Translations under genes and position numbers: made by a program
Source of the DNA: Polyangiaceae bacterium
GTDB taxonomy: Bacteria > Myxococcota_A > Polyangia > Polyangiales > Polyangiaceae
Direction of reading: 5' to 3'
Length of the DNA: 64,000 nt
NCBI GenBank assembly: GCA_033763455.1
Contig: JANRKO010000033.1
Span: forward strand, 96,001 to 160,000
In this document: positions 1 to 64,000 of the stretch, piece by piece
How the letters are laid out: the number at the start of each line of letters is the position of its first letter
Numbering within the stretch: position 1 is the stretch's first letter
The notes under the pieces: model-generated
The model's database searches: none
Told to the model about the DNA's origin: nothing
What the model saw: only the letters and a program-made list of their open reading frames with translations

Positions 1-81
1 CAACTCAAGGTTCACGTTTATCTGCCTTTCCTCGGCGTATGCGAAAAGCCTACGCAGGCCGCCCAGCATATGAGGCGAGAA

Positions 82-1539
82 TCAGGCCAAAAGCGCCCCT
101 AACGGGCCTTGATTGTATTCCGGCAACCCGAACGTTGTTGCCCCAACATCGTACGCATTCAAGATCGTAACCAAAAGATCGTTCACTTTTCTGGTCTTGT
201 CCGCAATAGGGTCCGCCACTCGAACATGGCGACCTGTTTTGAATGTCGCATTCACATTCCCCAAGGTGAGCAGGGGGATATTCACGCTATTGTGGTTTTG
301 TGCGTTCCCCATACTCTGCGTGTAGAGAACCAGTGTGTTATCAAAGGCACCAAAATCTTTGAGCCTTTGCGCTAAAAGAGCATACTGCTCAATGTTCCAG
401 GTGGAGACCTTAATATACTGCTCTGCCCAATCGATCCAGACGGCATCTGCTGGGCCGGTGGTTGGTGCAAGGTGAGATAGGTCGTGCCAAGCACCCTTGT
501 TCCCGAGCCATGGGAAAGGAAGATTATTGCCCTCTACAGCCATTTGAAAGCTGGCAACCCTAGTGAGATCACAAGCTAACGCCATTGCAAGCAACTCGAA
601 CTGGGTAGCAACCAGCTGCGGCATGATATCCAGCAGCGTCTGCTCGGACCCTTCAGCCACGCGGCGCCCGGCGACACAATCCGAAGGAGTTGAACCACAC
701 TGGATCGGCTCGGCAGGCTTCTGGCACCCCACTGCGGCGATCCGCGAAATGGACTGCTCAACTGCGCGGAACGATGTGAGATACTGATCGAGCTTTTGCT
801 GGTCATTTTGACCCAGCCGGGTTCTTAGGGAACCCGCCTGCTGGAGTGCGAAATCCAAGACCGAGGCATCTTCCTGCCGAAGCGCATCGGCTTGGCTAGC
901 ATCGCCGCTGATCCCGGCAAACAGTTGTTCCCATACCAAGTGCGGGACGTCCTGCGCGGGTGCTGCCTGAAGCGGACCAGACCAAGAGCACGCTCCGTGT
1001 GCGCCAGTACCAGGCTGGGTAAATACGCCGAGCTGGATGGATGGATACCGCGTGTCTTTGCTAATGTACTTGGCAAGCTCATGGTCAATGGAGATGCCGT
1101 TGCCCATGAGGGGATCGTCATCCGACCCAGTCACGGGGTTGATGGGCGGCATTCCGGTGAGCATTGAAGCGTAGGCTGGATGATTGCCGAACGCATTCTC
1201 AAGCCCTTCGATCACGAGCAGATCACTCCGCCATGCCTCCAGCGGTTTCAGGATGGGTGAGAATTGAAAATTGGGGTCATCAAGCGGTGTCCGCCCGGAG
1301 TACGGATACTTCATCATCTGCCCGGCGCTGAAATCAAACGCGGGCATCCCTGGCCAGAACGCTTCCCCTAACGTGGCAAAAGGCTGAGCAAACGCGACGA
1401 ACCGGGGTGGCGCTGTTACCGCCTGCCCTCGCCCCAGGCTTTCGAACAAAGGAAGAGAAATCACGCACCCGGCGCCGCCCATCAAGAGGGCACGTCGTGA
1501 AACAGTTCGAGACATCGACGGTCTTACTATTCTCATCAT
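82..1539 (-). CDS. DUF1552-family protein, Tat-exported (copy 1)
   Basis: Twin-arginine N-terminus SRRALLMGGAG..SLPLFESL; family-like motifs SIDHELA, LDQYLTSFRAVE, ALACDLTRVASF, WHDLSH; ATGA overlap with the upstream DUF1592 gene. Confidence 0.85.
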   Translation of the reverse strand: MMRIVRPSMSRTVSRRALLMGGAGCVISLPLFESLGRGQAVTAPPRFVAFAQPFATLGEAFWPGMPAFDFSAGQMMKYPYSGRTPLDDPNFQFSPILKPLEAWRSDLLVIEGLENAFGNHPAYASMLTGMPPINPVTGSDDDPLMGNGISIDHELAKYISKDTRYPSIQLGVFTQPGTGAHGACSWSGPLQAAPAQDVPHLVWEQLFAGISGDASQADALRQEDASVLDFALQQAGSLRTRLGQNDQQKLDQYLTSFRAVEQSISRIAAVGCQKPAEPIQCGSTPSDCVAGRRVAEGSEQTLLDIMPQLVATQFELLAMALACDLTRVASFQMAVEGNNLPFPWLGNKGAWHDLSHLAPTTGPADAVWIDWAEQYIKVSTWNIEQYALLAQRLKDFGAFDNTLVLYTQSMGNAQNHNSVNIPLLTLGNVNATFKTGRHVRVADPIADKTRKVNDLLVTILNAYDVGATTFGLPEYNQGPLGALLA

Positions 1540-3248
1540 AGGGACCCCTTGGGTCGGTACACAAACTCATCAAGAACAACGAGCCGACGCAGCAGGCTCT
1601 TGTAGTCACCACCGGTGGCCGCAACGCCAGTAGCAAGCGCTTGTACTGACGGGAAACGTTCCACACTCGGGGAGCGGCCAAATGCGAACCGGTACCACTG
1701 TTGAGCGAAACACTGTTGCGCCTGGGAGCTTGCCGCGTACTTCTGCCCCAACTCCACCGCTCCCTTAAAGTCCCCAATGTCGCTCTGGTAGGCGGCCCCG
1801 GTGTCGTCGACGGTGACGCCGTTTTCCGTCTCGCGGTATTGCCCTATCGCATCGTAACGCTCAAGTCCAAAGCCGAGAGGATCCAGCAGCTGGTGGCACG
1901 GAGCGCACCCGGGGGCGTTGGTGTGTGCCGTAACGCGTTCCCGCACCGTACTCGCGCCAGATACATCGTTAGCAAGCAGCGGCACGTCTTTCGGTGGAGG
2001 CGGCGGATCTTGGCATAAGAGCTGCCTCCTAATAAACGCAGCTCGTCGAACAGGGGAAGTCCGATCAAAGCCCTCGAAAGCGAGGAATCCGGCCCTGGAA
2101 AAGAGCCCCGATCGCGTGGAAGCATCCAGTGTCACGGGTTCAAACGCCGCCCCGGCGGGCCCACTCACTCCATAGAAGCGCGCAAGCTCTGCATTGGCGA
2201 AATCACTATTGCTGGTGAAGAGGTCCTCAAACCCGCGCGAGCTCTCCCACGCAGCATGGTCTACGAATAGCTCAAGCTCCTTTCGAAAGGCATCTCGCAT
2301 CTCGATCTTCCAAGTGGGAAAGGCCGAGGGATCCTTATTCAGGGAGTCCGTACGGCTGAACTCCAGCCATTGCCCATGAAAGAGAGCAACGCTTTCACGC
2401 GCTCGCGGATCGCTGAGCAACCGCTCAAACTCGGAGTTTACCTGTTCGGGCGATTTAAGTGCGTCCGCAGTCGCAAGGGCGAGTAATTGCGGATCTGGGG
2501 TTGAGTTCCACGCCAAGTATGACAGGCGCGAGGCCATCTCAAAAGACGTTGGGCGGGCCAGACCCGGCTTCCCTGCGATCTCGACGCCATCACCGAATTC
2601 CACGCGATAAAAGAAAGGGGCCGAAATGAATAGGGCTTCGACCACCAGCTCAACGCCCCTTGCAAAACTACGCTTATTGCCAGTTTGAAAGACCGCGGCA
2701 AGCCCAGCGGATTCTTCGGCAGTCACCGGTCGGCGTAAGACGCTCTTGCCAAAGGAATCGATGAACTGTTGTGCACATGCCGCATCCGGCGCGACTGCCG
2801 CGCACGGAACATACTGGCTCAAGTTGTTGCCCACACGTGCCGCAATTTGTTTCGAAGCGGCCAGCGCTTTCTCCGCGAGGAGCGGCGGAAAGGTGAGCGC
2901 AAACGCGTTGTTCGTAAACCCGCGAACTACCTCCTCCCCGGGAAAATTGTAGGCAAGGCCAAGGTCGATGTTCAAAATATCGCGGACGCTGTGATCGTAC
3001 TCACTTCGCGTAAGGCGGCGCATGACCACCGGCTCATCAGCAAACTGAGTGCCAGGCTCAGCCGCCGACCCAGGGTTCATGCCAACAAAAGTTGGTACTT
3101 GTGGAACCGACGTGGGCTCAGAGATCGGTTCGGGGGCGGCGCCTCCTGAGCCACGGCGTGCACCCTCAATATTCCCCTGGCAGCCCAACGCCGCGAGGAA
3201 AAGCGCGTGGCCAAGAGTTGCGAAACGGAATCGTTGATAGCAAGGCAT
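1536..3248 (-). CDS. DUF1587/1595/1592/1588/1585 multidomain lipoprotein with CxxCH motif (copy 1)
   Basis: RRLTRSEYDHSVRDIL, EMASRLSYLAWNSTPD, TSPVRRA, CAPCH..LDPLGFGLERYDAIG; start moved from ORF-track 3479 to ATG 3248, which gives the lipobox-like ALFLAALGC. Confidence 0.85.
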   Translation of the reverse strand: MPCYQRFRFATLGHALFLAALGCQGNIEGARRGSGGAAPEPISEPTSVPQVPTFVGMNPGSAAEPGTQFADEPVVMRRLTRSEYDHSVRDILNIDLGLAYNFPGEEVVRGFTNNAFALTFPPLLAEKALAASKQIAARVGNNLSQYVPCAAVAPDAACAQQFIDSFGKSVLRRPVTAEESAGLAAVFQTGNKRSFARGVELVVEALFISAPFFYRVEFGDGVEIAGKPGLARPTSFEMASRLSYLAWNSTPDPQLLALATADALKSPEQVNSEFERLLSDPRARESVALFHGQWLEFSRTDSLNKDPSAFPTWKIEMRDAFRKELELFVDHAAWESSRGFEDLFTSNSDFANAELARFYGVSGPAGAAFEPVTLDASTRSGLFSRAGFLAFEGFDRTSPVRRAAFIRRQLLCQDPPPPPKDVPLLANDVSGASTVRERVTAHTNAPGCAPCHQLLDPLGFGLERYDAIGQYRETENGVTVDDTGAAYQSDIGDFKGAVELGQKYAASSQAQQCFAQQWYRFAFGRSPSVERFPSVQALATGVAATGGDYKSLLRRLVVLDEFVYRPKGSL

Positions 3249-3542
3249 AGCACTTACACTCACGTACCCAACAAGCAGAGGGGTGTGGCGCCTCCACACG
3301 AACACGCGGAGGAAGCGCGTGGAATGAGAGAGTAGCATTGCTAGGTCCTCGTATCGGTAGGGCCGTGAGTATACGCAACGAATGTAAGCTCTCGCGGTTG
3401 CAAGAATCTCGCAAAGCAGGAAAGCGGCGCCGCCCGGCTTCGGTACTTTCGAGCTATTGAGGTTGTTCCCGAGCTCCACCCCGAGTTGACACCACCAGGA
3501 AGGGGCACCGAATGCTAAGGCTCAAATGAAGGTTGCTGTCGG

Positions 3543-5495
3543 ATGAATCGAACACTGCTCCTGCTAATCTGCTTGTGCCTGGTCTCCTGTTCTTTGCCCC
3601 CTCCTGTGCCCAAAGATGGCGCGTGGCGAGTGGGCCGGGCTGAGCAACCGCCACACACCGCTTCCCCCGTTGCCATGGAAGGCGCTGAGCAGGCGCGTGA
3701 TGTGCTGTTCCCGGCTGATTCCAACGTGGTGAACGTGCGCCTCCCCCCCTATTTTGCGAAGGGCGATGGCGTCACGGACGACACGCGCGCGATCCAAAAG
3801 GCCCTTTCGGACCACCCCAATCAGGACAGCATCATCTACCTGCCAGCCGGTACTTACCTGATAAGTGATACCTTGCGCTGGGGCTCAGGAAAGCACGGAG
3901 GAGAAGCCCAGAAGCGAACCATCCTACAGGGTCAAGGAGCGCATCGGACGCGGCTCCAACTTGCCGATAATTCCCCGCGCTTTCGAGCCTTGGAGCGGGC
4001 GCCAAACGGGGATGCCCAATCCAAAGCCATGATCTGGACGGGGGAACGGCCCGCACAACGTTTTCGCAACGGGATTCGCGACATTACCGTTGATATCGGG
4101 CTCGGCAACCCGGCGGCCACAGGTATCCAATATATTGCCAACAATCAAGGAAGCCTCAGAAATGTGGTGGTGCGTTCACGAAGCGGTGGGTTTGTGGGGC
4201 TCGATCTCGGCTACACGGACGAGCAAGGGCCGTGCCTCATCAAGAATGTCGAAGTCATAGGTTTTGCCACAGGCGTTCGCACTCGATTCGCGGTGGACAG
4301 TGTGACGCTTCAGCAGATCCGCGTTCAGAACCAGTCGGAAGTGGGCTTTCTGAACGACGGCCAGTCCATCAGTTTGGAGTCCTTCAGTAGCACGAACTCA
4401 GTGCCAGCCATCAAGAACATGAGCCGATCGAGCCTTCTGGTACTTATCGGTGCCGAGCTCGATGGCCAGGGCAGCCGTGGCCCCGGCATCGAAAACTCGG
4501 GCTACGCACTCCTACGCGACGTGCGTTCAACGGGCTACGATGCAACGCTCAAGGATAAAGGCAGTAGCACGACGCTCCGAGGCAACATCCGAGAGTGGTT
4601 GAGCCATCCGGCAGACAAGCTGTTTGCAGATTCACCCAAGGAAACGCTCAGGCTTCCCATCCGTCAGACGCCGCTCCGGCCTGATATCCCACTCAGCGAA
4701 TGGGCGTCTCCTTTGGAGTTTGGTGCGATTGCGAACGACAACAAGGACGACACCGAGGCTCTTCAGCGTGCCGTGGATTCAGGAAAGCGTGTCGTCTATC
4801 TGCCCCGAAACGGGCTAACTCTAGACGGGACACTGCACATCCGGGGTAACGTCGAGGTCTTCGATGGCTTGGAGGCGCTGCTGCTGGGCACAGGCACGCT
4901 TTCCTTTGAGCCCACCGCCGGACGAACGCAGTTCTTCGAACGAACCGATCTTCGTTACGAGAAGGTCAACATCATTCATGCTGGGCAAGGAGAGCTGGTG
5001 ATGAGCAGTGTCACCTCAGACGGCGGGAGGTTCGATTACCGAGGGCGGGGTGCACTTTTTCTTGAGGACGTCGTCATGGGAGATCTGCTCGTTCCGAAGG
5101 GAGGCCAGGTATGGGCTCGGCAGCTGAACATCGAATCCCATGGGAGCACCCGGCTAAGGAACGACGGCGGCAGCGTGTGGGTTTTGGGGTACAAAACCGA
5201 ACAGCATGGGATTGTGGCCGAAACGCTGCACGGTGGAACCACAGAAATTCTTGGTGGCCTCGTCTACTCGCAGGGCCAGCCCAAAGACACTCCCATGTTC
5301 GTGATCGACAACGCGGCATTCTCGGCTTCCATCGCTGAGGTTTCGTGGAACTTTCAGCGTCAGGGCTATCACACCTTAGCTCGTGAAACGCGCGGCCCGG
5401 TTACACGAGAGCTCGCAGGCGGCGCGCGCGCGGGGCGCCTTTGGCATGCGAACGACGCATCTATGGTCCTGCTCTACTCGGCCTATTCACGCTAA
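3543..5495 (+). CDS. Pectin-lyase-fold (Pectate_lyase_3/GH55-like) glycanase lipoprotein with two beta-helix modules
   Basis: Lipobox CLVSC; duplicated beta-helix cap motif AKGDGVTDDTRAIQKAL..IYLPAGTYLI and FGAIANDNKDDTEALQRAV..VYLP. Confidence 0.75.
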   Translation: MNRTLLLLICLCLVSCSLPPPVPKDGAWRVGRAEQPPHTASPVAMEGAEQARDVLFPADSNVVNVRLPPYFAKGDGVTDDTRAIQKALSDHPNQDSIIYLPAGTYLISDTLRWGSGKHGGEAQKRTILQGQGAHRTRLQLADNSPRFRALERAPNGDAQSKAMIWTGERPAQRFRNGIRDITVDIGLGNPAATGIQYIANNQGSLRNVVVRSRSGGFVGLDLGYTDEQGPCLIKNVEVIGFATGVRTRFAVDSVTLQQIRVQNQSEVGFLNDGQSISLESFSSTNSVPAIKNMSRSSLLVLIGAELDGQGSRGPGIENSGYALLRDVRSTGYDATLKDKGSSTTLRGNIREWLSHPADKLFADSPKETLRLPIRQTPLRPDIPLSEWASPLEFGAIANDNKDDTEALQRAVDSGKRVVYLPRNGLTLDGTLHIRGNVEVFDGLEALLLGTGTLSFEPTAGRTQFFERTDLRYEKVNIIHAGQGELVMSSVTSDGGRFDYRGRGALFLEDVVMGDLLVPKGGQVWARQLNIESHGSTRLRNDGGSVWVLGYKTEQHGIVAETLHGGTTEILGGLVYSQGQPKDTPMFVIDNAAFSASIAEVSWNFQRQGYHTLARETRGPVTRELAGGARAGRLWHANDASMVLLYSAYSR

Positions 5496-5565
5496 CACTT
5501 AACGTAACGCGGCCTCGCGAGGTTGAAGCGCGAGCCCCGGCCCCCCGGGCGCGAACAAATAGAGG

Positions 5566-6915
5566 CTAAGCTAGCTCCGGCAAGAGCTTGGTTCCGTAGA
5601 CTCCAAACTTCGTGGCGGGCACACCGACAATATTGAGAATGGTAAGCAGCAGATCGTCGTAATTGGCGCGCTGGGCGGATGCATACCGAACATGCTGACC
5701 AAGCTTGAGCTTGCCACCAGCGTGCCCAGCCACAATCACCGGAACATTGGAGAAATCATGGGAGACGCCCAAGCCGCACTCGCTAGCGAAGAACACCAAT
5801 GAATTGTCGAGTAGGTTCGTGGCACCCTGCATCGCCGCCTTCATTAGGCGCAAACCGTACGCAAACTGCTCCATTTCGTCGACAACAATCTTGGTTTGCG
5901 CTTCTATCCCCTCTGGGGATTCAAGGTGGGAGATACCATGGTGGCCATCCAGCTCATCCACCAAATTCAGCCATGGAAACTGGCGCTTATTGCCTCGGCT
6001 GGCCAGCATGAAGCTGCCCACGCGGGTGAACCCACACGCGAACGCCATCACCTGCAGACGGATCAAGAGCTGAGCGTGCTCGTTTGAGTAGGCCCCCGAC
6101 ATGTTGTCAATGTCAGGTGCCGACCCTCCGAGCCGACCATCGAAGGTCATCTCGCTGTTGCATTCGGCAGTGCTAGTAATCGGCAAGGCCAGCCGAGCCT
6201 CCAGTTCTCGGACAGAAGTGAGGTATTCGTCCAGCCTGTGCTTGTCAGCGTGGCTTATCTGCGCGCTCAAATCCGTGACATCCACCCTCACGTAGTCCAA
6301 GACGCTTTGACGATAGTCCGCAACCCCAACTGCCGGTTTTCCGAAAAGCTTCTCAAACAAGACGGCCGCGTCACGCTCCGCAGGCACCGGAGTAGCTCCG
6401 GATTGCCAGGAGATCTGGTCGGCAACTTCCCCACGCAAGCCGCCGAGTGCCACCGGGAGTGACTTGAAGCGACTCATCTTCCCAAGCTCGCCAGCTGCCA
6501 CTTGATCCATCGATGCGAACTCAACAGTGGTGGCACTTGCGAGCGAACCTCCTGTGGCGAAAGATGCATGCCCACGCTGATGAGCATCGTTGTTGATGCT
6601 CTGATTTCTCAACGCCTCCTGCTTGCGCAGGCCCTGGATGATACTGAAATCCTGTCTGAATTCGGCTATTGGCACCAGGCTTCGGGTGAGCTCATAGGCG
6701 CTCCCGGTGGCCACCGGCCACCACGCATCAGGGACTACGCCGTTTGGGATAAAGAATGTTAATAGGTTAACCGGAATATTCGTCTGGCCGTGAGCCGTTC
6801 GCAGCAGGCCATTGTCCGTCAACATGGCATCCAGAATGGGCAGCCCGAGGCACACGCTACTTCCGGCGCCAAAACCTCGGAGCAAATGTCGGCGCGAAAC
6901 GCGAATCGGCTTCAT
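5566..6915 (-). CDS. DUF1552-family protein, Tat-exported (copy 2)
   Basis: SRRHLLRGFGAG..LGLPILDAM Tat signal; FFIPNGV, SMDQVAA, RLDEYLTSVRELE, AFACGFTRV, HHGISH; ATGA overlap with the upstream gene. Confidence 0.85.
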   Translation of the reverse strand: MKPIRVSRRHLLRGFGAGSSVCLGLPILDAMLTDNGLLRTAHGQTNIPVNLLTFFIPNGVVPDAWWPVATGSAYELTRSLVPIAEFRQDFSIIQGLRKQEALRNQSINNDAHQRGHASFATGGSLASATTVEFASMDQVAAGELGKMSRFKSLPVALGGLRGEVADQISWQSGATPVPAERDAAVLFEKLFGKPAVGVADYRQSVLDYVRVDVTDLSAQISHADKHRLDEYLTSVRELEARLALPITSTAECNSEMTFDGRLGGSAPDIDNMSGAYSNEHAQLLIRLQVMAFACGFTRVGSFMLASRGNKRQFPWLNLVDELDGHHGISHLESPEGIEAQTKIVVDEMEQFAYGLRLMKAAMQGATNLLDNSLVFFASECGLGVSHDFSNVPVIVAGHAGGKLKLGQHVRYASAQRANYDDLLLTILNIVGVPATKFGVYGTKLLPELA

Positions 6916-8624
6916 GGCTGCACCGCCGTGGCCGCGGAAGTGAACCGGAAAGCATCGCTCGTTACCATAGTCAAAATCATGTCCTTCAGGTTGAAGTTGG
7001 TGGTTTTGAGCGCTGTGCTCGCCTGCGCTACAGAACAGGCGTCTTGCGCACTGACCTCCCTTCCATAGGCAAATTGAAAAGCCTTCGTGGCGACGCAGTC
7101 CGCAACTTCGGGCGCGGCTTGGAGTAGAGCAGCGAGCTCTTTGGGCCCCACGAAGCCTGGATCCCCCCCAAGCCCGTACGCTTGCCCGGCACCCGTCAGC
7201 GCCTCCCCACGACTGCCCGTCGCATGAAATCGACCAATCTCGTCATACTGCTCAAGACCAAACCCCAAGGGCTCAAGGAGCTGGTGACACGCTGCACACT
7301 CCGCCGAACTTCGGTGGCTTGCCAAGCGTTCCCTCACCGTCAAACTGGGATCATTGGATACCGCCGGGATCATCGCGGGTGGACCTGGAACCGGGATCGT
7401 ACAAAGAAACGCATTCCTTAAGAACTTGCCACGCAGAATCGGGGTCACCGTCTCAGAGGCCCCCGGCACACTTGCCGTAAGGAAGCCCGGTTGGGTTAAG
7501 AGCCCTGTTCGCTCTTCCGGGAGCTCAATTTTTGCCAGGTCCTTACCTGTAGGCGGCAACCCGTATATAGGCGCCAGGTTATCGTCTACGTAGGAGTAGC
7601 GAGCGCTCAGTGCATCCAGAAGATTCGCGCCCGCCGGTACCCAAAAATCCCTCAGAAATAGGTTTACCTCAGCGATCGCCGAGGCCTTTTTGGCGTCCGA
7701 CCACTCTGGGAATTGCGTTAAGGGCCTCGGTACCACCTTCACCTCATCGAGCTCCAGCCATTTGCTCAGGAGGCGCCCCAGCCCTTCACTGGCACGCGGA
7801 TCCTCCAGCATCGCGCGCGCGGCCCCTTGCACCTGGGCGATGTCGCCCAACTTGTCCTCGAGGGCGAGCTCGGTGAGGTAGGCGTCTGGGTTGGTCCCCC
7901 AAATCAGGAACGACAAGCGCGTCGCAATCTCGGCACTGCTGAGCTTGTTCCAGGTGGCAAGCTTACCAGGCAAAGTCCCATCTTCGACACGAAAGAGAAA
8001 GCGAGAAGACGAAAGGATGCCCGCTATTATCAGCTTCGCGGGACGGTAGAGATCCGGCTCCGGCCCAAGCGGAGTTGAAGCCAACGCGTCTAGATTGTCG
8101 ATTTCGTTCTTGCTGAGTGCCTGACGATAGAGCGCAGTTCCAACAGAACTCGCAAGAAACTTGTAGCAAGACTCTTTAGCAAGATCACAGAGGGCGAGCG
8201 CGGCTCGGCGCTCTGGAGTGCTGACCGCGACATCCGCCACGTAGAACGCCGCCTTCATGTACTTCTCAAGATGGGTGGCCGACACCACGCCGGGGGGCGC
8301 AAGGATCCTCGATTCACCCTCCGGTTCAAGCAGGGCCAAGGCCTGTTCAGCCTCCGAGTCAGCCAGGTGCAGCACATCTCGAACAGACCGCATAAACTCT
8401 TGGTTGCTGAGACGCCGTAGGCCACTCGGCCCCGGCGTGATCGCGCCGCCACACGCCGGTACCTGCATCGGCGGTGAGGTGTCTGTGTCTCGAGGTACCT
8501 GAGCGGCCTCCCCCTTAGATCCCGCCGCACCACCGCCTGAACCGCTGCAGCCAAGGCTCAGTGCGCCAAGTAGCCAGGCGGCACTGCCAACACGCGTTAA
8601 CCCGAGCCTCTGTCGGTAATCCAT
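6912..8624 (-). CDS. DUF1587/1595/1592/1588/1585 multidomain lipoprotein with CxxCH motif (copy 2)
   Basis: Lipobox LSLGC; LRRLSNQEF, EIATRLSFLIWGTNPD, PILRGKFL, CAACHQLLEPLGFGLEQYD. Confidence 0.85.
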   Translation of the reverse strand: MDYRQRLGLTRVGSAAWLLGALSLGCSGSGGGAAGSKGEAAQVPRDTDTSPPMQVPACGGAITPGPSGLRRLSNQEFMRSVRDVLHLADSEAEQALALLEPEGESRILAPPGVVSATHLEKYMKAAFYVADVAVSTPERRAALALCDLAKESCYKFLASSVGTALYRQALSKNEIDNLDALASTPLGPEPDLYRPAKLIIAGILSSSRFLFRVEDGTLPGKLATWNKLSSAEIATRLSFLIWGTNPDAYLTELALEDKLGDIAQVQGAARAMLEDPRASEGLGRLLSKWLELDEVKVVPRPLTQFPEWSDAKKASAIAEVNLFLRDFWVPAGANLLDALSARYSYVDDNLAPIYGLPPTGKDLAKIELPEERTGLLTQPGFLTASVPGASETVTPILRGKFLRNAFLCTIPVPGPPAMIPAVSNDPSLTVRERLASHRSSAECAACHQLLEPLGFGLEQYDEIGRFHATGSRGEALTGAGQAYGLGGDPGFVGPKELAALLQAAPEVADCVATKAFQFAYGREVSAQDACSVAQASTALKTTNFNLKDMILTMVTSDAFRFTSAATAVQP

Positions 8625-8945
8625 AGTGTTCCTTTCTGAGACTATTCCCGAGCGGTGCGCGGGCGGGCGTCGACCGTTGTGTGCAGCCTATCCCTTTTGT
8701 CTAACTTCGAGAATGGACAATACGATTTCAGCTTCAAGCTCGCGACAGTCGACGAGCACGTCAATCCACAACAAATACAGCTTCACATTGTATTTAAGGT
8801 TTCATTTACCCGCCACCCAGCAACTCCGTGTGCGCATGATCTGTAAGGCCAAAGTGGCTGATCTTCGATTGCCAGTGACTGTATCTTTCGTTCGCGTCCT
8901 CGACGAGGAACACTCCATCTCGCCGCTCTGGTAATTCTATGGAGG

Positions 8946-9481
8946 GTGGGATGTCCCCGAGCACAGGCGGTGGCACCGGCGGCGCGGAGCTGGTGGAACT
9001 CTCAATGGAAACGCCGACGCGCCATCGTTGTAAGCGGTCCGCAGCACGAACCGCTTAGCGACTTTCCCGTACCGGTGCGCCTCACCACGGCCAATTTTGA
9101 CTTCCAAGCCGCCGACCCCAACGGTGCGGACGTCGTTACCTTCTCCGGCTGGGTGAAGCCACGTGCGGGAGCGGACGAACAAAACGGCATCATCGCGATC
9201 GGAGGAGACCTTCGCTTCGACTCCGCGGGGCACCCAGGGTTCTCCATAGGCTTCGATGGGCCCAATTTGGTAATGATGGCGTTTCCTATGCGCGGCCAAC
9301 CTACCTCTCTCACGCTTCCGCACTAGGCTCGGACTGCGTGGGGGGCCACGATTTCGCGGAGGCGACCTTCGATGAATTCAGACTTCAAAAGACCAGTCGC
9401 TCGGCAGCTTGGTTTGAAACCGAGTTCACATCCATGAGCTCCCCCACCTTCGCGGTGGTGGGCCCAGTCGAAGTTCCCTAA
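8946..9481 (+). pseudogene. Decayed DUF2341/LamG (concanavalin-like) gene remnant
   Basis: WWNSQWKRRRAIVV..LSDFPVPVRL..FDF..NGAD (DUF2341-type start) joined directly to TFSGWVKP (LamG-type). After the stop at 9326 another frame reads LGSDCVGGHDFAEATFDEFRLQKTSRSAAWFETEF..VEVP* (TAA 9479-9481), a typical LamG/DUF2341 C-terminus. Confidence 0.6.
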
Positions 9482-9503
9482 GCTTCGCAGAAGGGGCACC
9501 AGC

Positions 9504-10580
9504 TCAGGGCCCGCCGCCCGCGCCGCCCGCGCCCGCGCCGCCCATGGCGAGCGGAGGGCAGGTAGGACTGGTCGGCTTTACCGGCACTGCGCTCACCAAA
9601 GCGCTCGCTGGCACGGTTGCAAAAGTGTTCTCGGAAGGCAGCGTCCAACGGATCTCCCAATGATCAACACCCAAGTTAGCTCGATGAAAGAAGTCAAAAT
9701 AGTAAAGATTATCTTTAATCATCGGCACCGCTTGGGATTTTTGCCCGGGAACGTTAAATGTGTCAGGTGACGTGTAGTAATCAACCGCAACCACAGCGCG
9801 CGCCTGGGTTCTGACTGAAACATTTTGCCCCGGCGGCACCACGGTGCTGATGTACAACTCGCCACCGTTTGAAGAAGTTAACCAAAAAATGAAATTGCCG
9901 GTTGCTGGTGCCTTGATAAACCCACGCACGCGTTCTCCATAGTTGTCGCCGTAATCGGTTGGGATCAGGGGGTCCTCAGGCGAGTGGCTCTTTAGACCAT
10001 TGACCATTTGGCCAACCAGCGTGGGGTTGTCGGGGAAGTTGGGAGAGAAGGCACAGTTGGTAAAGGAAGCTACTTGGTCGTGGTTGCCCATGTAGCCAGG
10101 CAGAGGTACATCCGCCCAGAATTCGCGGAGAGCTGTTCCCGGCGAACCCAAGCCCACCACACCACCACACCCCAATTCAGGCCCACATCCGTTCTCTCCA
10201 CTATCACGCCTCGTCAGGTTCACATTTCCAGGATCGGGTAGAGTGCCTCCCGAAGAACTCCCTCCTGACAAGGTTCCACCAACTCCACCGACGCCGCCCT
10301 GTGCAGGAGCACCTCCCAACGAAGCGCCACCCACCGATGCCCCTCCAGAGCCACCGCTTGGAGCGGCTCCCCCAACTCCTGTTTGATCGCCCCGACCCCC
10401 AACGCCGGCCGCAGGCGCCCCGCCGGAAGCTACCGTTTGGCTCCCACCGCTCCCGCCTTGCCCCTCAGAGGGATTCAGGCCCCCGTAGCGCGAGCCGTTG
10501 CTCGCCGACGGATCAGCACACGCATACACCACTGCAACGGCCATCGATCCACCAACCAACAACTTGAATGCGCGCGCCAT
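9504..10580 (-). CDS. PA14-domain lipoprotein with Gly-rich linker
   Basis: Lipobox VVYAC; long Gly/Ser/Ala linker; PA14-type segment DNYGERVRGFIKAPATGNFIFWLTSSNGGELYIS. Confidence 0.7.
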   Translation of the reverse strand: MARAFKLLVGGSMAVAVVYACADPSASNGSRYGGLNPSEGQGGSGGSQTVASGGAPAAGVGGRGDQTGVGGAAPSGGSGGASVGGASLGGAPAQGGVGGVGGTLSGGSSSGGTLPDPGNVNLTRRDSGENGCGPELGCGGVVGLGSPGTALREFWADVPLPGYMGNHDQVASFTNCAFSPNFPDNPTLVGQMVNGLKSHSPEDPLIPTDYGDNYGERVRGFIKAPATGNFIFWLTSSNGGELYISTVVPPGQNVSVRTQARAVVAVDYYTSPDTFNVPGQKSQAVPMIKDNLYYFDFFHRANLGVDHWEIRWTLPSENTFATVPASALVSAVPVKPTSPTCPPLAMGGAGAGGAGGGP

Positions 10581-10805
10581 GTTACCGCCAAGGTATGCTT
10601 CGGACTGTCGGGCGAGGCTGGCCCCGCCGCTTTCGACTATTGCTCAAACCACCACACGCGTCCCTTACAAGAGATGCGCTGATTTGTGGCAAGAGTTGCC
10701 CGCCCATGATCCAACGGTAAGGCGTGATCGGCATGCGCAAGTGATCGGAAATTGCTCCATCGATGTTTGGATAATGGACGTCACCGAATGGGTTGGATGC
10801 CCTCC

Positions 10806-10832
10806 CAAGCTGCCGCTTTGCGCGGCAGCTTG
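10806..10832. terminator. Inverted repeat with 11-bp perfect stem, downstream of the SDR gene
   Basis: caagctgccgc-tttgc-gcggcagcttg; no clear U-tract, so terminator function is uncertain. Confidence 0.35.
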
Positions 10833-10942
10833 CCCCTCACCAAGCGTCTCCCTGCGCGGGAGCCGCGGGCGGGGCTGGGTGCCATCGCGCTCGCCTCAGA
10901 AAGTCGAATCCTCTTACACGCTCTCGAACGAGGAGCAAGCCG

Positions 10943-11713
10943 TCAGCGTGCAGTAAACCCACCGTCGATAAGTAGCGTCGCACCCGTAATCATAGCGGCG
11001 AGGGGTGATGCCAAAAATACTACGGCTCCCGCCACATCCGTGGGCTCGCCCACGCGCCCGAGTGGGATGTTAGCCAAGAGCTCCTGCCGGAAGCTCTCAT
11101 TTTCAAGCCACTTAACGGTACCTGGGGTGCGAATAAACGTGGGAGCCACCGCGTTCACATGGATGTTGTGTTTGCCCCACTCAACGGCCAAACAACGGGT
11201 AAGATGGGAAATGGCGGCCTTAGTCATGCAATAAACAGATTCGGTGGGCAGCCCCACAAATCCTGCTTGCGAGCTCAGATTGATGATGCGCCCGCTCCCT
11301 GCTTGGATCATGTGGCGGCCCACCTCTTGGCTCACGAAAAATGTTCCCTTCAGATTCACGCCAATTGTGAGATCGAAGTCAGCTTCCGTAACGGATTCGG
11401 CAGGGTTCGGCGGGCCAAGGCCCGCGTTGTTCACCAAAATATCAATCCTACCGAAATGCTCAACGGCTTGCTTGACCGCACTTCTGATTTGATCCAGATG
11501 CAGCACATCCATCTGAAGCGGCAAGGTACGGCGCCCTAGAGCTGTGATGGCATCCACCAGCGCTCCGCCGGAATCTAGGTCACGCAAGCCAAGCGCGACA
11601 TCCGCCCCAGCCTCGGCTAGTGCGAGGGCACAAGCCTGCCCAATGCCCCGCGCAGCTCCCGTTACCAAAGCGACCTGGCCGCTGAGATCAATGCCTGAAA
11701 TACTGGATGTCAT
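10943..11713 (-). CDS. Short-chain dehydrogenase/reductase (KduD/gluconate 5-dehydrogenase-like)
   Basis: TGAARGIG, NNAG, catalytic YCMTK, GATLLIDGG. Confidence 0.85.
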   Translation of the reverse strand: MTSSISGIDLSGQVALVTGAARGIGQACALALAEAGADVALGLRDLDSGGALVDAITALGRRTLPLQMDVLHLDQIRSAVKQAVEHFGRIDILVNNAGLGPPNPAESVTEADFDLTIGVNLKGTFFVSQEVGRHMIQAGSGRIINLSSQAGFVGLPTESVYCMTKAAISHLTRCLAVEWGKHNIHVNAVAPTFIRTPGTVKWLENESFRQELLANIPLGRVGEPTDVAGAVVFLASPLAAMITGATLLIDGGFTAR

Positions 11714-11725
11714 GGTTTGGTTGTT

Positions 11726-14170
11726 CTAACGCGGAGCCGCTTCCAGTGCGCGCCGATAGCGTTCACGGCGAGATGGGTCACTGAGAATTTCGTGCGCTTC
11801 TTCTAGCACTTCCAAGATGCTGTCCACGGATGAACGCAAGTCGAGCGTCTTGGGGGTGAGAACGGCTTCTGGCTCGAACTGCTTGCGAAGCTCAAGGTAG
11901 GCTTTTTGGATATCGTAGCTTGTGGCGCTACGGCCCACCCCAAGGACCGCGAAATAGTCTCCCTGCTCTACTAGGGCTAAGCGTGAGAGGACGCGCGCGC
12001 GCAATACTTCAGCGTCGAGGGCATCTTCCCGGACGGGTTCCGAGGGCACTACCTTCCTGAACACACGCTGGACATTGGCAATTGGTTGTTCACCTGTGGC
12101 TGAGATAACTCCGAGAGCTTTCAAGGCGTACAGAGCGGATGCCGCATCAGCCCCCGTGCGTTCAAGGAAATCTCCCAGGCGGATCCGTTCGAGTTGGCGA
12201 AGCTCGCTCTGCAAGGGTTCTTCAAGGGCGCACTCGCCAAGCAAATGCCACTCTGGGCCTCTTTCGAGCGTAACACCTGGACCGCCTAGCTGCGCCAACG
12301 CTCGCTTAGGCTCCACTGCGCGGCGCACGAGCTCGACCAAAACTTCAGCGCCTGTAGCGCCACCGAAGACAGCTGGTTCTTCCCGCAAACGCTCCGCAAC
12401 ATTCGCCTCTAGAGTGAGCTTGCACGAGCCCATTCCGATCAGACCAATCAGAAGCCACTCAGCGTGCGCCCGGAGGGCACTCCAAAGTTCGTCCTGCCTC
12501 AGATGCCCATGCGCAATCAGCGCCGCGCCCGCATGACGGCCAAAATGTGGCAAGCGGTGCCCCACTTGAAGCGCGGACTCAGGCGAAATCGAACCCCGCT
12601 GGACGAGGAAAGCGACCAATGACTCGCTCTGAGCGGCCGAGGCCACAATGACCAAATCTCCCTCACGGAACACGACTCTTCGAAGCCCGGTACCCGGATC
12701 CAAAGCGAGCGCTCCCGTGTATCGTGTTTGAATGAGGTGGCCCAAAGTTCCGATGAGATCTTGAGGTGCCACGCTGCTTTTCGCAGATTCGGAGCCACGC
12801 ATGGCAGGAACAGAACGCGACCTCGGAGAGCCAGTGACGTGCCGGGGTGTGTCGGGCATCTCGGTGGGGTGAGGCGCCGGGGTGTCCGCCGGCCACTTCG
12901 ACGAAACGCCCGTAGCGGTAACGCTCTGGCGGCGCGGCGGCGTGGTGGAAGTTGCCTCGTCGCGACGCGCTTCAGGTGGATGGAGGCGCGATGCAGGCGA
13001 CGAATCCGTACGTGCCGTCTGCTTGGGTGTCACGCTTTCCCAGGCGACGGAGGCCACCGGGCCTGAGTTCTGTTCGATAGCAGTGCGACCTTCGCTCAGT
13101 GGGATTTCAGAGGCCAACTTGCGATTCTCGAGGAGCCCCAAATCCGAAAGCCTTTGAGGGGGAGGCGTAGTCACGGCTTTTCGTGGATCTGGAGCTTCCG
13201 GTTCACGCCGGCCAGGAACCGGCGCCGGCGTTCCAGCGTCCGAACGACCCGCGTTCGAACCATCCGATTCGAGGGCTGCAGGAACTTCCGACACGGCCTG
13301 CTCTTCCCGCACCGAACCTCTGCCGTCGGAAGTGCCGTGAAGATGACCTGTAGTGATGGGGTTGGCGAAGCCGCCATCTTCGTCGAGATCTAAGCCCTCA
13401 TCGAGCCCGGCCAAGATGTCAGCGGGAAGCACCGCATCCACCTCCGCCTCGGGCTGAAGCCGCCGGGTACGGGTAACCAATGCCGGTGGCAATTCACCGA
13501 GGCGTGCCTCAGCTTCTGCCAAGAGCTCAACGAGCTGTTCGCTCATTTCGGACTCAGGAATAAATGCCAACGCATCCTTGGCTGGACGCTCCGCTCCTGC
13601 TGCGGGTGGAGTGACTGAGCGAGGTGATTTTGGCCCCATGAATGCGGGCGGTGTGCTCGCGTGGAGCACCTCCGACCCGCCTTCATAGCGGTACGGCTTT
13701 CGTGCCGACGCCACGAGTACGGGTGAACGCGAAAGAGCGTGGGGAGGTGCGGCTGAAACGCGCGCTTGCGGGGGACCCACCAGCGCCTCCACTTTGCGCA
13801 ACAATGACGGCACATCCACAGGACGCACGAAAGCTCCGCTTGCTTCGTGAAACAGGGCGTCCGCCTGAGCGTCCAACGTTCGCCCAGGCTCACCGATGAA
13901 AATCACTTCCACGCTCTCGCCTCCCCTCACCTCGCGTAAGCGCGCGATCGTGTCCAGCGCATCCGTCGCGTCGACGTCACAAAGGATCAGCGCTGGACGC
14001 TGCGCCGCCAGGCGCCCGATCAAAAGGCCCAGCGGAACATCCACCACCTGATAGCCGCGCTGCCGCAAGGCCTCCGTGAAACGCTCCGCTTCCGCGGACG
14101 CATCGCTGACGAAGATCGGCGCATCACCGCCGGGCTTGCCGCTCAGCTCGGAGGCGGGAACTTCGGACAT
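11726..14170 (-). CDS. Degenerate receiver + Pro-rich linker + DUF4388-like + J-like domain protein
   Basis: N-terminal receiver-like ..PALILCDV..FVRPVD; TGALAL..RRVVFREGDLV..SESLVAFLVQRG (DUF4388-like); C-terminal DYFAVLGV..DIQKAYLELRKQFEPE..EAHEILSDPSRRERY (J-like). Confidence 0.7.
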   Translation of the reverse strand: MSEVPASELSGKPGGDAPIFVSDASAEAERFTEALRQRGYQVVDVPLGLLIGRLAAQRPALILCDVDATDALDTIARLREVRGGESVEVIFIGEPGRTLDAQADALFHEASGAFVRPVDVPSLLRKVEALVGPPQARVSAAPPHALSRSPVLVASARKPYRYEGGSEVLHASTPPAFMGPKSPRSVTPPAAGAERPAKDALAFIPESEMSEQLVELLAEAEARLGELPPALVTRTRRLQPEAEVDAVLPADILAGLDEGLDLDEDGGFANPITTGHLHGTSDGRGSVREEQAVSEVPAALESDGSNAGRSDAGTPAPVPGRREPEAPDPRKAVTTPPPQRLSDLGLLENRKLASEIPLSEGRTAIEQNSGPVASVAWESVTPKQTARTDSSPASRLHPPEARRDEATSTTPPRRQSVTATGVSSKWPADTPAPHPTEMPDTPRHVTGSPRSRSVPAMRGSESAKSSVAPQDLIGTLGHLIQTRYTGALALDPGTGLRRVVFREGDLVIVASAAQSESLVAFLVQRGSISPESALQVGHRLPHFGRHAGAALIAHGHLRQDELWSALRAHAEWLLIGLIGMGSCKLTLEANVAERLREEPAVFGGATGAEVLVELVRRAVEPKRALAQLGGPGVTLERGPEWHLLGECALEEPLQSELRQLERIRLGDFLERTGADAASALYALKALGVISATGEQPIANVQRVFRKVVPSEPVREDALDAEVLRARVLSRLALVEQGDYFAVLGVGRSATSYDIQKAYLELRKQFEPEAVLTPKTLDLRSSVDSILEVLEEAHEILSDPSRRERYRRALEAAPR

Positions 14171-14226
14171 GCGGGAAGGTTAATCAATTGCTAACCTGGC
14201 CGGCTACCAATTCGGCACGCCGCACC

Positions 14227-14346
14227 TCAGCGGCCGCCCCAAAACCGACCCACGGCACGGCCGAGGCGCTCCCAGAGCGGCACGGAAAACACCGCGAACA
14301 GCATGAAGCCGACCACTATCAACTCGCCCCGGGTAAACTGGAACAT
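14227..14346 (-). CDS. 39-aa small membrane protein, TatA/B-like architecture (not in ORF track)
   Basis: Manual translation MFQFTRGELIVVGFMLFAVFSVPLWERLGRAVGRFWGGR*; hydrophobic helix followed by amphipathic LGRAVGRF; occupies the intergenic gap. Confidence 0.5.
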   Translation of the reverse strand: MFQFTRGELIVVGFMLFAVFSVPLWERLGRAVGRFWGGR

Positions 14347-14387
14347 GACCTCAGACAGAGCCTAGCCTAAGGTGGGGTGCCCTCCAC

Positions 14388-14894
14388 ATGCCCGACCGCG
14401 ATTTTGTTCTAGGCCTCGGCACCAACTTGGGGAATCGCACCTTGAACCTCGTCCAGGCCGTTCAAGCAGTGGCCCCGCTCGGGACCCTTCTGAAGGCATC
14501 GGGGCTTTTTGAAACGCCCCCGGTCGGGCCCCCTCAGCCGGATTACCTGAACGCAGCGCTGCTTTTTCGATCCGGTCTCGGGCCCGGGGTGTTGATGGAA
14601 GGCCTGCTGGGGGTGGAGGTTGCGTTGGGACGCGTCCGCAACGAGCGCTGGGGTCCTCGAGTGATCGACTTGGATCTGCTCTGGTCGCCCGGTTTGGTGT
14701 TGTCCGAGTCAAACTTGGTCCTGCCGCACCCCGCCTTGTGTGAAAGGCCATTCGCTTTGCAGCCACTCCTGGAGGTCGCGCCCGATGCTTCGGACCCTCT
14801 GAGCGGGCGGACCTACCGCGACATTCTGGGCTCGCTGGGAGCCGCTCCACTTTACCCCTTGGCTGGAACCGAATTTGGGGCGTGGATTCGCTAG
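14388..14894 (+). CDS. folK: 2-amino-4-hydroxy-6-hydroxymethyldihydropteridine diphosphokinase
   Basis: LGLGTNLG, QPDYLNA, RWGPRVIDLDLL, LPHP..ERPF. Confidence 0.95.
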   Translation: MPDRDFVLGLGTNLGNRTLNLVQAVQAVAPLGTLLKASGLFETPPVGPPQPDYLNAALLFRSGLGPGVLMEGLLGVEVALGRVRNERWGPRVIDLDLLWSPGLVLSESNLVLPHPALCERPFALQPLLEVAPDASDPLSGRTYRDILGSLGAAPLYPLAGTEFGAWIR

Positions 14895-14984
14895 ACCACC
14901 GCACCTCGGGGTGATAGGAGGCGCTCCGCTTGCTGCGGGTTTTGCATCTGCGGCAACTGAGTTGAAGGCAGGAAAACCAAGGAC

Positions 14985-15488
14985 ATGGGCCTGATGAGCG
15001 TTGATCTGAGCAGCTTGAAAATCGGCTTCGTGGGGCACGTCGTCGGTGCCGGCGGTGTCACGGTGGATTTCGACCGAACCGTGCTGGTGCAAATGGTTCT
15101 CTTCACGCTGCTGCTGCTCGTGTTGGAGCCCTTGCTGTTCCGACCGATGCTGAAAGTGTTTGCCCTACGGGAGGCGAAGACAGAGGGAGCGCGCGACGAG
15201 GCTCGTGAGCTTCAGGAACGCGCAGGTGAGCTTCTGCGGAAGTACGAAAGCGAACTGCTCCGCGTCAACCAGGTTGCCACCGAAGAGCGCGAGCGCCTCC
15301 GCGCCGAAACCACCAAGCTGGAAGCCCAAATCCTCGAAGAGGGGCGCCAGAGCACCGCTAAGCTGATTGAGGAGGGGCGAGCCCGCGTGCGACAGGAGAT
15401 CGATCGAATTCAGTTCGATTTGGGGCGCCAAACCGAACAAATCAGTCGCCAAGTCGCGGCTCAGGTTCTCGGCCGGGAGGTCAACTAA
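14985..15488 (+). CDS. atpF: F0F1 ATP synthase subunit b'
   Basis: N-terminal TM (VLVQMVLFTLLLLVLEPLLFRPM) plus charged coiled coil; first gene of the atp cluster; start uncertain. Confidence 0.8.
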   Translation: MGLMSVDLSSLKIGFVGHVVGAGGVTVDFDRTVLVQMVLFTLLLLVLEPLLFRPMLKVFALREAKTEGARDEARELQERAGELLRKYESELLRVNQVATEERERLRAETTKLEAQILEEGRQSTAKLIEEGRARVRQEIDRIQFDLGRQTEQISRQVAAQVLGREVN

Positions 15489-15489
15489 A

Positions 15490-16233
15490 ATGGCTCTACT
15501 TCGGCACATTGCGCTCGCGGGCCTGCTTCTTAGCCTTGCGCCATTCAACGTGCGCTCGGCGTACGCGGATGAAGCAGCTGCTGAGGGCGAACACGCGGCG
15601 GGCGAACACGGCGCCTCCGAACACGGCGAAGGACATCACGCTCCGAGCTTTGACGACGTAAACTGGTTCTACGGCTTCATCGGCGAAGACGCGGACGTTG
15701 AGCCCAACTTGCTGTGGCGCAAGCCAGGAATGCCCATTCCCGTGGGAGTCCTCGTGCTCAACACCGGGATCCTGTTCTTCTTGATCTACAAATTTGGCAA
15801 GCAACCCATCGCAAAAGCGCTGAAAGATCGCCGTGCCGGTATCGTCAAAGGTATCGAGGAAGCTGCCAAGATGAAGGCCGAAGCCGAAGCATCGTTCTTG
15901 GCCTACGAGCAAAAGCTGCAGCAGATTGACGCGCAGATCGAGCGCGTCCGCCGCGAGATGCGCGAAATGGGCGAAGCCGAACGCGAGCGCATCCTTGAAG
16001 AGGCGCGTGAACGCCGGCAGCGGATGGAGCGTGAAGCTAAAGTGCTGATTGATCAGGAAATCAAGGCAGCTCGCGAGCGGCTTCACCGTGAAGTTGTTGA
16101 AAATGCCTTCCGCACGGCACTCACAACTCTCGAGAAGCAGGTCACCAGTGCGGATCACCAGCGCATCGGCCAAGCCTACATCACCACCGTGGCGCAAGCC
16201 TCCGCGGTGTTCTCGAAAGGAGGCCAATCATGA
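15490..16233 (+). CDS. atpF: F0F1 ATP synthase subunit b with signal-like, His-rich N-terminal extension
   Basis: ATG 15490 just after the b' stop; LNTGILFFLIYKFGKQPI TM followed by coiled coil; lies upstream of atpH. Confidence 0.85.
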   Translation: MALLRHIALAGLLLSLAPFNVRSAYADEAAAEGEHAAGEHGASEHGEGHHAPSFDDVNWFYGFIGEDADVEPNLLWRKPGMPIPVGVLVLNTGILFFLIYKFGKQPIAKALKDRRAGIVKGIEEAAKMKAEAEASFLAYEQKLQQIDAQIERVRREMREMGEAERERILEEARERRQRMEREAKVLIDQEIKAARERLHREVVENAFRTALTTLEKQVTSADHQRIGQAYITTVAQASAVFSKGGQS

Positions 16234-16775
16234 GCCTCTCTAAAGTCGCTGACCGCTACGCCCAAGCCATCTTCGACCTGGGCCAAGAGCGCGGGCAACT
16301 CCCGCAAATGACGCGGGAACTTCGCAGTTTTTCAGATGCATTCATGCAGAGCGAGAGCCTCCGGGCCACGCTTGCGAACCCGCTTGTAACCGCAGCCCAG
16401 CGCCAATCCGTGTTGGTAACGCTCGCCGCAAAGCTGGGGCTAAGCCAGCTGACGTTGAACGCGATTCGAGTGGTCGCGCTGCGGCACCGGCTAGACGCGC
16501 TCGACGACATTGCGCAGCGCCTGGAACAACTCGCTGACACGCAAGCGGGCATCGTTCGCGCGACGGTCACCAGTGCGGCGGCGCTTGCTCCTGATTTCTT
16601 GGCTCAGCTTACCCGAGCCTTGGAAACCTCAACGGGCAAGAAAGTGCTCGTCGAAAGCCACGTTGACCCGAGCCTGATCGCCGGAATCACGACCCGAATC
16701 CGCGATAACACCATCGATGGCAGCCTCAAGGGGCGCCTATCCGATCTTCAGAAAAAGCTACTTCAGGCGTCCTAA
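16230..16775 (+). CDS. atpH: F0F1 ATP synthase subunit delta
   Basis: VADRYAQAIF, ATVTSA, VDPSLIAGI..IDGSLKGRL. Confidence 0.95.
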   Translation: MSLSKVADRYAQAIFDLGQERGQLPQMTRELRSFSDAFMQSESLRATLANPLVTAAQRQSVLVTLAAKLGLSQLTLNAIRVVALRHRLDALDDIAQRLEQLADTQAGIVRATVTSAAALAPDFLAQLTRALETSTGKKVLVESHVDPSLIAGITTRIRDNTIDGSLKGRLSDLQKKLLQAS

Positions 16776-16805
16776 CCGCGCCCCCAACCTACCGGAATAC
16801 TTATC

Positions 16806-18485
16806 ATGCAGCTCAGCGCCGACGAAATCTCATCGATCATCAAGCAACAGATCCAAAACTTCGATCAGACCGCTCTGGTCACCGAAACGGGCACGGTGCT
16901 CACCAGCGGTGACGGTATCGCACGCGTACACGGCTTGAGTGCCGCTATGGCTGGTGAGCTTGTGGAGTTCGCTGGGGGTATCTACGGGCTTGTGCTCAAC
17001 CTTGAGCAGGACAACGTGGGCGTTGCAGTGCTCGGTGAGTCTCGCGAAATCAAAGAGGGCGACCCAGTCAAGCGTACGGGACGCATCGCTGACATCGCGG
17101 TTGGCGATGCCATTTTGGGTCGCGTTGTGAACGCGCTCGGGCAGCCCATTGATGGCAAGGGCCCTATCGAAAGCAAGGATCGCCGACGCATCGAGGTAAA
17201 GGCTCCGGGCATCATCGCTCGCCAGTCTGTGAAAGAGCCGATGCAAACCGGGTTGAAAGCCATCGACGCAATGATTCCCGTGGGTCGCGGGCAGCGCGAG
17301 CTCATCATTGGGGACCGCCAAACCGGCAAAACGGCTATCGCCATCGACACCATTATCAATCAGAAGGGCAAAGGCGTTTACTGCGTCTATGTCGCCATCG
17401 GGCAAAAGGCCTCCACCGTAGCTCAGCTCGTCGATAAGCTGCGCGCGGCAGGAGCGCTTGAGTACACCACGGTCGTTGTCGCAACGGCCACCGAAACCGC
17501 GCCGCTGCAATTCCTGGCTCCGTACACCGGCGTCACGATCGGCGAATTTTTCCGAGACACAGGGCGCCACGCGCTTTGCATCTACGACGATCTCTCCAAG
17601 CAAGCCGTCGCTTATCGCCAGCTCTCGTTGCTACTGCGACGTCCCCCGGGTCGCGAAGCTTACCCCGGTGACGTTTTCTACATTCACTCCCGCCTGCTTG
17701 AGCGCGCCGCCAAGATGGCTGAGCGCTGGTTCGTGGTGGCTAAGGGCACGAGCGTAAAGGCCGGAGATCCGGACTTCGTAGGCGTAGACGGCAAAGCGCA
17801 CATTGGCAGCGAAGGCAAAGAAGGCGCCGAGAAAGCCCTCGCAGCACGGGCAGATAAGGACAACCTAGAGGTCGCCAAAGATCCGTTCTCTGGTGGTTCA
17901 CTTACAGCGCTGCCGATTGTTGAAACCCAGGCCGGCGACGTTTCAGCCTACATCCCCACCAACGTAATCTCGATCACGGACGGACAGATCTTCCTGGAAA
18001 GCGACCTTTTTTACTCGGGCGTGCGTCCCGCGATTAACGTGGGCATTTCCGTAAGCCGCGTGGGTGGCAACGCCCAAATCAAGGCCATGAAGAAGATCTC
18101 GGGCACCCTTCGCCTCGATCTCGCTCAGTACCGCGAAAAAGCAGCTTTTGCTCAGTTCGCGAGCGACCTCGATGCGGCTACGCGAGCGCAGTTGGAACGC
18201 GGGCAAAGGCTCGTCGAGTTGCTGAAGCAGGGGCAGTACCAGCCGCTCTCGATCGAGAAGCAGGTAGTAATCATCTACGCAGGTACTCAAGGGTTCGTGG
18301 ACAAAGTGCCGGTTGAAGCCCTTCGAGCGTACGAAGCCGAGCTCTACCTCTACCTCGAAGAGAAGCACTCAAGCGTGCTCCCTAGCATCGCCGACAAACG
18401 CGAAATCACCGATAGCATTAAGAAAGACCTCGACGCCGCGCTCAAGGCGTTCACCGAAAACTTCGTCGCCAGCCGGAAAGCGTAA
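16806..18485 (+). CDS. atpA: F0F1 ATP synthase subunit alpha, with large internal insertion
   Basis: GDRQTGKT P-loop, [28 protein letters not shown]. Confidence 0.99.
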
Positions 18486-18487
18486 TC

Positions 18488-19405
18488 GTGGCAAATCTTA
18501 AGGACATTCGCCGTCGCATCGCCAGCGTCAAATCGACGCAGAAGATCACACGCGCCATGAAAATGGTGGCTGGTGCTCGCTTGAATCGGGCACAGCAGCG
18601 CATCAGTGCGATACGTCCTTACGCGGTTGCAACGGGAAAAGTTCTTGCTGAAGTCACCAACCGTAGCGCCAGCGATGACGACACTTCGGCGACGGATGTC
18701 GATCATCCGCTCTTGGCTCGCCGTCCCGAAAAGAGCCTGCTCTTTGTCGTCATCACGAGCGATCGCGGTCTGTGCGGCGCCTTCAACTCGAGCATTCTGC
18801 GCCACGCCGAGCGCCTCTGGCACGAGAACGAAGCCCGCGGCGTTAAAGTGCAATTCGCGGTCATTGGACGCAAAGGGCGCGAGTACCTCTCTCGCAGAGG
18901 AGCGCCCATCCTCCAGGTGTTTGAGAAGGTGTGGGATGATCTTTCGCTTGAACAGGCGCGAAATGTTGGACGCGTAGTTCTCCGCCCGCTAGTGAGCGGC
19001 GAGGTGGACGCGGTGTACCTGGTGTACAACGAATTCAAGAGCGCAATGACTCAACGGGTGACCGCTGAAGCGCTGTTCCCTCTGGCTCAAGATACGAGCG
19101 CCTCGCCAAGCGCTCCCGACGGCCATGGTGAAGCACCTCCGGAGCTGGATTTCCTGTTCGAGCCCAACAAGGAAGCTTTGCTTGAGCGTTTGGTCCCCAT
19201 GTACGTGGAGATCACCCTACTGCGAGCCCTTCTGGAATCGATGGCTTCCGAACTGGGAGCCCGCATGACGGCGATGGATTCAGCGACCAAAAACGCCGCT
19301 GACATGATCGCCAAGCTTACGCTCAAATACAACCGAGCTCGCCAGGCCGCCATCACCACAGAGCTCATGGAAATCATCGGCGGCGCCGAAGCTCTGAATT
19401 CTTAG
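18488..19405 (+). CDS. atpG: F0F1 ATP synthase subunit gamma
   Basis: KITRAMKMVA, SDRGLCGAFN, YNRARQAAITTELMEIIGGAEAL. Confidence 0.98.
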   Translation: MANLKDIRRRIASVKSTQKITRAMKMVAGARLNRAQQRISAIRPYAVATGKVLAEVTNRSASDDDTSATDVDHPLLARRPEKSLLFVVITSDRGLCGAFNSSILRHAERLWHENEARGVKVQFAVIGRKGREYLSRRGAPILQVFEKVWDDLSLEQARNVGRVVLRPLVSGEVDAVYLVYNEFKSAMTQRVTAEALFPLAQDTSASPSAPDGHGEAPPELDFLFEPNKEALLERLVPMYVEITLLRALLESMASELGARMTAMDSATKNAADMIAKLTLKYNRARQAAITTELMEIIGGAEALNS

Positions 19406-19546
19406 GTGTTATAGCGCCTCTCTGGTGGGGCAAAGTGCCTCGCTGAGGCGATAAGGAAGCGCGAGCACCTGCGACACAGGTCTGCGCGCAGCACTTTATG
19501 AAAGCGGCACAAGGCCGTCATCTAGCGTCGCTACGGTTCGCGACTT

Positions 19547-20602
19547 ATGGGTCGAGCGATGTATCGACGCTCACACGCGACTCTTGCTGTGCTGGTCGCC
19601 TTGGGACTGCTCGCGTGGACGTTCCGGCATGCCCAACTCGATCAAATAGCTGCGCTTTTGGCGCGGCTCCATCCAGCTGCCCTTCCACTCGTTCTAGTTC
19701 CGTACGCTCTTGCAGTAAGCAGTGAGGCATCTGGCTGGCGAAGCGCCATCCTCCGTCTGGGACATAGAGTGCCATTTTGGAGGCTTTTGGGAGTCCGTCT
19801 GAAGACGGAGGCTCTTTCACTCACTCTGCCGCTGGGACAGCTCGTGTGCGATTCTGCCACACCCGCCTTACTCCAACGCGAAGGGCTCCCGCTTGCGGCC
19901 GGAGTTGCTGCAGTGGGGGTCCGCAAGTACCTCCTCGCGCTATCGCAGGCGTTGTTTTTATTGTTCGCATTTTTTCTCGGTCATTCAGCACTAACAAGAG
20001 CATCGCAGAAGCTTGTAGGTTCGGCTGTTTTGCAGTGGTTGCCACTCCTGGCCGCCTTAATGCTGGGAGCTGTGGCCATTGTGTTGGGTTCGGCGCTGAG
20101 CCGAGGTGCGCTCGCTACTTTCACCCTGAGGGTGTTGTTGCGAGTTCCGAGTGAAGCTTTTCGACGCGTTCTATTCCCCGCTTCGCCGCATTTCTCTGAA
20201 ACCGACAGTACTCTGCAGCTATTCTTCCGTCGCCGAGTCAGCCCAACCCAGGTGGCACGCATTATGCTTGTGGGGGTTATGGAGTCCGTTGAGACCTGGG
20301 TGATCTTGAGCCTTCTCAATGCTGACTTGAGCTTATCGGACGTGATCGGCTTCGAGGTTCTCCTCAGCTTCATGCGCAGCCTCGTTATCCTAGTTCCGGC
20401 GGGGCTTGGCATTCAGGACCTGGGTTATCTCGCCTTCTTCAGGGCACTCGGCGTAGCCGATCCCGTCTCCACAGCCGCTGCCTTTAGCCTACTGAAGCGA
20501 GGCAAGGAGCTTTTCTGGGCCGGCATTGGTTACGGGCTTTTTGCACTGCGACGCCCTTTCCCGTTAACGCCCTCCAACTTTAGGACCAACTCGACCTTAT
20601 GA
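19547..20602 (+). CDS. Lysylphosphatidylglycerol synthase TM-domain (flippase-like) membrane protein
   Basis: Multiple TM helices; family-like motif VPAGLGIQDLGY..LGV..AAAFSLLKRGKELFW; ATGA overlap with the next gene. Confidence 0.75.
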   Translation: MGRAMYRRSHATLAVLVALGLLAWTFRHAQLDQIAALLARLHPAALPLVLVPYALAVSSEASGWRSAILRLGHRVPFWRLLGVRLKTEALSLTLPLGQLVCDSATPALLQREGLPLAAGVAAVGVRKYLLALSQALFLLFAFFLGHSALTRASQKLVGSAVLQWLPLLAALMLGAVAIVLGSALSRGALATFTLRVLLRVPSEAFRRVLFPASPHFSETDSTLQLFFRRRVSPTQVARIMLVGVMESVETWVILSLLNADLSLSDVIGFEVLLSFMRSLVILVPAGLGIQDLGYLAFFRALGVADPVSTAAAFSLLKRGKELFWAGIGYGLFALRRPFPLTPSNFRTNSTL

Positions 20603-21588
20603 CCCTCCGCGTTCTTTACATCTGCGGCTCCCCCAACCAGACCACGCAAATGCACCAAATATCGAGCTTTTTGCCCGAAGCGGAAGCCAATTTTACACCC
20701 TATTATGGCGGCCCAATCCTAGATTTCGCCAAGAAGGCGCGGTTGTGCGAGTTTTCCATCGCGGGCACCAAGCTGACGCGGCGATGCCTCGACTACCTTG
20801 AGGCCCACTCGCTTAAGCTGGACATTGGAGGTCGCAGGGGGCCGTATGATCTGGTCCTCACTTGTTCAGACGTTGTGGTGCCAGACAACATTCTCGGGGT
20901 ACCCATCGTGCTAGTGCAGGAAGGGATCCTGGATCCGAATAACGTGCTGGGAGAATTAGTGCGAAAATTCCCAGTGCTTCCACGCTGGATCGCGGGAACC
21001 TCCACCACCGGCATGAGCCGCGCATATTCGCGCTTCTGCGTCGCGAGTGCAGGCTATAAGCGCTACTTCGCAAGGCGCGGTGCCCCGGAAGAGCGTCTGG
21101 TTGTTACCGGCATCCCCAACTTCGACAACTGCGCGCGTTACCTCACCAATGACTTTCCACATCGTGGCTATGCATTGGTGTGCACGTCGGATGCACGGGA
21201 GACGCTGAAGCTCGACAAACGACGTGAATTTGTGGAGTGGGCAGTTGAAAAGGCGGGAGGGCGGCCACTGATCTTCAAACTCCACCCGAACGAAAATCTT
21301 CGGCGTGCAACCCGGGAGCTCAAACGCTGGGTGCCCGATGCGCTCGTTTTCGAAAGCGGCGACACCAACGCCATGATTGCCAACGCGGAGGTCCTGATTA
21401 CCCAGTATTCTACCGTCGTGTTCGTGGGCCTGGCGCTCGGGAAGGAGTGTTATTCGTACCACCCTATGGAGGAATTAGTGGAGCTCGTGCCGGAGCAAAA
21501 CGGTGAGGCCGCCAAACGGATTGCCGACGTTTGCCGAGACCTTATGGCGGCAAGAGGCGCTGACTTGCGCGACGGAGTTGCCGCGTGA
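20599..21588 (+). CDS. GT-B-fold-like protein, candidate CMP-ulosonate transferase
   Basis: VLVQEG, VVTGIPNFD, IFKLHPNE, LITQYSTV resemble the HP and S-S/T motifs of CMP-sugar and CDP-glycerol transferases; overlaps a cytidylyltransferase gene. Confidence 0.5.
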   Translation: MTLRVLYICGSPNQTTQMHQISSFLPEAEANFTPYYGGPILDFAKKARLCEFSIAGTKLTRRCLDYLEAHSLKLDIGGRRGPYDLVLTCSDVVVPDNILGVPIVLVQEGILDPNNVLGELVRKFPVLPRWIAGTSTTGMSRAYSRFCVASAGYKRYFARRGAPEERLVVTGIPNFDNCARYLTNDFPHRGYALVCTSDARETLKLDKRREFVEWAVEKAGGRPLIFKLHPNENLRRATRELKRWVPDALVFESGDTNAMIANAEVLITQYSTVVFVGLALGKECYSYHPMEELVELVPEQNGEAAKRIADVCRDLMAARGADLRDGVAA

Positions 21589-22412
21589 GGACCCTCGTGA
21601 TCGTACAGGCCCGGCTCGGGTCCTCTCGCCTGCCAGGGAAAGTGCTGTTACCACTCCTCGGGGAGCCAGTCTTGATTCGAATGTTGGACCGGATTCGAGC
21701 GGCTAAAAGCGCATTCGACGTACTGGTTGCTACCACTTTGGAACCCGAAGACGCGGCCATCGTGAGCCTGTGCCAAGAACGCAAAATTGCCGTATTTCGC
21801 GGCAATACCGCAGATCTTTTGGATCGTCACTATCGCGCAGCTTTGCAATTCCAGGCCGAGCTCGTCGTTAAGATCCCGTCCGACTGTCCACTGGTAGATC
21901 CGGCAGCACTTGATTGCGTGCTTGGGTACTTTCTAGAGCACAAGCGCGAGTTCGACTTCGTCAGCAACCTCCAACCCCAGAGCTGGCCCGACGGCAACGA
22001 CGTTGAGATCATGACGTTCGAAGCCCTTAGGACCGCATGGCTCGAAGCCGGGAGGCCGTTTGAGCGCGAACACACGACTCCCTTCATTTGGGATAATCCG
22101 GAGCGCTTTCGTATCGGAAATGTGCTCTACCCGGGCGGGCGAGACTACTCGGCAAGCCACCGTTTCGTATTAGATTACGAAGCCGACTACCAGTTCATCC
22201 AAGCTATTTTTGAGCGTCTTCTCCCGGAGTTTGGCCCCGCGTTTTCATTGTTACAGATCTTAGATTTGCTGAAGCGAGAGCCCGACCTTCTGGCGCTCAA
22301 CCAAGCCCATCTCGGCGTGTGTTGGCAACAAAAGCACCGGCAAGAACTCAAAACTCTCCACGCCGTTCAATCGAGTCCATCGAGCACAGGAACACGCCAT
22401 GCCGCCGGCTAA
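21585..22412 (+). CDS. SpsF-like cytidylyltransferase (CTP_transf_3 family)
   Basis: IVQARLGSSRLPGKVL, RG..DLLDRHY, SDCPLVDP, REHTTPFI, LDYEADY. Confidence 0.85.
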   Translation: MRTLVIVQARLGSSRLPGKVLLPLLGEPVLIRMLDRIRAAKSAFDVLVATTLEPEDAAIVSLCQERKIAVFRGNTADLLDRHYRAALQFQAELVVKIPSDCPLVDPAALDCVLGYFLEHKREFDFVSNLQPQSWPDGNDVEIMTFEALRTAWLEAGRPFEREHTTPFIWDNPERFRIGNVLYPGGRDYSASHRFVLDYEADYQFIQAIFERLLPEFGPAFSLLQILDLLKREPDLLALNQAHLGVCWQQKHRQELKTLHAVQSSPSSTGTRHAAG

Positions 22413-23700
22413 CGAACTCGCTTTACCTCAAATCTCCGAGTCCAACGCCTGGTATGCGCGAGCTCGCGCAGTAATCCCCGGGGCGACACAAACGCTGGCC
22501 AAAGGAGCCTCTCAGTATGTGGATGGCGTGGCGCCCAAGTTCCTACAACGAGGAAAAGGCTGTCGGGTGTGGGATGTTGATGGCAACGAATTCATCGATC
22601 TCACGATGGCCGTGGGGCCCCTTTCCCTTGGCTACTGTTACGACAAAGTGGACGAAGCAATCCGTCGTCAGCTCGAAGATGGTATCACCTTCTCCCTCGT
22701 CCATCCCTTGGAGGTGGAGGTGGCTGAGCTTCTTAAAGGTCACATTCCAGGCGCCGAAATGGTGCGGTTCAGCAAAACGGGCTGCGACGTGACGAGTGCG
22801 GCGGTAAGGCTTGCGCGGGCCTTCACCGGCAGAAAAGTGGTCGCGTGTTCGGGCTACCACGGTTGGCATGACTGGTACATCGGCACCACCCCGCGAAACC
22901 TCGGAGTGCCGAGCGAGGTGCAAGCTCTCACACGCAAGTTTGCTTACAACGATCTCTCTTCCGTCAGGGCTATTCTGGACCAAGATGTTGCGGCCATCAT
23001 TCTTGAGCCAGTGCTGTTTGAGGAACCGCGGGACGGATTTCTGCAGGAGCTTCGCCAACTCTGCACGCAGAACGGAACACTGCTCGTCTTCGACGAAATG
23101 TGGACAGGCTTCCGCTTAGGCCTTGGAGGGGCTCAGGCATACTTCGATGTCGGAGCGGACCTAGCTTGTTTCTCCAAGGCAGTCGCCAATGGCATGCCCT
23201 TGAGCGTTCTCAGCGGTCGCCGAGAGATAATGAGTTTGCTAGAAAATGATGTTTTCTTCTACACCACGTTTGGCGGCGAAGCACTTTCGCTGGCGGCAGC
23301 AAAAGCAACTCTGCAGGAGCTCAGGGACCAACGTGTACCTCTGCACCTCGCTGAGATGGGCGCTAAGCTGCAGCAAGGTTACAATCAACTTGCAGAGAAG
23401 CACGAGCTACCATTCACACGCTGCGTAGGATTGCCCTGTCGAACACTTGTTACGTTCGATGAAAAAGTCGTCGACCCGCTGCTTGCCAAATCTCTGCTCC
23501 AGCAAGAACTTATCCGCCATGGGGTGTTGTGGACCGGGTTTCACAACATGAGCTTTTCTCACCAGCACTCCGATGTAGAACGCATTCTCGCCGGCTACGA
23601 CTCCGCCCTTCCGGTGCTCGCCCGCGCCGTCCAAAAGAACACGCTGCGGAGTGAAATCCAAGGCACGCCGGTGCAGCCGGTATTTCGGAAAACCCAATAA
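22399..23700 (+). CDS. Class III PLP aminotransferase (glutamate-1-semialdehyde aminomutase-like, sugar-cluster type)
   Basis: RVWDVDGNEFID, GYHGWHDW, LVFDEMWTGFR, FSKAVANGMP (PLP lysine), TTFGGE. Confidence 0.85.
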   Translation: MPPANELALPQISESNAWYARARAVIPGATQTLAKGASQYVDGVAPKFLQRGKGCRVWDVDGNEFIDLTMAVGPLSLGYCYDKVDEAIRRQLEDGITFSLVHPLEVEVAELLKGHIPGAEMVRFSKTGCDVTSAAVRLARAFTGRKVVACSGYHGWHDWYIGTTPRNLGVPSEVQALTRKFAYNDLSSVRAILDQDVAAIILEPVLFEEPRDGFLQELRQLCTQNGTLLVFDEMWTGFRLGLGGAQAYFDVGADLACFSKAVANGMPLSVLSGRREIMSLLENDVFFYTTFGGEALSLAAAKATLQELRDQRVPLHLAEMGAKLQQGYNQLAEKHELPFTRCVGLPCRTLVTFDEKVVDPLLAKSLLQQELIRHGVLWTGFHNMSFSHQHSDVERILAGYDSALPVLARAVQKNTLRSEIQGTPVQPVFRKTQ

Positions 23701-23770
23701 CACTGTCGCAAGAGGTTTCGCCGCTCTGTCACCCAAGTCCGAGCAGGTCGTAACGAGTCTGTCATCAGCC

Positions 23771-24580
23771 ATGTTTGATCTCACACACAAGATCGCCGTA
23801 GTCACCGGAGCCCTCGGGCTACTTGGGCGCGAGCACTGTTTGGCCCTCTTGAGCAACGGGGCCACGGTAGTTGTTGCCGATTTGGACGGCGCCGCGGCCC
23901 GCAGCCTTGCTGGAGAACTGGCAGAAGACTCTGAAGGCCGCGTCCTTGGCCTTGGCGTGGACGTGGGGGCAAAAGCATCTGTTGATGAAATGACGCGTGA
24001 AATCCTCGGGCGTTTCCAACGAGTTGACGTGCTGGTGAACAACGCAGCCGTTGACGACAAGGTGGAATCCCCGGCGCTGGCACTAGAGCAAAGCCGCTTC
24101 GAGAATTATCCGCTTGAGTCCTGGGAACGTCTCATCCGCGTGAACCTGACGGGAGCCTTCCTATGCGCTCAAAGTCTTGCTCCCGCGATGGCTCGCCGCG
24201 GTAGCGGGAGCATCATCAACGTGGCTTCCACTTATGGAATCGTGGCTCCCAATCAAGATCTTTACGTCGATCAACAAGGCCGACAGCAGTTCTTCAAGTC
24301 ACCGGCCTACCCGGTGTCAAAAGCCGGCCTTTTGCACCTCACGCGCTACCTCGCAGCCTACTATGGGCAATCTGGAGTGCGGGCGAACTCGCTTTCCCCG
24401 GGGGGCGTAGCGAACGGACAAAGCTCGGACTTTCAATCCGAATATGCCAGCCGAGTGCCCCTTAGGCGCATGGCGAACAAGTCAGACTACCGAGGCGCGT
24501 TGGTATTCCTCGCCAGCGATGAATCCGCCTATATGACCGGCGCAAACTTGGTAGTGGACGGTGGTTGGACAGCATGGTGA
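23771..24580 (+). CDS. SDR-family oxidoreductase (sugar-cluster type)
   Basis: VTGALGLLG, NNAA, ASTYG, YPVSK, MTGANLVVDGG; ATG 23771 chosen as start. Confidence 0.85.
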   Translation: MFDLTHKIAVVTGALGLLGREHCLALLSNGATVVVADLDGAAARSLAGELAEDSEGRVLGLGVDVGAKASVDEMTREILGRFQRVDVLVNNAAVDDKVESPALALEQSRFENYPLESWERLIRVNLTGAFLCAQSLAPAMARRGSGSIINVASTYGIVAPNQDLYVDQQGRQQFFKSPAYPVSKAGLLHLTRYLAAYYGQSGVRANSLSPGGVANGQSSDFQSEYASRVPLRRMANKSDYRGALVFLASDESAYMTGANLVVDGGWTAW

Positions 24581-25098
24581 GAACGCTCCCACAAGTTCAA
24601 TTGAGCGAACGCGCTCGCAGAATTCGCCTACTAGTGAGTGACGTAGATGGCGTACTCACGCCAGCACAAGTTTACTACAGCGAACGCGGCGAAGAGCTCA
24701 AGCGATTCAGCCTCCGCGACGGAATGGGTACTGAGCTCCTACGCGTGGCGGGCATAGAAACGGCCTATTTTACGCGTGAAAACTGCCCAATTGCGCTCCG
24801 GCGGGCGCAGAAGCTGAAGCTTGCCCACCTGTGGCTCGGTGTGCACGACAAGGCTCGCGCGTTGCCGGAGCTTCTGCTTTCAGCGCGCTACCGACTCGGC
24901 GAAGTGGCCTACATGGGCGACGACGTGAATGATCTTGAAGCCATGGAGCTCGTGGGTGAAGTGGGGCTCACGGGAGCTCCGAGCGACGCCGTGGCTAGCG
25001 TGTTGGCCGCAGCTCACAAGGTAACAGCAAAAAGTGGCGGCCAAGGCTGTTTCCGAGAGTTCGCGGACTGGATTTTAGCCACTCGCCAGGAGGCATAG
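24574..25098 (+). CDS. KdsC/YrbI-family HAD phosphatase (ulosonate-phosphate phosphatase)
   Basis: DVDGVLT, FSLRDG, YMGDDVNDL, GGQGCFRE. Confidence 0.85.
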   Translation: MVRTLPQVQLSERARRIRLLVSDVDGVLTPAQVYYSERGEELKRFSLRDGMGTELLRVAGIETAYFTRENCPIALRRAQKLKLAHLWLGVHDKARALPELLLSARYRLGEVAYMGDDVNDLEAMELVGEVGLTGAPSDAVASVLAAAHKVTAKSGGQGCFREFADWILATRQEA

Positions 25099-25102
25099 AC
25101 TT

Positions 25103-26065
25103 ATGACAACGCACCCAATGTTCGATGAAATGACACGACATTCCACGCTGATGACGCGTTTACCGGAAACCGGAGACACGCAAGCTCGAGTAAAAATCGG
25201 CAACCGCGATGTCGGTGAGGGGGAGCCCGTCTATTTGATTGCGGAGATCGGCATTAATCACAACGGCGACCTCGATATCGCCAAACGCCTCATTTCTGGC
25301 GCCAAGCGCGCCGGTTGCGACGCCGTCAAGTTCCAGAAGCGAACCCCGGAAATCTGCGTACCCAAAAGCCAGTGGGATCTGATGCGAGATACGCCCTGGG
25401 GGCGCCTAACGTACATCGATTACAAGCGACGCATCGAGTTCGGCGAAGCGGAATACCGGGAGATCGACCGATTTTGCCGACGAGAAGGCATCGATTGGTT
25501 TGCCTCCTGTTGGGACCCGGAGTCTGTAGAGTTTATCGAGAAATTTGAGCCCCCATGTTACAAGATCGCATCGGCCTCAATAACGGACATTGAACTTCTG
25601 CAGAAGCTCAAGTCCATAGGTCGCCCCGCGATACTTTCCACTGGTATGTCCACCTCGGCCGAAGTGCACACTGCAGTTCAAACTCTGGGCATGGAGGGCC
25701 TCTTGATCGCGCACGCAACCTCCACGTACCCGTGCCCGCTAGAAGAGCTCAATCTACGAATGATTCAGACTCTGAAGCTCCGCTACCCGAACTGTCCGGT
25801 GGGGTACTCGGGGCATGAAACAGGGCTTGCTCCTACGTGGGCTGCGGTGGCTATGGGGGCCACGTTTGTCGAACGTCACATCACGCTCGACCGTGCCATG
25901 TGGGGAACAGACCACGCGGCGTCCGTAGAGCTGAGCGGCCTTCAAAGGTTGGTTGCTCAGGTGCGAGACATCGAAAAAGCTTTCGGCGATGGCATCAAGT
26001 GCGTTTACCCGAGTGAGGTTCCCTACCGCGAGAAATTGCGACGAGTAGCCTCCACGGAAGCCTGA
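25103..26065 (+). CDS. NeuB-family PEP-dependent ulosonate synthase lacking the C-terminal antifreeze-like domain
   Basis: IAEIGINHNGD, AVKFQKR, KIASA, ILSTGMS, GYSGHE, VERHITLDR; protein ends shortly after GDGIK. Confidence 0.9.
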   Translation: MTTHPMFDEMTRHSTLMTRLPETGDTQARVKIGNRDVGEGEPVYLIAEIGINHNGDLDIAKRLISGAKRAGCDAVKFQKRTPEICVPKSQWDLMRDTPWGRLTYIDYKRRIEFGEAEYREIDRFCRREGIDWFASCWDPESVEFIEKFEPPCYKIASASITDIELLQKLKSIGRPAILSTGMSTSAEVHTAVQTLGMEGLLIAHATSTYPCPLEELNLRMIQTLKLRYPNCPVGYSGHETGLAPTWAAVAMGATFVERHITLDRAMWGTDHAASVELSGLQRLVAQVRDIEKAFGDGIKCVYPSEVPYREKLRRVASTEA

Positions 26066-26078
26066 AAAGAGAAAGTGG

Positions 26079-26873
26079 GTGAGCTCTACGGCCTTCATCA
26101 CATTCGGCTCGATCACGCTAGGCGCAGCGCTTCTCGTCGGGTTGGAGCGTTTTCGCCCGTACGAGCCGAGGCAACGTTTCTTAAGGCCGGGCCTCGGAAC
26201 GGACCTCTTCTTGTATGCGATCGCGCAAAGCTATGTCTTGAGTTTGGTCATTGCCGGCATCATCGCTGGGATCAGCGCGAACGTGAGCTGGTTCGACGGA
26301 GGTTTGGTGAACTCGTGGCCTCTCTGGGTGCAGCTCGCTTTCTTCTTCGTGGTGCACGATTTCTATATTTACTGGTTTCACCGGCTGCAACACAAATCGG
26401 ACACTCTCTGGCGCCTTCACGAAGCGCACCATTCTGTGAAAGATGTGGATTGGCTCTCCGGGGCACGCTCCCACGCACTCGAGATCTTGATCAATCAAAC
26501 GATAGAATTTGCCCCGATGCTTCTTTTGGGGGCAGCGCCAGAAGTCATTGTAGCGAAAGGCGTCCTGGACGCCCTTTGGGGGATGTACATTCATTCAAAC
26601 ATCGACGTACGATCCGGCGTGCTGCAGTACGTTATTAACGGCCCGGAAATGCACCGCTGGCATCACGCTCGGGAAATTAAAGCGCCGGGCATGAACTTCG
26701 GCACCAAGTTGGCGATCTGGGATTGGCTCTTCGGAACGGCTTTCTTGCCGCCGGAAAAGCCCCAAGCTTATGGCCTGCCCGACATTGACTACCCAAAAGA
26801 AGGCTGGGCCGCCTACTTCTTGCACCATGTGCACTCGTTCCGGCGTTCGACGCCTCCCCAGCTACCGCCCTAA
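26079..26873 (+). CDS. Sterol desaturase/fatty acid hydroxylase family membrane enzyme
   Basis: His boxes HRLQH, HEAHH, HSN, HRWHH; NFG..LAIWDWLFGT. Confidence 0.85.
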   Translation: MSSTAFITFGSITLGAALLVGLERFRPYEPRQRFLRPGLGTDLFLYAIAQSYVLSLVIAGIIAGISANVSWFDGGLVNSWPLWVQLAFFFVVHDFYIYWFHRLQHKSDTLWRLHEAHHSVKDVDWLSGARSHALEILINQTIEFAPMLLLGAAPEVIVAKGVLDALWGMYIHSNIDVRSGVLQYVINGPEMHRWHHAREIKAPGMNFGTKLAIWDWLFGTAFLPPEKPQAYGLPDIDYPKEGWAAYFLHHVHSFRRSTPPQLPP

Positions 26874-28802
26874 AGCACTTCGAACACGCTGAACGAGATT
26901 CGCGGCGTCGAGACCGTGATGCTGCAATACTTCCTGATTTCGACCACACGCGGGCACGGATTCAATCCCGATGTTGTGCACCCGAACCGCGTCCAAGCCG
27001 AGGGCCGCCACGGTGGCTCCTATTAGCTGCCCCTGACCGCCCAATACATAGTGATTATCAAGCGTAAAGACATGTCGACGAGAACCCACGACGCGGGCGA
27101 GCCAAGCTTCATCGATGCGGTTCAGCCACGGTAGCGATACGACTCCCACCTGAAGCCCATGCTGAGCCTCTAGCGCCAGCGACGCATTCCAAGCTTCCGC
27201 GAGAAGTACTGGTCCGTAGGCAATGATCACGGCGTCCGCCCCTTCGCGAAGTTCGGTGCCTTTGCCCAATTCGAGCGCACTTTCGGGCAACTGGAACGGG
27301 ATTTCACAAGGAATGCTCACGAGGCGTAGCCACACGCTCGACGGTGCTCGCTCAATCGCCCACTCCAACGCACGGGCCACCTCCGCTTCCGTGGACGGCT
27401 CAAGCAAAATGAGCCCCGGGATAGCACCCACAGCAGAGATATCCCGCACAGATTGGTGGGAGTGCCCAGGGCCAGCCGGCAAGAGCCCCGCGAGCGATGC
27501 TGTGTAGATAACTCGCGAGTGTTCGGTGGCGTTGTTGTAAATCTGCTCATTGGCTCGAGTGGAGAGAAAACACGCGAAGGAATGGCAAATCGGTAGAAAG
27601 CCCTCACGTGCGAGGCTTCCAGCCTGGCTCACCATGTCCATCTCGGCGATGCCGCATTCTATGAAGCGTTCAGGGTACGCGTCGCGTGCCGGTAACTGTC
27701 CCGTATCCACCAGCAGATCCGCATCCATCACCACTAAGTTGGGAACCTTGCCCATCTGGGAAAGCAGCGCTCGCGAGTAGGCCCCGATCAAGCTCTCCTT
27801 GGGCCCAGTCGTAGGGACCGCGGCACTCTCTTGTGATTCAAAATGTAAGCGAGAAACCCCTAGAGCGTCGCATTGGCGATGAAGGCTTGCGATGAGCTCC
27901 TCTGCGGCACGTTGGTAATTTTCGGAGTCAGGTGCCCCAGAATGAAAGCGATAAAATGACACATCTGAGTCGAGGCTCGTGTGCTCCATGAACGAGACAC
28001 CGCGGCCCTTGATCGTGTGCGCTATGATTACCTGAGGTCTATCGGTTACGGCACGAGCGGCCGCTAGTATCTCGCCGAGCGACCAGTAATCGTGCCCATC
28101 CACCGAAAAGACGGCCCAACCGAAAGCCTCGAACTTTTTGACAAGATCACCAAGCTCGCTCGTCTTCGCGACGAAGGTGTCGCTTTGAAGCTTATTGTGG
28201 TCGACAATAACAGTAATCTCGGAAAGCTTGTGGTTCGCTGCCGACACCAACGATTCCCAGATCTGCCCCTCCTGAAGCTCGCCATCTCCCGTTAACACGT
28301 AGATCCTCCCTGATCGCTCCTTTTGACGGCGCGCCCAAGCCATGCCCTTGGCCTTGGAAATGCCCATCCCGAGGGATCCAGTATTGGCCACCATCCCCGG
28401 TGTTCCAACGTCTGGATGGCCTGGCAAACCTTTGAGTACCCTCAACTGGTGCAACAAGGCGAAGGGCAACAACCCGAGGCCAAGCCGCACGGCGTACAGA
28501 CCAGGGGCGTCATGACCCTTGGAAGAAAAGTAGACGTTCGCATTTGGCGCCGGGATACCAGTAGGGCTGAGTTCTAACTCATTCAGATGGAGCCAGGTGA
28601 CGATATCAAGGCTTGAGAAAGAACTGCCCAGATGCCCCGAGCCGGCTCGGGCTATCATGTACAGCACGTTCAGGCGGCAAGCATCCGCGAACAACTGCGC
28701 GCGCCGCTCGGGCTCAATCTTGAGGCTCAAAATCTGCTCAAATTGTGCCAACGGAACCCAAACTAGGTTACCGGCAACAACTTCACCCACTAGGTCGCCC
28801 AT
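26862..28802 (-). CDS. Transketolase-like ThDP enzyme with fused N- and C-terminal halves
   Basis: SGHLGSSFS, SKGH, GHPD, GSLGMG, GDGELQEGQIWE, HTIKGRG, ECGIAE, GHSHQ; 12-nt convergent overlap with the desaturase gene. Confidence 0.85.
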   Translation of the reverse strand: MGDLVGEVVAGNLVWVPLAQFEQILSLKIEPERRAQLFADACRLNVLYMIARAGSGHLGSSFSSLDIVTWLHLNELELSPTGIPAPNANVYFSSKGHDAPGLYAVRLGLGLLPFALLHQLRVLKGLPGHPDVGTPGMVANTGSLGMGISKAKGMAWARRQKERSGRIYVLTGDGELQEGQIWESLVSAANHKLSEITVIVDHNKLQSDTFVAKTSELGDLVKKFEAFGWAVFSVDGHDYWSLGEILAAARAVTDRPQVIIAHTIKGRGVSFMEHTSLDSDVSFYRFHSGAPDSENYQRAAEELIASLHRQCDALGVSRLHFESQESAAVPTTGPKESLIGAYSRALLSQMGKVPNLVVMDADLLVDTGQLPARDAYPERFIECGIAEMDMVSQAGSLAREGFLPICHSFACFLSTRANEQIYNNATEHSRVIYTASLAGLLPAGPGHSHQSVRDISAVGAIPGLILLEPSTEAEVARALEWAIERAPSSVWLRLVSIPCEIPFQLPESALELGKGTELREGADAVIIAYGPVLLAEAWNASLALEAQHGLQVGVVSLPWLNRIDEAWLARVVGSRRHVFTLDNHYVLGGQGQLIGATVAALGLDAVRVHNIGIESVPACGRNQEVLQHHGLDAANLVQRVRSALGR

Positions 28803-29045
28803 AGTTCTAACGGTTACTCCACAACAACGTTGTTGATGCGGCGCCAGCGCTGTGGCGATTGGGCAACGCAGTGAGCTGGCGTACTTGGAGCTTGCGCTGA
28901 GGAAGCATCTACGGAGGAGAGTCGCACCTAGCTGGGGTCATTACCGTCACGGTTCGGTCACTTCGACGGAGCGTGAACAAGCCGGAGACCCGGGCGCAGT
29001 CGGGCGATAACGCCGCCTGATGCAAGTCCGCAAGAATTGTACGTT

Positions 29046-29062
29046 TTGGCACGACTACTGCT
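29046..29062 (+). promoter_or_regulatory. Putative sigma54 (-24/-12) promoter
   Basis: ttGGcacgactactGCt: GG-N10-GC with a TGGCACG core, about 75 nt upstream of ATG 29136. Confidence 0.6.
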
Positions 29063-29135
29063 AATCGGCGAGGAGGCTCCGGCTTGGCCCCACCGCCCGA
29101 GCTACTCGTTCGGTGAGCCAAAGGCTCCCGTATCT

Positions 29136-29585
29136 ATGACTTTGCTACTGCTCCTTCCGCTCTTTTTGCAGGCGCTGGCAATGTTCTTCGACGAGTTCGT
29201 ATTTCATCGGGCGCGCGGGTTGCCAAGGTGGGAGCGTCTGGGGCACCCGCTTGATACTTTGACAGTGGCTGTTTGCTATGGATGGCTCGTGTCAACGCCG
29301 CCGACGCGTGCCCACGCCGTTGCGGTGTACGTTGTACTTTGTGCCTTTTCGTGCCTGTTCATTACGAAAGACGAGTTCGTGCACGCGCGCCTATGCAAGC
29401 CCGCCGAGGCGTGGCTTCACGCGGTATTGTTTGTACTTCATCCAGCGGTATTCTTGGCCCTTGGAATTATCTGGATGCGCGGAGGCAACGAGTGGATTCC
29501 AAAGGCCGTGCTTGGTGCAACGTTGGCTATGATGATGTACCAGCTCATTTACTGGAGCCCGCGCTGGCACTGGGGTGACAAGTGA
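29136..29585 (+). CDS. Small polytopic membrane protein with duplicated DEF..H / ExxxH motifs
   Basis: Hydrophobic helices; DEFVFH..ERLGH and DEFVH..EAWLH; ATG 29136 chosen as start. Confidence 0.65.
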   Translation: MTLLLLLPLFLQALAMFFDEFVFHRARGLPRWERLGHPLDTLTVAVCYGWLVSTPPTRAHAVAVYVVLCAFSCLFITKDEFVHARLCKPAEAWLHAVLFVLHPAVFLALGIIWMRGGNEWIPKAVLGATLAMMMYQLIYWSPRWHWGDK

Positions 29586-29624
29586 GAATGTCTTGCTTGG
29601 CGTGAGTGTTTCACGCGCCACCAC

Positions 29625-29654
29625 GCCTCAGTCGCGCTGATTTGCCTCAGTCGC
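29625..29654. repeat. 11-bp direct repeat gcctcagtcgc x2, candidate enhancer-binding-protein site
   Basis: Identical copies at 29625-29635 and 29644-29654, 105-134 nt upstream of the -24 element at 29759. Confidence 0.45.
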
Positions 29655-29757
29655 CCCAATATCCACACCCGTCATCGTTTGCCGAGGGTGCCTACGCCAC
29701 TCTGTTTTCCCTTCCTCCCCCGCTAACAAACCGTTGTGCGCGGCCAGGCCAGCATGA

Positions 29758-29773
29758 GGGCACGTAAGTTGCA
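29758..29773 (+). promoter_or_regulatory. Putative sigma54 (-24/-12) promoter of the type III PKS
   Basis: gGGcacgtaagttGCa matches (T)GGCACG-N4-TTGC(A/T) except for the first base; 50 nt upstream of ATG 29824. Confidence 0.6.
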
Positions 29774-29823
29774 GCAACATTCGCAGAAGCGCGCCCCGCG
29801 CCCCGCGTCGCGACTAGCTCACC

Positions 29824-30993
29824 ATGCTCACCCTAACCAATTTCTCAATGCAGTCACCGCGTTTCCAAATTTCTCAGGAACGAGCGCTCGCTTGGCTCAC
29901 CGACGTGCACGCTCAGTCCGAATCCACGAAGCGAACGCTGTCTTCCGAGCAAAGGGCCGATTTCGCAGCTCGATTCAGTAAACTGGTGAAGCGTTGCGCC
30001 TGCGGCCCAGACAAGATTGGTGCGCGCGGTCACTCGGTCGATCTCGCCTCGAAGGAGTCCGAAGATCACGCGCTTTACGACGTGGGTCGCCACCCGCAGG
30101 GGCTTGGAACGGTAGCGCGATCGCGTCTTTTCGCCGAGGTCGTCGATTCGTACTTCGAGACCGAGTACGCGGAAGAATCGACGGCGCCGAGCGAACTCAT
30201 TCATGTCACTTGTACCGGTTACGTGGCACCCAGCGGCGCGCAGCGGTTAGTCGCTAAAAAAGACTGGGGCAGTGCTACACGTGTAACGCATGCGTACCAT
30301 ATGGGTTGCTATGCCGCTCTCCCAGCTATCCGAATCGCGGCGGGCAGCTTGGGTTTACCGGCTGCGCTAGGTCCGGACAACGTTCTCCGACGCGCAGACA
30401 TCGTGCACACCGAGCTCTGCACGCTCCACCTCGATCCGAGTGATCATTCCATGGAGCAGTGCGTTGTCCAGAGCCTCTTCGGTGACGGGTTTATTCGCTA
30501 CTCGGTGTTCGACGGGAGCCACATCCCTGGGCTCTCTATCCTATCCCTGAGCGAAGACACACTCCCGGATTCGACAGGCTCCATGGGCTGGAGCGTGGGA
30601 GATTTTGGCATGCGCATGACGTTAGCACGCGACGTGCCTGAGAAGATCGCGGCCTCGCTACGTCCATTCGTCACCGCTCTGTTCCGCAAAGCCAACATCA
30701 GCGTTGCCGATAATCTTGGCAGCACTGTGTTCGCTGTGCATCCGGGTGGCCCCAAAATTATTGATCACGTTCGCGACACGCTTGCGCTAAGGAACGAACA
30801 ACTTCAGACGAGTAGGAACGTGCTGTTCGAACACGGCAATATGTCTTCAGCCACCTTGCCGCATGTATGGATGCGGATCGTTGGCGCCCCCGAAATCAGC
30901 GTGGGCACTTTGGTGCTAAGCCTCGCATTTGGGCCAGGCCTTACCGTGTGCGGTGGTCTGTTTCGCAAAACCAGAGGCAGCACCGCGCCTTAA
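29824..30993 (+). CDS. Type III polyketide synthase (chalcone synthase-like)
   Basis: Cys-His-Asn triad in HMGCYA, AVHPGG, GNMSS; also HVTCTG, ELCTLH, SLFGDG, LAFGPGLT. Confidence 0.9.
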   Translation: MLTLTNFSMQSPRFQISQERALAWLTDVHAQSESTKRTLSSEQRADFAARFSKLVKRCACGPDKIGARGHSVDLASKESEDHALYDVGRHPQGLGTVARSRLFAEVVDSYFETEYAEESTAPSELIHVTCTGYVAPSGAQRLVAKKDWGSATRVTHAYHMGCYAALPAIRIAAGSLGLPAALGPDNVLRRADIVHTELCTLHLDPSDHSMEQCVVQSLFGDGFIRYSVFDGSHIPGLSILSLSEDTLPDSTGSMGWSVGDFGMRMTLARDVPEKIAASLRPFVTALFRKANISVADNLGSTVFAVHPGGPKIIDHVRDTLALRNEQLQTSRNVLFEHGNMSSATLPHVWMRIVGAPEISVGTLVLSLAFGPGLTVCGGLFRKTRGSTAP

Positions 30994-31005
30994 GATGCTA
31001 GCAAC

Positions 31006-31779
31006 ATGACCGAAAATCCGACGCACCTAACGCCCGTGAACAACGACATCTACGCTACCCTCGGAGAGCGTTGGTACAGCGCCGAAGATGACCCTGTGGC
31101 GCTCTTGCGGGCGGAATCAAGGCTGCGCAACCCGTGGGTGGCCCAAGAAATCCGGCGCAAGCTTGGCGTCTCTTCCGCGGATATTTTGGACATCGGTTGC
31201 GGTGGCGGGTTCCTTGCTAATTACCTCGGCTCACTGGGTCATCGCGTCACCGGCCTAGACGCTTCGAACGATGCGCTGGCGGTGGCTGCCAGCCATGATT
31301 CCGGACAGACTGTTCACTACCAACAAGGTGACGCCCTACGCCTTCCCTTTGCCGACGCAACTTTTGACGTGGTATGCGCCATGGATTTTCTGGAGCACGT
31401 GGAAAACCCTGAGCAGGCGATCGCAGAGGCCGCGCGCGTACTCAGGCCGTCAGGCTTGTTCTTCTTTCATACATTCAACCGCAACCTGCTGTGCTGGCTC
31501 GTAGTGATCAAAGGGGTTGAGTGGTTTGTACGCAACACTCCCCAACGCATGCACATTTTGCGACTATTTTTGAAACCTGCAGAGGTTATTGCCTGGTGCG
31601 CCGAGCGCGGCCTCCACTCCGTTCAGGTCCGAGGGACACGGCCACAGTTTGGCTGGGCATTCTTTAGGATGTTGTTCACGCGGCGAGTTTCCGCAGAATT
31701 TAGCTTCGCTTTCACGCCTTCAACTCGACTTGGATATAGCGGAGTTGCAACGAAAACCTCAGCGGAGCCGGACGCGTGA
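31006..31779 (+). CDS. UbiG-like SAM-dependent O-methyltransferase
   Basis: ILDIGCGGGFL, VTGLD, MDFLEHV, LRPSGLFFFHTFNRN. Confidence 0.8.
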   Translation: MTENPTHLTPVNNDIYATLGERWYSAEDDPVALLRAESRLRNPWVAQEIRRKLGVSSADILDIGCGGGFLANYLGSLGHRVTGLDASNDALAVAASHDSGQTVHYQQGDALRLPFADATFDVVCAMDFLEHVENPEQAIAEAARVLRPSGLFFFHTFNRNLLCWLVVIKGVEWFVRNTPQRMHILRLFLKPAEVIAWCAERGLHSVQVRGTRPQFGWAFFRMLFTRRVSAEFSFAFTPSTRLGYSGVATKTSAEPDA

Positions 31780-32062
31780 ACATGCAGGCAACGCGCGGGG
31801 TCGAAAGTACCCTTTCGGGAGGCCCGACGTCTGCTGCGCGCCGGGGTATTTGTGGGAGGCTCCCGGGCCCGATCGAGCGGCACCCCACCCAAACTCCTTG
31901 AAACTCGGGCTTATGCTGCCCTGCGCGCCGTCACCCAGGGGGAAGTCGAAATTACGCTTTCCAGCAAAGCTGCATGCTGCCGGGTGACCTAGATGCGCTC
32001 TGCCCTTTTTGCCACCCAAAACTTGCGTGGCGGGAGGCCTGTCGGCACCATGGGCCAAAATC

Positions 32063-33301
32063 ATGCGCAAGCGTCCGCACGTATTAGGCATCGTTCTGGC
32101 TGGAGGAGAAGGCAAGCGTCTGTGGCCGCTTACCCGAGATCGCGCGAAACCTGGGGTGCCGTTCGGCGCCAACTATCGATTGATCGACTTCGCCCTGAGT
32201 AATCTGGCCAATGCAGGGTTCCTCAGGATTGCGGTCCTCACCCAGTACAAGAGCCACAGCCTGGACCGCCACATAGCCCAGATGTGGCGCATGTCGCCCT
32301 TGTTCAATAACTACGTGATGACGGTGCCTGCGCAAATGCGTCACGGCAAACGCTGGTTCGAAGGCTCCGCTGACGCAATCTATCAGAACCTGAATCTCAT
32401 TCACGACGAATCCCCCGATTACATCTGCGTGTTCTCCGCGGACCACATTTACCGCATGGATGCTTCGCAGCTTGTAGATGCACACGTTCAATCAGGAGCT
32501 GGAGTCACAGTCGCAGGCATCCGCGTGCCGCGCGAAGAAGCCTTTCGCTTCGGCGTGATCGAGCCAGGTGCCAACAGCCGCATTGCTCGCTTTCGCGAGA
32601 AACCCCAAGAGGCGGCCGGGCTTGCGGACAACCCGAACCAAGTGTTCGCCTCGATGGGCAATTACGTGTTTTCCACTAAGGTTTTGTTAGAAGCGCTTGA
32701 AGCCGACGCCAAGGACGAAAGCAGCAGCCACGACATGGGTGGCAACATCATCACCAAGCTCGTGGAGCAGAACAACGCAGCTGTTTACGACTTCGCTGAG
32801 AATCGCGTACCCGGGGCCACCGAACGCGATCGCGGCTACTGGCGCGACGTAGGAACGCTCGATAGCTATTACGACGCCCACATGGATCTCATCAGCGTTC
32901 ACCCGGTATTCAACCTGTACAACGCCGATTGGCCAATCCATTCATCGTTGAACGCTGTACCTCCCGCAAAATTCGTATTTGACGACGAGGGCCGTCGGGG
33001 CACAGCCATCGACTCGCTAGTGAGCGCGGGAGTGATCGTTTCGGGTGGTACGGTGAAACGAAGTGTGCTCTCTTCTGGCGTCTACGTGCACTCCCATTCG
33101 AGCGTTGAAGGGTGCGTGTTGTTGAACGGTGTGGATGTGGGGCGGGGCGCCGTGCTTCGAAACGCCATCATCGACAAGAACGTGAAGATCCCGCCCGGCA
33201 CCAAGATTGGTGTTGATATTGAAGCGGATAGGAAGCGCGGCTTCACAATCTCCGACAACGGTGTAGTCGTGGTAGGTAAAGGCGAAATCTTAGAGCCGTA
33301 A
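32063..33301 (+). CDS. glgC: Glucose-1-phosphate adenylyltransferase
   Basis: [52 protein letters not shown] 32063. Confidence 0.97.
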
Positions 33302-33318
33302 GCGGCAAGGCGGATGTT

Positions 33319-35148
33319 ATGTGCGGAATTGTTGGCTATGTTGGCTCCCAGGAATGTGCCGCGATTCTGCTTGATGGCTTGAGAAAGCTTGAATACCGCG
33401 GTTACGATTCGGCTGGCCTCGCTATCCACGACGGCAAGAAGGTCAACATCGTCCGTGCCGTTGGTAAGCTTCAGAATCTAGACCGCGCCCTCGCGAACCA
33501 ACCGCTCGCGGGCCACACCGGCATCGGCCACACGCGCTGGGCCACGCACGGAAAGCCTAGCGAACCCAACGCGCACCCACACCAAGCCGGTAATGTTGCC
33601 GTGGTTCATAACGGCATTATCGAGAACCACCTGGAACTCAAACGCCAACTGGAGGCGGACGGTGTGCGATTCCAGAGCGACACCGACACTGAAATTGTCG
33701 CACACCTGATTGATCGTGCACTCAGCCATACTTCAGATCTGATGGCGGCGGTCCGCAGTGCGCTTGGCCAAGTCCGGGGCGCCTACGCGCTCGGGGTAGT
33801 GTCCAACCTCCAGCCGGATCGGCTGATTGTCGCCAAAAATGCCTCACCCCTAGTGATAGGGATCGGGCAGGGCGAAATGCTCTGTGGGAGTGACATCCCA
33901 GCGCTCTTGAATCACACGCGGCGCATGTTGTTCCTGGAGGATGGCGACATCGCGGAACTTCTAGCCGACGGTGTGCGCATCGAAACCCTCTCAGGCGAAC
34001 GCGTGGAGCGCGTCGCGCGCACGGTGGATTGGAGCCCCGTGCAAGCCGAAAAGGGAGGCTTTAAGCATTTCATGCTCAAGGAGATCTTTGAGCAGCCGCG
34101 CTCCGTTGAAGACACGCTCCGTGGTCGCATCGATCTTGAAAATGGAGACCTTGTAGCGGAGGAATTGGGTCTCAGCGAAGCGGTGGCAACGAGTATCGAG
34201 CGAGTGTACTTCCTCGCTTGCGGCACCAGTTTCCACGCTGCACTCGTAGGGCGCTATTGGATAGAGCAATTGGCGCGTGTGCCAGCTACGGCCGAATTAG
34301 CGAGCGAAGTGCGCTACCGCGATCCTATTTTTGGCCCGAAAGATCTGGTGGTGGCCGTGAGCCAATCGGGGGAAACTGCGGACACCTTAGCAGCACTTCA
34401 AGCCGCCAAACAGGCCGGCGCGCAGATATTGGCACTCGTAAATGTGGTCGACAGCGCCATCGCCCGCGCCGCTCATGGCGCGCTCTACACACATGCTGGG
34501 CCTGAAATCGGCGTTGCTTCTACTAAGTGTTTCACGACCCAGTTGGCCGCGCTCTTGATGCTCGCCGTGTTCCTCGGGCGGCGTCGCCGAAGTTTAAGCC
34601 AAGATGCAGCGCGCAGCGTGCTTCAGGATCTCATTCAGGTGCCGAATGAAATGCGCAAAGCCCTTGAAAATAAGGACCAGGCGATGGCCGTGGCGCGAGC
34701 TTGGCAGCACACCGAGCACATGTTGTTCCTCGGTCGTGGCCTCGGATTTCCGATCGCCTTAGAAGGTGCACTCAAGCTCAAAGAGATCAGCTATGCCCAC
34801 GCGGAGGGCTATGCGGCGGGAGAGATGAAGCACGGCCCTATCGCGCTCATCGATTCGAACATGCCTGTGGTGGTGGTGATGCCTCAAGATCGCCACTACG
34901 AGAAAACGCTCTCAAGCCTGCAGGAAGTGAAGGCTCGCGATGCACAGGTCATCGCCGTGGTCACCGAAGGCGATGAGAACGCGTCCAAGCTGGCCGAGCA
35001 CACGCTCGAAATCCCGGCGGCCTCGGAGACAGTCTTGCCACTGCTAACGGTGCTACCTTTGCAGCTCGTAGCGTATTATTTCGCTGACCTTAAAGGTACT
35101 GACGTCGATCAGCCAAGGAATCTCGCTAAGACCGTCACAGTAGAGTGA
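33319..35148 (+). CDS. glmS: Glutamine-fructose-6-phosphate transaminase (isomerizing)
   Basis: MCGIVG, EYRGYDSAG, GHTRWATHG, SQSGETAD, DQPRNLAKTVTVE. Confidence 0.99.
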   Translation: MCGIVGYVGSQECAAILLDGLRKLEYRGYDSAGLAIHDGKKVNIVRAVGKLQNLDRALANQPLAGHTGIGHTRWATHGKPSEPNAHPHQAGNVAVVHNGIIENHLELKRQLEADGVRFQSDTDTEIVAHLIDRALSHTSDLMAAVRSALGQVRGAYALGVVSNLQPDRLIVAKNASPLVIGIGQGEMLCGSDIPALLNHTRRMLFLEDGDIAELLADGVRIETLSGERVERVARTVDWSPVQAEKGGFKHFMLKEIFEQPRSVEDTLRGRIDLENGDLVAEELGLSEAVATSIERVYFLACGTSFHAALVGRYWIEQLARVPATAELASEVRYRDPIFGPKDLVVAVSQSGETADTLAALQAAKQAGAQILALVNVVDSAIARAAHGALYTHAGPEIGVASTKCFTTQLAALLMLAVFLGRRRRSLSQDAARSVLQDLIQVPNEMRKALENKDQAMAVARAWQHTEHMLFLGRGLGFPIALEGALKLKEISYAHAEGYAAGEMKHGPIALIDSNMPVVVVMPQDRHYEKTLSSLQEVKARDAQVIAVVTEGDENASKLAEHTLEIPAASETVLPLLTVLPLQLVAYYFADLKGTDVDQPRNLAKTVTVE

Positions 35149-35190
35149 GAAGCATTGACGAACCGAGGCAGCTCACGTTTTGTGGCGGGC

Positions 35191-35946
35191 ATGACGATAC
35201 GGCCTTTGGGTTTTGTGATTTTAGTGCTCAGTGCGAACGCTTGCGGCGGCTCCCCCGCCCCACAGGCGCACGCTCCTGAAGCGGCCTCGGATCCCGGCAA
35301 AGCTCCCGCGCAAAGTCCCGAGTCCACCGCATCTGAAGCTCCCGAAGCCGAAACGACCGCGGAAATCCCCATCACGTGTGCCAAAGGCAGCGACCCCTGC
35401 ACGCCGCCGGGCGCCTTCGTGAACAAGCTCTGCTCTGGAAGTTATCCTGGAGTTGCGCTATACCTCTTTGCAAAGGATACTCCCTTCGTGCGCAGCTACC
35501 TGACTCGTAGAACGGAAGCTTGGAATGCCTCCGGCGGAGTCTCGGAAACGGGCTTTGTGGAGTTTGACGAAGAGGTACTGATCTTGCGCTCGCGCAAGGC
35601 AGACCTCGGCGGCATGCAGGTGAGCGGTGCTGGTGGCGGCTACGATGCATTGCGCTGGAGCGGCACTTGCGTAACGCTCGATGCGAATGAACTGACGCGC
35701 AACAAGCCGCCAGCGGCCAAGAATGCAAAGGTGGAATTTCGCTTCCTCGACGACGCCATCAAAGATGCACTCCGCGAAAATGAGACCGTAAACGCTGCGT
35801 ACCTAGCGAGGAAGAAAGAATGCAAAGGCGCCACCAGTGGCGATGTGAGCCTCGCTTGTGTAAAGGCGGATGAAGCCTTGAGCCGCGCGATTGTTAGCTA
35901 TGTACGGGACGGCGGTACCGTCCCGATGCCCACCAATCGCCCCTAG
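35191..35946 (+). CDS. Hypothetical Cys-containing lipoprotein
   Basis: Lipobox-like LSANAC; Pro/Ala/Glu linker followed by a globular domain; ATG 35191. Confidence 0.6.
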   Translation: MTIRPLGFVILVLSANACGGSPAPQAHAPEAASDPGKAPAQSPESTASEAPEAETTAEIPITCAKGSDPCTPPGAFVNKLCSGSYPGVALYLFAKDTPFVRSYLTRRTEAWNASGGVSETGFVEFDEEVLILRSRKADLGGMQVSGAGGGYDALRWSGTCVTLDANELTRNKPPAAKNAKVEFRFLDDAIKDALRENETVNAAYLARKKECKGATSGDVSLACVKADEALSRAIVSYVRDGGTVPMPTNRP

Positions 35947-37259
35947 ATCGGCTCTCGCCACCAAACGTCGGCAAGTTCGAAACGCTCCAGGTTTACAAAT
36001 CGGGCATCGCAGGCGCCGCGAAGCTTAAGCTCCCCCACCACCCCTAAGGGAAGCGTGAGCGCCACCTCGCGCGCCGCATTTACCTTCAACTTGGGTGGAT
36101 GCAGAGCAAGCTTCGGATTTTGTGCGGCAAGCAGAGTCACGAGCATATGCTCACCTTTGGAGCCCAAGGCCCTCACAAACTCCAGGCTTAGCGCCGGTTC
36201 CCGCGTGGCACTGGCCCGCTCGATCTCCGTTTTGGACACACGCTTCACGAGAAGCTCGTGACCTGGTTGGCTCAACGTACCAGCCATAACCTGTGCCGCT
36301 TCCACCAATTGAGAGCATGCCGTATCCACCAAGAGCGTCGTCGGGGGGCCTCCCCAAAATCCTCGCGCAGCGCGCGGCGGCTCCCCCACAATGCCAACGT
36401 GGCCAAGCTTGGTGAGATCTGTTCCATCCAAGAGCGCCTGCAGAACTCCCGGCGCGCCCCAACGGCCCAGCCCCGCATGGCTTCGCAAGACTACCCAACC
36501 GAGCGAACCCGCTGAGAACGGGATCGCGCCGGCTCGCGGCCGATAGAGTCCTTTGCCAAACCAACCAACCGCCGAATCTCCCGCCTCAAAGGCAGAGAGC
36601 GCGTCGCCCAAAGAGTCAGCCCGCTCAACAACGATCGAATCTAGGTAAGCAGGGCCGCGAGGGGCTGAAAGATTGCGCGACAGCACCAATCGTCGTCCCG
36701 CGATTTCCGCAGTAAACGCCCCTAGTCCTCGATGTTTTTTTGGCGAAAAATTGGCCTCCGTCATACGTGATGCCGCGCAAGCCAAAATGTCGGCTACTTG
36801 ATCAGGGGCAGGAGTCCGGATCAGAAGCGTGCGCTCTGCCGCAGGATCCACGCTAAGGTCTTGCCACTCCGCAAACAACCCCATCGCCGGTCCACGCCGC
36901 GCACGCTCCAACGATTGCAGCGCGTGAACTGCGAGAAATTTGGCACCGTTAGCCGCACGCAACCCGGGTCGAAGCGTCACACGAGCCAAGCCCTGCTCCA
37001 CTTTCGGCAAGGCCTCGGTTAAAGTTGGAAATAGAGTCGCTCCGTTTCGGGCATACAGAGTTTCTGTGACAAACGGCAGAAAAGCCGCGGACAACGGATC
37101 TCCTAAGGCGTCAGGATCAAGCGCCTCAATGGCCCACGGCACGCGAATCTTCAGCACCCCACCAAACGGATTGCGCTCCAGCGCCCGGCTCTCAGAGACG
37201 GATGAAAGCAAGAGGGCCCCACTCACAACGCCGAGCTGTCGCCGCGAAATCCCGTTCAT
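35943..37259 (-). CDS. Tat-exported, family-5 solute-binding-like protein
   Basis: ISRRQLG Tat signal; ALDP..ETLY..P.L..LP..VTLRPGLR resembles the OppA/DppA N-terminus; GPAYLDSI. Confidence 0.55.
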   Translation of the reverse strand: MNGISRRQLGVVSGALLLSSVSESRALERNPFGGVLKIRVPWAIEALDPDALGDPLSAAFLPFVTETLYARNGATLFPTLTEALPKVEQGLARVTLRPGLRAANGAKFLAVHALQSLERARRGPAMGLFAEWQDLSVDPAAERTLLIRTPAPDQVADILACAASRMTEANFSPKKHRGLGAFTAEIAGRRLVLSRNLSAPRGPAYLDSIVVERADSLGDALSAFEAGDSAVGWFGKGLYRPRAGAIPFSAGSLGWVVLRSHAGLGRWGAPGVLQALLDGTDLTKLGHVGIVGEPPRAARGFWGGPPTTLLVDTACSQLVEAAQVMAGTLSQPGHELLVKRVSKTEIERASATREPALSLEFVRALGSKGEHMLVTLLAAQNPKLALHPPKLKVNAAREVALTLPLGVVGELKLRGACDARFVNLERFELADVWWREPI

Positions 37260-38707
37260 CGAAACACCAACAAGCGCGACTTCGACAAGACCAAAACTGG
37301 GCTAGATGGCCCGCCAAGCCAAGGACAGACCGCCACCGCAACGACTCCGTCCTCGACCGGAAAGCGTAGCCGTGGGGCGGAAAGGTTATCCAGCCATCGC
37401 ACTTCGAGAGCATCCTCTTTTGGCGAAAACGTAGGGAGTGAATTCAGAAATTCGGGAGCACCGTCTCCGTCAAGATCCCCGAGAGCAAGGCTGCTTCCAA
37501 CGCCAGCAACCTGTAGTGGCGCATCTTGAACACCAAACAGTAGCGCCACCCCGGCTCCCCAATTGCGAACGGCACCGAACACTTTTCGCTTCCCCTCCGC
37601 GGTTATCAGGTGTGCGCCGGCCACCGCATCTACAACGCCACTCAATTCGAAGCCCCGTGTGCTTGCCTTGGTGGCCGAAGGGCATCCTGTGGATAGCCCG
37701 CCCAAGCCGAGGCCCGTTCGTTCCAAACACCCGATAGAAGGCCAGGGCAACCGCCCCTCCCAACGAGCCATGCTGTCGTCGGAAAGGGAGAGTCGTAACA
37801 TGAAGCGGCGATCAGTCAGCCCAGCATGCACGCTCCCATCGGGGGCGAAATCAACACTCGCCAACGGTTCTCGCAGGGGTACCGGCGCCACCTCTGAGAG
37901 CTTCGCCCAAGGCCAGCGCTTTTTCGTAGCGAGCTTTCCCCCCGACAATTCCTCGACCCAAACGCTTTGACGGCCGACGAATGCAATCCGCACACCGTCT
38001 CGTTTCTCATTATACTCACAGGCTAACGCTATGGGAGGCTCGGGCCCCAAGGGGAAGGACTCCGCGAGCTTGATTGATGCCGGTCTTGACGCAGAAGGAA
38101 GCAGCGTTCGCACGCTCGGATCACTTGAAGCACTTGCAACAAACACCTGAATGGCTGCAGTTTGGTTACGAATGCGGTCCCAGAACCCTCCGCGTTCCGC
38201 CGAAAACACTGAAACCCTAACGTTGAGCGTGCCGAAGTTGAGGCTCAATTCAAGATGGACCTGCTGGCCCTCATGCGTGCGTTTTGCCACCTCGCCCTTG
38301 GCTTGGGGCCCAGGATATTCGACCACCTGAATATTCGGGTCGCTGCCAAGCGGCCACAACACGGAACCCAGCGAATGCACGTGAGGCTTGCCACGGAGCT
38401 TCTGCGCCAGCGCGGCCTGTAGTTTTGCAGACACCGCATGAAGCTGACTTGCCCCCGTCGTATCCCCATAACTCACAGCAACCTTCCGTGCTCTCGGCAA
38501 CTGCGCCGCGATCTGGCACGCGAGGAGATCTATCGCGGTGTTGGGAGTGCAGCGTGCTGCCAGCGCTGCTGGCGTTTCGTCTGTAGGCGTTCTTTCCTCG
38601 GCGGCCGAAACATGCCCGACCAAAAACAGGGCGGCACCTGAAATCCAAGCGGTCAGCGCTCTCCAACCCAACACACTCTCTCCGTAGCGCCAAATCCTCG
38701 GGGCCAA
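37256..38707 (-). CDS. Hypothetical secreted protein with an FG-GAP-like motif
   Basis: Signal-like N-terminus; LALGDLDGDGAPE motif; overlaps the next gene by 4 nt; start uncertain. Confidence 0.55.
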   Translation of the reverse strand: MAPRIWRYGESVLGWRALTAWISGAALFLVGHVSAAEERTPTDETPAALAARCTPNTAIDLLACQIAAQLPRARKVAVSYGDTTGASQLHAVSAKLQAALAQKLRGKPHVHSLGSVLWPLGSDPNIQVVEYPGPQAKGEVAKRTHEGQQVHLELSLNFGTLNVRVSVFSAERGGFWDRIRNQTAAIQVFVASASSDPSVRTLLPSASRPASIKLAESFPLGPEPPIALACEYNEKRDGVRIAFVGRQSVWVEELSGGKLATKKRWPWAKLSEVAPVPLREPLASVDFAPDGSVHAGLTDRRFMLRLSLSDDSMARWEGRLPWPSIGCLERTGLGLGGLSTGCPSATKASTRGFELSGVVDAVAGAHLITAEGKRKVFGAVRNWGAGVALLFGVQDAPLQVAGVGSSLALGDLDGDGAPEFLNSLPTFSPKEDALEVRWLDNLSAPRLRFPVEDGVVAVAVCPWLGGPSSPVLVLSKSRLLVFR

Positions 38708-38775
38708 AAGCCTGAGCCGCAGATCGCCATTTTCGGATTGCCGCTCCGGCCTCCCTCAAATATGCTGCGCCCCCC

Positions 38776-39528
38776 ATGAAAACCCTCGTTTTACTGCGTC
38801 ACGGTCAAAGCCAATGGAACCTCGATAATCGCTTCACCGGTTGGGTGGATGTTCCGCTCAGTGATGTGGGTGTGGAGGAGGCACGGGCCGCCGGGCAACT
38901 CCTGAAGAAGGAGGGTTTTCAATTTGACGTCGCGTTCACCTCCGTTCTCAAGCGCGCTATCAAGACGCTTTGGCTCACGCTCGAAGAAACCGACCAGATG
39001 TGGATCCCAGTTCATCGCAGCTGGCGCATCAACGAACGCATGTACGGAGCGCTTCAAGGCCTCGACAAAGGCGAGACGGCACGCATCCACGGTGAAGAGC
39101 AAGTCAAGATTTGGCGTCGCAGTTACGACATTCCGCCGCCCGCGATGACGGACGACAACGAGTTCTTTCCAGGCAAAGATCGCCGTTATGCCCAGCTCAA
39201 AGGGGAACTCCCCCGCACCGAGTCGCTGAAAGATACGGTGGCGCGTTTCCTTCCGTTTTGGGAGGGCTCCATTGCACCGGCGCTGCGTGAAGGCCAACGT
39301 GTGGTGATCGCCGCTCACGGCAACAGCTTGCGCGCGCTCGTGAAGCATCTGGATAACGTGAGCGAGAAGGAAATTCTAGAGCTCAATATCCCGACGGCAG
39401 AGCCGCTCTTGTACGAGCTGGACGACAATTTGAAGCCTATTGTGCGCGGTGGCCGTTACCTGAACGAAGCCGCTGCCAAAGAGAAAGCCGCTGCAGTTGC
39501 CGCTCAAGGGTCTATCAAGAAGGCCTAA
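38776..39528 (+). CDS. gpmA: 2,3-bisphosphoglycerate-dependent phosphoglycerate mutase
   Basis: [46 protein letters not shown]. Confidence 0.97.
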
Positions 39529-39583
39529 AAGCGCGTGACGTATTGAAGGGTACAAGGCCCTAAAAGCGCGTAACGTATTGAAG
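39524..39583. repeat. 25-bp direct repeat (1 mismatch) at the gpmA / TPR-gene convergent junction
   Basis: cctaaaagcgcgtgacgtattgaag (39524-39548) and cctaaaagcgcgtaacgtattgaag (39559-39583). Confidence 0.85.
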
Positions 39584-40390
39584 CTTGCGCTCGATAGGAT
39601 CAAAGGTGAGCGCTTGGGCCTGCCCGTCGGGGCTGCGGCTTAGCCACAGAACCATTCCGGTTCCCGTGGCGACCAGCGCCCCGCCTCCAAGGATGAGCGT
39701 GCGAGCGTCCAGCTTGTGGGAAGTCACTGCGCTCATCGTGGTAGCACCGCCCAGCGCAAGCCCGACGCCAAAGGAGATGTGCATAGCTGTAGAAGAGCTA
39801 CCCTCCCGAGCCGGGCTTGCAGCGGATGAGCTGGACATTTCCTCCAACAACACCAGTTCTCGCTTCTCCCCCGCTCGCAGGCGCAAGCGACGTGCTACCG
39901 GCGACATTCCCTCTCGCTCTACGCTCACACTCGCAGTGCCAGGAGCGGCGTAAAATACACCCCGTGCATTAGAAGCGCGACCATTGACGCGCAGTGTGGC
40001 CTCCGGAACCATCGAGGAATCGAGCCTAATTTCGGCAGCGTTTCGCAGCGCCAGAGCTAGCTGCTCTTCGCAGCGCTGCTTCAGCGTGGCATCAGTTCGC
40101 TCGTCGGCACGCACCTGCCGAAGATGGAAGATCCCCGCATCGTAGTCCTTCAAAGCCACCTCGGAGAGCGCGAGGTTAAACAAGATCACCGGGTGAGCAC
40201 GCAGCTTGAGCGAGCGCCGAAAGAGTTTACTCGCCTCTCCCCACCGCTTGTTCTCAAAAGCCTGAACACCAGCCTCAAACGCAAGCCTACCGCACTCGGT
40301 AGCACCCAGCTCACAGGAAGCTTCGGCAGCTCGGGTTGGAAGTGCCCAGAGCGAAAACGCCAATCCCGAAACCAAAGCCCAGCAGCGCAT
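39560..40390 (-). CDS. Secreted TPR + PEGA-like protein
   Basis: Signal peptide; TPR-like FEAGVQAFENKRWGEASKLFRRS..ILFNLALSE; PEGA-like ATLRVNG..PGTASVSVEREG; C-terminal hydrophobic helices; 3 nt downstream of the kinase. Confidence 0.65.
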   Translation of the reverse strand: MRCWALVSGLAFSLWALPTRAAEASCELGATECGRLAFEAGVQAFENKRWGEASKLFRRSLKLRAHPVILFNLALSEVALKDYDAGIFHLRQVRADERTDATLKQRCEEQLALALRNAAEIRLDSSMVPEATLRVNGRASNARGVFYAAPGTASVSVEREGMSPVARRLRLRAGEKRELVLLEEMSSSSAASPAREGSSSTAMHISFGVGLALGGATTMSAVTSHKLDARTLILGGGALVATGTGMVLWLSRSPDGQAQALTFDPIERKLQYVTRF

Positions 40391-40393
40391 TTT

Positions 40394-41767
40394 TCAAAAA
40401 GGATAACTCTTCACGAGGGGAGAGCGTTTTGGAGGGGACGCCTTTTCCAACTGACCCGGGCTTCCAGCGGCGCCCTCGCGGCGCCCAGCACGGCCCAAGT
40501 CGCTCGAAGCTGTGGTTGACGGAGCAGGAACCGGACCGGGCGTGGGTGGCGCGGCTGCCGAACCGAGCGAAGCACCTTGAGGTTCGCCGGCAGAGTGTCC
40601 GAGGTCGCCCACAAATCTGTCAAATGCCACGTAGGCGCCGAGCGCTAACAGCGCTGCCACGAGAGCGAAAGTGCGATATTTGGCGGACGTAGGAGCAGGA
40701 AGCACAGTGGTGTTCGACGCCACGCTAAACGTCGAATCCGTTTCCTCCTTGAAGCTTCCGGACTGACCTTGCTTGAGCAATGCCGTTGCAGTCTCTTGCT
40801 CGGAGCGCTCCTCACGGAATTGCTCGTTCATGATCGCAGCGAGCTGCTCGGCCACCGGCGTGGTTACCATGGTTGCAACGTATGCATCGAGTGCCTCGGC
40901 CATTTCCTTGGCTGACTGAAAGCGCTTTTCCGGTGCGCCCTCAAGCGCGCGCAACACGATCTTCCGCAAGCCTTCTGGAAAATCTGCAACGCGCTCACGC
41001 GGATCTGGAATATCCCCCATCACAATCTTGTGCAGGGCTTCTACCCTATCGAGATCAGGGAATAGCCGTGCACCCACGGCGGCCTCGTAGAGAGTTACAC
41101 CCAACGAGAAGATATCCGCTCGATGATCGTAGTCACGAGAAAGCGCCTGCTCCGGCGCCATGTACGCGAATTTACCCTTAACTTGCCCAAGATCCGTTTG
41201 CTGAAGCCGACCTTCAGCTCGCGCAATACCGAAATCTATAATCTTAACGTTCCCTGAGTAAGTGACGAAAATGTTCTGCGGGCTCACGTCGCGATGCACC
41301 ACATGGGCTGGGTCCCCGTGCTCATCCAGCAACTGATGCGCCTCGTGCAACCCTTCCAACGCCCGAGCTGCAATCCAGGCGACCACAGGATACGGAAGGC
41401 GGTCCCCACGCTGGCGGATCCGCGATACCAAGCGGGAGAGCGGCTGCCCGTGCAAATACTCCATGGCCAGCACGAGGCGGCTCTCTTCCTGCAGAAGATC
41501 GTACACGTGCACGACATTTGGATGATTGAGGCGAACAGCGAGGTTCGCTTCGTCCACGAACATATCTACAAAGGCCTTCTCTCCCAAGAGGTGTTCGTGA
41601 ATTACCTTGAGGGCCACGAGCCTTCCGAAACTATGCGGCCCCGTGCTCACCGCCAAATACACCGAAGCGGTGCCACCCGAGCCGAGGCGCCCACCTACCC
41701 GGTAGCGGCCGAGGCGCGCTCCCGTGAGGGGTCCTTTATGCTCAGGTATGCCGGTTGCGAGCCCCAT
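40394..41767 (-). CDS. Hanks-type Ser/Thr protein kinase with TM helix
   Basis: LGSGGTASVY, VALK, HRDVSPQN, DFGIA, GKFAYMAPEQ; start 41767 or 41779. Confidence 0.93.
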   Translation of the reverse strand: MGLATGIPEHKGPLTGARLGRYRVGGRLGSGGTASVYLAVSTGPHSFGRLVALKVIHEHLLGEKAFVDMFVDEANLAVRLNHPNVVHVYDLLQEESRLVLAMEYLHGQPLSRLVSRIRQRGDRLPYPVVAWIAARALEGLHEAHQLLDEHGDPAHVVHRDVSPQNIFVTYSGNVKIIDFGIARAEGRLQQTDLGQVKGKFAYMAPEQALSRDYDHRADIFSLGVTLYEAAVGARLFPDLDRVEALHKIVMGDIPDPRERVADFPEGLRKIVLRALEGAPEKRFQSAKEMAEALDAYVATMVTTPVAEQLAAIMNEQFREERSEQETATALLKQGQSGSFKEETDSTFSVASNTTVLPAPTSAKYRTFALVAALLALGAYVAFDRFVGDLGHSAGEPQGASLGSAAAPPTPGPVPAPSTTASSDLGRAGRREGAAGSPGQLEKASPPKRSPLVKSYPF

Positions 41768-41875
41768 TGATCTTGCCAAGGTAACACGCGTAAACGTACG
41801 CGCTCAGATGCCGCTCACCCAAACGAGCTATTTGCACCCAACGGCCCACGAATTGCCGGGAAATGAAGGCTATTT

Positions 41876-43033
41876 TTGACCCGGAACGTCCGATCAGTTG
41901 TGTTGCCAGTGGTGCTCGAGCGCTCCCTCAGCCAGGGGCACCCGTGGGTGTACCGCGAACATGTGCCGCCAGGCTTTCAGGCCGAGGCCGGAGCGTGGGT
42001 GCAGGTAACCTGTGGTGCATTTCAGGGATTTGGCTTGTGGGAGCCCACATCGGCCATCGCACTGCGCATCTATTCGCGGAAGGAGTGCCCGGATGCCGGC
42101 TTCTTCCAACGTACAGTAGCGCGCGCATGGGAGCACCGTGCCTCGGTACGCAGCAGCGAGACCGATGCCTTTCGCCTTCTGAACGGCGAAGGGGATGGAG
42201 TGCCCGGGATCATCGCTGATGTCTATGGGCCGTTCTGCGTGCTCGTTGCCTACTCTCCCGCGTGCGAAGAGCTCTTGCCTGAAGTGGCGCGCGCCATCGG
42301 GAAAGTCCATCGCTTCAAGGGCATCGTGGGCCGCAGCGCACAAGAGCCCGATCTGCGGGCGCTCGTGGGAGATCTGCCGCCCGACGCCTTCCCGGTTCGA
42401 GAGCACGGCTTAAAGCACCGTGTGCATCTGCATACAGCGCAGAAGACCGGGCTTTTCCTCGACCATCGCGAGAATCGCGTGTGGCTCGGTGAACGGGCGC
42501 GGGGGCGCTCCGTGCTCAACCTCTTTTCGTACACGGGTGCATTCAGCTTGCACGCCCTGAAGGGTGGCGCATCAACCGTCACGAGCGTGGATCAATCGGC
42601 GCCAGCTTGCGAAGCCGCACGCGAGAATTTTCTCCTCAACGGCTTCGACCCCGCAACAAGCCCTATTGTGGCCCAGGATGCCAACACATTCTTGACCGCC
42701 TGCAAGACCGAGTTTGACATTGTGGTGAGCGATCCGCCGAGCTTCGCCCGCGAGAAGAAGCAACGCGCTCTAGCCCTCCGTGCGTACACACGCCTGCACA
42801 CGCTCGCGCTTAGCCGAGTGAAGGCAGGTGGCCTATTTTGCGCTGCCAGCTGCACAGCGCAAGTAAGCGAAGATGCGTTTACAGAAACGCTCGCCGAAGC
42901 GGGCGCACATCTAAAGCTTGGCCTTCAGATCATTCATCGCGGCACCCAAGCCACCGACCACCCCTGGCAGGTGGGGCACCCGGAAGGCCGATACCTGAAG
43001 TTTCTGGCCTTGCGGGTCACCCGGCACGCTTGA
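41876..43033 (+). CDS. rlmI: RlmI/RlmK-like class I SAM-dependent rRNA methyltransferase
   Basis: GHPWVY, EGDGVPG, QKTGLFLDHRENR, LNLFSYTGAFS, DPPSF, EGRYLK. Confidence 0.8.
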   Translation: MTRNVRSVVLPVVLERSLSQGHPWVYREHVPPGFQAEAGAWVQVTCGAFQGFGLWEPTSAIALRIYSRKECPDAGFFQRTVARAWEHRASVRSSETDAFRLLNGEGDGVPGIIADVYGPFCVLVAYSPACEELLPEVARAIGKVHRFKGIVGRSAQEPDLRALVGDLPPDAFPVREHGLKHRVHLHTAQKTGLFLDHRENRVWLGERARGRSVLNLFSYTGAFSLHALKGGASTVTSVDQSAPACEAARENFLLNGFDPATSPIVAQDANTFLTACKTEFDIVVSDPPSFAREKKQRALALRAYTRLHTLALSRVKAGGLFCAASCTAQVSEDAFTETLAEAGAHLKLGLQIIHRGTQATDHPWQVGHPEGRYLKFLALRVTRHA

Positions 43034-43093
43034 GCGCACCACGCGAAAGCCCTACGCGTCACCCAGCACGCTTGAGCGCACCACGCGAAAGCC
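43016..43093. repeat. 36-bp direct repeat (1 mismatch, 42-bp period) at the rlmI / ABC-F convergent junction
   Basis: gtcacccggcacgcttgagcgcaccacgcgaaagcc (43016-43051) and gtcacccagcacgcttgagcgcaccacgcgaaagcc (43058-43093). Confidence 0.9.
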
Positions 43094-44681
43094 GTTCCAA
43101 CCGCCCGGGATTGGTGAGGTAGTCGCCGTAGGTCATGCCAAGATCGTAGTACTCTTCGGGGCCAAGCTCCAAGACGCGCGTGGCCAAGGAATCCATGAAC
43201 TGTACGTCGTGCGAAGTGAACAACATGGTGCCATCTAACTTTATCAGCCCATTATTCAGGGCCGTGATGGACTCAAGATCCAGGTGGTTCGTGGGGCCGT
43301 CGAACATCAAGAGATTCGGATCTTGCAGCATCATGCGCGACAACATACAGCGCACTTTTTCGCCGCCGGAAAGCACCCGAGCGCTCTTCTTTACGTCATC
43401 GCCGCTGAACAGCATGCGCCCAAGAAAGCCGCGCACGAAGCTTTCCTCTTGCTCTTTGGTATATTGCTTCAACCAGTTGATAAGATTGAGATCGGTATCG
43501 AAATATTTGGCGTTGTCCTTGGGGAAGTAGCCCACATTCACGGTGCGACCCCAGGTGACCTCGCCGGCGTCCGGTTGCATCTCTCCGCCCAAGATCTCGA
43601 ACAGTGCCGTCACCGCGCGATCGTCCCCGACGATCGCCACCCGATCACCCTTACCTACGCTCAAGCGCAGGTTCTTAAAAAGGAGTTGGCCATCAATGGT
43701 TTTGGTTAGCCCATTGATCGACAGCACTTCGCGGCCCAACTCTTTGGTAGGCTTAAACTCAATGTAGGGATACTTGCGCGAAGAAGGACGAATATCATCC
43801 AGCTCGATCTTCTCCAGCTGCGCACGACGCGAGGTGGCCTGGCTCGATTTCGACGCATTGGCACTGAAGCGCTGAATGAAGGCCTTAAGCTCCTTCATCT
43901 TATCTTCCTTCTTGCGATTAGATTCCTGGCGCTGCTTCAATGCGAGCTGGCTGCTTTCGTACCAAAAACTGTAATTCCCTGTGTAAATCTGGATCTTCTG
44001 GAAATCCACATCGGCCACGTGGCTACAAACGCGATCAAGGAAGTGGCGATCATGCGAGACCACGATCACTGTGTTCTTGAAGTTCGCTAAGAAATCTTCC
44101 AACCACAGAATGGAATCGACGTCTAAGTGATTCGTTGGCTCATCTAAAAGCAAGATATCTGGGTTACCGAACAGAGCTTGGGCCAAAAGCACGCGTACTT
44201 TTTCGTCATCTGCCAGCTCCTTCACGAGCTTGTTTTGTCGATCGGGGCCGATCCCCAAAGAGCCCAACAATTGAGCAGCATTGGCCTCCGCATTCCAACC
44301 ATCCAGATCGGAAAAGTCGCTCTCCAGAACTGCCGCTTTGATCCCGTCTTCATCATTGAAGTCGGGCTTGGCGTAAATGGCGTCCTTCTCCTTCATGATT
44401 TGGTAGAGGCGCTCGTGTCCGCGAATCACCGTTTCCAGCGCCGGGGTTTCGTCGAAGGCGAAGTGATTTTGCCGCAACGTACTGAGCCGTAGGCCAGCCG
44501 GCACGGTCACCGAGCCCGAGGTCGGCTCCTGTTCGCCGGAGAGGCAGCGCAGAAAGGTGGATTTACCCGCCCCATTGGCGCCGATGAGCCCATAGCAATT
44601 CCCCGGGAGGAACCGGATATCTACATTCTCGAATAGGGTTTTACCCCCGAAACTCAGGGTCAGTTGTTCGGTCGAAATCAT
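43059..44681 (-). CDS. ABC-F family ATPase (YbiT/YkpA-like)
   Basis: GANGAGKST, LLDEPTNHLD, VSHDRHFL; second NBD with LSGGEKVR; no TM segments. Confidence 0.9.
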   Translation of the reverse strand: MISTEQLTLSFGGKTLFENVDIRFLPGNCYGLIGANGAGKSTFLRCLSGEQEPTSGSVTVPAGLRLSTLRQNHFAFDETPALETVIRGHERLYQIMKEKDAIYAKPDFNDEDGIKAAVLESDFSDLDGWNAEANAAQLLGSLGIGPDRQNKLVKELADDEKVRVLLAQALFGNPDILLLDEPTNHLDVDSILWLEDFLANFKNTVIVVSHDRHFLDRVCSHVADVDFQKIQIYTGNYSFWYESSQLALKQRQESNRKKEDKMKELKAFIQRFSANASKSSQATSRRAQLEKIELDDIRPSSRKYPYIEFKPTKELGREVLSINGLTKTIDGQLLFKNLRLSVGKGDRVAIVGDDRAVTALFEILGGEMQPDAGEVTWGRTVNVGYFPKDNAKYFDTDLNLINWLKQYTKEQEESFVRGFLGRMLFSGDDVKKSARVLSGGEKVRCMLSRMMLQDPNLLMFDGPTNHLDLESITALNNGLIKLDGTMLFTSHDVQFMDSLATRVLELGPEEYYDLGMTYGDYLTNPGRLERLSRGALKRAG

Positions 44682-44801
44682 AGCAAAAAGGGGCCGCTTA
44701 CGGCGGGGCTCCTGTAGCCCCTCTTCGGCCCACGGGCAAGCGCGGGTCTATTCGAGCGAAGCTTTCGACCGAACGTGAAAGGCGCCGAACTCCAGACTGC
44801 C

Positions 44802-46106
44802 TTACGCGGAAAGGTCATTAATGCTGTAGAGCACGCGCCCGCCAGCCTTGAATGACCTGCAAGATTGGCAGGCAGCCAACTGCTGCAACAGCCGATGCGC
44901 TGTGCGACGCGGAATGCCGAGCACTTTTGAAGCCTGTTGAGCGCTGGCGCGCCCGAAGGTTCCAATTACGCGCAGCAAGCGCTGTTGAACATCCACCGCA
45001 GTGCGACCATCCGGAATCACAAAGGGTGACAACACGTGAAGCGCTAGCCGAGTGCTCCCAACACGCTCAAGCTCAGCCACCCCGGCCAGGCGGGCACGCA
45101 TCCTGTGAACCAATACGTCCAACATTCCCTGATGGCGTTTGGGAACGTAGGAAATCCCGTACATGGTTCGCACAAACTCAGCGTAGGAGATGCCCTCTTC
45201 CCCGCACAGAGCGAGCACCGCAAGCGCTGATTCCGTGCGGGTGCCGCCGGTTCCCGCTTCGTCCGGACCCGCGAGGTTGCGCGCGGTTTGGTTCAAACGT
45301 ACACCGGCCGCGAGAAAACGAACCGCGCGTTTTCCTGGAACCACGAGCACATAGCCCTCGGCATCCGTCTCAGTCTTCTCGCCCGAAATAGACTGAAGCC
45401 CAAATGGAACCTCGGCGTTGGTGCCAGCTCGCCACGCCAACACACCTGCCTCGGACGTTGCAAGTTCGGGATCGATCAACGCGGCTAATGCCTCCATTTC
45501 CCGACGAGGTGCACTCCATTCGAGCTCTACCCGTCGTGCGCGCGCCAGCGCCAACTGAAACTGCGGCCGTTCACCCTGCTTTGCGGCCTCCAACATCTCG
45601 CTAGACGCCGACACTAGGTCCGCAAAGGCCGTGGCTCCGGTGGCCACCGCTTCACTCGAAACGCTTGGAGCGCCCGCCAATAGGCACTCCCACGCTCTCC
45701 ACGCTTGCAGCTCAGAAGGCACCGGGGCGGCTACTTGGGAGAGTGCATTGAGCGCTAGATGAGAACGCCCTGAGAGGCGGTACAGGCGTACAAGACAAAT
45801 ACCAACCAGAGCACGCGTACTTGGGGAAAGCTCCGAAGCACGTCGAGTGAGTCTGCGGCTCAGCTCGGTCGCATCAGCGAACCGCGCCGCAGGAGTGCCG
45901 TCCGCCTCGACGGCACGAAGGGCCCCAAGAGCAAGCTCGTCGTCCGAGCCAGCCGGAGCTGCCTCCAGAGAAAGGGTACGGCCACTTAGCAGGGCGTGTA
46001 CCCAGCGCACGGTAGGAGACTCCAGAGGTACTGGGCTGGCTGGTGGGGCCCAGGAAGCCTGGACCGGGCGCTCGCGCGAACCGAGCTGATGAGTGTGTTC
46101 TGACAA
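44802..46106 (-). CDS. Hypothetical protein with C-terminal winged-HTH/HTH motifs (putative regulator)
   Basis: OmpR-like LDVLVHRMRARL and HTH-like SAQQASKVLGIPRRTAHRLLQQL; TTG start uncertain. Confidence 0.5.
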   Translation of the reverse strand: MSEHTHQLGSRERPVQASWAPPASPVPLESPTVRWVHALLSGRTLSLEAAPAGSDDELALGALRAVEADGTPAARFADATELSRRLTRRASELSPSTRALVGICLVRLYRLSGRSHLALNALSQVAAPVPSELQAWRAWECLLAGAPSVSSEAVATGATAFADLVSASSEMLEAAKQGERPQFQLALARARRVELEWSAPRREMEALAALIDPELATSEAGVLAWRAGTNAEVPFGLQSISGEKTETDAEGYVLVVPGKRAVRFLAAGVRLNQTARNLAGPDEAGTGGTRTESALAVLALCGEEGISYAEFVRTMYGISYVPKRHQGMLDVLVHRMRARLAGVAELERVGSTRLALHVLSPFVIPDGRTAVDVQQRLLRVIGTFGRASAQQASKVLGIPRRTAHRLLQQLAACQSCRSFKAGGRVLYSINDLSA

Positions 46107-46321
46107 AGCTTACTAGTGTGTCCCGGCCCGTGATACTGGACCTGTCTTAAATGGCCAACCGCTCCAGAATCGTGGGCCGGGGGGTGCGAAGGTAGGTCGG
46201 AGTCTGCCTAAGCACTGGCGCGAAGATCGACAAAACGGCGGACAATCGCCCGAAGATTCTGCAGATTGCGCCGAGGTAGCGGTTTCCCCCGTATAGAATT
46301 GGCCCCTCCCGATCACCTCCC

Positions 46322-47131
46322 ATGTCCTCTTCGGCCTCCATCCGCCCCCTACGAGTGACGCACGTTGGGCCCAACGCCACAGCTGACGCAGAGGACCAGG
46401 TGGCGGTGGAAGCTCCCCTCCAGATCCGCGTATGTGACACTGAAGTGCACACCGTTTCGCTCACCATGCGCACCCCGGGAGATGATGCCGACCTAGCCGT
46501 AGGTTTCCTGTTTACCGAAGGCATTTTACGGCACCGTCACGATGCAGCAAACGTGCACCTCGCTGACAACGTCGCCGAAATTACTCTTCGTAAAGGTCTG
46601 AAGCTCGACCTCAAACGTCAGGAACGCCACTCCTACACCTCTTCGAGTTGCGGTGTTTGCGGTAAGACGTCGCTTGAGGCGCTCCGCATGGATGCCCCAC
46701 CCGGGCAACGGGATACGCTGCAGGTTTCCACGCGTTTTCTTTCGGGGCTTTCACTCGCTGCGCGGGAACGCCAAGCTGGCTTTCTGGCAACGGGCGGCCT
46801 GCACGCGTCGGCATTGTTTGGTATCAACGGCGATCACCTGCTGATTCGTGAGGACGTTGGGCGCCATAACGCACTCGACAAACTCATCGGCGCGGCCTTT
46901 CTCGCAGAACTTCTGCCCCTTTCCAGCCATGTCTTGTGGCTGAGTGGGCGCATCAGCTTCGAGCTGGTGCAGAAGGCGGCTATGGCGGGCATCCACATCA
47001 TCGTCGCGGTGGGCGCTCCCTCGACCTTGGCGGTCGACCTAGCTGTTGAGCACAACATGACGCTCATCGGCTTCCTGCGCGAAGAACGGTTCAACATCTA
47101 TTGTGGTGCAGCGCGCATACGCACGGAATGA
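46322..47131 (+). CDS. fdhD: Formate dehydrogenase accessory sulfurtransferase
   Basis: TMRTPG, GFLFTEG, SSCGVCGK, TGGLHA, EDVGRHNALDK, SGRISFELVQK. Confidence 0.95.
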   Translation: MSSSASIRPLRVTHVGPNATADAEDQVAVEAPLQIRVCDTEVHTVSLTMRTPGDDADLAVGFLFTEGILRHRHDAANVHLADNVAEITLRKGLKLDLKRQERHSYTSSSCGVCGKTSLEALRMDAPPGQRDTLQVSTRFLSGLSLAARERQAGFLATGGLHASALFGINGDHLLIREDVGRHNALDKLIGAAFLAELLPLSSHVLWLSGRISFELVQKAAMAGIHIIVAVGAPSTLAVDLAVEHNMTLIGFLREERFNIYCGAARIRTE

Positions 47132-49473
47132 TCCACCGCTCTTCCACGCAAAAGCCTGCAATGACTCGCCTCACACCCGATCCCAATCCGCTCAACCCCG
47201 AAGTGGTTGGCCCCGTAAAGGCTTCGGCACCACCCAAGAGTGCTGCCGGCACGACGGCCGTTCTGTCGAGCGTAGGTCACGTGGTGGGAGCTATGAGTGT
47301 GGTTCGAGGTGTGAAGGTGCTACGCACACTCAACCAAAAAACGGGGTTTGATTGCCCGGGGTGCGCGTGGCCTGATCCCGACGGCGCTCGCTCGCGCTTA
47401 GGCGAGTTTTGCGAGAATGGGGTGAAGGCGATAGCAGAGGAGGCCACCGAAAAACGCATCGGTGAGCGCTTTTTTCGTGAGCATTCGGTGCACGCACTTG
47501 CCGAGCTTGACGACTACCAGATCGGCAAACAAGGCCGAATCGTTGAGCCCATGTATCTGCCGCCGAATGGCACTCACTACGAGCCTATAACTTGGGATGC
47601 AGCGTTCGAAAAGATCGGCACACACCTAAATAGCCTGGCGTCGCCGGATGAAGCCGTGTTCTATACTTCCGGCCGAACGAGTAACGAAGCAGCGTTCTTG
47701 TATCAGCTCTTCGTTCGTGAATTTGGCACCAACAACCTGCCAGATTGTTCCAACATGTGCCACGAATCGAGCGGTGTTGCGCTCAAGGAAACACTCGGCA
47801 CGGGCAAAGGCACGGTTACCCTTGAGGACTTTGACCACGCCGAGGTCATTCTGATCTTGGGTCAGAACCCAGGCACCAATCACCCGCGCATGCTCACCGC
47901 GCTTGAACGAGCCAAAGAGCGGGGCGCTACGATCATCTCAGTGAATCCGTTGCGCGAAGTCGGCCTGATGCGTTTCTCGAACCCACAGACCATGAAGGGT
48001 GCTCTCGGTCTGAGTACTGAGCTCACCGACATCTTCCTCCCGGTCAAAATCAACGGAGATTTAGCGCTCATCTTAGCAATCGAGGCGCTTTTGCTAGAAG
48101 CCGATGAAGCGCAGGGTGGCCAAGTGTTCGATCACGAGTTCATCTCCGCCCATACCTCGGGCTACGCCGAATTCGTAAGGCACCTAAAAGGGCAGAAGCC
48201 TTTCGAGCTCTCGAAAAGCGCTGGCGTATCGTTGGAACTGATCCGGCAGACGGCAAGCGTGTTGACCGCCAAACACAGGATTATTGCGTGTTGGGCGATG
48301 GGGCTCACCCAACACAAAAATTCCGTAGCCACCATTCAAGAAGTGGTCAATCTGCTTTTACTGAAAGGGAGCCTGGGAAAGCCTGGAGCGGGTGTGTGCC
48401 CTGTGCGCGGACACAGCAATGTGCAGGGTGATCGCACCATGGGCATTGATGAGGCTCCGTCGGCTGCTTTTCTCGATAAGCTTGAATCCGTGTTTCAATT
48501 CAAGGTTCCACGGCGCCCAGGGCTCGATGTGGTGAACAGCATTCAGGCCATGCACACGGGCCAGGCGAAAATCTTCTTCGCAATGGGTGGCAATTTCCTC
48601 TCTGCCACTCCCGACACGCTCTTTACCGCCGAAGCGCTCCGGCGTTGCCAATTAACTGTGCAGGTGTCCACCAAGCTCAACCGGAGCCACCTCGTTCACG
48701 GCCGAGAAGCGCTCATTTTGCCCTGCTTGGGCCGAACAGAGCGAGACCTTCAGAATGGGGAAGAGCAGTTTGTTTCGTGTGAGAATTCGATGAGTGTGGT
48801 GCAAATGTCCCAAGGCAATCTGAACCCCGCATCCACGCAGCTTCTCAGCGAGCCTGCAATTGTGTGCCGGCTAGCGCAGGCCACCTTAGGTACACGTTCA
48901 AAGCAAGACTGGGCGGGTTACGCCCGAAGCTATGACGCCATCCGTGAGGCCATCGCCGCCACAATCCCAGGGTTCGACCGCTACAACGAACGCGTCCGAA
49001 TTCCGGGCGGGTTCTACCTTACCAACGCTGCACGCGAACTGAAATTTAGCTCTGCGTCGGGTCGAGCGCAGTTCACATGTTCACCCGTAACCGAGCTTAA
49101 GCTCGCGGAAGGGGAGCTCTTGATGATGACCATTCGCAGCCACGACCAATTCAATACCACCATCTACGGGCTGGACGATCGCTACCGTGGCATCAAGAAC
49201 GGGCGGCGAGTAATCTTCATGAACACGAGAGATATTGCCGCGGCTCACCTAAACTCTGGGGACACCGTAGATCTTCATAACCACCACGGCGGGAAACATC
49301 GGGTCGCCAGGAACTTCATGGTGGTGGCTTTCGACATCCCAGAGCGCTGCGTCGCGACGTATTTTCCTGAAACGAACGTACTTGTGCCCCTCGAAAGCAC
49401 TGCCGACAAGAGCAACACACCGACCTCGAAAACGGTCGTAATCAGCATTACCCCCACATCAGGTCCCAGCTAA
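47128..49473 (+). CDS. FdhF/YdeP-family molybdopterin oxidoreductase
   Basis: GFDCPGCAWPD, EFCENG, FYTSGRTSNE, NNLPDCSNMCHE, RGHSNVQGDRT, TIRSHDQFNTT; ATGA overlap with fdhD. Confidence 0.92.
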   Translation: MIHRSSTQKPAMTRLTPDPNPLNPEVVGPVKASAPPKSAAGTTAVLSSVGHVVGAMSVVRGVKVLRTLNQKTGFDCPGCAWPDPDGARSRLGEFCENGVKAIAEEATEKRIGERFFREHSVHALAELDDYQIGKQGRIVEPMYLPPNGTHYEPITWDAAFEKIGTHLNSLASPDEAVFYTSGRTSNEAAFLYQLFVREFGTNNLPDCSNMCHESSGVALKETLGTGKGTVTLEDFDHAEVILILGQNPGTNHPRMLTALERAKERGATIISVNPLREVGLMRFSNPQTMKGALGLSTELTDIFLPVKINGDLALILAIEALLLEADEAQGGQVFDHEFISAHTSGYAEFVRHLKGQKPFELSKSAGVSLELIRQTASVLTAKHRIIACWAMGLTQHKNSVATIQEVVNLLLLKGSLGKPGAGVCPVRGHSNVQGDRTMGIDEAPSAAFLDKLESVFQFKVPRRPGLDVVNSIQAMHTGQAKIFFAMGGNFLSATPDTLFTAEALRRCQLTVQVSTKLNRSHLVHGREALILPCLGRTERDLQNGEEQFVSCENSMSVVQMSQGNLNPASTQLLSEPAIVCRLAQATLGTRSKQDWAGYARSYDAIREAIAATIPGFDRYNERVRIPGGFYLTNAARELKFSSASGRAQFTCSPVTELKLAEGELLMMTIRSHDQFNTTIYGLDDRYRGIKNGRRVIFMNTRDIAAAHLNSGDTVDLHNHHGGKHRVARNFMVVAFDIPERCVATYFPETNVLVPLESTADKSNTPTSKTVVISITPTSGPS

Positions 49474-50027
49474 GGCGCTGGAAACAACCGAACGCTGGCG
49501 ATGATCTCCTTGGGGAGCGCGGGGCTTGACCAGGCGTAACTGATGCTCGCCGTGCCAGCTAAGTTGGATAGCCGTGCCTCAATCCGATGGCGTCCCTTTG
49601 TTAACGTCGCGGTGGTGGAACTCCCTTCACCGGTCTCTCCGAACAGCACATTGCCCCCAATTGAGAGCGGGCAGGTGTCGTCGCATGACGCCAGGATCGT
49701 ATACGTGTCGTCAAAAGGGACCTCCACTTCACCAGTCCAACGCGCTGAAAACGTCTCGCCCAGGCCAAGCACCGGCATGCCAAGGGCCCAAGTCAGGTTC
49801 AGTAGCGGGTCCACACGTACGGCAACAGGGGTGCCCGTCCAATCCAACGACGCAAAGTACTCGCCCTTGAGCCCATGAATGGGAGCCGCGGGAGGGGTGG
49901 TGTTCGTGGCAGTCGGTGCAGCCATCTCCGGTGGAAATTCGCCGATGGAGGCGTGCTCACTACACCCAGAAACGAGCGAAGCCATGAGCGCGAGATTCAG
50001 AGAAAAACGGGTCATATCCTTGTTCAC
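49470..50027 (-). CDS. PA14-domain lipoprotein
   Basis: Lipobox LVSGC; GLKGEYF..RVDP..FSARWTG..DD. Confidence 0.8.
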   Translation of the reverse strand: MNKDMTRFSLNLALMASLVSGCSEHASIGEFPPEMAAPTATNTTPPAAPIHGLKGEYFASLDWTGTPVAVRVDPLLNLTWALGMPVLGLGETFSARWTGEVEVPFDDTYTILASCDDTCPLSIGGNVLFGETGEGSSTTATLTKGRHRIEARLSNLAGTASISYAWSSPALPKEIIASVRLFPAP

Positions 50028-51103
50028 CTCAGGATGGCCGTAACGCCAAGCGACGCTGAGACTCCAAACGCCGGAAACATCTGGCTTGCACCAAGCGATC
50101 CATCGGCCGAGGCAACTTCCAGCACCGGGCGCGTCAAAGCCACGGAGCCTCCACCATCCGCGTGTAGCGCGAGATACGAGCCAACCGGCATTTCGAGCAG
50201 TAATCGAGCCTGAAAGACCGACCAGAAGAAAGTCACACTCTTCGCACGCACAAGACCGAGCCCTGCCACTTGGGCCGAGCCAAACAAGAACCCTGTAGCT
50301 GCTCCGGCGCCCAGTGGGCCCAAGTCCCAGCTTTTCTCGAGATCCGCTCGCCCCGCAAAGACAGCACCACTAGCGGCTGCCTTCCCCACAGCAAACCTAT
50401 TGGGCGCCGTCGCCACAAACCCAAGCCCCGGCGATAGGCCTCGCTCAAGGCGAACGCGCGCAGTTATCTCAGCTCCCAGTGCGGCACCAGGTAAAAGATT
50501 GTGCGTGGAGAATACGGCAGCGGTTAGCGACCCTTTGCGCTCCGCCCTGCGCGCCGAAGGGCCCGCATCCTTCGGCGCGTTCGCTGATGGTTGCAAGGGC
50601 GCACCCACGCGCCCGGCTCTGCCCGGGTTTGGCGGCACCGACGCAGTTGGCTTGGATGGGCCCTGTGCAGTTGGCTTCGATGAACCATCGGACGGGGCAT
50701 CTCCAGCGACGGCGCGTTCACTCACACTCGCGTCGATGGAAACAGCGATCGAAAAGCTCAGAACATCCAGCACGGATTCGCAGTTGGCAGTGAGCGATCC
50801 AAAACGCCTCACCGCAACCATCTCGCCGTCGGAAAACACTACAAACGACAGCATTCGCCCCTTAGGGCTCTCGCCTCCTTCAACCACGATGGAAAGGCGC
50901 CGGTCAACGCTATCGGTGCGCAACCAGCGTTGAACACGCGCCGCCACTTCGGAAGCCTGCACACAATCGCCCTCGTAGCGAACAGTGAGAGCTGACGCCA
51001 CGGTTCTGGCCGGCAGCTCCGCGGTATCCTCAGCGTGAGCCTGACGCACGAAGCCAAGCTCAGCTACCACAGCAAGCCACAGATAACGTTCCAACCAATT
51101 CAT
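50024..51103 (-). CDS. Hypothetical secreted protein with C-terminal amphipathic beta-strands (possible outer-membrane barrel)
   Basis: Signal peptide ending AHA; N-terminal Cys pair; Pro-rich linker; alternating-residue strands ending FGVSASLGVTAILR. Confidence 0.55.
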   Translation of the reverse strand: MNWLERYLWLAVVAELGFVRQAHAEDTAELPARTVASALTVRYEGDCVQASEVAARVQRWLRTDSVDRRLSIVVEGGESPKGRMLSFVVFSDGEMVAVRRFGSLTANCESVLDVLSFSIAVSIDASVSERAVAGDAPSDGSSKPTAQGPSKPTASVPPNPGRAGRVGAPLQPSANAPKDAGPSARRAERKGSLTAAVFSTHNLLPGAALGAEITARVRLERGLSPGLGFVATAPNRFAVGKAAASGAVFAGRADLEKSWDLGPLGAGAATGFLFGSAQVAGLGLVRAKSVTFFWSVFQARLLLEMPVGSYLALHADGGGSVALTRPVLEVASADGSLGASQMFPAFGVSASLGVTAILR

Positions 51104-51136
51104 AGGGCCGCAGGGATCGCGACCGGCAGGGTGAAG

Positions 51137-52204
51137 TTACCTAGAGGGGCTGGCCGCGACATGCTCAAGAATACCGCGTACCTTAGCGCTGAATGGCCCG
51201 TCGGGAAACTTGGCGAGAAATCGCGCTGCGCGCCGGCTGACTTCGCCGCTACGCCCGAGCTTTTCTAATGCAAACACCGCGAGGGCTTCCCGCTCCTCGC
51301 GGAGAGCTCCATTGGGAAACTTAACGCGACTTTCGTCCGCCAGAGCCAAGGCACGTGCGGGGTTCCGAGATAGCTCACGCCGCACTTCCGCGAGCGCGTT
51401 GAGTTCGCTGCGAAGCCTATCTTCAAGTGCCGCACTTTGCGGCTTCTTGGGCGTCGCCAGAGGCTGACGTTCAGGTTCAAGAATGGCGACGACTTCACCC
51501 GTTGCCGAGGGAACCATTGGCGCAGCGACTGAGGAGGCGACGGGTGGAACGTCCGCGACCGGTAGAGAACTACGGCAGCTCACATTTAAGCTCTGCCCCG
51601 TCTGCAGCCGACGCTCAGGAATGCAGCTCCCCGTAACCACTACACTGCCCTCGTGGAGATCTACCGAAAGCTTCCCACTCGGTTCATCCCAGCGCACCGA
51701 GAAACGAGTGCCGGTAACTGCCACTCGAAACGGACCTGCGCTCACACTCCAGGATGTATCGCTGCGGTGCTGAATGGATGCCTCAACGAAACCCTGAAGC
51801 AAGTCCACGCGCGCTCCACGCGGTGTGACATCTGCTATTGCGCAGCGGGTTCCAGGGGCCGCAAAGATCTCACTGCCATCGGAAAACGCCAACCTCTGCT
51901 GCTTGACGTTGCTAACCGAGAGAGCTCCGGCCACAGCAGACACTCCATCTACCGTGAAGCTCAACGGCTTTGGCGAGGGGAGCAGCAAAGCCACTGCCGC
52001 GACAGCGGTAGCGAGGGCGGCAGGAAACCAAACCCAGCTGAGTGAACGTTTTGCCGCTACCGGGCGGCGAAAGCCCTCCCGTGCGAGGCGGGCGCCAACA
52101 CGCCATACCTGATCGCGCTCCGACGCCCAAGCAGCTAAATCTCCCCGAAGATCCCGGCCTAGACGCTCCATCATGAGCGTGGAATTCTGCTCAGCCTCGG
52201 TCAT
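51137..52204 (-). CDS. FecR-domain anti-sigma factor with C-terminal TPR-like helices
   Basis: TM helix; FSDGSEI, VDLLQG, VAVTGTRFSV, DLHEGSVVV; FPNGALREEREAL. Confidence 0.8.
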   Translation of the reverse strand: MTEAEQNSTLMMERLGRDLRGDLAAWASERDQVWRVGARLAREGFRRPVAAKRSLSWVWFPAALATAVAAVALLLPSPKPLSFTVDGVSAVAGALSVSNVKQQRLAFSDGSEIFAAPGTRCAIADVTPRGARVDLLQGFVEASIQHRSDTSWSVSAGPFRVAVTGTRFSVRWDEPSGKLSVDLHEGSVVVTGSCIPERRLQTGQSLNVSCRSSLPVADVPPVASSVAAPMVPSATGEVVAILEPERQPLATPKKPQSAALEDRLRSELNALAEVRRELSRNPARALALADESRVKFPNGALREEREALAVFALEKLGRSGEVSRRAARFLAKFPDGPFSAKVRGILEHVAASPSR

Positions 52205-52878
52205 GCACCCTCCTTCAGCCAGTCACCCAACAAGGGTTCACGCTTGGCATACTTGAAAAAGCGCTGTTGAGCGCGAGTGATTCGATGTTTGGTGGTTGCT
52301 TCCGGGGCGCCACAGGCTTCGGCCACCTCTTTCAGGCTCAGGCCCTCGATGTAGCGCAGAGAGAAAGCTATGCGTTCATCGGTCGGAAGTTTTTCAAGCA
52401 CCTTGAAGGCGGTGCGCAGCGCCACGCTTACCTGCTGAGAAGGTTCCGCGGCGGGCACAGGCACTTCCTCGGTGCTCAGGAACCCGAGAAGGTTGCGACG
52501 ACGGCGCCGCTTAATGAAACTACGCGCACTGAACACAGCAATGCTGGTTAACCAGCCCTTCAATGCTGCGGGATTCTTCAGACCGCTGATGCCCTCGATC
52601 GCGGAAATAAATACGTCGTGCAGAAGATCCGCCACTTCGCGTTCTCTGCCCAGCGTGTGCAGGAGGATCCGATGGACGTGGCTGCCATACCGGTCGTAAA
52701 GCTCCTTCTTGGCGCTCAGCTCCCCTGCAACGAGGCTCTCCACCAGGCGCGCCTCCGCCGACACAACCTCCTGTACTCCCGACACTTCGCGCCCGAGCTC
52801 GCGATCCGCCAAAGGCTCCGCCGAAACGGAAACCTCCGTGCGCAAATCTGTTGAGGGTGAGGGCACAAGAGACGACAT
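52201..52878 (-). CDS. ECF sigma factor (sigma70 group 4)
   Basis: ELYDRY, DLLHDVF, WLTSIA; region 4 LPTDERIAFSLRYIEGLSLKEVAE; ATG 52878 chosen as start. Confidence 0.9.
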   Translation of the reverse strand: MSSLVPSPSTDLRTEVSVSAEPLADRELGREVSGVQEVVSAEARLVESLVAGELSAKKELYDRYGSHVHRILLHTLGREREVADLLHDVFISAIEGISGLKNPAALKGWLTSIAVFSARSFIKRRRRRNLLGFLSTEEVPVPAAEPSQQVSVALRTAFKVLEKLPTDERIAFSLRYIEGLSLKEVAEACGAPEATTKHRITRAQQRFFKYAKREPLLGDWLKEGA

Positions 52879-53272
52879 CAGCTTCTCAGCGAAGTCCCGC
52901 TGAGGGATGAGGCCCAAGCGGGAGCTCAAGCCTAGCACCGGGGTAGCCCCCGTCGCGATGGTGCGCGCCTTTCCGCCAAGTGCCCAGCCGCCCGGCAGCG
53001 GCAGCCCACTACCCCACGCCCACATTGGAGCGGAGTGTATTCGCGGCGGGCAAGCGACCAATTGCATCAAGGTGGACTAGAGTTTTCCAAACCCTCGGAG
53101 CGGTCCTTTCCACATTGACCCACTGGTTTGCGCAGCCCTGTTTTGAGCTAAATCGGCAAACTTTGCCGGGGAAACGCGAGTTTCACGGAACCTGATCGCA
53201 ACCCGCGCTCAACACCCGTGTCAGGAAACGCTCGTTGGGCGTCGCGAAATGCAAAATAGCTAGCGAATTGCT

Positions 53273-53821
53273 TCAGCCACCCATGAAGTCGCGCTGAGTC
53301 GCCAAGCTCACCAGCGGGATCCCGGCCGCACGGATGTTCTCCGCCCCGCCTTCTAACCTGTCCACCAGCGCAACAATGCCGACCACTTCGACGCCGGCGG
53401 CACGCAATGTCTCCACAGCTTTCAGACTGGAGCCGCCAGTTGTGACCACGTCTTCAAGCAGCGCAACGCGAAGACCTGGACGCACGGATTTGTCGCCCTC
53501 CACTAGCTTGGCTGTGCCGTGATCTTTTTGTTGTTTGCGGACATAAAGCGCATTGAGCGGCCGCCCCTTTTGAAAGCTCACCAAAGCCACGGCACTTGCC
53601 AGGGGGCAACCCCCAAGCTCGACGCCAGCCACGGCGTCGCACGCTGGAAGCTCAGATAGCAAATCCAGCATGAGCTCACCCACGAGCGCATGCCCTTCAG
53701 CGGTCAAGATCGTCTGCTTGCAGTCGATGAAGAAGTCACTTTCGCGCCCGGATGCCAGCTTCACACGTCGGCGTTCAAAACTGAGGTCACGCAACAACTG
53801 AATCAAACGATCTCGCTTCAC
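53273..53821 (-). CDS. pyrE: Orotate phosphoribosyltransferase
   Basis: LASGRESDFFIDCK, VRKQQKDHGT, LLEDVVTTGGS, LVDRLEG. Confidence 0.95.
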   Translation of the reverse strand: MKRDRLIQLLRDLSFERRRVKLASGRESDFFIDCKQTILTAEGHALVGELMLDLLSELPACDAVAGVELGGCPLASAVALVSFQKGRPLNALYVRKQQKDHGTAKLVEGDKSVRPGLRVALLEDVVTTGGSSLKAVETLRAAGVEVVGIVALVDRLEGGAENIRAAGIPLVSLATQRDFMGG

Positions 53822-54462
53822 TACTTCTTTCCTTTTTTCTTGGCCTTTACGCCTTTTCCTAGAGTCGGGAGTTGGGGTGGCGGTGGGCGGCGTCGCGACG
53901 GCTCTGGGCGTGGGGTTATTGGACCTTCGTCGTCTTCGCTGTCGTCCTCTGGGCGAAACGCAGCGGGCGCGATGGGCGTTGGACGTCGAGGTGTTACCAC
54001 CTCCTGATCGGCAACATCACCGCTCTGCAGAAGTGAACGCGAGCGAACTTCTATGGGCGCAACGGCAGACGCCACGTTAGATTCCGGACTTATGCCCCGT
54101 GCGCGTGTTCCACGCCGAACGGCCAACGAGCTCTCTCCGGCTGTCCGCACTTCTCCTTTGACCCAAGCCCCAACAGCGACGCTTACGCTGGGCGCCATGA
54201 GATCTCCCACGACACGGCCCTCCGATTCGATGGCAACAAGCTCGGTGCCCTTCAGATTGCCTTCGACAGAACCCGCCACCACCACACGGCTCCCGCTCAC
54301 GGTGCCGAGCACAGAACCCGCCTGTGCAACGGTGACCTCGCCCTCGGAGCTGATGTTGCCTTCAATGCGTCCCAAGATCTCGAGGGCGTGGGAAGATTGA
54401 ACGTCCCCACGGATTACCGTATCGGCGCCAATGACTGTCAATGAGGCTACTACCACCGTCAA
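53821..54462 (-). CDS. Bactofilin with Pro-rich, Lys-tipped C-terminal tail (BacP-like)
   Basis: Beta-helix repeats IRGDV, IEGNI, VEGNL, VVGDL; disordered tail ending PPPPQLPTLGKGVKAKKKGKK. Confidence 0.85.
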   Translation of the reverse strand: MTVVVASLTVIGADTVIRGDVQSSHALEILGRIEGNISSEGEVTVAQAGSVLGTVSGSRVVVAGSVEGNLKGTELVAIESEGRVVGDLMAPSVSVAVGAWVKGEVRTAGESSLAVRRGTRARGISPESNVASAVAPIEVRSRSLLQSGDVADQEVVTPRRPTPIAPAAFRPEDDSEDDEGPITPRPEPSRRRPPPPQLPTLGKGVKAKKKGKK

Positions 54463-54773
54463 ACCCCCATATCCACGGCACCCTTGAAGGTGGCGCCGTC
54501 AGCAATGGTGAGACGCGCCGCTTTGACGTCTCCAATAAGCTTTCCGCCCGCCTGAAGATCCACCCGCTCAGTTGCTTGAACATCTCCCGTTAGCTGGCCC
54601 GCAATATTGAACTGGGTACCCACTACATCGGCCTCCACAAGGCCGGTAGCTGCAATCGAGACCACATCTGAGGCCTTGAGCTTGCCGCGAATAGTACCGT
54701 GCACCAAGAGCTCTTCCTCGGTGACCATTTCCCCCTCGATTATCAAGCCGTCGCCTAGAACTGTACCTGCCAT
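54459..54773 (-). CDS. Bactofilin (polymer-forming cytoskeletal protein)
   Basis: TVLGDGLIIEGEM, GTIRG, GDVKAARLTIADGATFKGAVDM. Confidence 0.9.
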   Translation of the reverse strand: MAGTVLGDGLIIEGEMVTEEELLVHGTIRGKLKASDVVSIAATGLVEADVVGTQFNIAGQLTGDVQATERVDLQAGGKLIGDVKAARLTIADGATFKGAVDMGV

Positions 54774-54781
54774 GCTGGAAC

Positions 54782-55144
54782 CTAACGCGCGCCGGGGGCG
54801 CCCTTCCCTGCTGTTTCACGAGCGGTGTCGAGCTTGACGGCGACACGCGCGCCGGCCTCGATGCTGATTTCGGAGCCCTTGAGTTCGCCACGCACGGTGG
54901 CCCCGGCGCGCACCAAGATCGCGCCCTCGGTCAGAGCATCGCCCAAAAGCGTACCTTCTACTTCGAGTGATTCGGCGCGAACGTTACCTTCTACGCTAGC
55001 GCCTTTCGCCACGAAAACCGGGCCCGTAACGGCAACGTCGCCGCGCAGGCTTCCCTCAATGCTGAGGCCTCCGCGTCCACTAACGCGGCCTGTCACCCGC
55101 GTGGCACGTCCCAAAACGCTGATGCTAGAGCCGTGACGAGCCAT
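54782..55144 (-). CDS. Bactofilin (polymer-forming cytoskeletal protein)
   Basis: SVLGRATRVTGRV, IEGSLRGDV, VEGNV, ISIEAGA; ATG 55144. Confidence 0.85.
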   Translation of the reverse strand: MARHGSSISVLGRATRVTGRVSGRGGLSIEGSLRGDVAVTGPVFVAKGASVEGNVRAESLEVEGTLLGDALTEGAILVRAGATVRGELKGSEISIEAGARVAVKLDTARETAGKGAPGAR

Positions 55145-55255
55145 AAGTGTTGGCCACGCTAATACACCCACCCCTCCGTGTCAGCACATCGTGAGGCTTC
55201 GAGGAGATGTGCAGTATTTCGGGGCCCACAAAGAGCTCAACAGCACGAAAACTCC

Positions 55256-55498
55256 CTAAACGGGCTCGCCGGGAAGTGCTCGATGGGGCCTAAGTACCTG
55301 GCGAAGCCGTTCTACATCGCTCGGCGCAACCAGCATCCAAGCAATCCAGTGGATTTCCGTCACGGCCTCGGCTCCCGTACCCCCGGTGGCCAGGTGTTCA
55401 CGCACCGCGAATTCGGCGAGATGCCGACTTTGATGCCTCGCTGTGCCTTCAGCGGTGCGCCCGCGAAAATCCCATATTAGGCGAATGCTTTCCGTCAT
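55256..55498 (-). CDS. Small hypothetical protein (80 aa)
   Basis: ATG start; occupies the gap; protein-like IRLIWDFRG..TARH...HL..LRPHR. Confidence 0.55.
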   Translation of the reverse strand: MTESIRLIWDFRGRTAEGTARHQSRHLAEFAVREHLATGGTGAEAVTEIHWIAWMLVAPSDVERLRQVLRPHRALPGEPV

Positions 55499-55626
55499 AG
55501 CTCAAGCCCTGGAACCCTACCCGAAGCTTCAGAAATCCACGAGTCACTTTGGCCCTGTCGCCGCGGCGCCCGTGTAGGCCGTATCGAATGCTTCCCAATG
55601 CTCCAATTGAGGGCTAAGCCCCGCCC

Positions 55627-56703
55627 GTGCCCCGCGACACATTCTCAGAAGGCCGACCCTTCAATCAACACGGAGGGCTCACGCTGGTGCCAATGCCCGG
55701 GTTTGAGCAGCTCGCAAAGCGAGTCCAAAGCGAGTTCGATCGCGCGGGCTTTCAGTTCGCCACGAGTGTGGACATCGCCGAGCCGGAGTTTGGGTTTCGC
55801 TCGAGCGGTGAGCCCTATGTGCGCCTCGGCAAAGAGCACATCGCCGGGCACGATTGCGTGATTCTGACGAGCGGGCCGGGAACGCCCGAAATGTTGATCC
55901 AACTCATGCTGGTGCTTCGCTACTTAAGCGGGCGCCGGGCCAGCCGAACAGCCGTGGTTACAGGGTATTTCCCACTCGGGCGCTCGGACAAAGACGAGGG
56001 GGCAAAGGAATTCGCACTGCCGCCTTTGTTGATCGACCTCATGATGGCCTCCACCTTTCGTGATCTCGACCGCGTGATTGCCGTGGATCTGCACGCACCT
56101 CAGGTAGTGATGTCGGGACGAACGGGGTTTATCACTGAAGTGAGCTTGGTGAGGCGCGTCTTGATGCGCGCGGTGGTTGAAGCCATGGCCGAACAGGAAC
56201 CGCTTTGCATCTGCTTTCCGGATGACACCTCCGCCAAACGTGTCGAGAGCGCCGTCGATCTGATCTGCAGAGAGCTTAACATTCAGCTCCCCACCGTTTA
56301 CGGAGTGAAGCGAAGAAAGTCGAGCTCTCAAACGCAGCTGCGCGCTCTGTTTGGGGATCTCGAAGCACTCAAGGGTGCCACTGTCCTCAACCTGGACGAC
56401 GAAATCGCAACAGGCAGCACCAACATCAACAGCGCCCGCGCCCTCAAGGAACAATACGGTGCCAAACGCGTGTGGGCGGTCGTCACGCATGGAGTCCTTT
56501 GCGGCAACGCGGCGGCCGAATTCGGCAAGGAGGATTGCCCGGTGGATCGCGTGTTCATCACTGACACCATTCCGGTGGAGCCGCGCCCTGAGCTGCAAGG
56601 CTTGCTCGCGAGCGGCCGGTTGCAGGTCACCGAGTGGAGTCCAGATCTGGGGTGGATCCTCTACCACCACCATTGGAACCTTTCGATCCGCGAATTGCGC
56701 TGA
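55627..56703 (+). CDS. prs: Ribose-phosphate pyrophosphokinase family protein (divergent)
   Basis: SGE, DLHAPQ, PD, KRR, LDDEIATGST, THG, TDTI. Confidence 0.75.
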   Translation: MPRDTFSEGRPFNQHGGLTLVPMPGFEQLAKRVQSEFDRAGFQFATSVDIAEPEFGFRSSGEPYVRLGKEHIAGHDCVILTSGPGTPEMLIQLMLVLRYLSGRRASRTAVVTGYFPLGRSDKDEGAKEFALPPLLIDLMMASTFRDLDRVIAVDLHAPQVVMSGRTGFITEVSLVRRVLMRAVVEAMAEQEPLCICFPDDTSAKRVESAVDLICRELNIQLPTVYGVKRRKSSSQTQLRALFGDLEALKGATVLNLDDEIATGSTNINSARALKEQYGAKRVWAVVTHGVLCGNAAAEFGKEDCPVDRVFITDTIPVEPRPELQGLLASGRLQVTEWSPDLGWILYHHHWNLSIRELR

Positions 56704-56782
56704 ATTTGGCCAGAAATCCGGGTTTGGGCCGGGGAAGGTTCCACTTCCGACCGAGTGAACCCGGGAGTATAGTGCCGGGTCC

Positions 56783-58261
56783 GTGTCTGACCTCCCCCCA
56801 GACGTTTCCCTCTCGCACCTCCACCCAGGGGTGGTTGTCGTTGAGCGCTACGAACTTCTGAGTTGTATCGGTCGCGGCGGCATGGGGGTGGTTTGGAAAG
56901 CGCGCCACTGCAGCCTGGGGCATGACGTCGCCATTAAGTTTTTGTCGTCGCCAAGGTTGGATAAAGCAGCGCTCAGCCGCTTCGATCGCGAGGCCAGATT
57001 ATCGGCAAAGTTGGGCGAACTCTCCCGTCATATCGTGCGGGTTCAAGACCACGGCACCCATGAAGGGCGCCCTTTTGTCGTGATGGAATTCCTCTCAGGC
57101 GAGTCCCTGGCCGAACGCCTCGCGCGTGAGCCTACCCTGCCACCCAGGGATATCATTCGTGTCGTGGATCACCTGGCCAAGGCCTTGGTCGTCGCGCACC
57201 AAGCGGGCGTGGTACACTTGGACATTAAGCCTGCGAATGTGTTCATCACGCGCCTGCCTGAGGATGAGCATATCTGGGTAAAACTGCTGGATTTTGGAGC
57301 TGCACGAGGTTGGCTTCGCAAAGGTGGGGATTCGGGGGAACACCAGGTCGTCGGCACGCCGAGCTACATGAGTCCGGAGCAAATCGCCGGGACGCCGCCA
57401 GTGGATGGGCGAGCGGATCTGTGGGCGCTAGGAATTCTCGCCTATCGCATGGCCGTTGGCAGGCCAGCGTTCGCCTTCGGCGAAAGAAGCGACCTTATTT
57501 TTCGGATCCTTCAAACACCCGCCCCGCCTCCTTCGTCGCTCAACCCAGGCATGCCGAAAGCATTCGACGAGTGGATGAGTCGTGCGCTCGCTAAGCAGCC
57601 GCACGATCGTTTCACGGATGGAAGAGAATTGGCCCGAGCGTTGGCCAGCAGCTTCGGATTCGACTTGGCAATGTCTGCGCCACCTTCGCGCCCGCCACCA
57701 CTTCCCTCCACCCGCCCCCCAGCCGCAGTTGCGACGAGCGCCATGAGCCCGCCCGCCACGATCAACACCCGGCTTGAGAGCTCGGAAGCACTTGCTGCAC
57801 AGCCCTCAGAGCGAGTTCCACAGTCTCTTACCCCTCTTGCCACTCCGGTACCGCCCGAATCGAGCGCGCCCCGTTTTCGCTGGGGCATTGCTGCCATCGT
57901 CCTCATCGGTCTCGGGCTTCTGGGTGCATATCTCCTCAAGTTCACAGCGCAAGCGCCTCCGGAAGCAGCATTGCCAGCTTCCGTGCGGTTGACGCAGGAA
58001 CCCCCTGAAACACCTGTGATTGCCCCGGCTCCCACGCCCGCCCCCGAAGCCACCGTCGATAAATCAGCAAGGCCAGCACAAATCGAGCAGAGCCAAGAAC
58101 CTCCCACTTCAAACGCGCCGAAGCCTGCAAGCAATGTAGCCCAGAAATTAGCCAACCCCGCCAGGCCGCTGAAGCAACGCTCAAGCCCACCAAAATCGAA
58201 CCCCGCGGCAGGCCTCAGGGACGAATCCAAGAAACGCTGGGATTTGGATTCGCACTACTAA
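56783..58261 (+). CDS. Hanks-type Ser/Thr protein kinase (non-RD) with TM helix
   Basis: IGRGGMGVVW, VAIK, HLDIKPAN, DFG, GTPSYMSPEQ. Confidence 0.92.
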   Translation: MSDLPPDVSLSHLHPGVVVVERYELLSCIGRGGMGVVWKARHCSLGHDVAIKFLSSPRLDKAALSRFDREARLSAKLGELSRHIVRVQDHGTHEGRPFVVMEFLSGESLAERLAREPTLPPRDIIRVVDHLAKALVVAHQAGVVHLDIKPANVFITRLPEDEHIWVKLLDFGAARGWLRKGGDSGEHQVVGTPSYMSPEQIAGTPPVDGRADLWALGILAYRMAVGRPAFAFGERSDLIFRILQTPAPPPSSLNPGMPKAFDEWMSRALAKQPHDRFTDGRELARALASSFGFDLAMSAPPSRPPPLPSTRPPAAVATSAMSPPATINTRLESSEALAAQPSERVPQSLTPLATPVPPESSAPRFRWGIAAIVLIGLGLLGAYLLKFTAQAPPEAALPASVRLTQEPPETPVIAPAPTPAPEATVDKSARPAQIEQSQEPPTSNAPKPASNVAQKLANPARPLKQRSSPPKSNPAAGLRDESKKRWDLDSHY

Positions 58262-58288
58262 CATGCAGCGCACGCGGGGAGCTGCAAC

Positions 58289-59017
58289 TTACGGGCACGT
58301 TCTAGCTTTTTCTTTCGCCGCGGCCTGAGTCGCTGTGAGAACTTCTTGGGCCCGTGCAACGGAACGAAAGAGCCCGCGAGCAAAGAGGGTTTCGCGCGAT
58401 GCCTCAGAAAAATCACCCTTACGACCGTAGCTTGCCGCACCAAGCAAGATGGCGGCCGATACACTCATGTTCAAGCTTTCGACGAAACCTCGCATCGGTA
58501 TACGCACGGAGTTGTCAGAAGCCTGCACGAGGTCATCGGAGATGCCGGCATGTTCGTTGCCAAGCACCAAAGCTAGCCGTGGAATGTCAGCGAGATCTTG
58601 AGGCTCTAGGTTTCCCTGTGGGTGCGTTGCAATCAGCGTGCGTCCGGAAGCCTTCAACCTCTCAATTGCAGGAGCCGACGCATTGTACAGGTGCACGTCC
58701 ACCCAGCGTTCACTCCCGCGGGAAGCCCGGCGAGCCACCATGAACGGATCAGTACGCTGAATCACGTGCACACACTGCACCCCAAACGCATCGCACGAAC
58801 GGATAACGGCCCCACCGTTGTGCGGATCGTAAGGAGCATCCATCACCACCGTGACGCTTTCGAGGCGTGCATCAACCACCGCACGGATTTTGGCCTGGCG
58901 CTCTTCGCTTACCCACGGCGAAAGTGCAGCGATGACCCGTGCCGCATCCCAACCGCCTTCCCACGGGACCTCCAGTTCGGGAGCCGGCTCGTAGGCATCG
59001 GGGCTCGTGCGTCGCAT
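58289..59017 (-). CDS. trmH: TrmH/SpoU-family RNA 2'-O-methyltransferase
   Basis: DPHNGGAVIRSCDAFG, LVLGNEHAGIS, IPMRGFVESLNMSVS. Confidence 0.85.
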   Translation of the reverse strand: MRRTSPDAYEPAPELEVPWEGGWDAARVIAALSPWVSEERQAKIRAVVDARLESVTVVMDAPYDPHNGGAVIRSCDAFGVQCVHVIQRTDPFMVARRASRGSERWVDVHLYNASAPAIERLKASGRTLIATHPQGNLEPQDLADIPRLALVLGNEHAGISDDLVQASDNSVRIPMRGFVESLNMSVSAAILLGAASYGRKGDFSEASRETLFARGLFRSVARAQEVLTATQAAAKEKARTCP

Positions 59018-59211
59018 CTTGAGACTCGCTCGTAGCTTAATTTTTGGGTTTTGTGGGGATATCCTTGCACGGAGTTCTAGCTACACCTGAAACGGCAAGG
59101 GGGCTTCCGCAACGGAACCCGGGGCATTATGTAGAAAGGGTTCGCCAATCGGGTGACCCTTGCTGAAATTTCTCGCGGATCATCCCTCACCGTCTGGAGC
59201 ACCGAAACACC

Positions 59212-59535
59212 ATGGCATCCGAAAAGGTCCAAGTTTTCAATGACCTCAACTTCGACCAGGAGGTCTTGAAGTCCCCCGTGCCCGTCCTTGTAGATTTCAC
59301 GGCAACTTGGTGTGGCCCATGTAAAGCGCTCGCGCCCATCGTTGATCAGGTGGCAACGGAGCTTGATGGCAAAGCTATCGTCGGCAAGCTTGATATCGAT
59401 GAGTCGCCCATCACGGCCGGCAAATACGGCGTGCGCGGTGTCCCCACCGTCATGGTCTTCAAGAACGGCGAACGCTCTGCGCAGCACGTCGGTCTGACGA
59501 CCAAGCAGAAGCTCGTCGATCTGATCGGCGCCTAA
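59212..59535 (+). CDS. trxA: Thioredoxin
   Basis: VDFTATWCGPCK, GVPT. Confidence 0.97.
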   Translation: MASEKVQVFNDLNFDQEVLKSPVPVLVDFTATWCGPCKALAPIVDQVATELDGKAIVGKLDIDESPITAGKYGVRGVPTVMVFKNGERSAQHVGLTTKQKLVDLIGA

Positions 59536-59550
59536 GCGCATCGCTCATCC

Positions 59551-59631
59551 GAACCCCGCGGCTCCGTGCCGACGTCAGGAGCAGGTAACTGCTCCTGCCT
59601 GGTTCCCGTCCGCTCGGCGCGGGGCTTCTTC
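59551..59631 (+). terminator. Extended stem-loop downstream of trxA
   Basis: Inner hairpin caggagcag-gtaa-ctgctcctg (59576-59597); outer ccccgcg/cgcgggg pair followed by cttcttc. Confidence 0.45.
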
Positions 59632-59651
59632 TAACTGCCTAATGAGTTAGC

Positions 59652-62600
59652 ATGAGCCCCGTGAAAACAGCGTGTGGCGCGTGGTGCTGGTGTTTGCTGA
59701 TCGTTGCGGCGGGCGCCTGCGGGCCTGCGGGCAAACCGGCGCCCACTGCCGGACCCCTGAAGACCAGCTGGCTGGCCCCCATGCGGAATCAGTCGAGTGA
59801 GTGGAGATACCACCCCAAGAAACCTGCGACGATGCGTGCCACGTTCGCGGTGGGAGCGGACACCGTACTTGCTGGGGACCGTGGTGAACGCTGGCTCATC
59901 GAGCCCGGTAGAGCTGGCGTACGCACGGCGCCCATGCTCGCACCGGAAATGTTGGTGGACGTAGTCAATCCGGAACCCCAAGCCTGGTGGTTCATCGGTG
60001 CGAGCGGCACTGTTTACCAGGCTGCATCGCCGCTGGGTCCGTTCGTACGCTCTGCATCGCCACAACAGCCCCTCGCACAAGTCGCGGCAGCTCCGGCTGC
60101 GCTACTTGGAGTGACTCAGCGGGGTGCCCTCGTGCTCAGTCGCGATGGCGGCGTAGTCTGGGACTCGCTGAAAACCGACGGGGCACGCTTTGTAGATGTC
60201 GCCGTAAATTCGGATGGCCGGGCCCTAGCGCTCTCCGTTCCTGAGCGACTTTGGTCGGCGGATTTGCCAGATCTGCGCTTTACGCCACTCGACCTCGCAC
60301 CCGTAGGAGCGCTCAGCCTTGAGACTGTAACTGGGGATCTTCAGGTTGTCGGGCTTTACGAAAGGTACGCCCTTACTCGGGAGCGCCGCCTCGAACCGCT
60401 TGAGAAATCGGCCCCATCCACGGTCACAGGTTTTACGCCGCCACTCGGCCCAGATGCGGCGGCGTTAGTGCAAGGTCGAGCTAGCCTGGACGGTGGTGTC
60501 TACGCAGAAGCGCGCGAAGGTGAGAACGGTTGGGACCTTGTGAGCGGACGGCTGGGGGAGGATCTACAGCGACGTCGCCTACCAGGCACCTCGGAGTGCA
60601 AAATGCTGAAGCTCGCCGCGGCCGGCAGCCACATTTACTTTGCATGTGGAGCAGCCACAGGCGGAGGCACCCAGGAGCTGCTGCTTTACCGCAGCCAAGA
60701 CTCGGGTCTTCACTTCGAGCGAGAACCTTACGTCGTCTTGGGCAACACCTATTCGCTGCGGATGGCAACGGGCCGGCAGGGGCACCTCTTGGTCACCGGC
60801 ATCTGCGATCTCGGAGATACGGCTACGAGCTGCCAACCGAACGGCGTGTTCGTGAGAGCTCCCAATGCACAGCACAAGCTTGGGCGACGCCTCCTCCGGC
60901 GCGCACTGCTTCCGGGCCTAAGGGGCACCGCCCAGGCGGTAACATTTTCTTCAGATGGCGTCCGCGCCTATGCGATCGGTGCTCGCAATCGCTCCCAACA
61001 GCCCGCGCTCTTCCTATCCCAAGACGCCGGCGTTTCCTTCGATACAAGCCTCGTAGACTCGCGCGAGAACGGCCCGAATTCAGGCGATAGAACCACGGGC
61101 AATGAGTCCCTTGGAACCGCGGTGCGCGCCGCGAGCGGCCCCAACAACACGCTAGCTGTCTCTTTTGACACCGGGAGCAAACAGATAGCGCTTATTTTTG
61201 ACCAAAACGGCCAGCTGCTGGCGCGCGCAACGCCTCCAGAAACAGCGCGTGTGCTTGCGGCCGCCGGCACCAGCCTAGTGGCTTGGTCCGAAACAACTGG
61301 AATTGGCTACATAACACTAGACGCAGGCGCGAGCTGGCAAAGCTTGGGGCCGCTTCCGGCTAACCTCTGCGAGCCAGGCCAGCGCTGCTCCCCCGCCATA
61401 GCCTGCGAAACTAGTGGTTGTGTATTCTCGGACACACTTACCAGGCTAGGCTGGGGGTTACCCAGCGAGCCAAACCAGCCACTTTTGAGGGCTCCGGAAG
61501 CCTCCACCCCACGAACGGAGCGCCACGTGCGGACCGCAATAAGCTGCCAATTGGGGGCTGATCCATGGCGCCCTCTGGAGGGAGCCGCCTACGCGCCCGA
61601 GGCGTCCGACGCCGCCATTGGAGAGGTGGACTGGATGGTTCCAGCCGTGAAAGCGGCCGACCGGGCCGTGGAGGTATTACACCAGCGCGGCGAGAAGCTA
61701 GAGCGCAAGTCGCTGTTAGCCAAGGTTCCTGACCCAAGCCGTTACGCTTTCAACGTTTACTCGCAAATCGAGGGTGTGGCCGCCATCCGTTACCCGCTTC
61801 CTACTCCAGAACGACCCACGCTTTCCAATATCGAGGTTGCTTGGGCGAATTACTTCACCAAAGCAATCGTCCACCAAGCCAAGTTGCCCACAGCGGGGCC
61901 CTACCTACCGGGGGACTACAAACAATCTGAAAGGGATCCCAAGCTAAATGAGGCCATGGCTGATCTTGTGAGCATCGCCGAGGGTGGAGTGTTCGTGCGG
62001 CCCCACAAAAGCCCTGAGGGGCGCCAAATCACCTACTTTCTAGACGGCCGCAGCGTTCAGCAGCTGGGGCCCGTAAAGTGGCCAAAGAGCCAGCTAGACG
62101 CGCGGCTAGCTTCTGAAATCGCTGTCGTGGGAGGTCAATTTCTGCCGCTGCTGCTTGAGTCAGACGGCGCCATGGTAGTTCGAGCTCGCGCGCAGGGCGA
62201 CACCTTTGAGTTCGCCCCCATGACAACAGGCCTCCTATCCCCACAAAGTTCCCAACTGTTGCAACGTCGAAGCGTTGTCTACTTGAACGGAGCGGCGGCT
62301 CTTTATGTGCACCAGGAAGACGCTTTCGGCACTTTCTCAGAGGCCTCAGCTTTCCCATTCCAAGCGCTGGGTGCGCCAGTGGGTGCAGCCGTGCGCGTTC
62401 CAACGCAACTCCAAGCAGGTGATCCCCCCTCGCCGTGTGGTGCTCCTGCACGGGCCAACACTCCGCGCACAATCTCCCTTCTCACGGGTGGCACACGCCA
62501 CCCTGTGCTCATCACCGAAGGGACCGAGCCCTTACGAACGCTCCTCACCAATAACGCGGTGATGTACGGCACGCTGGCTGAACCTTGTGTCGCCACGTTC

Positions 62601-62819
62601 GACGCTCAACCTCTCAAAGAGGATCGCAGCCTCGGTGAGCGTGCCCTGGTCGCTCCTGGAAATGGGGCCCATTCTTGGCTATTTCGGCGGCAACCGGGCG
62701 ACGAACAAGGCCCGACCCGCATCGAATACCACAGCATGCAGTGTCTGTATGATCCAGCGGCCCAGGTGCCAGAAGAAGTGTTCGAGGCGGTGGGCACGCG
62801 GCGAGAACCGCGTCCCTGA
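59652..62819 (+). CDS. Large lipoprotein with Asp-box (BNR) repeats, predicted beta-propeller
   Basis: Lipobox AAGAC; SRDGGVVW, SQDSGLHF, SQDAGVSF, TLDAGASW; several Cys pairs. Confidence 0.65.
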   Translation: MSPVKTACGAWCWCLLIVAAGACGPAGKPAPTAGPLKTSWLAPMRNQSSEWRYHPKKPATMRATFAVGADTVLAGDRGERWLIEPGRAGVRTAPMLAPEMLVDVVNPEPQAWWFIGASGTVYQAASPLGPFVRSASPQQPLAQVAAAPAALLGVTQRGALVLSRDGGVVWDSLKTDGARFVDVAVNSDGRALALSVPERLWSADLPDLRFTPLDLAPVGALSLETVTGDLQVVGLYERYALTRERRLEPLEKSAPSTVTGFTPPLGPDAAALVQGRASLDGGVYAEAREGENGWDLVSGRLGEDLQRRRLPGTSECKMLKLAAAGSHIYFACGAATGGGTQELLLYRSQDSGLHFEREPYVVLGNTYSLRMATGRQGHLLVTGICDLGDTATSCQPNGVFVRAPNAQHKLGRRLLRRALLPGLRGTAQAVTFSSDGVRAYAIGARNRSQQPALFLSQDAGVSFDTSLVDSRENGPNSGDRTTGNESLGTAVRAASGPNNTLAVSFDTGSKQIALIFDQNGQLLARATPPETARVLAAAGTSLVAWSETTGIGYITLDAGASWQSLGPLPANLCEPGQRCSPAIACETSGCVFSDTLTRLGWGLPSEPNQPLLRAPEASTPRTERHVRTAISCQLGADPWRPLEGAAYAPEASDAAIGEVDWMVPAVKAADRAVEVLHQRGEKLERKSLLAKVPDPSRYAFNVYSQIEGVAAIRYPLPTPERPTLSNIEVAWANYFTKAIVHQAKLPTAGPYLPGDYKQSERDPKLNEAMADLVSIAEGGVFVRPHKSPEGRQITYFLDGRSVQQLGPVKWPKSQLDARLASEIAVVGGQFLPLLLESDGAMVVRARAQGDTFEFAPMTTGLLSPQSSQLLQRRSVVYLNGAAALYVHQEDAFGTFSEASAFPFQALGAPVGAAVRVPTQLQAGDPPSPCGAPARANTPRTISLLTGGTRHPVLITEGTEPLRTLLTNNAVMYGTLAEPCVATFDAQPLKEDRSLGERALVAPGNGAHSWLFRRQPGDEQGPTRIEYHSMQCLYDPAAQVPEEVFEAVGTRREPRP

Positions 62820-62875
62820 AACGCGCCGCTCTGGACACCTACGCACTCACGGCCGGGGAGCGCACCTGCCGGTAC

Positions 62876-62909
62876 CGCCTCTCGTGCCCAAACGCCTCTC
62901 GTGCCCGAA
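62876..62909. repeat. 17-bp tandem repeat (1 mismatch) in a convergent intergenic region
   Basis: cgcctctcgtgcccaaa / cgcctctcgtgcccgaa, flanked by inverted ccggtac...gtaccgg. Confidence 0.7.
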
Positions 62910-62932
62910 CTTCCTTCAGTACCGGAACGTCC

Positions 62933-63979
62933 TCACAGATTGGAGTTGAGCGGATCGTATTCGTCGTTGGCGCGCGCCTTACGCTTGGCACCCGACTGCT
63001 TCAGTGGATCATTCATGCTGGAGCTTGAACGCGACGAGACTCCCGCAGAAACACCTCCAGTCGGTCTTCTCGAACGACGCTTTGAAATGCTTTCGTTCTT
63101 CACGCTAGCGCCAGCATCATCGGAGGCCTCGTCTTCCCGACCGGTAGACTGGCGCAGCAAGTGATCTGGCACTTCGACCGTTTGGTAGGCGTCTCGGTAC
63201 TCTTTGACCAATTCATCGACGGCCCGCGGAGTACCGAAAGCCGGGCCCCCGAGCAGCGACTGATCAAGTGCATCGTTCCGGAACAGCGCGACTCCGCCGA
63301 ACACCAACGCAACGCCAACAAGCAATGCGACCGAACCCCGGCCCATACTCGGCCCAGAAGGAAGCGGTGCTGGCGGCAGCGTGAAGGCAGCTGGGGCGAG
63401 GCTTGCAGGAAGCGCACTACTCACGACCGGAACGGAACCCGGCGGCGCCGAAGCAACCACCGGAGCCGCTGGCTTGGAGACTGGTGGCCAAGCGCTGTCG
63501 GTCTGCGCGACCACGAACTCAGCCCGGGGCGGTGCCGAAACCTGCGTTCGCGCTTGCACGCCGCTTTGGCTCGACGCTGTTGAATACGGCGCGCCCGCGG
63601 CAGGCCTAGAATTGATGCCACTCACCGGTGCGCCGGGCTCTGGAAGCGCCGGCTCCCGGGCCACTGTGGCACTTTGAGGGCCGCTCGTTCTTCGCGGCGG
63701 CGGGGCGGAGCCCAACGGCGGAGGACCACCTTGTGGGTAGGCTTGTGGAACCATGGCGGGGGATGCCGCAATAGCAGATTGGGCAGGAGCTTCAGGCTCA
63801 ACCCCAAGCACACTGCCCAGCGTTTCCCAGCCTTCCATGCCCTGCTGCCAAACGAGCGTCGCGTCGTCGATGATGCCCAGGCGATAAAAATCATCAAGCT
63901 TCTCGAGCGTCAGTGTGCGCGTGTCGCCATCGGAAAACTGCACTTGCCAGTTCTCTTCGGGAGCCTCTTCGTCCATCAA
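62933..63979 (-). CDS. GYF_2 (DUF4339)-like domain membrane protein
   Basis: GIIDDATLVWQQGMEGWETL; Pro-rich linker; TM helix; C-terminal YDPLN; start lies near the window edge. Confidence 0.7.
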   Translation of the reverse strand: MMDEEAPEENWQVQFSDGDTRTLTLEKLDDFYRLGIIDDATLVWQQGMEGWETLGSVLGVEPEAPAQSAIAASPAMVPQAYPQGGPPPLGSAPPPRRTSGPQSATVAREPALPEPGAPVSGINSRPAAGAPYSTASSQSGVQARTQVSAPPRAEFVVAQTDSAWPPVSKPAAPVVASAPPGSVPVVSSALPASLAPAAFTLPPAPLPSGPSMGRGSVALLVGVALVFGGVALFRNDALDQSLLGGPAFGTPRAVDELVKEYRDAYQTVEVPDHLLRQSTGREDEASDDAGASVKNESISKRRSRRPTGGVSAGVSSRSSSSMNDPLKQSGAKRKARANDEYDPLNSNL

Positions 63980-64000
63980 GTCGCGGCCTAGATCGGTTGC

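Follow-up and report, generated by a model that had tools for sequence, protein, structure and literature searches.

What does the dense run of genes at positions 19547-28802 of the window (the whole 64,000-nucleotide stretch of a Polyangiaceae contig analyzed here) make, and where does its product end up? The earlier note read it as an amino-ulosonate pathway coupled to lipid-handling genes; in our analysis the sugar and its link to the membrane are largely supported, but the identity of the lipid is not. The gene set is real and widely conserved, and a literature search found no description of it. Most likely it builds an amine-bearing, sialic-acid-like sugar on a membrane lipid; more specifically, the sequences lead us to favor, on balance, a module that would make a membrane glycolipid with an amine-bearing 3-deoxy-ulosonic acid as its head group.

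A conserved nine-gene module

Examination of the open reading frames in this interval recovered all nine genes at the coordinates given earlier, and their families were assigned from Pfam and NCBIfam profile scores against the cut-offs of the models. Eight tightly packed + strand genes (g1 to g8) are met by a convergent gene for a fused transketolase (g9), exactly as first described: successive genes from g1 to g8 overlap by 4, 4, 14 and 16 bases or are separated by 73, 4 and 13 bases, and the convergent hydroxylase (g8) and transketolase genes overlap by 12 bases. Between 14 kb and 36 kb of the window, Pfam and NCBIfam profiles detected no DegT-type aminotransferase, PseB/LegB-type dehydratase, acetyltransferase, Wzx/Wzy or ABC exporter, in agreement with the absences listed in the earlier note; its further statement that NeuC is missing carries the caveat that the nearest folds of the g2 protein are NeuC and UDP-GlcNAc 2-epimerases.

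Synteny was counted over the 57 loci whose sequence continues for 8.8 kb or more beyond the downstream end of g2. All 57 contain g2, 56 the SpsF-type cytidylyltransferase, and 55 each the aminotransferase, the short-chain dehydrogenase (SDR) and the NeuB-type synthase. A transketolase is present in 51, either in a split form encoded between the cytidylyltransferase and aminotransferase genes (46 loci) or in an adjacent fused form (5 loci). The hydroxylase is found in 44 loci (absent from 13) and the phosphatase in 41 (absent from 16). Thus, both the hydroxylase and the transketolase are syntenic with this NeuB clade, as the earlier note anticipated; the flippase-like gene is too, though less often (15/57), with additional occurrences in g1::g2 fusions and in 6/6 loci of green sulfur bacteria. 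The loci come from Myxococcota, Ignavibacteria, Bacteroidota, Acidobacteriota and Calditrichaeota (at least 568 confirmed matches). The nine genes are one conserved module, whose recurrence across several phyla is far above chance.

The sugar-acid enzymes

The NeuB-family PEP-condensing synthase (g7; 25103-26065, + strand; PF03102, 255.2 bits) lacks the SAF domain, and its best solved relative is a SAF-less synthase of 290 residues (6ncs, 138 bits). Upstream of it, the KdsC/YrbI-family sugar-acid phosphate phosphatase (g6; 24565-25098, + strand) exceeds the cut-off of TIGR01670 (113.2 versus 106.95) and scores 124.5 of 208 against KdsC. The cytidylyltransferase (g3; 21585-22412, + strand) is of the SpsF type in the CMP-ulosonate synthetase family (PF02348 CTP_transf_3, 89.4 bits), with weak NCBIfam KdsB matches over its N-terminal part. 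The same three families (NeuB, KdsC and CTP_transf_3) supply the synthase, phosphatase and synthetase of the CMP-Kdn pathway of the Bacteroides thetaiotaomicron type, which runs via a 9-phosphate intermediate. The best NCBIfam model for the phosphatase is indeed the Kdn-9-P phosphatase (125.8 of 180); however, all three enzymes of the window fall under the equivalog cut-offs, and beyond these three the module also has its SDR, transketolase, aminotransferase and hydroxylase, the new GT-B protein and the flippase-like protein.

A NeuB family member and an SpsF-type cytidylyltransferase are also common to the pathways for ordinary Neu5Ac, pseudaminic or legionaminic acid, whose helper genes might lie elsewhere in the genome. 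We consider such a product very improbable: the synthase is below the equivalog cut-offs of both NeuB (244.6 of 399.65) and PseI (198.1 of 340.25), the locus has no NeuC, PseB/LegB, DegT or acetyltransferase, and the conserved partners are instead a transketolase, a class-III aminotransferase and a membrane hydroxylase.

The class-III (omega-type) aminotransferase (g4; 22399-23700, + strand) is a HemL-like paralogue (PF00202 Aminotran_3, 162.6 bits; best NCBIfam model PRK06209, 400.9 with a cut-off of 486); among its relatives of known structure are GSA aminomutases and sugar C-6' aminotransferases (143.7 bits). The SDR (g5; 23774-24580, + strand) is PtmA/PRK09186-like (177.7, cut-off 255). 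Its longest open reading frame opens at 23651; the adh_short_C2 domain (169.5 bits), starting at residue 47 of this long frame, and the orthologues agree with the ATG at 23774.

The transketolase and the hydroxylase

No role had been given to the short-type fused transketolase (g9; 26862-28802, - strand), yet it proves to be a core gene conserved with the sugar genes. It contains the three transketolase Pfam domains, and alignment to human TKT, its best solved relative (205 bits), reveals a catalytic core with the GDG motif, the cofactor glutamate (E387) and three histidines retained. All four sugar-phosphate-binding residues are lost (human R318/S345/H416/R474 correspond to I339/D366/L437/I497), and the same pattern is seen in 57 cluster-linked transketolases. 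With its core kept and the phosphate pocket gone, the enzyme probably trims the tail of the free sugar to an aldehyde that is then aminated. Four complete loci (L039, L051, L059 and L082) have the SDR and the aminotransferase with no transketolase nearby; therefore, the trimming may be dispensable, or the steps may follow another order.

The protein encoded by g8 (26079-26873, + strand) is a membrane di-iron hydroxylase/desaturase of the FA_hydroxylase family (PF04116, 109.5 bits), with the His boxes HRLQH, HEAHH and HRWHH and two strongly hydrophobic N-terminal segments. Its best NCBIfam match is OlsE (126.7 of 475); as FA_hydroxylase relatives of this kind can act on polar head groups, it need not touch an acyl chain.

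The GT-B protein and its flippase-like partner

The first gene (g1; 19547-20602, + strand) encodes a flippase-like membrane protein of about six hydrophobic segments with an LPG_synthase_TM (MprF-type) domain (PF03706, 87 bits, cut-off 33.4); it is distant from HpnL (TIGR03476, 91.5 bits, under the cut-off of 195.65). It adjoins g2 in 20/80 loci, two of these 20 being short partial matches. Furthermore, three natural g1::g2 fusions (P0122, P0126 and P0127), representing separate 50%-identity clusters, have N-terminal halves that align with the whole of g1 at 34-36% identity. This is reminiscent of MprF: in each case a PF03706 membrane domain is paired, in some proteins within one polypeptide, with an enzyme that attaches, here putatively, an amine-carrying group to a membrane lipid. 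In MprF, the partner is an aminoacyl-tRNA-dependent synthase, whereas here it is glycosyltransferase-like with a GT-B fold, and flipping by the g1 protein is a prediction.

The g2 protein (20599-21588, + strand) is taken here as the first member of a GT-B family without a name and is a putative CMP-ulosonate:lipid transferase. It matches no Pfam family above cut-off; at E<=0.001, 5992 of 8000 scored candidates qualify as homologues, and nearly all named ones among the 120 listed are annotated as hypothetical. The family is marked by invariant QEG (107-109) and KLHPNE (227-232) motifs. An AlphaFold2 model (pLDDT 87.4, pTM 0.87) adopts a GT-B fold on structure comparison, with NeuC (5zlr, Z 17.8) and UDP-GlcNAc 2-epimerases (down to 16.2) nearest, followed by PglA (15.5), TagF (15.2) and TarL (14.6). 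Polysialyltransferase (13.3) and WaaA (12.2) match less closely. The sole match to PDB sequence profiles is the TagF-like Cps3D (E 0.006, over a stretch containing LITxYSS), Glyphos_transf is above cut-off in two remote homologues (P0190 and P0259), and Capsule_synth and polysialyltransferase match weakly in a family profile search. In these sequence affinities, g2 resembles GT-B enzymes that use CMP- or CDP-linked donors.

In light of the nearest folds a sugar-supplying role is conceivable, with g2 a NeuC/PseG-like enzyme that releases or epimerizes a nucleotide sugar for NeuB and the true transferase encoded elsewhere; five of the 120 listed homologues also have a precomputed Epimerase_2 assignment, next to weak profile matches. 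We regard this as decidedly unlikely: g2 itself scores 12 bits against Epimerase_2 (cut-off 30.6), its lone PDB sequence-profile match is to a TagF-like polymerase, it is hard to see why a soluble precursor enzyme should be fused to or adjoin a flippase-type membrane protein, and a KdsC-type phosphatase implies a phosphorylated precursor rather than one released from a nucleotide sugar. The Glyphos_transf/TagF affinities, and the loci lacking the phosphatase, would also fit a cytidylyltransferase that makes a CDP-linked phospho-compound, from which g2 would hand on a phosphate-linked head, either an amino-polyol or a sugar acid, to give a phospholipid- or teichoic-acid-like product with no glycoside. 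This too seems improbable, as CTP_transf_3 enzymes of the KdsB/NeuA/PseF type act at the anomeric hydroxyl of ulosonic acids, the cytidylyltransferase of green sulfur bacteria matches PseF best (106 of 205.7 bits), and the phosphatase, where present, is translationally coupled to NeuB.

A variant in green sulfur bacteria

In all six loci from green sulfur bacteria g1, g2 and a cytidylyltransferase gene are followed by genes for an iron-dependent alcohol dehydrogenase (Fe-ADH) and a DegT (KdnA-type) aminotransferase, which stand in place of the SDR, class-III aminotransferase and transketolase. The best solved relative of this aminotransferase is the Kdo8N transaminase KdnA (5k8b, 260 bits; the next scores 169). 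The same genomes encode a KdsC-like and NeuB pair at another locus, the NeuB being 64-69% identical to that of the window. Orthologues of the cytidylyltransferase, aminotransferase and hydroxylase of the window were absent from the green sulfur genomes examined; for the hydroxylase, three of five gave no match and the other two only matches of 33-35%. The non-orthologous replacement of the SDR/class-III pair supports the oxidation-then-transamination logic put forward earlier.

That logic is shared with Kdo8N synthesis in Shewanella oneidensis, where a dephosphorylated 3-deoxy-ulosonic acid is oxidized to a tail aldehyde (KdnB), transaminated (KdnA) and CMP-activated; the green sulfur variant also has a KdnA-type enzyme, encoded beside an Fe-ADH. 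KdnA and KdnB belong to families other than the SDR and class-III enzymes of the window, and Shewanella is not known to need more than these two with its normal KdsB and WaaA. In contrast, the window combines the SDR and class-III aminotransferase with a transketolase, uses a NeuB-type rather than a KdsA-type synthase, and encodes a cytidylyltransferase, a putative GT-B transferase and a flippase-like protein of its own.

Proposed pathway and acceptor

We propose that the SAF-less NeuB, assigned at the family level, would join PEP to a presumed aldose phosphate in a Kdn-9-P-type route, and that the phosphatase, likewise placed by family, would release the presumed free sugar acid. The SDR would oxidize the tail of the sugar and the transketolase, acting on the free sugar, would most likely remove the terminal two-carbon ketol to leave an aldehyde, which the class-III aminotransferase would convert to a primary amine, a step that the green sulfur variant supports. 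The SpsF-type enzyme would then produce the CMP-sugar. Judging from the fusions and adjacency, g2 may, together with g1, move the sugar onto a membrane-lipid hydroxyl at the cytoplasmic face, and g1 may then flip the resulting zwitterionic lipid to the outer side, in the way that MprF handles lysyl-phosphatidylglycerol. More speculatively, the di-iron hydroxylase could modify the lipid, possibly making the acceptor hydroxyl.

The flanks of the module are conserved only within lineages and contain no Wzx/Wzy and no conserved LPS or polysaccharide assembly genes, which favors a lipid product over an O-antigen, as suggested earlier. The amino-ulosonic acid might still be attached to lipid A or LPS core, a polysaccharide or a protein, with g1 handling another lipid-linked intermediate. 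The carriers among the matches listed are all in diderm phyla, WaaA is among the fold matches of g2, and Kdo8N, the only described KdnA-type product, is placed on lipid A in the review PMC4402001. We nevertheless hold this attachment to be rather unlikely, with a self-contained module, a transferase naturally fused to a lipid-flippase-type domain, and the Shewanella precedent dispensing with any such dedicated genes. For the membrane glycolipid that we favor, the ceramide- or sterol-like acceptor suggested earlier stays hypothetical. None of five carriers tested has a serine-palmitoyltransferase-like gene, and complete clusters occur in genomes without one; ceramide is therefore ruled out as the general acceptor. 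Nor is any acceptor-pathway gene conserved near the module.

The sugar of an unusual lipid of Chlorobium limicola is said to be neuraminic acid. This aminoglycosphingolipid (Jensen, Knudsen and Olson 1991, as cited in PMC11762602) comes from a green sulfur bacterium and would carry an acidic sugar bearing an amine, and g2 is found in 86/98 FMO-positive genomes sampled. The link between lipid and genes is a proposal, and the organism of the window is a myxobacterium whose version includes the transketolase and the hydroxylase. The simpler version of green sulfur bacteria, which would use an Fe-ADH and a KdnA-type aminotransferase with neither transketolase nor hydroxylase, may explain the unusual lipid reported there in 1991.

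The module in the window, its second copy and its conservation

The source genome comprises 6.56 Mb in 92 contigs and, among the best 80 of at least 568 genomes with a relative of the GT-B protein g2, its closest relatives at the module locus are Polyangiaceae and Polyangiales MAGs. A cyanobacterial origin, suggested at first by the gene order of the ATP synthase operon, was rejected on account of these relatives. The module starts directly after an ATP synthase operon (14985-19405; subunits b', b, delta, alpha and gamma, with neither beta nor epsilon ahead of the module, and with atpG single-copy in the genome). It consists of eight genes in the same direction, overlapping or nearly abutting, and a convergent gene, g9. 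Pfam and NCBIfam upheld all gene assignments that an earlier note had made from the sequence alone: g1 is a flippase-like LPG_synthase_TM protein that matches the MprF-type flippase domain (PF03706, 87 bits against a cut-off of 33.4), g3 an SpsF-type cytidylyltransferase (CTP_transf_3), g4 a HemL-like class-III aminotransferase, g5 a PtmA-like SDR with a likely start at 23774 and not 23651, g6 a KdsC/YrbI-family phosphatase, g7 a NeuB without SAF domain, g8 an FA_hydroxylase with three histidine boxes and g9 a fused transketolase; g2 falls in no Pfam or NCBIfam family. The best NCBIfam model for g8, a membrane di-iron enzyme, is the ornithine-lipid hydroxylase OlsE, far under its cut-off. A promoter and terminator scan of 19200-29900 gave nothing above shuffled sequences.

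The remaining genes of the window are housekeeping and regulatory ones unrelated to the module. Downstream of g9 (29037-31779), the gene for a 182-aa protein that has three hydrophobic segments and belongs to no family is followed by those for a type III polyketide synthase and a UbiG-like methyltransferase, which together resemble an alkylresorcinol/alkylpyrone-type lipid pair. These three were rejected as module members: across 80 loci the 182-aa protein and the polyketide synthase had no match and the methyltransferase one weak match. At the other end of the window (82-8624), two Planctomycete-type pairs of DUF1552 (HXXSHH) and DUF1585/1587/1588/1592/1595 proteins flank a pectate-lyase-like protein.

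A second complete nine-gene cluster is encoded elsewhere in the same genome (C62:35431-44678), in the same order, with a convergent transketolase and with 77-94% protein identity. Its neighbourhood is different: the gene immediately upstream of the transketolase there codes for a DesB-like fatty acid desaturase (L105:6251-7327 in the fetched locus). Contamination of the MAG appears an unlikely source of this copy, because its flanks are not those of the first copy and atpG, GlmS and GlgC each occur only once in the genome.

Conservation was followed by tblastn and ORF clustering in one genome per species, with the best 80 loci kept. Counts are for the 57 loci whose sequence extends 8.8 kb or more downstream of g2, the 23 shorter ones being left out. 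The common order, as annotated in locus L022, is g2, SpsF, a split transketolase of two subunits, aminotransferase, SDR, phosphatase, NeuB and hydroxylase. Besides g2 (57/57), the cytidylyltransferase occurs in 56 loci, the aminotransferase, SDR and NeuB in 55 each, the transketolase in 51 (46 split, 5 fused and adjacent), the hydroxylase in 44, the phosphatase in 41 and the flippase-like gene in 15. Given these counts, the possibility that the lipid-related genes are not syntenic with the sugar genes can be dismissed for the hydroxylase and transketolase, and partly so for the flippase-like gene. In two Polyangiaceae loci (L069 and L075) the flippase-like gene comes after the hydroxylase, about 18.3 kb into the locus, and not ahead of g2. 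Genes beyond the module are common only within lineages, and none of these serves polysaccharide assembly.

Relation to known ulosonic acid pathways

No sugar enzyme of the module reaches the NCBIfam equivalog cut-off of a characterised enzyme. One comparison is with the CMP-Kdn (9-phosphate) pathway, which uses mannose-6-phosphate as its substrate and yields Kdn. The module shares with it a PEP-condensing synthase of the NeuB family, to which g7 belongs at the family level only (PF03102, 255.2 bits), since it scores 244.6 of 399.65 against NeuB_NnaB and 198.1 of 340.25 against PseI. The phosphatase g6 is over the cut-off of the phosphatase family TIGR01670 (113.2 against 106.95 bits) but under that of the Kdn-9-P phosphatase equivalog (125.8 of 180). 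The Kdo8N pathway differs in relying on a KdsA-type Kdo-8-P synthase, whereas the module has a NeuB-type synthase in both of its variants, and in combining an Fe-ADH-type oxidase (KdnB) with a DegT aminotransferase (KdnA), a pair that in the window is replaced by an SDR and a class-III aminotransferase and that occurs only in the green-sulfur variant. The absence of the canonical Neu5Ac, Pse and Leg genes noted earlier is borne out, in that neither the stretch from 14 to 36 kb of the window nor the gene set conserved across the 57 loci contains NeuC, PseB/LegB, a DegT aminotransferase or an N-acetyltransferase, with the caveat that the fold closest to g2 is that of NeuC.

g2 as an unnamed GT-B family with a probable membrane link

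Homologues of g2 are numerous (5992 of 8000 scored candidates at E<=0.001); the best 120 have 57-98% identity to it, and those that are named are almost all 'hypothetical'. An AlphaFold2 model built from 24 sequences (pLDDT 87.4) adopts a GT-B fold, in keeping with the earlier reading. The closest solved chains are NeuC and UDP-GlcNAc 2-epimerases (Z 17.8-16.2), followed by PglA, TagF, CapG and TarL (15.5-14.6; TagF 15.2), with polysialyltransferase (13.3) and WaaA (12.2) lower. It could thus be argued that g2 has a NeuC-like role, NeuC itself being the best structural match at Z 17.8; the Epimerase_2 model (PF02350) scores 12 bits on g2 against a cut-off of 30.6. The sole PDB match by sequence profile is the TagF-like capsule polymerase Cps3D (E 0.006), over a common ...LIT(D/Q)YSS... 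stretch. Glyphos_transf (PF04464) gives 16.9 bits on g2, under its cut-off of 22.1, and is passed by the remote homologues P0190 (28.2) and P0259 (22.2). Weak Pfam matches of the g2 family to Epimerase_2, Capsule_synth and polysialyltransferase were also obtained, and the Atlas agrees. Furthermore, QEG and KLHPNE motifs are invariant in the g2 alignment and, as a lead only, resemble the D/E-D/E-G and HP motifs of bacterial sialyl- and Kdo-transferases. Based on the model fold and the profile and Pfam matches, we assign g2 to a predicted, unnamed GT-B family of which it is the founding member and whose affinities lie with enzymes acting on CMP- or CDP-linked donors.

Evidence for a membrane link comes from domain fusions. 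An exhaustive search of the g2-homologue cluster representatives recovered long proteins with g2 as their C-terminal half; in P0122, P0126 and P0127 the N-terminal half is an LPG_synthase_TM domain with 34-36% identity to g1 over its full length. Of the other fusions, one carries an aminotransferase piece and one a weak FA_desaturase-like stretch. Fusion of a GT-B domain to a domain of the lipid-flippase type is to be expected of an enzyme with a putative membrane acceptor. A hopanoid link through HpnL was rejected because g1 scores far under the HpnL cut-off (TIGR03476, 91.5 of 195.65 bits); green sulfur bacteria are not known to produce hopanoids.

A non-orthologous replacement in green sulfur bacteria

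In a phylum-level sample around Stygiobacter, g2 occurs in 137 of 401 genomes. The FMO protein, a marker of green sulfur bacteria, is encoded by 98 of these, and g2 is present in 86 of the 98 FMO-positive genomes versus 51 of the remaining 303. The operon in six FMO-positive genomes comprises g1, g2 and the genes for a PseF-like cytidylyltransferase, an Fe-dependent alcohol dehydrogenase (Fe-ADH) and a DegT-type aminotransferase. The best solved relative of this aminotransferase is KdnA, the 8-amino-3,8-dideoxy-octulosonate transaminase (260 bits; the next scores 169), and among the solved relatives of the Fe-ADH no KdnB-named chain appears at E<=1e-15. In the five of these six genomes that were searched, a KdsC-like phosphatase adjoins a NeuB with 64-69% identity to g7, away from the operon. 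Orthologues of g3, g4 and g8 are absent from these five, the best HemL-like matches being 35-37% identical, the best KdsB-like ones 28-32%, and g8 having no match or one of 33-35% only. Since a shared synthase, phosphatase, transferase and flippase-like protein are paired in this variant with a non-orthologous oxidase and aminotransferase, the conserved function would appear to be the oxidation and then amination of a ulosonic acid that is passed to g2; the green-sulfur replacement is the strongest evidence for it.

One FMO-positive locus (L089, G020:C1:2488000-2507999) is a hybrid with g1, g2, SpsF-like, transketolase-like and class-III aminotransferase genes; the 20 kb fetched around it hold no match to the SDR, phosphatase, NeuB or hydroxylase. 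At another (L083:12032-13981) an AMP-binding, acyl-activating enzyme is divergent from the g1-g2 operon. Twelve FMO-positive genomes have no g2 match (G025, G054, G082, G090, G118, G274, G298, G302, G306, G318, G354 and G386); the clustering of their FMO scores (E 1e-204 to 1e-212) suggests a single green-sulfur lineage that lacks the system.

A transketolase without a phosphate pocket

As a core gene, the transketolase needs a role. In the g9 product, a short, human/split-type transketolase, the GDG motif and the cofactor glutamate are conserved, GDGELQEG and E387 aligning with GDGELSEG and E366 of the human enzyme, as are three active-site histidines. Human R318, S345, H416 and R474, which we take to be the sugar-phosphate binders, align with I339, D366, L437 and I497 of g9. 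Across 57 cluster-linked transketolases the glutamate (57/57) and H449 are invariant; serine never occurs in the S345 column nor histidine in the H416 column, the R474 column has four arginines and one lysine, and the R318 column one arginine among 37 ungapped sequences. This alignment check bears out the absence of the phosphate pocket.

We propose that the SDR and the transketolase would shorten the finished sugar by two carbons to yield an aldehyde for transamination, and that the green-sulfur version would reach an aldehyde directly by means of the Fe-ADH. Among class-III relatives, the C-6' aminotransferases, which aminate sugar aldehydes, have solved structures. Alternatively, the transketolase could extend the aldehyde and not trim it; four complete loci with no nearby transketolase speak against tail-trimming.

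The lipid acceptor

The occurrence of an aminoglycosphingolipid in green sulfur bacteria is mentioned in one report (PMC11762602). An alpha-oxoamine synthase gene whose best model is serine palmitoyltransferase (Spt; 456-475 bits, cut-off 640) is present in the window genome, in one green-sulfur genome and in Stygiobacter; it adjoins an HpnA-like reductase gene in all three and an unnamed 377-388-aa protein in two. In the window genome (C43:155703-159596, L106:5703-9596) the Spt-like gene is a long ORF of 557 aa with the domain from residue 159, next to a 388-aa protein and the HpnA-like reductase, and the neighbours are the same in Stygiobacter (L110). These three genes may constitute a ceramide synthesis trio.

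Co-occurrence of g2 and Spt was discarded as a marker: an Spt/KBL-like match at E<=1e-100 is found in 373 of 401 genomes and does not discriminate, and g2 is present in 8 of the 20 listed without a match. Complete clusters occur in six carriers with no Spt-like match, the hydroxylase being present in four of the six, and all five complete-cluster carriers re-tested have only BioF-level matches (200-226 bits) or none in the assemblies as they stand. As complete clusters occur in such carriers, ceramide, which the earlier note had put forward as a possible acceptor, may be the predicted acceptor in some lineages and cannot be the general one. Where ceramide is absent, the hydroxylase would, purely speculatively, create the acceptor hydroxyl.

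Novelty and significance

The literature searched yielded no description of this gene set. All parts of the module fall in known enzyme families and its overall logic is a known one; it brings one unnamed transferase family and possibly a new use of a transketolase. The elements added here are the green-sulfur KdnA-type variant, the g1-g2 fusions, the FMO-positive count, the carriers with no Spt-like gene and the in-genome duplication.

The sugar of the Chlorobium aminoglycosphingolipid of 1991 is reportedly neuraminic acid. A far-reaching scenario, which we rate as rather improbable when taken whole, is that ganglioside-like lipids with an amino-ulosonic head are produced across many bacterial phyla. 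In the common version, the pocketless transketolase would take two carbons from a finished Kdn-type sugar to give 7-amino-3,7-dideoxy-heptulosonic acid, which is not known from nature, and the simpler green-sulfur enzymes would aminate a tail left intact. Chlorobium's 'neuraminic acid' would then be the product of this pathway, possibly the isomeric 9-amino-Kdn, and the g2 family would be a new class of CMP-ulosonate:lipid transferases partnered by an MprF-like flippase.

If the module does place an amino-ulosonic acid on a membrane lipid, the main reading here, a class of zwitterionic, sialic-acid-like membrane lipids would be common in bacteria of soil, sediment and freshwater, an orphan green-sulfur lipid would gain a gene basis, a new glycosyltransferase family would be defined, and a transketolase would have been recruited for tailoring a finished sugar acid. 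As the green-sulfur version occurs in cultured, transformable strains, the question is directly testable. Surface lipids of this kind matter for membrane charge, for withstanding cationic peptides and for recognition by phages and predators, and are possible lipid biomarkers.
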